The position numbers were made by a program, and so were the translations under genes. A model generated the notes under the pieces. The model was given only the letters and a program-made list of their open reading frames with translations, did no database searches and was not told where the DNA came from. Positions 1-63,988 of a stretch of DNA of 63,988 nt are shown here, piece after piece (within the stretch, counting starts at the first letter, position 1; each line of letters begins with the position of its first letter). The stretch is from assembly GCA_051294375.1 (NCBI GenBank), contig CM119268.1, positions 18,680,615-18,744,602 of the forward strand, written 5' to 3'. The stretch comes from Paraspadella gotoi. Lineage: Eukaryota > Animalia > Chaetognatha.

Positions 1-3000
1 GCAGTGTACATTAAGGCGTAGTAAAATCTCTAAATTTAACATTAATTAAAATTCAAAAAGTGAGGAACGAACAACATTTTACTAATAAACATTTCTGTGT
101 AAAAAAAATTATAATTTAATTATAATTTACTCATTAGGCCATATTTATANNNNNNNNNNNNNNNNNNNNNNNNNNNNNNNNNNNNNNNNNNNNNNNNNNN
201 NNNNNNNNNNNNNNNNNNNNNNNNNNNNNNNNNNNNNNNNNNNNNNNNNNNNNNNNNNNNNNNNNNNNNNNNNNNNNNNNNNNNNNNNNNNNNNNNNNNN
301 NNNNNNNNNNNNNNNNNNNNNNNNNNNNNNNNNNNNNNNNNNNNNNNNNNNNNNNNNNNNNNNNNNNNNNNNNNNNNNNNNNNNNNNNNNNNNGGATTCG
401 TCATAAAAGTTGATAAAAAGAAATATAACTATTATTAAAAAATTTCTTCATTAAGTGGGTCAAAAATCAGAAAAAAACTACATTTTAAGCTGAAAGTGTA
501 TTTTCTAAAAAGATCCAAGGAACCGAATCGACAGAAGGCATCGAATTCTCGAGGCGACGACGAAGCGAATGGAATTCATTTATGTTTTTTGTGTGATTTG
601 GCTTGTTTTGTGTTCTTGTGTGAGTGTTATTTGTAATTTATTGTTGAATTTTGTTGTTTCTTCTTTCGGATTTTTCTTTTTTTTATTTGTATTTGGATGT
701 TTGTTTTTGGCTTTGTTTGTTTTTTCTAAAGTCATAGGATGAATGCTCTGATTCTTTGAGTTTGGATACTGATTGTTGAATGGAATTCATTTCCAAAACT
801 TTCCACTTTTTTGAAAACCCTGCCTCCACTCGCGCCGCTGCTCCTGCTGCCTCCTCCCTGGTTTTTCCACGATCCTTGATTTCGCTTGTTTTGGGTTAAA
901 TTTCGTTCGGTTATCGTTATATCGCTATCGAACGAGACGCAGACGTGTGNNNNNNNNNNNNNNNNNNNNNNNNNTGTGCAAGCCGCCTTTGCGTTTCATA
1001 TTAGTATCACAAACGTATTCTACAGTAGTTCATTTCCCTGTATAGTTGAATGTCGATGCAACCGCGTCGATAGATTCTCCCCATTGTTCCGCGCCTTTAA
1101 TTCTTGCCGCCCAATCCAACCCCGCATTCACGAGACCATTCGAGCTCTTTAGTTACATGATAAGTCATCATCCCTTCTTTCCATGTTTTCTCTGTTAAGA
1201 CGCCTTCTTTCTGGATCTTCCATGCCGCCTTCTTCATGCAAAAAGATCCCTTTCCATGCCTCCTCATCCCTCGTTCGCCCTGTCCCCATGCCTGCTCCCA
1301 CCCATTTTCGTCTTCGGTTGAGCCACAACAACAACGACAACAATATCAACACCGACGACCAACGGAAGGAATAAAACGTCGGGGAAATATTACTTCTCTT
1401 CTCACGAATAATAATAATAAATTATTAATAATGTTTTATTCCAAAGACTCAGTATTCGCGCCCGAATAACAAACGCGTCGTCCCAAGCGGAAAATGGGTC
1501 GAGGATTGACCGACTCGAATTTATTCATAAACGCGCTATTCGTCTAACACGAGTTCGTTACGTTTATACTATATTTATTTTATTTTATTCGAAAGCGAGA
1601 GAGTTGATTCAGTACAAAAATTACAGAATGACACGAAGTGAAAGATTTTGTGATCTCTACACTAAGTCTAAAAATTAAAAAAAACAAAAACAAAAACAAT
1701 AAAGCGTTGTTTTATTTTTAAAAAAAAGTATAATACTCCTAACAACGATATTTTTCAAAGAATCAATATTAGAAACAAGTCTTTAAACGATAATTGTCAG
1801 AACACAAAATATTTAGAACTCCCCGTGCAGAAAAATCGTCAAACCAACCAAACTAACTTGTTACACGTTTCCACATATTACCCACATTTTCTTCCACATT
1901 CCCTCAGCCCCAAATAAAACCTACGTCCGCCTTAACACACAAAAAAGGCCATGAGCGACAACGACGACGACGACGACAACGACGAATACATTAATAAACG
2001 GAGGTTTTTCTCGAAGGAAAAAAGGAACGGGCGAGAAGGGAGGAAAGGAAGGAAAGGAAAGAGGAAAGCGACAAATGGCGAACAGAAGGATGAAGAGATA
2101 AGATGGAAAAAAGGAAAACAGACGGGAAACATTAAAAAAAAAATAAAAAAACATTTGATTTCCGACAACACAAGATTTAGACCTTTTTCTATAACGAATT
2201 TTATTTGTTAATATACCGTTCGTTTACTTTAGGTCCACGGACTGACATTCAGACAGATAGGCAAAAAAAACGGACACACAGCTATAGTCATTACAAAATA
2301 GATACGCTACAAAATAGTAAAATTAAAATGAAAACAAATTTCAAAAACGGCGAAGAAATATGGGCGAACGAAAATGTTACAGGCAGGGAAAAAAAGAAAA
2401 AAAATAAACATTGTGAGGTGAGGTAGATCCAAACTGTGGTAAGGGAAGGAGGGAAATCGTCGGAAGAATTGTAAACGAGGCGGGACCCTCGATCTGGACG
2501 GTAGTCGGTCTGTCAATCGCGTGAAACAAAAATCGATAATCGATGGGATTAGGGAACGAGAGATAAGGAGATGGGGAGAGGGAAAAGGTACGTAGGGATG
2601 GGGGTAAAAGATGGGAGGAACGGGGGCGGGGAAGACGGGGAAATGACGACAGGAGGAGACCGGCAGATGGTAAGAAAAGAAAAGTTGAAAAGATAGGAAT
2701 TTAGAGGAAAGAGACAACAAGTGAGAAAAGTGGTAGACGATGAGGCACTTAGATGGGTAGAAAAGTGATAAAGAGATAAGAATTATTAATGACAAAAAGC
2801 GTAAGTGAGCGGAAGCCCAAAAGAGGGGAGAAATATTTTTTAACTCCGAAGAGCAAACGTGAAAAAATGAAATAAGAAGATAATGAAAAGAGTATAAGCG
2901 GGCGGGCCAACTGGAAGGGGCTGGGGGGGAAGACTGAGAGATGGATTTATAAAGAAAAAAAAAAGAAAGCAAACAATGAGAAAAAAAAAAGGGAACAACA

Positions 3001-3706
3001 ATTTCGCGGTTCCGAGAATTTCTAGACGACGTCGGCTGATCTTGTTGTTTTATAATCAAGTTACCGCCAAAAAAAAAAATAGGAATACAATTTGCTTAAA
3101 CTGAAACATTTTTTTCTTAGGAGATTGAAGGGGAGAAAAGGGGGAAGGATGAGGGAGGGGGAGCAGGAGGGAAGGGAAGGGAAGGGGAGAAGGGAAGGAA
3201 AGGGGAATGATTCCTCCGTCTAAACAAAACTGTTTCGCCAGTCGATTTTAAGATTCGACTTTCGTTGTTGCTCTTTCTCGGAAATGTTTAGCGCTTCGAC
3301 TATTTTATGTCTAACGTGATGCAATTCAACCAACTTTCTTGAAAAAAAAAAAGATCGAATCCGCGTTAAACCGTTTTCCGTTCTTCTTTGGCTACTTAAT
3401 AATTTATATTTATTTTCTGTTTTTATTAACTACTTTTGCTTTATACCTTGCAAATTAAAAGATTTCCCCAAACGCTTCCACCTCCTCTCCCTTCTCTCGC
3501 TTTTACTCCCTCACCTTCCAGCTTTCGCTCCACTTGCTGAGCTGCCGCGTGTGAGCTCCTCCACTTTCTGTCGCATCGCTTCCTCGTATGCTCCAGTCGC
3601 CGCTTCCCTTCCTCGCGATCTCGAAAAGGCCTGACTGTTGAGGCGAAGCAGAACCGCGGAATTTCTCGTAGCGACGAAGGAGAGACTTCCACGTCCCCGT
3701 AGACCT

Positions 3707-3861
<155 letters not shown>

Positions 3862-4887
3862 GGTTAGTTTGAGAGTTATATATATTAATATATATATATT
3901 ATGATTGTTCCATTTAAATAATTATAACTCATAGACTCTTGGTAAGGTCAATGACTGGCGGAACGGCAGAAAAAAAAATTAAACACATTTTATAAATGCT
4001 TGTTTTTTATTGGCGGTAACTTGTGGCATGAGACATAGACAACCGACACAATGATGACGATCCTTTGAAATGCGGTCTCGCCTGTTTTTTTTCTCCTCTT
4101 CTTTCTCGATGAACCACGCAGCTGTCGCTATTCCACTCAATTCTCTTTCTCTCTTTTCTCTCTCTTTCTCCTCTCTCTCTCTCGTCTCTCTCCGATCTCT
4201 CTCTTGCTCTCTCCTCATCTGCTCTCTTCTCTGTCTCTCTCGCCTATCTGTCTCTCTCTCTCTCTTGCTTCGTGGTACCCGATTCCAATTTGGCTGGATG
4301 GTGCTAGAAGGCAACGACCTCGCTTCAAAAAAGACAACCACAACCGATGGTACAATAAGGATAACTTTATCAATAATATGTCGTTTTTATTGCTAAAAAA
4401 AATCTGAAAAAGAGAATTTAAAAAGAAAAAAGAAAAAAAGGGAAGAGAGTGGGACGTTTTAGAAGCCTTTTTGTTCCACTCGTTATCAGTGACACGAGCT
4501 CGACCTGATTTTCCATCTCACGTGACAAAACAGTGATAGTCGCAGTTGAAATTAACGTTTTATGTAAAGTTCTTTCCTCATGCTTAGTTTTCTCTCACGA
4601 CACACCTAATTTATCACATATAGTTTTACACATAATTTTCATTTTACAATGACAAAAATGCAAAAAGGCAAAAAGGTAAAAAGGCAAAAAGGCAATCTGA
4701 CAGACATCTAGAAATCGTTTTCTACTCTTGAAACAAAACATTAAAACATTTTAAAAAACTATTATTTATTTTAAGGACTTCTGGATCTTCATAACTTGTT
4801 CGCTACCTTAATAAAGTTTAATAAACTAATTCAATTTAGATATTAGTTTAACATCTTCGTTAATCTAAAACGAAATCCTTTTTATCT

Positions 4888-6589
4888 TTATCCCGCGACT
4901 CCCTCCCTCCATTCCATCTCCCCTTCTCTCTCCCCCCCCACCTCCACCTGATCTTGTCTCTCCTCTTTCGTCCTCTTTAATTCCTCCACTTCTTCCTCCA
5001 ACTTCCTCCCTCTCTCCCTCGTCTTCTCGTAGAGTTCTCGCAAATTCTTAATCTTCATCGTCAAGACTTTGCATCGCTCCGCCTCCTCTCGTTTCCGCTC
5101 CGCCTTGCTCTTTTGTTTCGTCGTCGTCGTCGTCGTCGTCATCGTCGTCGGTTGAGGAACGGAGGGTTTGAGTCGAGGCTGAGTCTCGAACCGAATTCTA
5201 GATGGCCTCTCTGCGCGTGTGACGGGCGAAGAAAACAAAAGGCACTAGTTTTTAAAGCAATTGCACAGCGTAAAATCTTTCTTATTAATGTTTCGATACA
5301 ATTTAAAGGAGAAATTCATTATGATTTACAGGTAAACCAAAGAAGTCAATTACAAAAATAAACGGACCTATTTTGGCTATTGTGATAACCTGCTCGAAAT
5401 TTTGTTTGATCAAATAACCAGCGATTGAAACAATCAACAAACAATCAATGATTTCATTCTTTCATTTTCTGTTAATTAATTTAATTGGTCTATTGATTTT
5501 ACGTTTAATATCCAAAGACAAGAGACTCACCCACGACGAAAGTGTTGAGCAGCATCGAAGGGGACCTCGAGCACCTCTCCTCGCTCTTGGCGGCGGCGGC
5601 TTCCGTCGGGAGGCTGGAGGCGGCGCTAGTTGAGTCGCGGCGTCGTCTCGAAGGAAGGCTCGGAGTCTCCTGTGTGAAAAAGGAGATTGTGTGTGGGGGG
5701 AATATTTTTGTCGCTGATTAATGTTTGTTAATGTTTCAAAAAATAACTGACCACGAACATAATGAATATTAAAACTTTTTTTTTTCTTATAAAGACAAAT
5801 AGTTTCATAATAATGATAGGGAAGACATTTTTTGAGCAAAATTGTTTAAAATAATTTTTACTGGCAAAGATTAAGATAACGATAGCGATGAAGACGAAGG
5901 AGGAAATCACAAAGGACCGAATTATTGTAATATCTTTATTATTGACTGGTTTATTGTAATATTGGTTTATTGGTTTATTGGTTTATTGTAATATCTTTCT
6001 TATTAATTTAAATACCAAAAAAGCTCCCAACCCTCATCAGCCCTCACCTTCACGGTCAAACCGGCGGCCATCTTGGATTTGACCCCTCGTTTCTCTCGTC
6101 TAACGTCAGAGGTCCTCACTGAATCGACCTCCGTGGCCGTTCGCTCGGATCGCGTCGTCTCCGGTGACCCGTAGTAGTCCAAGTCTGGAAAAAAGGAAAG
6201 TCAGAATTTATATTTTAATCATAATTTTAAAAAATGTCGATAAGATATGTATATATACAGATATAAAGAGAAATGTATTTGGGAATCAAAGGAACATAAA
6301 AGGAACATAAAAGAATCAGATAATCAGAGACCGCCTATCGAAGATGATGAATTTGAACAGGTTAGGTCTTTTACGTATGTATTTTTCGAAGTATATTTAT
6401 AAAACTTAATAGAAGTCAGAAGAGAAACCAAAAAACGTTAATCCCCGTTGCCCGAGGAAATTGACAAATTCCGTCACATTGAACTTACCCAAGCAACTCA
6501 CCTTTTCGCCCTCCTCTCGTCGTCCGACTCCATTGCTGGTAATCCTCGAACCCTGCCACGGTTGGCTGCGGCATCGGCCGCATCATCAT
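4888..6589 (-). CDS. Orphan 4-exon gene, about 228 aa, with a C-terminal coiled coil (3' end uncertain)
   Basis: Exons 6589-6502, 6184-6048, 5669-5531 and 5210-4888 have GT-AG borders and matching phases (1,0,1). They give one ORF: MMMRPMPQPTVAGFEDYQQW...KDLDYYGSP...EAERCKVLTMKIKNLRELYEKTRERGRKLEEEVEELK. A possible donor near 4946 could give a different end. Confidence 0.6.
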
Positions 6590-6952
6590 CAGCTGCTGCG
6601 GCGCTCGGGACTCGGGACGCTAAAACTGAATCGAATTGCAGATTCAAGCTTTGATAATTTTTTTAATAAATATGTCAGCCTGAAAATACAATCATTTTTT
6701 CAACGATAAACAAAATAAAAGAGTAACGAAAATGACAATCCATAGATTGCTGGATTGTCATGAGGATACACACAAACTGCAACAATTCTTGAAGATTTCA
6801 TGACAAAAAACATTATAGACCACTTTTGACAAATAATAAAAAAGTAGGTTATCAACACAAAACAAGGTTTATAAGTTTATTCATTTTTTTTTCTTTTTCG
6901 AGATGAAGTCTTTGGATTATCAGAGAGAGAGAGAGAGAGAGAGACAGAGACA

Positions 6953-7975
6953 TCATCTGCCGGCGTGAATGAATCCAGCGACGGGCAACATCGCTTGAAT
7001 CCTCCTTTCCTCCAATCTCTTTCTCTCTTCTTCCGTTCTCGGCGTTCCTTCCTCGGGCTTCTTCCTCCTCCTCGCCAACTTCTCCTCCTTCCTCCTCTCT
7101 CTCTCCCTCTGCTCTTCTTCTAGCTCCTCCGCCCTTCGCTCCAGAGCTTGATCCTCCGCGGCCAGCTGCTCCTCCTGCCGCTCCAACGCTTGCTTCCTCC
7201 ACTGGTCTTCGACGACGCGGTTGAGATCCAACGAAGTTCTGGGGCAGGAGGATATGGATCAAATCAAGCAAATCAATCAAATCAAATCAATATGTAATTG
7301 AATGATTGAATTAATGAAGTAATAAATAAATGAATACACGATGAATCAATCAATGAATCAATAAATGAATGCTTGAATGAATGAATGAATAAATAACTAA
7401 ATAAATAAATAAAAAACAACAAAATAAATAAATAAATAAATAAATGATAAAGAAATAAATAAATAAAAAATAAATAAAAANNNNNNNNNNNNNNNNNNNN
7501 NNNNNNNNNNNNNNNNNNNNNNNNNNNNNNNNNNNNNNNNNNNNNNNNNNNNNNNNNNNNNNNNNNNNNNNNNNNNNNNNNNNNNNNNNNNNNNNNNNNN
7601 NNNNNNNNNNNNNNNNNNNNNNNNNNNNNNNNNNNNNNNNNNNNNNNNNNNNNNNNNNNNNNNNNNNNNNNNNNNNNNNNNNNNNNNNNNNNNNNNNNNN
7701 NNNNNNNNNAAAAATAAATAAATAAATGAATAAATAAATTAATTAATCATTAATCATTAATCATTAATTATTAATTAATGTGGCGGTTTGCGTCACTGAC
7801 TTCAAGAGTTCACTTTGAATAATTANNNNNNNNNNNNNNNNNNNNNNNNNNNNNNNNNNNNNNNNNNNNNNNNNNNNNNNNNNNNNNNNNNNNNNNNNNN
7901 NNNNNNNNNNNNNNNNNNNNNNNNNNNNNNNNNNNNNNNNNNNNNNNNNNNNNNNNNNNNNNNNNNNNNNNNAAA

Positions 7976-8010
<35 letters not shown>

Positions 8011-11000
8011 CCTCGCTACCTGTAGTTATACTCGACGGGCCGTTGCGGCAACGTTGTCGCCAACGAAATCTCCTGCCGCAAACTCGTGCGCATCGGCTGA
8101 GGCTTCCTCGTCGTCGTCGTCATCTTTTTTGTCGTCGTCGTCGTCGCCATCGTCGGTCGAGTCGACTTCTTGTTCGAGTTGAAGGACTTGGAACGAGCGA
8201 GTTTCGTTGCGGAAGGTAAGTAAAGTGAGGCGAGGCGTCGAGCGACGAAGTGATCGAGGGCGGGTGGGGCGATCGTTAGGGTAGGGGNNNNNNNNNNNNN
8301 NNNNNNNNNNNNNNNNNNNNNNNNNNNNNNNNNNNNNNNNNNNNNNNNNNNNNNNNNNNNNNNNNNNNNNNNNNNNNNNNNNNNNNNNNNNNNNNNNNNN
8401 NNNNNNNNNNNNNNNNNNNNNNNNNNNNNNNNNNNNNNNNNNNNNNNNNNNNNNNNNNNNNNNNNNNNNNNNNNNNNNNNNNNNNNNNNNNNNNNNNNNN
8501 NNNNNNNNNNNNNNNNNNNNNNNNNNNNNNNNNNNNNNNNNNNNNNNNNNNNNNGATTAATTGTTTGATATAATGGCATAAAGATTATTTGATTTACTTA
8601 TCGTTTGTTTGATTGGATATTCGCTTTATTGTTTAATTTATTAATTGATTGAATGATTGATTGAATTAGAGAGAAGAATAATGTCGTTCATATTGAGCGG
8701 TGCGAAGGACGATGGTGCAAGGAAATCTGAAAAGAGAACTCTTTAAAGAAAAAAGACAAAAAGGAAGAGAAGTAGGGACGTTTTGAAAGACTTTTTGTTC
8801 CCACTGCGTTTACAGTGACACGGAGCTCGACCGTGATTTTCATTCAAACGTGACAAAAACGTGATAGTGCGGCAGTTGAAAATAAGTTTTATGTTCTTTC
8901 GCTATGCTTAAGTTTTCTTCACGACACACCTATTGTATGCAGGCACTAGCAGATTCTTATAACACATAAATTTATCAATGTATACATGACAAAAAATGTA
9001 AAAAGAGGCAAAAAGCTGCAAAAAGGCAAAAAGGCAAAAGAAGCAATCTAGACAGAGCAATCTACGAAATGCGTTTTTTTCATGGCTCTTGAAAGCAAAA
9101 CAGGTAAAACATTTTAACAAACTTATTATTTATTCTTTTAAGGACTTTCTGGAATCTTCATAAGACTTGTTCGCATAAAGCGCGGATTAATAAAGTTTCA
9201 ATAAAAAACTAATTCACATTGAAGATAATTAGTTTTAACATCTTCGTTAATGCTAAAAACGTGAATCCTTTTATATCTAATTATCCCGAGCGACTAGCCT
9301 CCACCTCCATTCCACCTCATCGCCCTTCTCCACCAGATCCCCCCCAGGATCTGGAGTATCCACCTGAAGTCTGTTGGTCTCTCCTCTTTTCGTCCTCTTT
9401 AAATTCCTACCACTTCTTCCTTACCAACTTCCTCCCTCTAGCATGCGCACCACGAGGTCTTCTCGTAGAGTTCCTTCAGGAGCAGAAGCTTTCTCGATAT
9501 AAGTCGTTCGATACTCAGGTCAATGGACACTTGCCAATCGAGCTACGCGAGAGCCCTGACTCTCTGGTTAGGTCGTTTCCAGAGCTCCGGGTCGCTTGCC
9601 GTCTTTTGTTTCTTCGGTCGAGTCGTCCGTGCGTGCGTCGTCATCGTCGCTCGGGTTGAGAGATATTCGTCGGGAGGGTTTGAGTCGAGCTGAGATCTGA
9701 CGAACGCGATTCGCAGGATGAACTCAGGTCTGCGCCGTCAGTGACGGGCGAAGAAAACACAAGAGTCACAGCTAGTTTTTAAAGCAATTGCACAGCGTAA
9801 AATCTTTCTATTAATGTTCGATAAAATTTAAAGAGAAAATTCGTTAGATTTACAGGTAAACCAAAGAAGTCAATACAAAAATAAAACGGACCTACTTTTG
9901 GCTATTGTGATAACCTAGCTCGAAATTTTGTTTGATCAAATAAACCAGCGATTGAAACCAATCAACAAAACAATCAAATGATTTCATTCTTTCATTTCTG
10001 TTAATTAATTTTAATTGTCCTTGATTGATTTTTACGTTTAAATATCCAATACGACAAGAAAGACTCACACCCACGACGACAGTGTTGAAGGCAGCATCGG
10101 AATGGGGGACCATCGAGCAAGCTCTCCTCGCTCTTGGCGGCGGCGGCTTCCCGTCGGAGGCTGAGGCGGCGCTAGTTGAGGTGCGCGGCGTCGTCTCGAA
10201 AGGAAGGCTCGGAGTCTCGCTGTGTGAAAAAGAAGAATTGTGTGTGGGGGGAATAATTTTTGTCGCGATTAAATGTTTGTAATGTTCAGAAATAACTTGA
10301 CCAACGAACATATGAATTTAAAACTTTTTTTTTTCTTAATTAAAAGACAAACAGTTTCATAATAATGGATAGGCGAAGACATTTTTTATGAGCAAAAATT
10401 GTTTAAAATAATTTTTACTGCTAAAGAATTAAGAATAACGATAGGCGATGAAGAAGCGAAGGAGGAAATCAAAAGGAACGCGAATATATTGTAATATCTT
10501 TATTATTGACTGGTTTATTGTAATATTGCTTTAATTGGTGTTTAATTGGTTATTGGTTTTTAATTGGTTTATTGTAATATCTTTTTAATTAATTTTAAAT
10601 AACCAAAAAAGCTGCCCCAACCCTCATCAGCCCTCACGCATTCCACGTCAACGCGGCGGCCATCTTGGATTTGACACCGGCTCGTTTCTCCTCGTCGTGC
10701 ACGTGCAGAGAGTACTCACTGCACTGAATCGACCTCCGTGGCCGTTTCGCGTCGAATCGCGTCGTCTCCGGTGAACGCCGTAGTAGTCCAAGTCTGGAAA
10801 AAAGGAAAGTCAGAATTTATATTTTAATAATAATTTTAAAAAAATGTCGAGAAATGTATTTTGGGAAATCAAAGGAAATGCAATAAAAGGAACATTAAAA
10901 GAATTCAGATAATCAGAGACCCCTATCGAAAGAATGATGAATTTGAACAGGTTTAGGTCTTTTAGCGTATGTATTTTTACGAAGTATATTTATAAAACAT

Positions 11001-12055
11001 TAATAGAAGTCAGAGAGAAACAAAAACGTAAAATCCCCGTTGCCCGAGGAAAAATTGCAAATTCCGTCACATGAACTTGACCGCAAGCAAACTCACCTTT
11101 TCGCCCTCGCTGCTCGGTCGTCCCGAACTCCATTGCTGGTAATGCCTCGAACCCTGCCGGTTTGGCTGCGGCATCGGCCCAATCATGCATCAGCGGCTCG
11201 GAGAACTACGGGAACGCTAAATCTGAGTCCGAATTGCAGGATTCAAGCTTTGATAATTTTATTTTAATAAAATATGTCAGCCTGAAAATACAATCCATTT
11301 TTTTCCAACGATAAAAAAATAAAAGAGTAACGAAATATGACATCCATAGAATGCATGTATTGTCATGAAGGATACACACAAACTGCAACAATTCTTGAAA
11401 GATTTCATGACAAAAAAACATTATAGATCACATTTAACAAATAATAAAAAGTAGGTTTATCAACACAAAAACAAAGGTTTTTATAAGTTTATTCATTTTT
11501 TTTTCTTTTCGAGATGGAATTCCTTTGGATTATCAAGAGAGAGAGAGAGAGAGACAAGAGACATCATCTGCCGGCACGTGAATGAATCCAGCGACGGGCA
11601 ACAATCGCTTGAATCCTCCTTATCCTCCAAATCTCTTTCCTCTCTATCTTCCGTTCTTCGGCGTTCCTTCCTCGGATTCTTCCTCCTCTCGCCACTTCTC
11701 CTCCTTCCTCCTGCTCATTCTTCCCTCTGCTCCCTCTTCTAGCTTTCTCCCACCCTTCGACTCCAGAGCTTGATCGCTCCGCGCGCAGCTTGCTCCTGCC
11801 TGCCTTGGCTCCAACGCTTGCTTACATCCACTGGTCTTCGACGAACGCGGTTGAGAAATCCAAGGAAGTTCTGAGAGCAGGAGGATAGGATCGAATCAAG
11901 CAAATCAAGTCAAATCTAAATCAATATGTAAATTGAATGAATGAATTAATGAAGTAATAAATAAATGAAATACAACGATGAATCAATCAATGAATCAATA
12001 ATAATGCTTGAATGAATGAATAAATAACTAAATAAATAGATAAAAAACAACAAAA

Positions 12056-12086
<31 letters not shown>

Positions 12087-15000
12087 ATATAAATAAATAA
12101 ATAAAATAAATAAATAAATAAAATAAATAAATAATACAATAAATGACAAAATAAATAAATAAATAAATGACAAAATAAATTAAATAAATAATAAAATAAA
12201 TAAATAAATAAACAAATAAATAAATAAATAAATAAATAAATAAAATAAATAAATAAATAAATAAAATAAATAAATAAAATAACATAACGCTCGCTAACCT
12301 GTAGTTATACTCGAGCGGGCCGTTGTGGGGGGGGGCGGCAAAGTTGTCGCCAACGAAAATCTCGCTGCCCGCAAACTCGTGCGCATGCGGCCTGAGGCTT
12401 CCTTCGTCGTCGTCGTCATCCTTTTTTGTCGGTCGTCGTCGACAGCCATGCGTCGGTCGAGTCGACTTCTTGTTCGAGTTGAAGGACTTGGAACGAGCCG
12501 AGTTTCGTTGGGCGGAAGGTAAGTAAAGTGAGGCGAGGCGTCGAGCGACGAAGTGATCGAGGAGCGGGTGGGCGATCGTTAGGGTAGGGGTGGAGACAGG
12601 ATAGGGCGAGGGCGAGAGATTCCGGACGAGAGGCGGTGGCGGGAGGCGGAAGGTTTTCTTTCCTTTTTCCGACGAATTAGGGATTGAAATCATAATCCAG
12701 GTTTCGACTGAGGGATTAAATAATGTTTAAAAACAATGTTTAATAATACAAAATATTGTTTAAATAAGAAATAAAACTAATTTTATCAATATCTTTGAAA
12801 TTTTGATAAACAATTCATTCATTTTGATGTGATTATTAGTTAATTGGATTGATTAATTAAATTTGATATAAATGGCAATAAAGAATTATTTGATTTAACT
12901 TATGTTTGTTTGATTGGAAATATTGCAGCTTTATTGTTAATTTAATTAATTGATTGAATGATCGATTGAATGATTTGATTTGATTATCAAATGATTCGTA
13001 CTCCCTCACAGCCCGGACGTCTCCGCCTGTCCGATGCTGAAAGGCCTCCGCAACGACCTCGGCGTCCTTCTCCCGTGGCGTTGAGCCGCATCAAGGCGCT
13101 CCCAAGTCGGCCGCCGCATCCCCGCAAGAGACCGGAGGCCTTCGAGTGTCTTGCAGACGCGGACGAGACGCGGATGGCGAATACCTGGAATAAGGGTGGC
13201 GGAGGTGAAGTGGGGAGTGACCGGTGACCGGGTGACCGGGTGACCCGCTTGGACGAATGACTTTCCATCACTTTTCCAAGTTAATTCTGTTCCGACCCTC
13301 CGAGAGACTATGTGGGCTAAAAATGCTATCATTTTTTATCGAGCCTTGACGGCGGGCGAAGCCGGGGTCAGGCTTGTATAATGTTTTAAGGGTTGTTCTT
13401 TGTGACGTAGTCCGTCGTCGTCGTCGTGCGTCGTCGTCGTCGCCGTCGCACGCTGTTTTTCAATATATAAAAACTACTACGCTTTTTATAGGTTTGGCTG
13501 TGACTTACCGTTTTTTTTAAAATAAAAATTATTATGAATTAATGATAAAGTTTTACAAAAGTGTGCGATCAATAGTAGTTAAAAAATTTAGATAATGGCT
13601 TTTCAATCTTGAAAAAGCTGTGATATTTTCATATTAAATTTGGAATTTAAGTATTTATTTGTTTGAATTTATCCAGCTTCATTATGATTTACTGCAATAT
13701 GCAAATAGATTAAAGTACTCCTTATAATATCCAAATTAGTAAAATATAGAAATGCTTTAATCTAATTTAACATATTGCAGTATACTAATATTGAAGATGA
13801 AATTCAAAAAAAAATTGTTTTTTAAATTTTTTAATAAAAATGGGAACATCAAAGGATTTTTTTTTATGAGAAGGCTATATCTTAATTTACAATACAAATA
13901 TAAATTAAATGCTAATATTACAAGCTGCGATTGGGAAAAATTGGAAAATTTCCAATTGTAAACAAATTGTAACATATTTTTGCTTTTCTTTTATATCTTT
14001 AAATTAATATAGATTTTCTTTGCCTATATTTGTCAAGTTGCTGCTTGTTTTCTGACCCTTAAAAAACGAGTTCAGGTTCTGCAGTGACTGTTCAGCTGGC
14101 TTTCCAGCTTTCTCTTTTTCTGTCTGCTATCTTTGTCTCTGCTTTTCTCTTCTGTCTCTCTTTCTCATCTCTTTCTGTCTTTCTGTTCTCCTTCGACTCT
14201 GTACGATCGTTCGTTTTTTGAAAATTCTAGATTATTTTTTTCCCTTCTCAAAACTTTTATTATCGCGCAATTTTTATTCCCTCGCTTTTTTTTTTACAAT
14301 CCAAAATCCCAATTTAATATTGCCGAGATATAATTGGAAAGAAATTCGTTCTTTCTTTTTCTTTCTCTCTCTCTCTCACTCTCCTCGTCGTATCAATGAA
14401 TGATTATCATCATATCAATGAATGACTATTCAATCGGCATCAATCATTTGATTATCATACAAGCATCAAGTCATTTTGTTATCATACAGCATCAATTAAT
14501 TGGTTATCATCCGGTCAATATTTGGTTATCATACGCATCAAATATTTGGTTATCATGCGCATCAATATTTGTTACTATCGAAAGCGGCTCGATTTCTATT
14601 ATGGCTTTAAGATTTTTTATTAATTGATTTTTCAAATTTTTATGAATAGAAGTAAATTAANNNNNNNNNNNNNNNNNNNNNNNNNTAGATTAAAAAAATT
14701 AAAAAAATTAAAAAGTCATTATCTTCATTATTATCATAATTTGTATAGTTTTTTATAAATTTTACTTAACTGATAAAACGAAAACTTATTTTGAATCACC
14801 ACAATCGATGGGAGCCTGCATCCATTGGAATAGCTTTGAAATTTTTATTATAAAGTTGTTCCCTCGTCTGAAACCTGGAGGAAAACTCGACAAGGAGACG
14901 CGTCTCGAAAACGACTGGAAAAAGGGAGGAAAACCAAAGAACGAAGCGACAATGACCGGCGGAAATCGTCCGTATTGAGAAATACTCCGTTATGCAAATG

Positions 15001-17138
15001 TAGGCATAAAAATAATTAAAACATATTGTTTTTTTCTTTTTTTCTAATAAAAATTCCAGAAATAGATCGCGTATCTCTCAACAATAACAAGACGCCGCGA
15101 GACGTACGTGATAAATAATACCGTGCGAAAACCGAGGCGATAAAAATCGGCATAAACGATTACGATCTCGTACGCCAAAATCGCCATCTTTGAGTTTACG
15201 TTTAAAAGTGTGCCACAACTCCGCTTACATAAAAAAATTAGACAAACGAGAATAATTCGAAAACGGTTTCATTTTTTTACGTCAAAATCTGAACAAAAAA
15301 TTTCGAGTTAAGGTGGGGCTGCACTTACGAAAAGATTCGATAAATAAATAAATATAATTTAAAGATATTTTTTAAAACCCTACTTTCCAGTTACGATTTG
15401 AATATAAATAAATTTTACGTTGACCTAGTTGCAGATAAGAGGTTTAATAATATTATTTTAAATGATTCAATTGCTATACGTTAACTCAACACCTCATCCT
15501 AAACCACCCACCATCACTGTTCCACCCGACCAACCACTCCCCCCCCGAANNNNNNNNNNNNNNNNNNNNNNNNNCCACACCCCTTCCTACCTGACTCTCC
15601 AATCTGGAATTCTCTCGTCCAAGGAGGAAGACGCCGCCGTCGCCTCCGTCGCCGCCGTCGCGGGAGGCTTCTCCGACCCTTTAGGCTTGAGGTGTGCCAT
15701 GTCCAAGAGGCCAGCGGAGGCGAGGGGGCGTTCTCGTTCCACCGGCGCTCGACTTCCGGCGTCATTGGCGCCGGCGTTGACGCCAAGCAGCGCCAAGCGT
15801 CGAACCTCGGAAGTGGAACCGCGAAGAACAAGAGAGACAAGGACGTCGACGTAGACAACGCCCACCTATGGGACAAAGGGAGATGAGAATTGTCTTTTAT
15901 TGGACAAAGACGTGCAAAGAATAGACAAAACCAAGACAAAAACAAGGCAAAGACAAGACGGACAAAACGGACCTCCCATGGCCATTGGGCGACGCTCTTA
16001 TGCGCCAAGTGATCCAGACGCGAGAAGCGACTCTTCAACATCCGGAGACCGGAAGCAGATTCGTCGTCGTCGTCGTCATTCTTGTTGTCGTCCTCTTCCG
16101 TTTTAACGTCAACGCGGCGTGGGCGTGGCGAGCCGCTGAAAGAAGGCGACGAGAGGGCGTCGGCGTCCGTCGCGTCGGCGCCGATGTCGGTAATTACGTC
16201 GGCGAGGACGGTGGAGGAGACGGCGGCCATGGCGCTTTCGGCTTTGTCGGCAAAGTCCGGGGCTTCGGTTGTTAAAAGACCTAATTCAGGATTCGTCTTT
16301 TCTTCTCTTCTCGCGACGCCGAGGCCTTCGCCTTCATCATCCATTTCTAATCTTCTTTCTTTCTCACCTCCATTCTCCTCTCCTCCTCTTTCTTTTCTTC
16401 CTTCTTCCTCTCTTTTTTCCTTTCCTCCCTCAATTCCTCTTTCCTCCTTCTCTCTTCGATTAATGACGATCTTCACGTTTCCCGCCACAGAACGCCGACT
16501 CGCCGAAGCCGCCGTCGACGCCGTAGCGCCGCGAGATTCTAACAACGGGACGGCGCCGGTTGACGGCGCGGCGTCGGCGGCGCTGTCGGCGGTGTTTTCG
16601 TGGTCGTTGATGACAGAGACGTTAACGATCTCCTCCGAGGTGAAGGGACGGGTGAAGCCGCCCCCGATCTTTGAAGGGAAAGAGGCCGCCGCCGTGGATG
16701 TCGCTGCTGCCGAAACCGCAGCAGCAGCCGCAGCCGCAGTCGCCATCTCTGACAACGACGAAGAAGATGAAGCGTCACCCACTGCAGTTTTTAGGTCGAT
16801 GACGTAATTTTCGGTAGCAACACCGAACCCTGCTACATCTTGGGCTACATCTGGGGCTGCATCGGCTGCTGCATCTGCGGCGTAGTTCGTCTTCGATGAC
16901 ATCCTTTTCGGTGATGTTGGAAGAGGAGAGACATCGGCGCCACGAGAGGCCAAACGCGTCTTTAGGCCGGATCTGTCATCACGTAAGTAAATGTTAAAGA
17001 ATTTGATAAAAATAGTATGATTACACACTAAATAACGCTAAATTATTTAGCTACTTAATTCATAAACTCTCTAAAAAATTAAAAACGACAACCTTCTGAC
17101 ATTGACGATCCTCACATCCCCGACGTAACTCTCCGTCT

Positions 17139-17170
<32 letters not shown>

Positions 17171-17930
17171 TCGACAGGCAAAACTTCGAAAACGTTTTCG
17201 TCGGAAATCGAAGAGCGGGCGGTGAAGCGGGCAGAGGACGGAGCCGAAATTCGGGCGGTGGATCGGGCAGAAGATCGGGCAGAGTCACGGTCGGTGTCGG
17301 CAGAAGAAACGCGACTCGTTCGGGGGGAATTGACTTCGAGGAAATAATGATCAAGCGATTCTTGCACAGCGGGATCATCGGCGGCGACGGCGCTGGCGGT
17401 CGCGGAGGCGGCAGCGTCATCGTCTATTTCATCGTCGTCGGCGGCGTCACTTTTCTCTTCTGTCGAGAAAAAAAGGATTTGATCACTTATCACTTGATGT
17501 TATGGCGGGATATTCACACCGTCTAACATCAACTCACCAACTCCATTAAGCAAATCAGAGTGGGTACGCTACAGTTTACATTTAAAATATCAAATTATAA
17601 CAGTACGATTAATTATCCGACTCTCTTTTCCGAGAGTGCCCCATTTTTTTGTTTATTCAAGAATTTAATGAAATTGATACATCTAATATATTGTTAAATT
17701 TATAAACCAATCCTTAGACATAATCCCTCACCTTTACGTAATCCTGAACCGTAACTGTAAATAATAATCTTTTATGGCAACAAGCGGGTTGCCTGTTAAA
17801 TTATAACTTTTTACTCAAATTGGGGCGTTCTGGGAAAATAAGGCTTATGAGAAAATCCTCCACAATTAAAATCCTTGTTTACGTGTCCCACTTAATTCCC
17901 TTACCATCCGTTTTCAATGTCGTCGCGTCT

Positions 17931-17961
<31 letters not shown>

Positions 17962-20900
17962 TCTCTTCCTCTTCGTTGACGACGTCCAAACTCGATTTCG
18001 TCAAAAACGACGTCGATTGTCTACTCAAATCTTCCAGCGGCGCGCGGCGGTCTTCCGCAGCCGCCGCCGCCGCCGCCGCCCCGACGACTGGCGGATTACC
18101 CAGGACTCCGTTAACCGGAGTCGACGACGCAGCCGTCGAGGCGCACTTGGTGGGCGATTTCGAAAACGCGGCGTTCTTTTCGCTCTTGGGCGCCGGAATA
18201 GAAAAGGGCGTGGCCGGAGTCACGGGGCCGATGTCCGCCGAGCGATCTACGGACCTTTTAACGCCGCTACCTCCGCCGCCTCCGCTGCCAACGTCCTCTA
18301 CCGCCAGCTCTCTATCGACGGCATCCAAGATGCGCATTGAGGAGCCCTCTTCATCGGCGGCGTTGGCGGCGCCGAAACGGTCCGTCCGCGTCGGAGACCC
18401 TTTCGCTCGGTCTGCCTCCCAACGACCGACGGCGTCGAATTCGGGGCGTCGACGAGCGTCTCGACGGGCGCCGGCGCCTGGTTTGGTTTTTAAGAGATTA
18501 AGATTAACAATAGCAAACAATAAATAACAAGCAATAATAAGGAAAAACAATAACAAATGACTAAAGTTAGGCGAAAGGATAGCTTGTATAGGTTGAATGC
18601 AAATCATTTTTTTAACAACAGAAGTGTTAACTAATGTATTACTCATAAATAGTATAAATTGCCACTGTTTCTCATGTATTTTATTTGAAAATTGACACCA
18701 TTCTAACCTGAAATCCCTGTCTAATAGTGTCTATATATAATATATATGATTTTTTTTTAAACGTCACCTGATCCGTTTAAAGCGTTGGATGACGAAAGAA
18801 GCGCCAATGAGCTCGTCGTTAATCTAGTCGTCGTTGTCGTCGTCGTCGGTGGCGTCCGTCGCTTTTCGTCGACGAGGCGTTCGAAAGTCTTCAACGAGTC
18901 GAGAAGTCGAGATGCGGACGGGGGTGGGCGTGCCGCGTCATACTCGTCCAGCGTCACGCCTTCGGTAGAGGAGGGATTTAGTAATACATTTTTGCAATGA
19001 AGTTAATTTTCAAATCTTTGGGATATATGCTTTCAATAAAAATTAAAAACATATAAAAATGAATTAGTGAAAAGTTTTAGTAACTTAATATAATATATCA
19101 TTATACTACTACACAATATCATATTCAATTAACTTTAAAATACAAAGACGAACCTTCGTCATCATCGTCGTCGCTCATGGCGAAGGTAGATTCGCTTCCG
19201 GTGGCTTCGACGTCCGTCGACCGTACCGACGCCGCCGATCCCGACCCGGCGTCACTGGCGCCATCGAACGACGCCGCGACCGAATCTTCGCTGCCCCTAA
19301 AGGCTCGCGAGGAGGCGCCGCTGACGTTCGACGACCCAAGGCTGGAGCCGCCATCGTCGTCCTCGACGTCGTCGTCAGCGTCGTCGGCGAGGCGCCCGAG
19401 ACGAGCGCGAGTAGAACGCCGTGGTGGCTTGGTGGCGGTGGCGGTAGCGGTGGCGATGGCGGTGGGGGCGGTTGGAGGTGGAAATAGGGTGGATGGGTCG
19501 CGTCGACGCTGGTTAGAAAAAAGGGCCAAAGAGGGCGCATGAGACTGGGTGATATGATTGTCAAACAAAAAAACATCAATCCTTCCAATTTGTACGACGA
19601 ATTTCCCTGTCGGATTCTATCGAAATGATAATATTCTATGTTTTTTAATCAATATTTAACTCGCTGGTTCCATTGTTGACTCTTTTCCATCGCCAATCAA
19701 AGAAATAATGCATTACTTCAATTCGCTCCTTCAACAACTCTTTACTACAGTCGGACTAATCCTTTCTCAAGCCAGTTCCTTGTCTCTCCAACCTTTCCTT
19801 CTTCGTCCGGTCTGCTGTCGGGTATCCCCAAGGCTCCGCAGGCCATCTTGTGCAACATGCGCAACACGACGATCTCTGACCGCGCGGCTTCGCCAAGAAT
19901 CTCCATGGCGACGATAGTGTTGACCCAAGTATCATCGAAGAGACCCTGACGGCAGAAGGCCGTCGCCATGAGGGCTTCCTGCATGAGGACGGAGAATTAG
20001 GAAAGAAGAAATGTCTTCATTTGAGTTTCAGCCTTAGTTTTTAGAGAGAAATATCCAGGAATGAATTTTGGAAATAATGTTTACTTAAAAGAATGAAATT
20101 ATGAAATGAAAAGAAGATTACTGGATATATAAATCTCTCAGTTCTTGGTTGGCATAGAAATATGTTCTGGATATTATTGTATAACCCCACACCTACCCAC
20201 CTCCACCCACCTGTAAATTCTCCCCCGCCGTCGCCGCCGCCCGCCAAACGTCCACCGCGTGCCACAACGCCGGCGATAGTCGATGCGCCTCTCGACTTCG
20301 CTCCTCCTCGTCGCCGATTTCGTTGAGGCGGCGTTGACGCCGGTGAGTCGCCGCCGCGAAGGAGACGGTGATAACGCCGGGCTGGAGAAAGGGCGCCGAG
20401 GAAGGAGCGGCGTCCCTTTTAGCGACGGCGCTGTCCGGAAAGAGCGGCGTCGGACCCTCGACGACCGGTTCCGGGGGATCTTCGACCTTTGTGATGGAAG
20501 AAAAATTAAGTGACTGGACTGACCATCAAATCATTTGGCCCACGAAACATTTAAAGCAAGTTAAAACAAACAAACAAACTAAAAACAAAAACAAAGTGAG
20601 CAACTGCTTCAGAAACGACGATGACGACGACGCCAACCAAAAACAAACAAACAACAACAACAACAACTCTCTCTGTCTCTCTCTTCCTCACTTTGCCCGG
20701 TGTCAACAACGAGGCGACGATTTTCTGTCCGACGCCACAAACGAAATGCACGGCCAAGAGGGCGTTGGGGTAGCGACTGTAGGCGACCCTCCAATCGGCG
20801 AACCCTTCCAAATAAGGGAAGAGGCGTCGCTTGTTGTCGACGAAGGCGTCGAGGTCGCCCGAGAGTTGGTGGAAGTAGAGCCGCTTGAAGATGAGTCGCG

Positions 20901-21143
20901 CCATGCGCAGGAGTTTGAGCTCCAGTTTTTAGGTAAGGCTGATGAGGGGGAGAAGAGAAGGGGAGGAGGGGAAGGGGAAGAGGGGAGAGAAGAGAGGGAG
21001 GAGGGGAAGGGGAAGAGAGGGAGAGAAGAGAGGGGAGGAGGGGAAGAGGGAGAGGAAAATGAGGGAGGAAATTCTTGAATTCGAAAGACTATGTGGATTG
21101 AACTGTGGAGAGAGAAGAGAGAAAGAGAGAGAGAGAGAGAGAG

Positions 21144-21189
<46 letters not shown>

Positions 21190-21236
21190 AAGAAAGAAAG
21201 AAAAAGAAAGAAAGAAAGAAAAGAAGAAAGAAAGAA

Positions 21237-21272
<36 letters not shown>

Positions 21273-24200
21273 GAGAAAGAGAGAAAGAAAGAGAGACAGA
21301 GGAACATAAATTATCATTAAAATTGAAATAAAACGCTCGTGTTTCAGAACAAATAAAACAATATGCCCGTATTTAAATTTTATCTTGTTTCGTCTTCCCT
21401 CTCACTCGAATTTGAAAGAAATAAGTAAACAAGTTGGAGCAAACAATGTCGAATCTGCCTACGATAATAAAGAGGTAATCAGCTCATCAGATGATAAATC
21501 ATGATAATTCTTTCAATTTGTGATCCTAAATGATCAAATCAGAACTGTTCTTAAGGTACAAACAACTATTTTTTTAACTATAATCATTTTTTCAACTTGC
21601 AACATTTTTTCAATTTGCATCATTTTTTCAACCGGCATAATTTTTTTAACTTGCATCATTTTTTAAACTCGCATCAATTTTTAAACTTGCATCATTTTTT
21701 AAACTTGCATCATTTTCTCAACTCTCATCAGTTTTTTAACTTGCATCATTTTTTACAACTCGCATCATTTTTTCAACTCGCATCAATTTTTTAACTCGCA
21801 TCATTTTTTAAATTGGCATAATTTTTTCAACTGGCATCATTTTTTTAATTTGCATAATTTTTGTAACTTGCATCATTGTTTTAACTTACATCATTTTTTA
21901 AACTTGCATAATTTTTTCAATTTGCATATTTTTTGGACCGACGGACCAACACAGTAAACTATAGAGTCGGGATCTGCTGAGGAGGAGATCCGACTAAATA
22001 AAAAGATCGTAATTTTTTTTTCTTTATTTAACAGTCAAGTGTGGAGGTATATTCACACAGCCTTACGTCCAGTCTCATTGGCTCAAAGGGGGAACGCGCC
22101 ATCCCAGGCTTTACGTTCAATCCACAGTCCTAACGCCTACCCTCTTCGTTGGCAAAGCGAGACCGTCCTAGGGTAACCGCGCCAGTGACAGGAGGCGTCA
22201 ATAAGGGTCGGAAACCTTCAAAGCCAACAGTGAGATGTCCCATCTCAGTAGGCATCCCGGATGTTGCCATACATTATTTTTTTTACTTTTTTTTTATTAA
22301 GCAATGCTTAATGCTTAATGAGAGCAATCGAGATTCGTCGATTCCATTTCCGCGGCGTTTGCCCGATCCTCCGGTCCGTTTTCCATTCTCGAAGGGTTGA
22401 AAGTCCTTTGATGTTAGAATTCCGGTTCTATTCTTTACCGAATTTTAATTGGCTAGAAACCCTTTACCCTTTCAAAGCAGTAATTAGTGGTGTTAAGCTT
22501 GATATGCTTGTCAAGCAAGGTGCTTCAACCTTATTCGAACCTCGGAAAAAATTTATTTATCATTATTTCTTCTTTTCACAGATGAATTTGCGTCTTTTTG
22601 ACGGGATGATCTGCGCTACTTTAATTCCGATTCTTCTTCTGCTGAACATAAGCTTCGTCGCCAGCGACTGCCTTCTCAGCTCTTGGTTCGACAAAAATGC
22701 GCTCAACGTACAAAACTTCACAGTTTTTCACGCTCACTGGGCAGGCACGGACGTTCAGTCACCCAAAAAGGGATGCACAACTCTCACGCGAAACATAATG
22801 TTTCACGCTACAGTCAAATGGAAAAATAGGAAATATCTCCTCAGGGACTTTTTTCAACGAGATTCCAATAAATCTACTTCCGAAATCAATTTTTACAATC
22901 TCGGAATCGAAAGACTGGAGAACGGATTTCTCTATGACTTTCCCTTCCTCAAACAAGTTGGATTTACACAAAATTCCATCAGTTTTATCGGCGTCGATGC
23001 TTTTAAAGATTCAGCCTTGGAAGTGATTGGTTTAGATCACAATAATGTCACGGAAATCACAACGCAATTCACAAATCTCACAACCCTTCGTCATTTGCGG
23101 ATGAGATGTAACGATTTGAAACGAGTTTCCTCAAACGCTTTCCAAGGAACAAATCGTTTATCGCGGTTGTACTTGACCTGTAACTGGATAATTACGACGT
23201 CGTTTCTTCAGTCTTTGTCAAGAGTCAAAAAGTTTACTATTGAGTTCGGCGGAGATGCCTCTACGTCACGAGTATCCTTTCCGAACTTCACAAGACTGAG
23301 GGACATTCAGATTTATTTCGTTAGAAGAACAAATTTGTCATTTTTACACGGACGTCACGACACAATAAAATCTCTGAGAGTAACGGGAATGAAGGCTTTA
23401 ACTGAAAATTTTTTCTCAAATATGACAATAATTAAATTTATTGATATAAGGCGAGGAACATTGGTGAGTTTAACTAAAAATCTTCTCAGGAATTTATCAT
23501 ACCTAAGCCATCTTACTCTGAAAGAAATGGGCATAACACATATAGAAAAGGGATCGTTCATTGGGACGAAGTCGTTAAGATCGTTGCGGTTAAACCAAAA
23601 CGCCATCGGTCAGATAAATAAAACAACCTTTGAACATCTTAAATATCTGAAAAGCTTAGATTTAAGTGAAAATGTTATTCAAACAATACATCCGAATGCC
23701 TTCTCTGTACTTGAAAGCATTAAATTTATTAATTTAGGCTTTAATCTAATCAAACATTTAAACGAATTACTTTTCACTAAATTACCATTGCTACAAAATT
23801 TAATTTTAGAAGGAAACAGATTAAAAACTTTATCCATACCCGCAGATAATTCTATTACCTTCCTTAACTTGGACAATAACTCTTTCTCAGAAATCAATGT
23901 GGCTCTTATGAGTAACCTTACCAATCTTCTTTACTTTTCTATTTTGCAAAACCCATTGACTAGAATTCCTAAGTACTCTTTCAAAAAGAGTTTCTTAAAA
24001 GATATCAATTTCGGTTGCTGCTCCCGAGAGTTTGTCGATAAGTCTCAAAGTGAGAAGGAAAGATATTGTCACAATGTTTCAATGAAAATAGACAAAAATG
24101 CCCTCAGGCTAAATGATTATTTCCGATCGGGTCGTAAGTTGACCCGTTTGTCCATACTTGGTTGTGCAACTCCTTTAGAAGACACAATAGAGAATCTGAA

Positions 24201-27200
24201 CTCTGTAGACAGCATGCTTGAAATCATAACCTCGCAGTTTCAAGCTCGGTGGAATGATTGGAAAAGCTCCTTGGGGATTTTGCGACTAAACAGTTATGGG
24301 AATGAAGCCGTGTTTGACCTCTCGGAAAACGACATCCGCATAGTTAAATTTAGACAGTTTTCTTCTTTGACCGCTAAAGTTTTAGATCTTTCAAACAATC
24401 ATATCAGATACATTGCTCCGAATGCTTTCACTGACAGCAGTATAGCGCATATCAAGTTAAATGGAAATAATTTAGTTACGATATATTTGGACTTCAACAA
24501 AATTGCACCCGACATATTTCAACACATTGACGCATTTAACAATAATTTAACATTTTTTTATGTAAACTCACTGCGAAATAATGTGAAAGCATTCATCTCC
24601 ATAGATCTAAGCAAAAATCAAATTAAAAGATTTAGGGATGTTGGGATATTTGGATTTTCTTATGTCAAGACTTTAAATCTCAGTCAGAATAATATAAGTC
24701 AATTTTCATCGAATTCATCTATATTAAATATATCAACCGTAGAATCGATTGACGTTTCCCACAACCACTTGAAAGAACTACCACCCGAGATAACCTTTTT
24801 AAAAGATACTAAAATCATTGCTAAGGGTAACAATTGGGATTGTAACTCATGTTTCCAGGCTTATCTCTTTTCGCACGTAATTTTGTATCAGTCAATGGAG
24901 GACTTTAATTGCTTTTCTACTCAGACACTTCATGAATACGTTCAAGTTTGCAACATTGAAGAATATTATATACCGTATGGGTTTTTGGTCATAGTCTGCA
25001 TTATGATTTTAATAAAATTAATTCATTCTTTGAATATCTTAAGATTAAAAAAGAAATACAAAGTTTGTGAACTCGTTCCACTTGGCACTTTTAGGAAAAG
25101 AAAAGAATTTGTTAAGAAGTCATCGCGACATCAAATGATAAGTCATAGTAATATTATAAATCTTCGCAATTTCTCTACCGAATTCAGCTTTAAGTATTTT
25201 ATCAAAGGGTATTCTTTCGTTGAACGAGCGTTATGCAACCTTCAGCAAGGACTTGAAATTTCCGATACAGGTCAAATAGTCTATGACAAAGACCAATTAT
25301 GCAAGCAGCTTCTTAGAGGTTTGGCATTCCTGCATTCGTTGTCGCCGCCAATTTTTCATTTGGGTTTGTCCTTAGACTCTATATTCCTCTGTGGATCTTT
25401 TGAAAACCTTACTCTAAAAATTGGTAATTTTGGAGAATGTCTAACAGCTGATGATATAAAAAAATTAGGATGCGTCAAAATAAGTCGCATTCGTTGTTAC
25501 GATCTTGAATGCGCTTCCGAGATTATCAAAACGATTCAACAAAATCTGACGGTTGAATTCAAAGTATTGTGTCGTGCTCTCAGCAAAGGACTAGACGCAA
25601 CGAAAGCCCTTGAAACACCAGCTTTTCAGCCTGTGAGCGATAAATTCGTGTTGCTCAACAAGTTAAACAATCTCCTCAAAGATATGAGACTCAAAAGAAA
25701 CAATTCTGTAAACGAAATTGAAGAAAAATCTACTTTGATCATTGGCGGACAAGGATCGTGGAACAAATTATTTGATTCTAAAATGTTATATACATTCGGA
25801 ACTCGTACTAATGGCTACAGAATCACGAAATGCATTGACTTGATTAGGTTCATCAGAAACATCATCGAGCACGCAGAGGAAGAAAAGACAACCATGAAAA
25901 ATACTTTAGGAGTGGAGGCCCCAAAGCCTGAAGAGTTGTACAGATACTTTTCAGAAAAATTTCCCTACTTTTTTCTCTTTGCTATTTACATATATGACAA
26001 ACTCGAAAATACATTGAGCGTAGAGAAAAATATTTATTTTGAAGAGTTTTCAAACCTGCTCAATGAAATGACCGAAAATTTGTCCGAAGAAGTGAGCCTG
26101 CAACCACTGCTGCTAAAAAACACCGTGCAAGTTACCTTCTTGAACTTTGACCCCCGCACTCGGTATTTGGCAACCGTTGAGAAATCCTTGCAATTCTCGA
26201 TGAATGAACCGAAAACCAAAGTTGACGGAAGCCTCGTGGCAGAGATGATTGTCAAGGATGTTGAGTGTCTCTGGCCAGGAACACCCAAGGAGAGTTTATC
26301 CGCGTTGACCGAGCAAGGGTTCGACCTCTTTGAAACGAGCAATCCCTCGATTCCAGTTTTGGAAGGGTCGGAGGTTCGCGTCTCCAAGATGCAGTGCCTC
26401 GTCCGCTCCGATCAATTCCCGGACGATAAAGGATTCCATTTTCTCTTCGACTTTAAAAGGAAGTTCAACGTCAAAGCTCTCAAGGCAAATTACATTCAGT
26501 GCCTTGCGGCCCAAGTTGGAATTAAGGTCCCGACCGATCAGCTGAAGATCTCTCTGAATGGACGTCTTGTCAAGGACAATGACAAAATACTTTTATTGGA
26601 ATTTTCGAAATATCCCTTCCTCGTTGAAGTACTTTGTGCTCACTGAAGATGACCAACAATATCTAATACGTAATCCTGTATTAACCTCGATTCTGGGTTT
26701 TAAACTGTCTCGGTGATTTGACTCTTTTTAATTTTGACACAATGCTTCACGAATTTTGTATTACTTTTCCTAAGTGGAACCCCCTAATGGAACCCTTTCC
26801 CTATCATTTGGTGTTTAATTTATAATCGTCGTTAAGACAAGAGTTTTTGACTTTGTATGATTTCCTTTTTTTCCATATATGTTTTCGAGAAAACTTTGAT
26901 TTGTTTTTAAGATTTCATTTACATTTGGTATTTCGGTTTCACTTATTTTATTATTTTTTTTATTTTGGTATCCCTTTTGGTTTCTACTAAGATACAGCGC
27001 CATTTGTATACGTATATAAAGGGTTTTAAAAAAATTATATTTCTAATTTTAAACTTCATAATTTTGTCAACTTTTTTTCTAAAAGTTTCTCCATTTTAGG
27101 TCAGCCAACCTGCATCATGCTATCCGTTCTTAGCCAATACAGGGTCGCCTCGGCCAAGTAGAAGAGAGTGGGGATGTGATCAGCGCTGACCTCAGCCGAG

Positions 27201-28748
27201 TCCAACGACTCGACCAAGACATTGAGGCAATCTTCTTGCACTGGAGATAGAAAATTATATTGTTTATTTTTTTTTATTTCTTAGTAGTTGATTTTGTTTT
27301 CTCTTTTCATCTTTTTTTTCCTTTAGTCCATTCTTTTTTTATTTCTCTTTCTTTCTTTATTTCTTTCTTTTCATATTTTTTTTCTTTCTTTCCTTCTTTC
27401 CTTTCTTTCTTTATTTATTTCTTTCTTTCTTTCTTTCTCTCTTTCTCTCCACCACCTTTTCCCTTGCACTGGGCCAGTCTCGATAACTCCGTCCACGCCT
27501 TCGGGATATCCACACTTCCGCGCGTAGTGGAGAGACCCGCTCGTCTCTTTGCTCGTCGCAGCATTTTGTAGGCGACGTCCTCCATCTCTCTAAGTTCGCT
27601 GTCGTGGCAGCCTGAGAATTGTAATCAAATCAGTCAACCAGTAAATAAAATCAATCATTGTAACCAATCACCATTAAATCTTGCAGCCTGGGAATGTAAT
27701 CAAATCAGTCAATCAGTAAATAAAATCAATCAATGTAACCAATCACCATTAAATCTTGCAGCCTGAGATGTAATCAAATCAGTCAAGCAGTAAATAAAAT
27801 CAATCAATGTAACCAATCACCATTACATCTTTCAGCCTGAGAATGTAATCAAATCAGTCAAGCAGTAAATAAATCAATCAATGTAACCAATCACCATTAA
27901 ATCTTGCAGCCTGAGAATGTAATCAATCAGTCAAGCAGTAAATAAAATCATCAATGTAACCAATCACCATTAAATCTTGCAGCCTGAGAATGTAATCAAA
28001 TCAGTCAAGCAGTAATAAAAAATCAATCAATGTAACCAATCCATTTAATCTTGCAGCCTGAGAATGTAATCAATTCAGTCAACCATTTCAAATCAATGTA
28101 ACCAATCACCATTAAATCTTTCAGCCTGAGAATGTAATCAATCAGTCAAGAGTAAATAAAATCAATCAATGTAACCAATCACCATTAAATCTTGCAGCCT
28201 GAGAATGTAATCAAATCAGTCAAGCAGTAAATAAAATCAATCAATGTAACCAATCACCATTAAATCTTGCAGCCTGAGAATGTAATCAAATCAGTCAAGC
28301 AGTAAATAAAATCAATCAATGTAACCAATCACCATTAAATCTTGCAGCCTGAGAATGTAATCAAATCAGTCAAGCAGAAATAAAATCAATCAATGTAACC
28401 AATCACCATTAAATCTTGCAGCCTGAGAATGTAATCAAATCAGTCAAGCAGTAAATAAAATCAATCAATGTAACCAATCACCATTAAATTATCTTGCAGT
28501 CTGGACTCAGAGAATGCTAATCAAATCAGCGTCAAGCAGAATAAAATCAATCAATGTAACCAATCACCATTAAATCTTGCTATAAAGTCGTCGGTGACGT
28601 CCAGTGGATTCTTGTTGGCCTGAACGATCCCGGGCATCGAGCGATGCTGCTCGTACTGTTGACGCAAAAGACGCTCTTGCAATAGGAGGCGTTGGCTGTT
28701 GGAGATGATGCCGAACTTGTGGACGACGGGGAGTCTGGCGACGGGCAT
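6953..28748 (-). CDS. TMEM232: TMEM232 orthologue (multi-exon, with a large low-complexity insertion; 3' exons duplicated in the assembly)
   Basis: Exons 28748-28568 (MPVARLPVVHKFGIIS...VTDDFIARFN), 27611-27456 (AYKMLRRAKRRAGL...VDIPKAWTELSRLAQCKGK), 27240-27110 (VQEDCLNVLVESLD...HIPTLFYLAE) and 20938-20692 (ELKLLRMARLIFKRL...YSRYPN). Later blocks: LWHAVDVW near 20260, TWVNTIVAMEILGEAA near 19900, WPWE/VGVVYVDVL near 15970/15860, FVARRLASLYLP near 8240 and DLNRVVEDQW near 7220. These match human TMEM232 blocks as recalled ([74 protein letters not shown]) in the same order. Confidence 0.9.
8720..12970. repeat. Indel-riddled tandem copy of about 4400-8665 (probable raw long-read assembly artefact)
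   Basis: Colinear with 4400-8665, with dense, mostly single-base insertions in exons and introns alike. Confidence 0.85.
12020..12280. repeat. (AAAT)n microsatellite
   Basis: Run of AAAT/AATAA units; the counterpart at 7380-8010 is broken by N gaps. Confidence 0.9.
14440..14620. repeat. Dispersed repeat with about 22-bp subunits; inverted copy at about 42060-42232
   Basis: ttactatcgaaagcggctcgat at about 14571 is the reverse complement of atcgagccgctttcgatagtaa at about 42084. Both are flanked by ggttatcat..gcatcaatatt-type units. Confidence 0.7.
21570..22005 (+). mobile_element. Non-autonomous Helentron/HINE-like element carrying a 21-bp tandem array
   Basis: About 16 copies of ttttttaacttgcatcatttt-like units (21570-21932), then ggaccgacggaccaac, ctatagagtcg and a stem-loop agtcgggatct...agatccgact (21965-21995) ending in an A-run. 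Confidence 0.5.
22039..22271 (+). mobile_element. tRNA-derived SINE-like element related to the 31605/62619 family
   Basis: 5' hairpin gtgtgga...ttcacac, A-box-like TGGCTCAAAGG and B-box-like GTTCAATCC. Shares gccagtgacaggaggcg and the terminal gttgccata with the 31605 element. Confidence 0.55.
22582..26646 (+). CDS. Single-pass LRR receptor with cytoplasmic pseudokinase, KEN (RNase L/IRE1-type) ribonuclease and ubiquitin-like tail, 1354 aa, intronless CDS
   Basis: Uninterrupted ORF. ATG 22582 follows a splice acceptor and starts a signal peptide. Many LxxLxLxxNxI repeats; LRR-CT GNNWDCNSC at about 24826; TM at about 24964-25040; kinase-like HSNIINL, LLRGLAFLHS, IFHLGLSLDSIFL and LKIGNFG; KEN motif YRITKCIDLIRFIRNIIEH...YFSEKFP; ubiquitin-like VKALK...VPTDQLKISLNGRLVKD. 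Confidence 0.9.
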   Translation: MNLRLFDGMICATLIPILLLLNISFVASDCLLSSWFDKNALNVQNFTVFHAHWAGTDVQSPKKGCTTLTRNIMFHATVKWKNRKYLLRDFFQRDSNKSTSEINFYNLGIERLENGFLYDFPFLKQVGFTQNSISFIGVDAFKDSALEVIGLDHNNVTEITTQFTNLTTLRHLRMRCNDLKRVSSNAFQGTNRLSRLYLTCNWIITTSFLQSLSRVKKFTIEFGGDASTSRVSFPNFTRLRDIQIYFVRRTNLSFLHGRHDTIKSLRVTGMKALTENFFSNMTIIKFIDIRRGTLVSLTKNLLRNLSYLSHLTLKEMGITHIEKGSFIGTKSLRSLRLNQNAIGQINKTTFEHLKYLKSLDLSENVIQTIHPNAFSVLESIKFINLGFNLIKHLNELLFTKLPLLQNLILEGNRLKTLSIPADNSITFLNLDNNSFSEINVALMSNLTNLLYFSILQNPLTRIPKYSFKKSFLKDINFGCCSREFVDKSQSEKERYCHNVSMKIDKNALRLNDYFRSGRKLTRLSILGCATPLEDTIENLNSVDSMLEIITSQFQARWNDWKSSLGILRLNSYGNEAVFDLSENDIRIVKFRQFSSLTAKVLDLSNNHIRYIAPNAFTDSSIAHIKLNGNNLVTIYLDFNKIAPDIFQHIDAFNNNLTFFYVNSLRNNVKAFISIDLSKNQIKRFRDVGIFGFSYVKTLNLSQNNISQFSSNSSILNISTVESIDVSHNHLKELPPEITFLKDTKIIAKGNNWDCNSCFQAYLFSHVILYQSMEDFNCFSTQTLHEYVQVCNIEEYYIPYGFLVIVCIMILIKLIHSLNILRLKKKYKVCELVPLGTFRKRKEFVKKSSRHQMISHSNIINLRNFSTEFSFKYFIKGYSFVERALCNLQQGLEISDTGQIVYDKDQLCKQLLRGLAFLHSLSPPIFHLGLSLDSIFLCGSFENLTLKIGNFGECLTADDIKKLGCVKISRIRCYDLECASEIIKTIQQNLTVEFKVLCRALSKGLDATKALETPAFQPVSDKFVLLNKLNNLLKDMRLKRNNSVNEIEEKSTLIIGGQGSWNKLFDSKMLYTFGTRTNGYRITKCIDLIRFIRNIIEHAEEEKTTMKNTLGVEAPKPEELYRYFSEKFPYFFLFAIYIYDKLENTLSVEKNIYFEEFSNLLNEMTENLSEEVSLQPLLLKNTVQVTFLNFDPRTRYLATVEKSLQFSMNEPKTKVDGSLVAEMIVKDVECLWPGTPKESLSALTEQGFDLFETSNPSIPVLEGSEVRVSKMQCLVRSDQFPDDKGFHFLFDFKRKFNVKALKANYIQCLAAQVGIKVPTDQLKISLNGRLVKDNDKILLLEFSKYPFLVEVLCAH
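27607..28580. repeat. 13-copy tandem repeat of a 75-bp unit forming TMEM232 coding intron 1
   Basis: Unit gcagcctgagaatgtaatcaaatcagtcaagcagtaaataaaatcaatcaatgtaaccaatcaccattaaatctt. Unit starts at about 27607, 27683, 27758, 27832, 27906, 27979, 28053, 28121, 28194, 28269, 28344, 28418 and 28496. Confidence 0.95.
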
Positions 28749-29099
28749 GGCGATCGAAGGACTTTAGAGGCACGAGGGGGCGTGGCAGTCGGATTTACGA
28801 CTTAGGTTTTGTCATGTTTGCGATGGTCGATTGAAGTATTTTTAATTGTTTCATCTAAATCATCTCACGAAAAATAGAAAATTCAGTATAATCTTACATG
28901 ACAAATAACGAAGAGCCATTCGCTTACGAAACGAAAACCATTCACAAACTAAAATTAAATACTTTAAATTTCAATGCGAATTTCATTTGCTCATATACCA
29001 CAACCCTTTCCCCAAATCATAATAAGCCCGGCCGATGTTCTTATTTTTTTCTTCGTAACCACGAAAAACAAGACTCGTCCAATAGAAACTTACCTCTTC

Positions 29100-29180
29100 T
29101 CCCGTTGGCCAATGGCGTGGCTGAATTTTCCACGGTTTCATAGCAACGGGAGTCAGAACAGGCCAATCAACAGGAAGTAA
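29100..29180. promoter_or_regulatory. Putative bidirectional TMEM232/ENKD1 promoter with an RFX X-box, two CCAAT boxes and an ETS site
   Basis: CCAAT 29109-29113, GTTTCATAGCAAC 29135-29147, CCAAT 29163-29167, CAGGAAGT 29171-29178. A minus-strand donor AG/GTAAGT near 29093 suggests a TMEM232 5'UTR exon here. Confidence 0.55.
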
Positions 29181-29784
29181 AGGTGTTTTTGGGGTTTCAA
29201 GACGAGAAAGAGAGAGAAAGAGAGAGAGAGAAAGAGAGAGAGAATCTTTTGATTACTATAACACGTTATTTTCGTTTGCTTCAACTGTTTTTTCCTGTCA
29301 AGTAAACCGATCGCGTGCAAACCGCATTTAAGATCAACTCATGATTCTTCGTATTTTGTCAACTAAAACTTTCCTCATTTTAAGATCGAAATTCCGCTGG
29401 CTGAAGTAAGACAGGATTCCATCCATAACGAACGCGAAAGTTCCTTTCTTAAAAAAAAATTGTGATGAAATGAATCCGTTCGTGAACTTTGTACTCGATT
29501 TTAATCTCGAAAAGTATTTCTATCGGGACTGGTAGGGTTACCGAAAAAAAAGCTATTATACCAATCAGGAACGAAATTATAAAACAACAATGACGTTTCC
29601 AAAATTAAGTACTTCGTTAATATAATATAATATAAAAGACAAATTCCCAATACTTACGGTATTCGTTTTTGTACTCCCCCAAATATTTGCTGTAATTACC
29701 GGATTAATATTAGTGATAATAACTCGTAAGTTCGTAACATCGAAATAAAAATACTAACGGCTGAAGAAAAAAAAATCCGACGAG

Positions 29785-30284
29785 ATGTTGAACTGGCGGT
29801 CGACGCTGTCCGGACCGATCGTGCCGGACGGGGCGTACGTGTCGACGCCGTACGAGACACCGACGAAACCTCATCACGGACTGTGGGTGACGAACGCCGC
29901 TCACGAAAAGTATGAATCAACGTATCGAATATTATTTAATCAAATGCTAAACTAATAAACTCATTGTAGTCAGTAAAAGTATTTAAATTAGAGATTCTAT
30001 CGAGGTCACCAAATAAATAAAATCAATTTAATTTAATCAATCGTTCAATCTCCTCTTTTGCCTCGCTCAGCTACAAACGCGCCATCGGTCACGCGGATCC
30101 TGTCCCCAGCAACCGGGCGCCGCCGCCCCCCGCCCCGCCCCTCGACCACAACAACATCGGCGGGGCGCCCGCGCCGCCGCTACCCACAATGAGAGTCAAG
30201 CCGGAAGGGATGGAGAATTACGAGCAGACGCTGGGCAAGGGGGTCGTCAACTTGCTGGCCATCCAGGGAAAGGTGAAAGGATGG

Positions 30285-30375
<91 letters not shown>

Positions 30376-33300
30376 AGTTGAAAAAAAGAGTGAAGAAACA
30401 AAGAGTGAAAGAGAGCGAGAGTAGATAGTTTTCTAATCATACTTTTAGTACTTTTACTGACTAGATGTTATTTAAAAAATTTAAAATATATCTTTTAATA
30501 AAAAAAATGTATACAAGTAATTGGAGAAAAAAATTTTTTTAGTGATTTCCTTCATCTTCCTCATAAACCCCGCGAATTACTTTCTCCTTAAAATCTTTCA
30601 ATCTTTTCAAAAACTCTTCTCTTATCTCTCTCCCCACCGAGAACAACACCCTGGCCCATTCGGTATCTTCGCCCTCAAAAACGTCTGCCGGAACGACGAG
30701 GCATCCGGTAGCCGAGAGAAGATCACGGCAGAGGTCGCGTTCGCCCGTCGAGTAAGGGTTGCCCGAAGGCGGAAGCATTTTAGTGAGGTTGACCCATAGG
30801 AACAACCCGGCGTTTGTGTCCCTTACCTTAAGAAAACGCGAGGGTGACAGGTGTCGAGGAGGGTTCATTTTATTGGTTATTCGTTGTTCGTTGCTGTTAC
30901 TTACAGACAACGAGCGGCCTTGTGAATATAACCATTAGAAAAAGATAAAAAATCCTAAGAACTCGCTATTACAAAAAATAATGAATGAAAAATAATAGCA
31001 AATGATAAAACCTACTTCGGCTCCCAACTTCAAAAGTTCGCTCGTCATGTGATCCTTGGCTTCTTTCAATCGCCCGAAATTCGTAGGGAAGAAGACCTGG
31101 TCGAGCCATTCCGCGTCGGAGATGAGAGAGTTGAGAAGAAGTTGCACTGGCGACGGCGTCATGTAAAAGACGCTGACCGATGCCATCGCTTTCGCAACGA
31201 CTTTGCTCCAACTTGAGAGAATAAAAATAGTAGTTGAGACTGGAATTATCAACAATTTAATCCAGTGTCAGCCAGAATCTAAATTCCGACGCTCCAGCCG
31301 TGAGTCGCGGGTTCTTTATTTCTATCTCACCATAAAACAGCCACATCGTCTTACCAAAACGTTAAAAATTTCACAAGGCGTCACATTTCATTTCACCAAT
31401 ACACCTGTAAACGACGCCGCAGCGGAATCCGGAAACGCAAATGTCTTTGCTGAAAGACCAGATGAGGTGGACACGGGAAGGATCGGGCAAGGCGCGGCTC
31501 AAGGAGGCCACGCTGTGGAAAGAGTCAGGGTCGGAGATAACTGACATAGCGTAAACCTGTAGAAGAGAAAAAAAGAGTACTTTAAGTTTAAAAGACATAC
31601 TATGGCAACGGGAGGATAGCCTGTGATACCCGGGGCGCGGGGTATCTCACCAACTGGCGTAGGGGCTGCGGACCCTCAGTGACCGCCTCCTGTCACTGGC
31701 ATGTTTATACCGGCACCGTCACATTTAAGCCAGAACCGGGATACCCAGGGATTGAACCCGGGACGCACGGATGGAATGAGATGATTTAGCCTGCTCAGCC
31801 ATTGAGACGAGGCTGAGGACGGACAGCAGTGAGGCAGCATTAAGTCTTGCTGCCACAATACGTTCTCATACAGCTTCATTTCTCTTAAACCTAAATCCTT
31901 TACCAAATCCCTAATCAAATTCCTAACTTACTCCCCAACCATAATCTCTACCCTAACCCCTATTCCTCACCCTTAACCTAATCTTTAAACTTAAAAATTA
32001 CTTAATTCTGACATTAAATTGAAAGGGAGCACTTTTGAAAAATAGGGCCTCGATTACCTCGTCAAATACGACGTGAAGATGTCGCTGATAAGCAAACTCC
32101 AAAACAGTGAGAATGGCCCGGCGGGAAATACAGGTGCCAATGGGGTTTCCTGGGTTAGTGAGAAAAATTCCTCGCACCTTTTTACCTTGTGACTCTGCCG
32201 AATCAAAGGCAAACGCCATCCGAGTGGTAATTTCGGAAATTAATTGATCCTAAATCGTAGTCAAGGTTAATAAACATTTCAAAAAATAAAAGAAAAAGAA
32301 ATTGAAAACGATTAATTAATTTCCTCTTTTAAAACTATTTTAACTACAAGAAGCTTTTATTTTCTCTTGAATCTTTAGATCTTTTCCTCTTAAACTTCAA
32401 ACCGCTCACTTCTTTTCCCTTTCTTTCTCCAACGGACGCCATGAGACTATTGGCCAAATGGACAGGCACAACTTTGACTCTGGCCATTTGGCCCAACCCA
32501 TTTTTGATTCCCTCATAGAAGGGAGAAGGAACGAGGAAGAAGTCGCCATCTTGTGCCAAAACGTGACCGAGACAAGTGATGCCCGACATGGAACTTGGGA
32601 AAAAATTCGAAAATATCTCATTATATATCTTTGGGTTCGGAGATGAAGCGTTAGCCCAGTGCGTTATTTCGGCGCTGATGGAAGGAACAGTCGTATTCAA
32701 CAATATCACAACAATATCATACATATATCATACGTGAGGCTGATTAATAACGACAGTTTCAAAGACTTTTTTAATGACTGGACTTTATCATCCTGCAAAT
32801 TCTACATTTTTACTAAAATGAGTTAATTTGACCGTAACCATAACAACGACAAACTCCCGACTGACCCGAGGAGGACAAAGAGGTGTTCCGGATCGAGCGG
32901 CTCGTCGGCCTTGAGCCGTTGGGAGAGGAAAGACGCCAAATTCCGGCGGAAAAGCGGCAGCCCCGACGGAGGGAAGTAGTGAAAGCCGGATTTGCTGATC
33001 GCGAGCCGAGACATTCTGGAAAGAAGTTTTTTCAAATATGACCGATAAACATATACCGAAAGTTTAATGACAGACAATTTTATGACCTCAATTTCCACTA
33101 ACCTCCCTCAGCTCCTAAAATATTCGGAAATATGCTAAAAGTGGATAATATTAAAATATAATTGTTAGAATCCAAAAATATATCGTAATATGGCAGAAAT
33201 GTTTTTTCTTTAACAAAAGTTATTACTTTGATGATATTTTAGCTATATATTTTTGATTATTTCAAAAAAATGTTTTTATTATAATAGTAAAACAAGTAAT

Positions 33301-36300
33301 TTTGTAACTTAAATAGTATATATGTTACATAGGTATATAGTAAAGAGACAGTAAAAATTGTTAATTTGTTACGAATTAGTGGCAGAACCATTCAATGTAA
33401 GCAGTCCCTGAGCTTCGGATCAGGCTTTAAAATCGTGTTGCAGGCGGGTTAAACGACCCGTTCCCACTTAATTGCTAGGCGACCACCGGTCTAGAACGCC
33501 GGACCTTTGGGTTGGGAGGCAAATGACTTGACTCCTGCACCTATGGCCGCTGATGAACGGTTGGTGGATTTTAGTCCACCATAATAGCGATCATTCTAGT
33601 TTGAAATAATTAACCTCTCGTTAAGCACATCATCCATTAATTTATTTTGCGCAGATCCCAAGTTGATCATCCCCGTGGGATTTTTCTTTGCGCAGAAAGG
33701 ATTACGTTTGCACAACGAAGACTTTTCTATGATGTAGCTGTGGAAGTTTGGGTCGGCAGCATCCACAGCTCGATTCGAAATGATGTCGTGGTCGTCACTT
33801 TCTTGGCCTGTCCCATTTTCCATTTTCCCTTTCGATTTTAATCGACCGAAGAAAAATGTAAATAAAATACAAGGAGGTCCAGCTCTTATGGGACTAATTT
33901 CAAAGGCTTACTGTTTAAGATAGAAGAAAACAAAAGATTATATTTGGAAACTCGGTTAAATTTTCTTTTGATCGATATCAAAAACGGCTTTTGCATGATA
34001 TGTTAAAATTCTTTGCGCCGCTTTCTTACAAAATTTTGGGAAATTTTGGCAAAAATGAAGATGAAGGATAGTGACTTCTGACTTTAGGCTGCGCAGTTTT
34101 TCTTCCTGCAATCCCCCGAATTAATGAAAATGTAGGACAGAGAAGCGAAAAGTGTCTCACACATCCCCTCTAGAATTATCGATTTTCTGATAGCAACAAT
34201 AGTAACAGAAATGAAAACATTCCCAACGGGCGCGGTCCAAAAAGCATGTCACGCCTTGTCTGAACACTTAGACAATGTCATGGTTGCCAAATGTGAATCT
34301 CTTTAATTGATTGTGCTTTTATTATAACTTTTTTAATTTTTTTATTTACCCGTCAAAACGATTTTTTTAAGTTAATCCCAAAAAAGCTGGACCTCCCTGT
34401 ATGTACCGAGCAAAAAGTTAATTGAAAAATAGAAAAAAAAAGAATATTTATGTAGGTATAATGCAAAGAAAAGTTGGTTGGCCAAAACTTGTTATCGCAA
34501 GATTTGAAAACCAGTTCCATTTGACGAACCGTCAGTTGTTCAAGGACATTAACTTACCTCTGTCAGTTACCCGACAAACGGGTTATTTTGTTTTTCTTTG
34601 GTAGGTTTGAAGGTTCAAAAACTAGAATCTAAAACCACAACGTCTGTATTGGCGTTCGCGGTGGCCAACGCGAGTAGTGGAGGACGAGGGGGAGACGGCT
34701 AAAGATTCGACATCTTGGTCTCAAGTTTCCCGATTCGCGACGAGAGTCGCGTCGACGAATAATATAATTTGAAGAAGATGTTTTTTGTTTTGCTTAACGT
34801 TGGAATTTGAATTTGTAGAATAATCAATTGCCTCGAAAATAAGATTTGACGTTGAACGTTTTTACGATACGTTTTTAATTAGTTTATAACTTTTTTATGA
34901 TTCCTTGTTTATTTATAAACAACTTGAACATGTTTTTAACTTCTCGTCTGTTTCAATGTAAATAAACATTTAAAAACGCGTTGAATTCACAATCGTCGTC
35001 TAAAAAAAGTCAGTTACATAGTGAAGGAATGAAAAGAAATTTGAATTGAACTGTTTTTAAATAAGTGAATTATCAAATTCAAGATTCCCAAAACCCATTT
35101 CAACTTTTCTCACACTTCACAGGAATGGACTCCCTCGATCCCAAAGCCCGGAGAGAAGAATCACCAAGCAGCAAACGTGAGAAGGATGAGGAAGATTCAG
35201 CGAGATAGTCGGGAAAGGGCGAGGAAGGCTACAGAGCCTTTGAAGGTAAGGCTTACAAGCTTACAAGCTGAACAAAGCATGAAGTAAAATTAAATGTCGA
35301 ATCATACATCTTTCGTACATACAAAGGCTCTGTGGAAGTCCCCGGCGTACGTGGACGCTCCATCCCGATTGGTCGAGCTCATGCAAGACGTAAATCCTAA
35401 ACAACCAATCAACTCCACTTATCTGAGAGCGCACTCTCGACAAGGAACGCGGGTTGGCAAGGAAAGAGAAATGTCTACCGAGACGATGGGTAAGTATTTT
35501 CATAGAAATGCGATTTTGAACAACAATACGTTAATGTCACAAAAAATGTTTTTCCGCAGACTTGGCAATCGAAGGCACGAAACTCGAAAAAACATTGGAA
35601 AAACATGAATCAAAACAAAAACAAGGGGAAGCCAATAAAGAAAACGAAAAAGGAAACAAACCGACACAAAACTCAGACCAAGAAAAAACTAATAAAAACA
35701 TCGTTGAGAAACAAAAAGAATCACAAGATGGCGTCAAAAAATCCGAGAGCGTCTACAACCTTCTCTCCGACAACGACTCTAACTCACATCATGAACCCGT
35801 TCTGTCTGAAGCGGTGGATTCGCAATCGCATCCGGGAGAGAAAGTCGTCGCCGTGACTCCCCGGATGAGGTTGACTTTAAAGGACTCTAGTCTAAAGCTC
35901 GACCTTAGACGCCTCGAAGAGGACGACGCCGCCAAGTTGACGAAAGGCTCCAAGCTGGCGTCCAAAGCCGTCAATTCCGGGCGCCGTCCGAGAACGCCCT
36001 CTATTCCGTCTCGCCCGCCCAACGCTCCGCGACCTCAATCGGCGCGGGCGGCGTCGTCGACGTCCTTAGCCGACGGCGTCGCGGCGCCTGCTGCGTCGGC
36101 GCGGGGAAGCTCTGCAGGGCGGCGTCCCTGCAGCGCCAGGCTGGATCGAGATCCCAAGGATTTTTTAATTCGCAGAGAAACGAATTTCGTGAGAGTCAAT
36201 TCTAAAGGGGCGAAGGAGACGACGATTCGGTAAGAGAATTTGGTCTCGCTCTCGCTCTCTCTCTCGCTCTCTCTCTCGCTCTCGCTATCTGTTTTTTGTT

Positions 36301-36380
36301 TGGGCTGTCTGTCTTATGATATTGTTTTCTGTCTCTATTTTGCTCTTCCAATTCCCGACTACATTCTCTCACTTTCTCTT

Positions 36381-36441
<61 letters not shown>

Positions 36442-37785
36442 TTCTCTCTCTCTCTCATTTCTAAATTCTCTTCCCCTCGTTATCTTTCATTCTTCCTTCC
36501 CCATTTTCCCCCTTACTCAGAAAATGTCCTTCCGTCTCCAACTTGGAGAATTTAAAGAAGAAGAGCGATGAGTCGTGGGAGTCCTACAAGAAGAAGCAGT
36601 GGGGTCGCGTTCCCAAGTATCTCGTCGACCGGAAGGAGGCGTGGAGGAAGGAGGAAGAGGAGGAGAGGAAGAGGAACGAACGAGATCCCGACTGTCCTCC
36701 AGGTGAATGGAGAGAGTGTAGTCAGGCATTGCCTAAGTTCACCCCGCCTATAAGCGTGACGCCTTCAGTCGTGACCCGGTACCTCATTGAGTATTGAGTA
36801 AAGCATCAGCTCATGACCACTAGGTACCGGGTTCTATCCCAACCCGGTACCTACCCTTCGGGAAGGGTCAGGACGGCCGTCAGCCGCCATGAGGACGTGG
36901 TTAAGCCTGGTTCCAAGCCCAGTCCATGGCTGCTGAGGGGCATAGAAGTTATGGATAGTAGTCTTCAGCCCACTTCGCGCCTTATCTACAAGAGTATGAG
37001 GATTAATTAGGGGAACAGCATAAACTAATATTGAAATTATTCTTATTTTAATGATAATTATAATATCATATTAAATATTTTTTTAAACTTTCGAATACAC
37101 ATAGCTTGATAGGGAAGATAGGGAGTGAATAAACTAGACGGTGGGAGATTCTTTATTGAAAGCTTGCTGGGTCCTTCTATGTTATTATCTTGTAAGTCTG
37201 ATTGAGTAGTGGTAGTTTATATCATAACCTGTCCAAAGTCAGGGGAAAGATGGCTCATTTATTTAATTTACGAATTATTTCACATTACCAAGTTGTATCA
37301 ATTTGATATCAAATACTTTTTTTATTCTCAATAATAAGATATCTTCTCAGTCGGCGTGGCTAAGTTACATACGCTCTCTTTTCTTCATTACTTACAGTTT
37401 CAATGTCTTTTCCACTTTTTTTCATATTTTTCACATTAACAATATTATTGATATTTTTTTTAAAAAATTACATTTTAAGCCAAATCTATCCATTAATAAA
37501 TAAATCAATCAATTCCTCTCTCCTTCCAAAGGTCACGTCCCCATGTCCAAGGAAGAACAAGCGGCGACGCTCGATCAACTCCGGCGCCACCGCCAGGAAC
37601 TTCTGCGTCAACTAGGCGCCGTCCCGATTCGCGCTGACACCCTCAGGGTGAAGAAGGTGCGCCTCCGCATCGAGGAGCAGTTGGAGGAGTTGGACGAGGC
37701 GGTGAAGACGTTTTCTAAGCCGAAGGTGTTCGTCAAAGCGGAGGAAGGGGAGGAGGCGAAGAAGGCCGAGGCGATTCAATGGTAG
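29785..37785 (+). CDS. ENKD1: Enkurin domain-containing protein 1, 7 coding exons, about 572 aa
   Basis: Exons 29785-29909, 30071-30272, 35123-35245, 35327-35489, 35560-36229, 36521-36702 and 37532-37785 total 1719 nt with consistent phases. Motifs STLSGPIVPD, NHQAANVRRMRKIQ, PLKALWKSPAY, YLRAHSR, GRVPKYLVDRKEAWR, DPDCPPGHVPM and EAVKTFSKPKVFVK parallel human ENKD1 as recalled (SRISGPIPPD, PLKALWRSPKY, FLRAHSR, DPAMPPGHTRM, EAIKIFSRPKVFVK). Confidence 0.92.
30539..33823 (-). CDS. ACCS: ACC synthase-like (ACCS/ACCSL family) class I/II PLP-dependent enzyme, 7 coding exons, nested in ENKD1 intron 2
   Basis: Exons 33823-33615, 33015-32866, 32593-about 32434, 32249-32058, 31556-about 31404, about 31212-31015 and about 30825-30539. 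Motifs NPTGMINLGSAQNKL, LVPSPFY, VRGIFLTNPGNPIG, HVVFDEVYAMS, HLIWSFSKD (PLP lysine), GFRCG and AGLFLWVNL. Confidence 0.88.
31605..31859 (-). mobile_element. tRNA-derived SINE, copy 1, in an ACCS intron
   Basis: Near-identical to 62619-62873. The minus strand carries A-box-like TGGCTGAGCAGG and B-box GGTTCAATCC. Confidence 0.8.
33380..33583 (-). mobile_element. tRNA-like SINE fragment in ACCS coding intron 1
   Basis: Minus strand has a 5' hairpin ggtgga-ctaaaa-tccacc, then an acceptor-stem-like pair gcggcca...tggtcgc with a T-arm-like ccggcgttctagaccgg. It is a GC island within an AT-rich intron. Confidence 0.5.
36720..37015 (+). mobile_element. tRNA-like SINE in the last ENKD1 intron
   Basis: B-box-like GGGTTCTATCCC inside aggtaccggg...cccggtacct, a CTCATGA anticodon-like loop and a cccTTCGgg hairpin. 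It is a GC island within an AT-rich intron. Confidence 0.5.
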
Positions 37786-39253
37786 GGGGAAGAGGAGGAG
37801 GAAGAGGAGGAGGAGAAGAGATAAAGACGCTCAAAGGAATTTAATAATTATTTAATTTCTAATATTTCTTCGATTTTACTCTTGGATGTAATTTTTAATT
37901 TTCATAAAATAAAATTTGTATCTTTTATATTTTTTTCTTTAATTCTATGGTTAATCGCGAAAGATGTTCATTTAGTTTTACGTAAAATCTCGCGCATCTT
38001 GTTCGTTCGACATCTGGCGGGCTAACTCAAAAAACAAGAAAAGAGCATCTGATAAATGTCGATGTTTTTCTGTCGGAGGGATTCGACGCGTTTGTCTTGT
38101 AAATTTTTTTCCGTGCAGCTGTTGGTATTTATATGTCACGTAGGTTTAAGTATTTACAAATTATCTCAAGATTCTCAAGTAAAAAATTTGAAACTTTACG
38201 TAAATCAAATTTTAAATTAATGAGGATTAAAAAGAAATTGGAATATGGTCAGATTTTGCAAATTGCTTTGAATAATAATGGATACCTTTCATTATAACGA
38301 TATTCGTTTTAGTGACAAAGTTTCTTGTACGATTGCTTATTTAGTAATATTGATTATTTTGTTAACTTTCATTTTAGAATTCGATTAAAGGCCTGGGTAG
38401 ATATATATGTTTTTGAATAGTATGTTCAGTAATAAAATAGGCTTTTGCCAAAAAAAGAATATCGTCGGTCTCCTATTTCGGGTCAGAGGTAAAAAAGTTA
38501 GCATAAAAACGCAATCTCATTAATTTTTTCCTTGTTCTTTTTCCTGTCAACCGCGGTCGCTGACAAATTTATTCTCAACGAATTCCCGAAAAGTCGCAAT
38601 TCTTCGGGCGCTTGAAGGCCGATTGATTCGAACCTTGGCAAGACGAAGGGAGGGAGGAAGAGGTAAAAGGAAGGAGGGGGAATGAGAAGAAGAAAGAGGG
38701 AGGAAGAAGAAGAGGGAGGAAACAGAAGACGGAAAGAGAAGAGGGAGGAAGCAGAAGGAAGGAAAAGAGGGAGAAAGCAGAAGGAAGGAGAAGAGGGAGG
38801 AAGCAGAATAGGGAGGAAGCAGAAGAAGGAAAGAGAAGAGGGAGGAAGGATAATAGGGAGGAAGCAGAAGAAAGAAAGAGAAGAGGGAAAAAGAAGATAA
38901 GATGAAGGATGAAAAAGTTAAAAAGAATTCGATAGAGAAAAAAAATATTAATACGAGAAAAAAGGTAAAGGATCGAGGGATCGAGATGAACTAAACAAAA
39001 AAGAAAATCAAAGTGTCGTCTTTGTCATGTAATGTAATCAAGTTAAAACAATATTAAAGAGATAACAGAATATGATTAGCATTTTAAAGCAGCCACGAGT
39101 GAACTAAACTTACAAAGCGATCAAAAACCGAGGTACAAGTTGTTTACATTTTACAGAGACTTAAAAAGTACAGAACCGACATTTACTTCGGTTGCACTTC
39201 AGTATTCTGACAAAAGTTACAAAAAACATGAAACAAAAGGAGTTAAGTTGTGG

Positions 39254-39354
<101 letters not shown>

Positions 39355-39668
39355 CACCGAAGGATTTATGGGCCATAAATTTGGTTTCTTGTTCTTCAAC
39401 TTTGGAATTTGGTGAACATTTTCTGTCTTACGACTTAACCCTTCGTCTTTGTCGCCATCTTTCTTAGTTGTTACTAGTCGACGGCAACCGGAATTTTCCG
39501 TACTAACCCTTATTTTAGGTTCATCTATTTAGCTAAATAGCTATTTTCCTATTTTAAATTGTCAGTTAATTTCTTCGACCATCTGTTCCGTCTACAATTT
39601 TACCTCCGGCCTCTTGAGTCTCGTTTTCTTTTCGCCGCCACCTCAATTAGCTTTCGTGTCACACTGTT

Positions 39669-39717
<49 letters not shown>

Positions 39718-40240
39718 TCTCTCTCCTCTCTCTCCTCTCTCTCTCTCTCTCTCTTCTCGTCTCTCTCTCTCTCTCTCTCAATGGATCATTTTAAAGTCGA
39801 AGCATCGATTTCGTTGCAGCGAGGATTTTCATTGCCTAAATCTTGCCTCCTTCGCCTCTCGCCCTCTGGAGTCCACAAAGTAAACGACGCGCAATTTTTT
39901 TTCACGGTTGCCATGGAGAGGCTATCAGGGGGAATGTCTGTTTTTATTTAGTCCATCTTCTCCTTATATGACAATATATTTTAGTTTATTTTTACGAACC
40001 AACTCATATATAAGCTTAGTTTGGACAAGTACATTGTATTTTATATCATCTTATCATTTATCTTATCATTCAAATCAAGTAAAATTTTCCGACTATTCGC
40101 ACTCAATTCACGTGCGCGCGTCTCACCGGCGATTCGCACGCAATCGCGTGGTCTCCGCACGAGGTCACCGACTTCCCTGGATTTGAAGCGCGAATCATCG
40201 GGGGAAAGATTAAAACGGTTGGAGGTTAGAAAGAGTTGAG

Positions 40241-40257
40241 ACCGGAAGTGAAGATGG
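40241..40257 (+). promoter_or_regulatory. Possible core promoter motifs (ETS ACCGGAAGTG and YY1-like AAGATGG) in a CpG-rich patch
   Basis: ACCGGAAGTG is directly followed by AAGATGG, after a CG-rich stretch at 40100-40200. No downstream gene could be built with confidence. Confidence 0.3.
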
Positions 40258-41639
40258 AAAGGATCGTAGGGGTTCTGGTTAAAAAAAGAAAATAATGTTT
40301 TCTTAAAAATTAATTATTTAGAGATCAACAACTTACAAATGAGGTTGGAAAGTCGAAACTAACAAATTAAATATCAACTTTTAAGTTCGATAAATAACTA
40401 CATTATTCTCCCAGCTGCATCACCGCTGCAACTTTGCTTTCTATCAAATTCTTTCCGAAAAAAAGTCAGAAGAAAAATTCTTCGCCGATCAGATTGATTT
40501 ATTCCGATTCCTTGTTCATCTTTTTTTTTCTCTCCAAGAGACGAAATGCTCTCACCATAATTTTTTTTTTCAAAACCGATACGAGAATCGTAAACATATA
40601 TATCTCGGACACAACCCGCGTTTTATTTCCCTGTCAGAGATTTAAAGGTTTCCATTTGTGTTTTCCCGCGATTTATAGCCAACAATTTTTTTTCTCTTTT
40701 TTTTCTTCTTTTCTTCTTTGGTTTTATTTCCTTCGTTGACGAACCTCGATTACGCCCACGATCCAATCTTTCTCCACCGAAAACGCCGCCGCCACCGCCG
40801 CTGCGCCGCCGCCACCTCGGCCGCTGCCACTACCGCCGCTGCGTCTCCTCCACCGTTGCCGCCATCCACCAGTTATTTTTTTCCTGCTTTTCTATAAATG
40901 TATTTCCTCTTTAAGTCTTTTCCATTTGTAAAATCCTTTTCAATTTTGTTGCTTATTCTCGGTTGTAGAACAATCCGTACATTAGGTTTTAGTTATGTGA
41001 CAAAAAAATATATAAAAATAACTTTTAAAAAGGATGTTTTTTTTTTTAACATACCGCCAAGCCTTTCTACAATCGTGTCTCATTATCCAACTCTTTTTTT
41101 TATTATCTTTCATTACTTTCTAGAAATTCTCCCTTCTCATCCTCTTTTCCTTCTTTTTTCTTCTTTCCTCCTCTTCTCCCTCATCCCTCTATCTTCCACC
41201 CTATCCGTTTTCTATCTCCTTTCACCTCCCTGCTCCTCCTTCCCCTTCTTCGTCCCCATTCCCCCTCCCTCTTCCTTTCTCTTCTCCCTCACGCTTCCTC
41301 TTCTCCTCCTCCCCCTCCCTCTCGACCTTCTCTCTTCCTCTTTTCTCCACCCTTCCCTCTTCCTCTATTCCTCCCTCTCACTCACTCCCTCTTCCTTCAC
41401 CTTCTTCCCACCCTTCCCTCTTCCTTCCATTCCTCCTCTCCACTCCTTCCTTCTTCTTCACCTTTCCTCCCACCTTTCCCTCTTCCTCCCTTCTCCTCCC
41501 GGGTTTCTCCTCGAATTGACGCAATTAAGCTCAACGGATTGGAAACGACGGACTTTATCGCCTCCGAGTCCTCAACAGGAATTGTCTTCTTTCCTCCTCG
41601 TCTACTCTTCTCTCTCCTTTCTCTCTCTCTCTCTCTTCT

Positions 41640-41687
<48 letters not shown>

Positions 41688-42364
41688 CGTCTCTCTCTCT
41701 CTCTCTCATTCTTTTCCCTGGTTAAAATCTTCATCCTCATCTTCTCACTCATTTTCCCCTTCTTTCCTTTTCTCTCTTACTACTTAATCGATTAAGTTTT
41801 TTTGTACTCATTTTTTTAGAAGACACATAAAGCGGCAAAGAACAGAAGGATAAGAATTTTATTTGCTATAGAATTTAATAGATGTAAAACTCGTAAATAA
41901 GAGTATTCTAAACTCATTCTCTTGGTTAAAACGAAAAAAAATGTCTTATTGCGATTGATTTAAAAAATTAATTAAAAAAAGTACAAGGGTTCTAAATTTC
42001 AAAAAACGCTTATCCCATCCCCCGCGGCGACTGGACTTTGTAGTCACCTCAAAACTAAGATAAAAAATCTTAAAAGCATAAAGATCGAGCCGCTTTCGAT
42101 AGTAACCAAATATATGATGCGATGTTAACCAAATATTGATGCGATGATAACCAATATTGACGCGATGATAAACCAATAATTGATGCGATGATAAAAAAAT
42201 GACTGATGTGATGTAATCAAATGATTGATGCGANNNNNNNNNNNNNNNNNNNNNNNNNTTCCTCCTCATTGACGAATTAAGCCTCAACGATGGAAAACGA
42301 CGGACTTTATCGCCTCCGAGTCTCAACAGGAATTTCTTCTTTCCTTCCTCGCTCCTTATCTCTC

Positions 42365-45300
42365 AAGAGAGAGATCTGCGTCCGTTCTATACACGGCCAG
42401 ACATTTTTTATCATTAAACGGAGGGCGCAGAAGTTTATTTTGCAATTTTTTGTGGCGACGGCCCCCGGTTCGGCAAGAGAAGCAATAAGTTTTTCGTTTT
42501 TATTGAAACGCTTAGCAGCCGGTTTTTTAAAGTAAAAATATTTTTAGAGAATTTTTTGATAAAGCTAACCGAACGTTTTTTTAAAACGGGGTTTGTGAAT
42601 GTTTTTAACATGATAGGAAATTTTTCATATTATTAAATTATTCTTTTTCATTTTTTAAAAATTAAAATAAACTCCCGGTCGAGCAGCGAGTCAACCTTGA
42701 CTCTGCTGTTTCGGGTATTTTTCTTCTTCTAAGATAACCAGGCCTCGTGTCTCGATCAGGATCTATGCCTTTTTGTTTGCTTTAATACGTGGCGCTCTGA
42801 AGCCTTTCTCGAAGGGCTTTTTCTGTTTCTGTGAAGTCTGAAAAGAGCTCGCACTACTCAGTATTTATTTTTCTATTTTTCATTTTGGTTAGATAGTTAT
42901 TTTTATTGTCTTTATTCCCGTTTTTCTGGCTTTATTTAAATTCACTGAAAAGTTGGATCTCTCCTGTGGCGGGAGTAAAGGGTTGGGATCTCGAAATACG
43001 GATGTCGATTCGCTGTAAAAGCGGTGGCGAAAAACGTTATTTATTAATACATTTTCTTTCAGCTCAGCGGTTCACACGGTCGGAATTTTCTATGTGTTTT
43101 CTGGCGGCTGAGAATCATCGTTTTTTATGAGGGAGTGCCACCGTTACAAAGGTCCCGTATTTTATTTTTATTTCAATGTTTTGTTTCATGTTTATTGCCT
43201 ATTATTTCGAATTTCTGCACCATGTCGACTTGAATCGGCATGGGGGGCGCTTGTGGACGGAGTTTCCTCTTTGCTTTGCTGCGGCTTTGACGTCCGTCTT
43301 CGGTCAGCAAAAGTAAGTCGGTGGTCAACAGGATGTTTTTGTCATGACGGGACCGGCGGTGAGGTTCACGTGGGAGGCTTGTCCGTGCAGCGGCAAGTCG
43401 GCGCGTACAGCCTCTCATCGTTTGACGCAATGTGTTTTACTTTGACCCTTATTTCAATCTCAGAATATTTTTTTGCCTTTTTTTTAAACTGTTTTTTGGA
43501 AAAATTTTACATTTTTATTTCGTTATCGTTGCGCTCAGGATTTCGGCGATGTACGGCGGATAACGTGTATGATTTCGTCATATTTCGTTACGCCCACGTA
43601 ATATTGGCGTTATGTTGACTCATCGATATTTTTCCCCACGCGGCCTATCGAGCGATCGTGCGATGCATCGTCGATGGCAGTTCGTAAATTTACTGACAAT
43701 TGTTTTCGTGTTTATGCTCGTTTACATCCGCTTCCGGCGACGATGAACATTTGACTTCCGTTCGTAGTGGACGCTCGGATGCGTGACGACGATTAGGGCT
43801 GAGCTACGAATTTCGAATGTTTGGTTTGGTCGTGCTGGAACTTGGTTGTGGGCGGACAATATTCAGAAATATAATATTGTATTCTTACGGTTTTTTCTTA
43901 ATATTTTTTTAGTTTAAAATAAATATTATTTTTTAGAGAGTAATATCGTTATTTGTATGTTTAGGGGTTTTGCGGTAGGTTGAACCTCGACTTTCAATCG
44001 ATCGTACGGCCTCGATTATCTCCGGATTAAGTGTTATTTACCATCAGATGCCTTTATCCTCAATCTTCGCGACTTTACGATCGGAGAAATTGAGATTTTC
44101 CCCCGTTTTCCCCCCAAACAGTTACAAATTAACTACGCGTAGTTCTTTTATTGTATTTTTTGGGACTTAGCGGTTTTTTTGCTAATTTTTCCGAAAAAAA
44201 TTTTTTCTTTTTTGTACCGAACAGGTTCGTTCCTCTCCCGTTTCGTGCGGAGTGGGTACGGCGCAATTTTTCGTAATGAAAATTTAGGTATTTTTTAGAA
44301 AAATATATGGTTTTAAAGAGTACTTTGTTCGTTTTTTTTAAGAAAATATTGGATTATTTGTTTCCGCTTTTTTAGTGAATAAGTCCTTAACCCACTTAAT
44401 ATCACAAAGCCGTGTTTTTTTGGTTTTTGTTTTTTAGATTTTCGTGTGTTTTTTAAGGCAGTTGAGAATAAAGGTGAAATTGGTCTAGGTCCAGAGTTTT
44501 TTGGTTTGAGGTGAGAGGCAGGAAACAAAACCAACGCTCGCAAAGCCGTGTTCTACCGACCAGAACAAGACGGAAGAACGAAACCCTCTTCAGAGAGAGC
44601 GTGTGTGCAAACCATCTCCACCTGCTTAAAAAACACCTCCCATCTGTTCCATTTTTTGTATTTATTTAGTTTTGTTCGTTTTTTTGATAGCCTGAGGAGA
44701 AGAGAGGACATTTAGAGTAGGAAGAAAATAATATAGATTATCTTTCTCTGATATTTTATATTATTCATAGTTTGCCCCTAACATTTTCTTTCGCTTTTTG
44801 ATAAAAGTTTTTTGCCTCAACTTTCAAAAGTCTCTAGACGTGACGGAGCTTTGTGAGTTGATGCTAAAATATCAGCAACTTTAGCTTTTGGAGTGACGGT
44901 CAACCCTGTTCAGAACATGTCTCCGCTGCGCGCCGGCAAGGCGGGCGGCTTCTTTTCTTTGTACACACGGCGCGGTTTCCAGTAAGAATTGGTTGGAGAG
45001 AAAATGCGTCTGGGGAACTCGCAAATTTTTTTCGGGGCGGCATTTCGGTAACGAAGGTTTTACTTCGTTAGACCACCGTCTTAGCTCTTAGGCGGGCAAG
45101 GACCTTACCGAAAACACCCTTTAATAACTTACCCGTCCTTATCAGGTTATAGTCCGCGGCTTTCCTGTGGCAAGGTCAGCTGGCTTCGTTGAATCGTTCG
45201 GACATATGGTACGTCTCTTTTTTTGTATTTTCTCCCTTAATATAAGAAAACAGGAGCTGGAATCAGGGAAGCCGCGCAACGAGGGGAAGTTACCATGTAT

Positions 45301-48070
45301 TGGCTGATTTTATTTTTTGGCCAGGGTTTGTAGGGTCTCGGCCCCATCCGTTGTACTCTTAGTTTTTACCTTGCCGTAGTTAGTTCTCGTTGCACGGCAA
45401 CGGATGCTTAAATAAAATGAACCAATAAAGTAATTCCTATTATTGCCATCCAGATTCAGAACTGATTTCGTTTCTTAGTGTAGTTGCGATTTTAGGTTTA
45501 TGTAATGTTTCCGGGTTTAGTATGTGTGATAGTATGTGATTTCGTTTTAAGGTTTAGTCCTAATATTTTTTATTTTGCAACCTTACTACGACATTAGGTA
45601 GATAAGGTATTTTAAATTCTTTTTGCTTTAACAGTTATATCAAGAAGATTTCGTTTTACAAGAAGAACGGCGAAAGATTAGTGAGATTGATCCAAAGATT
45701 TAGTATTTTTTATATACATCTCAATTTACTAATTTTTTTCCCCGTAGGCTCAGTTTAAGTTTTGTGTCCGTAGTAAATGGTTGTGCGTACCTATACATAT
45801 TGGTAAGGAGTCGAACGTACGCAGATCTTCAAAGATTCGGTCTTTCGCATCGGAGGCTTCATCAAGGATCGTTTGAGGGATGATGGGGAGTAATGCCTGA
45901 TGTGCCTGACCGCGTTGTGTCGATCTTTATTGCGGCCACACTGCGGTGAGAAAAAAATTGAAAATTTGAGATTTGTGTCTTTCGTCTCTGGTTTGTTCGT
46001 GATTATGAAGCACCTTTGGCCTCGCCATGTTCGTCTGAAGGTCGAAGGGTTGATATCGTTCTTAGCCGGTCGATTATTAACTTCGAGATCCTATTTTCGT
46101 TCTCGCGGGGGGCAGATAGATGCATTTCGGTTAAACGTGTATATCGTTTTACCAATCCGACAACCATAGTATTTTTTCTTCACCTTTTCGATTAACCGTC
46201 TAGGAATTCGATTTGGTTCGGCGGTGCCGTTTGTCCTTTGCAATTCGGCCTTCCATTAATATTCACGTTTCCTTTTTTAGTTGGCTACTTTTTTCAAAGA
46301 TTCGGTGTAACATATGTCAAGTTCGAGATCGGCCTCCCGGAGAACAGATCCACCGTTCATTCGCGCTTTGAACCTAAGTAAAAATAAATTGGGTTTAAAG
46401 GTGACAGGCCCACCGGGGTCAGTTATAGCCCGGCTTAAACTTTCGATAAAAGGCTTTTATTGTTTTTGCCTCTTTGATTTAGTTTATTTTGTAGTAATAA
46501 TGACGCCGAAGTAGCTTTGCCAAAAATCATTTTATATTGTGTCAGTTAGTTAGTCAGTCAGAATTTAGCTCGACTTCGTCTCATTCACACCGCTGCCTTG
46601 TGGTCGATTTATTTATAGGGTATTTGTGATGTATCGGTTTTTCAGTTAGGCGGGCAACGATTTTTTAAAGTTCAACGCCAGGTTGAACCAGTTTTTTTAG
46701 TGTTGTTTTCGTTTTTTGGATTAGGTTTGAACGGGTGTACTAATACACCCGTAGCTGAGTATTATTTTTTGTTTTTCCTATTCGTAGTCAGAGAGACGTT
46801 CGTTTCGGCAATCGTCAACAGCGGCGCTGGTCGCTACTCTGGCAGAAGTTGGTGAGCGGCAACCGTCGGCGTCTGCGTGGAACTCGAGCGAACATAGTGT
46901 CTATGAAGTCCTATTTTATGGTTGAAAAATTAAGTATTGAGAATTACGACAACCGGTAGTTTATTAATCATCACGCACGGTTTTTTCTAAATTCACATTG
47001 GTTGTAACCACTGTTTCGTCTTCAAACATAAACTGAGTACAATTAGCGTGTGGAAGAGGGTTGTCGCCGGTCAGTTTGTCGTCTGCCGTCGTCACCAGTT
47101 ATCCGTTCAACGTTTGTCAGTTTTTCGTCAGTATTTTAAGGTATTTTGAGGTATTACAAGTAAGTCCTGGGCGCATTTTTTGCATACTCAACTTTTAAAT
47201 ATTCTTCCTTTCCTCTTTCCATCCCACTGCGACCGGATATTTTGGATAGTTCTTTCTAGACATGCTCAAGGTATTTTGTATGCTTTGACATACCAATAGC
47301 GGGGGTGTTAACGAAATAACTATCTTTAATATTCGGGAATCCTGCTTCTCTACCTTTTTCCGCGTTGCTCTTTTTGCTCTTTATTACTGACATCGAAAAT
47401 GCTTCCCATTCTAGGCTGATCGACACGTACTCTTTAGGCTCTCTCTTTGTTTCTACTTAAAGTAGCAACGAATTCCGAAGGCAGTGTAACATCTGATTTC
47501 TGATTGGTGCCCGTGATTTCGATAGATTTTCCGATTAAGATTCTTGATCGATTCTATCCACGTGGCCATCTTTCAGATCTCAAAGTTGTCACTGGGTTGT
47601 TTTTAAGTTCTTTTCAAGAGCATTAAGAAACTCTTATCAGATATCTCGAATCTTATTTTTTGTGTGATCGCTGGTTTGGGTGGACTTTTCTATGAGAGAA
47701 GCATCTCTATTTTTGCATATTTTGGCTTCAGAAACAAGTTAGAAGACACTTTTAAATTTATATATATTTGCTGATTTGGTTCTAAATGTTTTGTATTCTT
47801 GCCGCAGGAACTTCTAACTCACCTTTGTACAGACTTACAACTACAGAAATTTCCGTCAAGTCTGGCTTCGTAAGATCGTCGTCTTTCGGCGCCTTAGCCG
47901 GACGTATCTACCCGAGACTTTTGTCGTATCATCTCCAGGGCGTCCTTTGACGCGGCGCCATCGTCTCTTCTGCGCCATTTTAATACCCGATTCATCTGTC
48001 TTCAATGCGCAGAATTAGTCAGTCAGTTTAGAAATTCAAAGACGCCACTTCTCCGAACTTAGTTCAAAAC
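42365..48070. other. Compositionally distinct T-rich segment with no long ORF (probable chimeric or low-quality read)
   Basis: Lacks the microsatellites and exon/intron mosaic of its flanks, and is strongly T-skewed. It begins with AAGAGAGAGAT about 105 bp after a 25-N gap and ends where the 32737 duplicate begins. Confidence 0.5.
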
Positions 48071-48071
48071 A

Positions 48072-57485
<9,414 letters not shown>

Positions 57486-60400
57486 CGATTGTCCGATTTT
57501 CAGTCGGACTTCTGTGTTTCTTAAATGGATTTCTCCCCGTGCTTTTCTTTTAACTCAATAAGTCAATTTTTGATACTTCGGTCGGTCTGTCAGTCAGTCA
57601 GTCAGTATGTTTATCTGTCTGATATAACAGTAAGGAATCAGTATGAAATTGGTTGGTACAACCAATATAAAAATGACCCATTTATTTAATAAATAAGCTA
57701 TTTTGCCCCTGACTTTAGACAGGCTTTGGTGCTTTACAAGATAATGCAAGTATATGTTCTTATATTTGTGTTTCATAATTTTGTAGTTAGGTGACCTCAC
57801 AGAATACTGATCAAGTGATCACAAAGTAAATGCGGCATATTCCGTGGAATATTTGCTTGATTTAGTTGAAGTAATCAACCATGAGACGTTTCTTACACAT
57901 ATATTTCTTAGTTACGTAGTTACGAGATAACCCGTAAATAAAAAGTCACTGCGGCGCAACGAATTACCCTTTTTGTTTTTTTCCAATTTTATCTTTTTCT
58001 CCTTTTCTTTTTCTCTCCATTTTTCTTTTTTTTTCTATCTCATCTTCGACTCCGTAGTTTTCGCTTTTTCCACTTTGTCANNNNNNNNNNNNNNNNNNNN
58101 NNNNNNNNNNNNNNNNNNNNNNNNNNNNNNNNNNNNNNNNNNNNNNNNNNNNNNNNNNNNNNNNNNNNNNNNNNNNNNNNNNNNNNNNNNNNNNNNNNNN
58201 NNNNNNNNNNNNNNNNNNNNNNNNNNNNNNNNNNNNNNNNNNNNNNNNNNNNNNNNNNNNNNNNNNNNNNNNNNNNNNNNNNNNNNNNNNNNNNNNNNNN
58301 NNNNNNNNNNNNNNNNNNNNNNNNNNNNNNNNNNNNNNNNNNNNNNNNNNNNNNNNNNNNNNNNNNNNNNNNNNNNNNNNNNNNNNNNNNNNNNNNNNNN
58401 NNNNNNNNNNNNNNNNNNNNNNNNNNNNNNNNNNNNNNNNNNNNNNNNNNNNNNNNNNNNNNNNNNNNNNNNNNNNNNNNNNNNNNNNNNNNNNNNNNNN
58501 NNNNNNNNNNNNNNNNNNNNNNNNNNNNNNNNNNNNNNNNNNNNNNNNNNNNNNNNNNNNNNNNNNNNNNNNNNNNNNNNNNNNNNNNNNNNNNNNNNNN
58601 NNNNNNNNNNNNNNNNNNNNNNNNNNNNNNNNNNNNNNNNNNNNNNNNNNNNNNNNNNNNNNNNNNNNNNNNNNNNNNNNNNNNNNNNNNNNNNNNNNNN
58701 NNNNNNNNNNNNNNNNNNNNNNNNNNNNNNNNNNNNNNNNNNNNNNNNNNNNNNNNNNNNNNNNNNNNNNNNNNNNNNNNNNNNNNNNNNNNNNNNNNNN
58801 NNNNNNNNNNNNNNNNNNNNNNNNNNNNNNNNNNNNNNNNNNNNNNNNNNNNNNNNNNNNNNNNNNNNNNCTCTTTTTTTCTCTTTCTCTCTTTCTCAGT
58901 CTCTCTTGTTGATCTAAATTTTCACCACTGAAAATATTAACCTTTTTTTCCTCTCAGTTGTTTTTCAATTTATTTTTATTTGATTCCGTTTAATTGAATT
59001 GCGATATTTCCGTTATTAATTAGTTTTTCATAAAAAATGCCTGCTGGCGCAGTATAAAATTTTTATAATAGAATGTTTATTAACTTTTTCAACCTAAATT
59101 CGCCTTTATTATTGTACTTTTCTTCTTTTAATTTCATATACATTCCAATAACTATCCATCTTATTTAATTCTTTTTGTTTCATAATTTGACATTTTCTAC
59201 TCAGTCTCTCATTTTCACCATTTAATTTTTTTCGCTTTCAACTTTCATTTCTCCCTCTTTTTCCTCTTTTCTCTTCAGTNNNNNNNNNNNNNNNNNNNNN
59301 NNNNNNNNNNNNNNNNNNNNNNNNNNNNNNNNNNNNNNNNNNNNNNNNNNNNNNNNNNNNNNNNNNNNNNNNNNNNNNNNNNNNNNNNNNNNNNNNNNNN
59401 NNNNNNNNNNNNNNNNNNNNNNNNNNNNNNNNNNNNNNNNNNNNNNNNNNNNNNNNNNNNNNNNNNNNNNNNNNNNNNNNNNNNNNNNNNNNNNNNNNNN
59501 NNNNNNNNNNNNNNTCTCTCGTCAATGACTTTTTCCTACTTCTTTTTCCTTCTTCCGTATTCCATTATTTTTCTCTTCCACTCACCGAGTTGTCCTCTCT
59601 TATTTTTTTTTATTTTAATATGCTCCTCCTCTTTTGCTCTTCTTCTTTTACCCTTCGTTTTTTTTTCATTTATTCATTTTATCATTTCTTTTTTCTCCTT
59701 TCCTTTTTTTTTTCATAAATCTACTTCTTATTACCTCCTCGATCATTTTTTGTTTTTCTTCTCCCACTCATCCACTTCTCTTTCTCATCCTCCTATTCTT
59801 CTTCCTCCTCCTCTCCTTCTTCCTCCTCCTCTTCTTTCTCCTCCTCCTTTTTCTCCTCATCCTCCTCCTCCTCTTCCTTTACGCTTCCATCCTCTTTTCC
59901 TCCAATTTCCTTGTGTCTAAAATACGATCAATATTTTGGGCCCACGTCGTCGTTATTTATCGTNNNNNNNNNNNNNNNNNNNNNNNNNNNNNNNNNNNNN
60001 NNNNNNNNNNNNNNNNNNNNNNNNNNNNNNNNNNNNNNNNNNNNNNNNNNNNNNNNNNNNNNNNNNNNNNNNNNNNNNNNNNNNNNNNNNNNNNNNNNNN
60101 NNNNNNNNNNNNNNNNNNNNNNNNNNNNNNNNNNNNNNNNNNNNNNNNNNNNNNNNNNNNNNNNNNNNNNNNNNNNNNNNNNNNNNNNNNNNNNNNNNNN
60201 NNNNNNNNNNNNNNNNNNNNNNNNNNNNNNNNNNNNNNNNNNNNNNNNNNNNNNNNNNNNNNNNNTTAAATTTCCCTTTAATGGAAACCATTCAGTGGCG
60301 AATCGAATCAGAAATATCTTTCCAATTTTCTTTCTTGTATCGAATTTTGGATTAAAAAAAAATAGAAAGAAAGAAAAAGAAATTTGCCGGAAGAAACGAT

Positions 60401-62618
60401 TTGCGATTTTCCTCCATATTTCACGATTTCTCCGAGAAAGTTTTTTTTTCTTCTCTTTATTTATTTCTCTTTTTTGTTCCTTTTTTCTCTTTGTTCAATT
60501 TTTTATTTATTTATTTTTTTCTTTTTCTTTTTATTCACTTTTCCTCCAAATTGTATTTATCGGTTTTTCTTCTTTTTCTTTTTTTTAAATTTATTTCTAT
60601 TTTTTCCTTTTTAAATTTTCTTCCTCAGTAAAAAAGGACACAAATTTGACGCCAAGATTTAAACTCCTCCCTCGGGATGCGATTCCTGAATTGCCCCTGG
60701 AGGGAACGAAATAATTTATAATCGTTTTCAATGGTTTATTGAAATATTAATATATAGTTTTCTATGGGGATTTAGATTTTGAAGATCCAAAGAGAAAAAA
60801 AAGTATCTAACGAGCAGAACCTTATATAAACTTCAAGAACATTAGAAAAGAAGTATTCATTAAATTCATTTTTAAGTTTCTTAATTTCTTTCCAATTTTA
60901 TTATTTATGTCACAAATCTTTCTACATACAAGCATTATTGTGCTTTTTTCCATTGACGTTTCGCTTTTTATTGCTTTTTTTACTTTTCCCACCGAAGGAG
61001 AAAAAGTGTATGCGGGAAAGCTACGCATATTTACGACAATATTTCGATGGAGTCATGTGGAGTAGGAGGAAGAGGAGGAGGAAGAAGAGGAGGAGGAGGA
61101 GCCGGGAGAGTAGAAAGGAGAAAGTACGATTTTTATTTCTACTAAAAAGAAACATTTCACTTTGAAGCAGACTCAAGGTTGCAAAAAAAAAANNNNNNNN
61201 NNNNNNNNNNNNNNNNNNNNNNNNNNNNNNNNNNNNNNNNNNNNNNNNNNNNNNNNNNNNNNNNNNNNNNNNNNNNNNNNNNNNNNNNNNNNNNNNNNNN
61301 NNNNNNNNNNNNNNNNNNNNNNNNNNNNNNNNNNNNNNNNNNNNNNNNNNNNNNNNNNNNNNNNNNNNNNNNNNNNNNNNNNNNNNNNNNNNNNNNNNNN
61401 NNNNNNNNNNNNNNNNNNNNNNNNNNNNNNNNNNNNNNNNNNNTTGAAGGTTTGAAGGTTTGAAGGTTTGAAGGTTTGAAGGTCGGAGGAAAAGTTGTAA
61501 CTGGGTCGAGGGAAGAAAGTTGAAGTTGAAGTCGAAGCAGAGGGACGTAAAAGTAGGAAGGTAAGGGTAAGGGTTTTGGAAAGGTGAGTGAAAGGGATTA
61601 GGGTGAAAGAAAGATTTAGAAATTAAGATGAGTTTGGAAAGGAAAACTAGAGAAACCTGCGTTTGAGGGTAAATCTGATTTGAAGAGAGGAGACCAACAG
61701 TTAACAATAATGGAGAATGAAAAATGAAAGGGGGTCCAAACTGGAGATGGGAGAGACACGAAATGATGTCAAGAGCGACGGAAGAAAATGAGTAGAATCT
61801 GGACCGAAAAAGTGGGTCACTACTTGGCGTTTAGAATTTTCCAGAGTCAGAAATAGGACATAGTCGGAACATGAAAATGGGACAGGATATTGACAGGATA
61901 CAAGGAACCACTGGTAGCTGGATCTGAAGAAAGGGGAGGAGAAAATATATGCAAATTGTACCTGGTTTTATGAGCTCGATTTGGTTTCGAATACACACAT
62001 TCATGATCATATATATGAACATATTATTATTTTCTAACTTGTTATTCCATACTTTTGGACATATTAAAACAGTATTGTGTACTATCTGTACTAACGTTTC
62101 GAGAATTTTCGAAAGAGGTCGAGCCGAAAAGGAAGGCGGACGGATGGGCGCTCAAGCGAGGGAACAGAAAGAACAGGCGCTTGATGGGGAACCATCGAGT
62201 CTTCTCTCCCTCACGAGGAACGGAAGCTTAATTTGGAAGGGAATCTGGCGATTAGCGTCACAGACGAAATCAATTGCGATCGATCGACGCGGGTTAATCC
62301 GGATTGCAGATGGAAACGGAGTTCGGGAGGCAAGAGACTGAGATTGGAGAAAAGAGGCCCGAGAGTTTGATTGGGTAAATTGGTTAATGTTGTGATTGGA
62401 GAAAATAGAGTCTGATTGGAGAAAGAGAATACAAGATCCTCATATCTCATACTTGTGGAGATAAGCTGTGATTGGAAAAAAGAAAAGAATTAAAAAAGAC
62501 AATCCTATTGGAAAAAAAGAAAAACGTGTGGAAAATTATAGAGCTTGTTTATTAAATAGGTAATCTTAATATGGTTGTACTGATTGTTGAATGATTATAG
62601 AAAAATGGATATTTTATA

Positions 62619-62873
62619 GCAACGGGAGGATAGCCTGTGATACCCGGGGCGCGGGGTATCTCACCAACTGGCGTAGGGGCTGCGGACCCTCAGTGACCGC
62701 CTCCTGTCACTGGCATTTTTATACCGGCACCGTCACATTTAAGCCAGAAGCGGGATACCCAGGGATTGAACCCGGGACGCACGGATGGAATGAGATGATT
62801 TAGCCTGCTCAGCCATTGAGACGAGGCTGAGGACGGACAGCAGTGAGGCAGCTTTAAGTCTTGCTGCCACAAT
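62619..62873 (-). mobile_element. tRNA-derived SINE, copy 2
   Basis: About 255 bp differing from 31605-31859 at only a few positions, with unrelated flanks. Confidence 0.8.
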
Positions 62874-63988
62874 TTACGGTATTAGGAAAAAGGGAATGAG
62901 TTGAAAAAAATAACTTCTTCTAATTTAAAGTGTTTGATTTGAAAATGAATAGAATTTCAGAGGAAAAAATTAAAGGAGACTGAGCAACCAAACCCATGGT
63001 ATAAAGAATGGAACTCGAGATTCCATTCTCGATAAAGTTTTCATAAAGAACCTNNNNNNNNNNNNNNNNNNNNNNNNNNNNNNNNNNNNNNNNNNNNNNN
63101 NNNNNNNNNNNNNNNNNNNNNNNNNNNNNNNNNNNNNNNNNNNNNNNNNNNNNNNNNNNNNNNNNNNNNNNNNNNNNNNNNNNNNNNNNNNNNNNNNNNN
63201 NNNNNNNNNNNNNNNNNNNNNNNNNNNNNNNNNNNNNNNNNNNNNNNNNNNNNNNNNNNNNNNNNNNNNNNNNNNNNNNNNNNNNNNNNNNNNNNNNNNN
63301 NNNNNNNNNNNNNNNNNNNNNNNNNNNNNNNNNNNNNNNNNNNNNNNNNNNNNNNNNNNNNNNNNNNNNNNNNNNNNNNNNNNNNNNNNNNNNNNNNNNN
63401 NNNNNNNNNNNNNNNNNNNNNNNNNNNNNNNNNNNNNNNNNNNNNNNNNNNNNNNNNNNNNNNNNNNNNNNNNNNNNNNNNNNNNNNNNNNNNNNNNNNN
63501 NNNNNNNNNNNNNNNNNNNNNNNNNNNNNNNNNNNNNNNNNNNNNNNNNNNNNNNNNNNNNNNNNNNNNNNNNNNNNNNNNNNNNNNNNNNNNNNNNNNN
63601 NNNNNNNNNNNNNNNNNNNNNNNTCTGAAATTGCAAACGTGTTTCTGTTTTGCTTGTTTTCGTTAAAAAGTAATTTATGTATAATATTTAATAGTTTATA
63701 TACAATAAGTAGTACTGATTGTATATAAAAGTGCATTCATGCATATTTTTTTTATCTCCCCACCATCCCACAAAGCCAAAGGTCATGTCAATATCGAAGT
63801 AGTACAATCGTTACTACTTCTTTTCGCTTTGGGTCGCAAAAGAGTTTTATCGGATTCAATGTTTGTGCCGAATCGGAATCCAGTTGTTGTTGTTGTTGTC
63901 GTCGTTGTTTGCGCCGTTCGAACAGCCTTCCAGGCGATTCTGTTTTCTAAGCGAAAAAAAGTTTGTGCCGACCTGTTTGAGACAAACA

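Follow-up and report, generated by a model that had tools for sequence, protein, structure and literature searches.

A Toll-like leucine-rich repeat receptor with a pseudokinase–KEN cytosolic module in Paraspadella gotoi: a predicted receptor ribonuclease

Introduction

To our knowledge, the established sensors of the kinase–KEN ribonucleases of animals fall into only two classes: the lumenal domain of IRE1 and the ankyrin repeats of RNase L. RNase L is activated by back-to-back dimerisation, in which composite sites are formed in trans (PMC7547215), and IRE1 is likewise active as a back-to-back dimer (PMC8104961). The HEPN active site is Rx4-6H, and KEN domains require its histidine and arginine as well as the polar residue that follows the arginine (PMC3710099); some HEPN domains are non-catalytic, and those described in the available text of the same paper are without the Rx4-6H motif. 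KEN domains fused to UBI or BRCT are also reported there (the KEN–ubiquitin fusion in Table 1), as are lineage-specific KEN expansions in Oikopleura and monocots, predicted to be defensive (section 9). Among Toll-like receptors (TLRs), two ectodomain layouts with single and double cysteine clusters (scc and mcc) have been defined (PMC10279657).

Here we analyse a gene in a 63,988-nucleotide stretch of the chaetognath Paraspadella gotoi (contig CM119268.1 of assembly GCA_051294375.1; “the window”), originally predicted to join a Toll-like ectodomain to an RNase L/IRE1-type ribonuclease.

Results

Gene structure and genomic setting

The receptor is encoded by a single uninterrupted frame of 1354 codons (window 22582–26646, + strand), running from the ATG at 22582 to a stop that ends at 26646 and free of N-runs; the frame is open already from 22312. 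The prediction of one ORF is upheld by this continuity and by collinear full-length relatives (P0002, P0003, and P0064). The LRR and KEN halves are not misjoined: P0002 is collinear over 1211 residues (29%, E 2e-150), taking in ectodomain, transmembrane helix (TM), and KEN domain, and P0064 aligns over 1394 columns (E 1.6e-50). Because three other full-length proteins keep the same domain order, we conclude that the gene is not misassembled.

Run X1 has no entry as RNA, and contains spliced RNA of the same organism. Its contigs cover about half of the receptor gene, eight of them matching it with 0–1 differences each; as they are unstranded, host pre-mRNA or DNA may be the source of these contigs. 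No X1 contig bridges 24857–24976, from the last LRRs to the TM, and parts left uncovered in this run prove nothing. Paralogue-like contigs are also present in X1, while the window itself holds no second family member.

A feature absent from the original prediction is that the gene lies nested, in antisense, within an intron of TMEM232 (Table 1), the exons upstream and downstream of which match positions 71–113 and 130–198 of the TMEM232 Pfam model, respectively. An Rfam scan of the host intron gave no matches, and there are no terminal repeats flanking the receptor gene. Indel errors of the assembly occur nearby, a TMEM232 exon being 2 bases short in comparison with the X1 contig.

Table 1. 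Features of the receptor gene and its host intron (window coordinates).
Feature	Position	Strand	Basis or remark
Receptor gene, single-exon ORF	22582..26646	+	signal peptide–LRR–TM–pseudokinase–KEN–ubiquitin-like tail
Predicted signal peptide, residues 1 to ~27	22582..22662	+	hydropathy peak 2.39; cleavage site estimated
LRR ectodomain	22663..24963	+	LRR_8 E 1.4e-41, 9 stretches; ~770 residues
Putative LRR-CT cap, four-cysteine motif	24826-24951	+	C754, C757, C777, C790 (motif scan)
Single transmembrane helix	24970..25041	+	hydropathy peak 2.49; basic residues next
Degenerate pseudokinase directly after TM	25042..25641	+	Pkinase E 0.0015; kinase fold match Z 12-14
KEN (HEPN-type) ribonuclease domain	25642..26031	+	PF06479 E 7.6e-15
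Predicted catalytic R1092, N1093	25855-25860	+	invariant
Predicted catalytic H1097	25870-25872	+	invariant; Y1079 accompanies catalytic set
Probable first ubiquitin-like (beta-grasp) unit, residues 1179-1268	26116..26385	+	weak: AlphaFold strand/helix order
C-terminal ubiquitin-like unit, residues 1269-1352	26386..26637	+	family profile vs PDB
TMEM232 exon preceding host intron	27110..27240	-	PF15877 E 1.3e-11
TMEM232 GT-AG intron enclosing receptor gene	20939..27109	-	X1 contig joins 27110 directly to 20938
TMEM232 exon following host intron	20720..20938	-	PF15877 E 3.5e-9

Ectodomain and membrane helix

Exactly two segments exceed a hydropathy of 1.6, residues ~2–35 and ~792–822, which agrees with the predicted signal peptide and single TM. 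An alternative ATG at residue 9 would still leave a signal peptide. P0003 carries an equivalent N-terminal hydrophobic segment; P0002 and P0064 as predicted are without a signal peptide, probably owing to late start calls. The TM is found at the same position in P0002, P0003, P0064, and the fragment P0005.

Between these two segments, the Pfam LRR_8 match confirms the LRR ectodomain, which includes a mid-domain cysteine insert at residues 478–528, common to P0002 and P0003. The four-cysteine LRR-CT motif is present in 4/4 of the full-length proteins, and the Pfam LRRCT model gave no score. Cysteine clusters in the ectodomain number one in P0001 and P0002, and two in P0003 and P0064. The ectodomain had also been called rich in sequons, which holds for the counts (18 before the TM versus 5 after it); judged per asparagine (18/78 versus 5/30), the excess mostly reflects the asparagine-rich LRRs.

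The best ectodomain matches in the PDB are generic LRR proteins and not specifically TLRs; ALS comes first, and LGR5, LGR4, LRRC15, LRRTM, TLR13, and TLR3 are among the others. The TLR13 and TLR3 matches were rejected as a clue to the ligand, being generic LRR similarity. A TIR domain found no match even with E values of up to 1 allowed, and kinase fold, KEN domain, and tail account for the cytosolic part. “Toll-like” stands as a description of the ectodomain layout and not of membership in the TLR family.

Pseudokinase, KEN domain, and ubiquitin-like tail

The remnant of a kinase fold foreseen after the TM is recovered both by Pfam (Pkinase, residues 843–954, under the curated cut-off) and by structural matches. 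It is clearly degenerate: the glycine-rich loop, HRD, and APE are absent, NFG replaces DFG, and the activation segment is shortened. GxGxxG, HRD, and APE occur in 0/9 of the family kinase segments, and all three occur in the IRE1-like control P0050. WNK-like matches of the kinase N-terminal part were rejected as an indication of origin, since they come down to one short motif, and a structural match to the TBK1 kinase-ULD was disregarded (rmsd 19).

The KEN domain lies where the original prediction had placed it, by profile as well as by structure. PF06479 matches residues 1033–1149 (nucleotides 25678–26028), scoring 55.6 bits where the cut-off is 23.3 (E 7.6e-15). The AlphaFold model has a pLDDT of 90.7, and in a structure search over 48,161 chains IRE1 (Z 17.9) and RNase L (Z 16.5) come out above all other kinases, which reach 13.7 or less. 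A separate structural comparison gave Z 18.9 for IRE1 (rmsd 3.3, 301 aligned) and Z 17.0 for RNase L. The R-N-xxx-H catalytic motif, formed by R1092, N1093, and H1097, is invariant in 23/23 aligned members; together with W1060, these are the only invariant columns among 181 well-covered ones, for which the median conservation is 42%. H1097 aligns with the histidine that is asparagine in the RNase-inactive Ire1 mutant 3sdj. A homodimer prediction for residues 817–1176, in which the alignment was not used, scored 0.00 and gives no answer either way.

For the predicted ubiquitin-like tail, the last unit is borne out by a family profile, with 21/21 PDB matches being ubiquitin-like (best RAD23B UBL, E 0.003), and relative P0008 matches Pfam ubiquitin (E 3e-4); a Pfam search of the receptor's own tail gave no match. 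The upstream unit is probably ubiquitin-like as well, on weak support: hhalign of the two units gave a probability of 3.6% and a score of 16.6, whereas none of 40 shuffles scored above 10.9. A single-sequence fold of the tail had a pLDDT of 31, too low for a structure search.

A divergent receptor family

The receptor belongs to a family, a point absent from the original prediction. The same architecture is found in P0002, P0003, and P0064, relatives from environmental sequence data, at pairwise identities of 22–30%. Fragment P0005 retains the LRR-CT motif, TM, pseudokinase, and KEN domain, and in P0056 the same cassette is placed behind an LRR-ROC-COR (ROCO) module. The best conserved part is the KEN domain (32–38% versus 21–28% in the ectodomain); in P0005 and P0006, degenerate extra repeats precede an intact KEN domain. 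Domain order and its conservation in the family, the intact catalytic motif, and the loss of kinase motifs are direct observations.

In a tree of KEN domains, at least 23 divergent rows form one group apart from the IRE1-like rows (85/90 support), a separation that holds against IRE1-like rows only, as the outgroups were IRE1-like and unnamed sequences with no RNase L row. Rows with fewer than ~95 profile positions and 7 near-duplicates were dropped, and P0021 forms a long branch.

Of the 29 related clusters, none comes from NCBI or UniRef (0/29). Scans of metagenome and viral contigs and a phage tblastn, which find close relatives only, returned no relatives; a viral source of some homologues is unsupported by these scans. 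Two word-based searches for proteins, one using the cytosolic region and one using alignment A1 against longer proteins, returned nothing, a result without weight because the A1 search missed P0002 and P0003, both of them in the alignment and within its range. Matches in the ESM Atlas all score below 0.9 and serve as leads only, the nearest being LRR-kinases (0.86); PF06479 is in none of the ESM Atlas clusters among the matches listed.

Discussion

Proposed mechanism

On balance, we favour the reading that this is a receptor ribonuclease, in which dimerisation of the Toll-like ectodomain by a ligand, most likely of microbial or viral origin, switches on the pseudokinase–KEN module; ligand dimerisation, activity, immune role, and location are the parts that we infer. 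A ligand would pair two ectodomains on the cell surface or inside an endosome, the paired ectodomains would press the pseudokinases back to back, and a shared RNase site would be assembled, cutting RNA without a TIR adaptor, a kinase cascade, or a 2-5A messenger. That OAS and 2-5A are dispensable, as originally proposed, has as its sole basis the lack of ankyrin repeats, for which there was no Pfam match in the receptor. Since no long linker separates the pseudokinase from the membrane, coupling would be tight. With its glycine-rich loop lost, the pseudokinase is likely a pure scaffold with no ATP bound; RNase L needs pseudokinase-bound ATP (PMC7547215), and the switch described there therefore cannot apply unchanged. 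The putative ubiquitin-like tail would likely govern turnover or partner binding.

The divergent rows, the presence of both cysteine-cluster types, the replacement of the sensor by a ROCO module, and the paralogue-like contigs are typical of immune receptor families. There is, in our estimate, about an even chance that a whole innate-immunity branch of one-component sensor-RNases exists in an animal lineage, in which the IRE1/RNase L-type cassette of pseudokinase, KEN domain, and ubiquitin-like tail has been placed on both classes of Toll-type ectodomain and on ROCO modules, coupling microbial ligands to direct destruction of RNA.

Alternative readings

The input to a receptor ribonuclease of the same mechanism could instead be a self-signal, for example contact between cells, allorecognition, or a ligand acting in development; selected mRNAs would then be degraded locally, or the contacting cell would die. 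Toll-type receptors serve development too, as the insect Tolls do, and the anatomy hence does not force an immune role; the ectodomain matches include the non-immune ALS, LGR4/5, LRRC15, and LRRTM, and how narrow or broad the specificity of IRE1-type KEN domains is can vary with the dimer interface (PMC8104961). We nevertheless regard this as unlikely, as fast divergence, many paralogues, and the sensor swap to ROCO fit defence better, and lineage-specific KEN expansions are predicted to be defensive (PMC3710099).

The receptor could also be an offshoot of IRE1 that has remained in the ER or the secretory pathway. Its LRRs would then sense stress in the lumen, misfolded glycoproteins, or proteins of foreign origin, and would trigger a RIDD-like decay of ER-bound mRNAs. 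The topology is that of IRE1, and by profile and fold scores the cytosolic module is slightly nearer to IRE1 than to RNase L. The gap in Z is, however, below 2, there is no IRE1 lumenal domain, active kinase, or C-terminal dilysine motif, and the putative LRR-CT cap adjoins the TM, a feature of cell-surface and endosomal receptors; we consider this reading quite improbable.

That the KEN domain does not cut, and instead binds RNA or partners in a scaffold signalling through pseudokinase and ubiquitin-like tail, strikes us as very unlikely. The kinase half is clearly dead, the extra repeats of P0005 and P0006 are degenerate, and non-catalytic HEPN domains exist, but those described in the available text of PMC3710099 are without Rx4-6H, whereas active-site R, N, and H account for three of only four invariant columns among 181 here. 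Finally, an assembly chimera or silent pseudogene, which nearby indel errors (2 bases in the TMEM232 exon) and the unbridged span 24857–24976 might suggest, can practically be dismissed in view of the 4 kb open, N-free frame, three independent relatives, all full-length and alike in domain order, and eight X1 contigs with 0–1 differences each.

If the receptor ribonuclease reading is true, the Toll-type ectodomain is a third sensor class gating the kinase–KEN module, and TLR-type recognition can drive an enzymatic effector without TIR signalling, which would bear on the invertebrate origins of an antiviral RNA decay like that of RNase L. Testing the central claim would be cheap, given a small cytosolic part with a confidently predicted fold and an obvious catalytic mutant. 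The pseudokinase–KEN module is also a possible natural template for ligand-gated RNases.

Comparison with known systems

In line with the novelty originally supposed, no described LRR+TM+KEN family was found in the literature searched. IRE1 is the best structural match and shares the type I order of signal peptide, sensor, single TM, kinase fold, and KEN domain. Unlike IRE1, with its lumenal domain, the receptor has LRRs throughout the ectodomain; its kinase is dead, truncated, and at the membrane, it carries a ubiquitin-like tail, and it falls on a separate branch of the KEN tree. IRE1 is a conserved gene, whereas the receptor is one of an expanded family.

With RNase L, the receptor shares a repeat-protein sensor, a pseudokinase, and a KEN domain, and the two proteins align closely around the catalytic motif and in the last KEN helix. 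RNase L is, however, soluble with 2-5A-binding ankyrin repeats, whereas the receptor is membrane-bound with extracytoplasmic LRRs; the pseudokinase of RNase L binds ATP (PMC7547215), whereas that of the receptor is without a glycine-rich loop.

The signal peptide, long LRR array, and one TM are those of TLRs, the four-cysteine motif would correspond to their LRR-CT cap, and both TLR layouts (PMC10279657) occur within the receptor family, scc in P0001/P0002 and mcc in P0003/P0064; the predicted output is enzymatic, and not through MyD88/NF-kB. Plant LRR receptor-like kinases share the order LRR–TM–kinase fold, but the receptor has animal-type LRR caps, a dead kinase, a KEN domain, and ubiquitin-like domains. 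The KEN proteins of PMC3710099 are, as described there, kinase-free or soluble, in contrast to a membrane-bound receptor with a kinase fold, and its available text lists no LRR-TM form of KEN, LRRs appearing with the DZIP3 HEPN family. The receptor is predicted to work like IRE1 and RNase L, yet it belongs to neither of these families, nor to the TLRs.

Domain composition of the receptor

P0001, the protein of the receptor gene, has only two segments by hydropathy, one at the N-terminus and one at residues about 797–820, the latter followed by basic residues. Pfam finds LRR_8 in nine stretches (E 1.4e-41), Ribonuc_2-5A/KEN (PF06479) at residues 1033–1149 (E 7.6e-15) and, sub-threshold, Pkinase at residues 843–954 (E 0.0015); open frame, hydropathy and Pfam together bear out the single ORF with LRR, TM and KEN of the original prediction. 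Of the predicted LRR-CT, only a cysteine motif is recognizable, with no Pfam LRRCT match. Likewise, the sequon richness claimed for the ectodomain is real (18 of 78 asparagines before the TM vs. 5 of 30 after it) but mostly a consequence of asparagine content. A family profile of the final 84 residues hits only ubiquitin-like chains in the PDB (21/21 matches; best E 0.003), as had been proposed for the tail, and the 90 residues ahead of them are probably a second, weakly supported unit of this kind.

For the cytosolic part, AlphaFold gives a model with pLDDT 90.7 and pTM 0.86 from a 28-row alignment. It superimposes on IRE1 with Z 18.9 (rmsd 3.3, 301 aligned) and on RNase L with Z 17.0 (rmsd 3.5, 285 aligned), and an unbiased structure search of 48,161 chains places IRE1 first, RNase L second and all plain kinases below. 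Profile and model thus agree on the KEN domain, and the kinase-fold matches, coupled with the sub-threshold Pkinase hit, uphold the predicted kinase remnant. The pseudokinase fold begins directly after the TM, its first strands missing.

Genomic setting and expression

Features of the locus
Feature	Position	Strand	Remarks
MED30-like exon	4891–5244	−	Pfam E 5e-4
Long Ala/Asp/Ser-rich low-complexity frames	15514–19650	−	Downstream of TMEM232 exons; no Pfam match
Intron of TMEM232	20939–27109	−	GT-AG, 6171 bases; receptor gene inside, antisense
18-base tandem array	21570–21925		Precedes the next repeat
Very high-copy expressed repeat	21950–22290		Just upstream of receptor gene; summed contig depth in thousands in sequencing run X1; no Rfam match
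Receptor gene	22582–26646	+	1354 codons, one open frame, gap-free sequence
Tandem array	27610–28560		Units about 73 bases; makes up a TMEM232 intron
Class I aminotransferase gene	30540–33910	−	Pfam
Enkurin-domain gene	36465–37782	+	Pfam E 3e-14
Duplicated stretch	39880–40910		
Aminotransferase first exons, second copy	48730–49240	−	Frameshifted; about 15 kb off
Duplicated stretch	55800–56320		

The TMEM232 exons either side of the receptor gene match consecutive parts of PF15877, and an X1 contig links 27110 directly to 20938, so that X1 contains spliced RNA of the source organism. Against this contig the TMEM232 exon is two bases short at 20911–20938 and thereby loses its frame; an assembly error is the probable cause. 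GC3 is 0.37–0.39 in the ectodomain and the kinase-KEN part, 0.57 in the tail and 0.60–0.79 in the TMEM232 exons; these values, the single exon and the location inside another gene's intron are what one would expect if the receptor gene had been inserted later. The low-complexity frames may be an extended TMEM232 C-terminus or a separate gene. The Pfam-supported neighbors (MED30-like, Enkurin and the aminotransferase, which we take to be ACC-synthase-like) are an animal-type gene set. The duplicated stretches suggest local duplication or haplotype mis-assembly.

Eight X1 contigs, with 0–1 differences each, cover about 55% of the receptor ORF, with hardly a break between 24977 (TM) and 26784, slightly beyond the stop. 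They are suggestive of a transcript and no proof, because they are unstranded, none spans 24857–24976, and one reads unspliced through an acceptor-like sequence ahead of the ATG. Additional X1 contigs appear at 80% likeness; their matches are confined to the KEN motif and the beginning of the final ubiquitin-like unit, consistent with two or three paralogues.

A family of receptors

Searching all 1.84 billion representatives with HMMER, using the cytosolic part as query, yielded 49 matches, the best two of which, P0002 (1393 aa) and P0003 (1457 aa), each have LRR, kinase-fold and KEN domains; a targeted search with the KEN of P0003 added P0064 (1368 aa). In all three the TM sits between the LRR-CT motif and the kinase fold. 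Pairwise identity of the four full-length proteins is only 22–30%, and P0002 is collinear with P0001 across 1211 residues (E 2e-150). P0001 and P0002 each have a single cysteine cluster; in P0003 and P0064 a second one breaks up the LRR array, as in the multiple-cysteine-cluster Tolls of invertebrates (PMC10279657). From these sequences, the receptor architecture is that of a family and no accident.

In the KEN-region tree (28 rows), 23 rows form one group (support 85/90), separate from two IRE1-like rows and a further two without names, with the LRR-TM members spread over four sub-branches. Adjoining the group on a long branch is P0021, a Logan protein possibly near the ancestral state; by eye its kinase is intact (HRD, DFG, APE), its KEN resembles that of the family, and its tail is short.

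Other relatives vary the cassette. In P0005 and P0006, an intact KEN is preceded by additional degenerate repeats; with P0012 and P0013 they make up a subfamily in which repeated blocks of pseudokinase C-lobe and degenerate KEN-like sequence without the catalytic motif precede one intact KEN. These blocks could be built-in dimer partners or inhibitors. P0056 (1599 aa, ENA, cluster of P0007) carries the pseudokinase-KEN-ubiquitin-like cassette C-terminal to LRR and ROC, downstream of a COR-like region split by two hydrophobic segments flanking a Thr-rich stretch, and begins with a possible ubiquitin-like unit before the LRR. It would be a ROCO protein with an RNase at its end, a fusion known from this one predicted protein; P0053, from the same cluster, is a 1087-aa form ending before the cassette.

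Representatives of the 29 clusters looked up come from ENA (23), JGI/IMG (3) and Logan assemblies (3); NCBI and UniRef contributed none, and all lack an informative name, which may be why the family was overlooked.

Proposed mechanism

TLR ectodomains dimerize on ligand, bringing their C-termini close together. The simplest reading, which we consider probable, is that a ligand would pair two receptor ectodomains and that this pairing would assemble an active RNase from the cytosolic parts, with a presumed role in immunity and a presumed location at the cell surface or in an endosome. IRE1 (PMC8104961) and RNase L (PMC7547215) are paired back to back when they cleave RNA, and the active sites of these dimers are composite (see also PMC8141879). 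That a self or developmental signal feeds this mechanism is unlikely, and an ER-resident IRE1-like sensor somewhat more so.

Of all domains in the full-length proteins, KEN has the highest conservation (32–38% vs. 21–28% for the ectodomain). Over 181 alignment columns, each covered by at least 18 rows, median conservation is 42%, and only four columns are invariant (W1060, R1092, N1093, and H1097, each in 23/23 rows); three of these are HEPN/KEN active-site residues according to PMC3710099. The KEN stretch of P0001 aligns to yeast Ire1 and to pig and human RNase L, H1097 being the position of His → Asn in 3sdj, an RNase-inactive Ire1 structure. The kinase, on the other hand, is dead: GxGxxG, HRD, and APE occur in 0/9 family kinase segments, and all are present in the IRE1-like control P0050. 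That the protein is a non-catalytic scaffold is improbable, and an artefact is the least credible explanation of all.

Comparison with known systems

A HEPN survey lists KEN fused to ankyrin, CCCH, UBI, and BRCT, with expansions in Oikopleura and monocots; the LRR-TM form is absent from its table and section 9 (PMC3710099). Searches of the open full-text literature gave no description of the LRR-TM-KEN architecture, in keeping with the predicted novelty. The receptor family is real and conserved, and apparently undescribed.

In its proposed mode of action the receptor would work like IRE1 and RNase L. It is a member of neither: unlike IRE1, it has no lumenal domain and its kinase is inactive, and unlike RNase L it lacks ankyrins and is membrane-bound. 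Nor is it a TLR, as it has no TIR. The family is a new sensor class attached to a known kind of enzyme.
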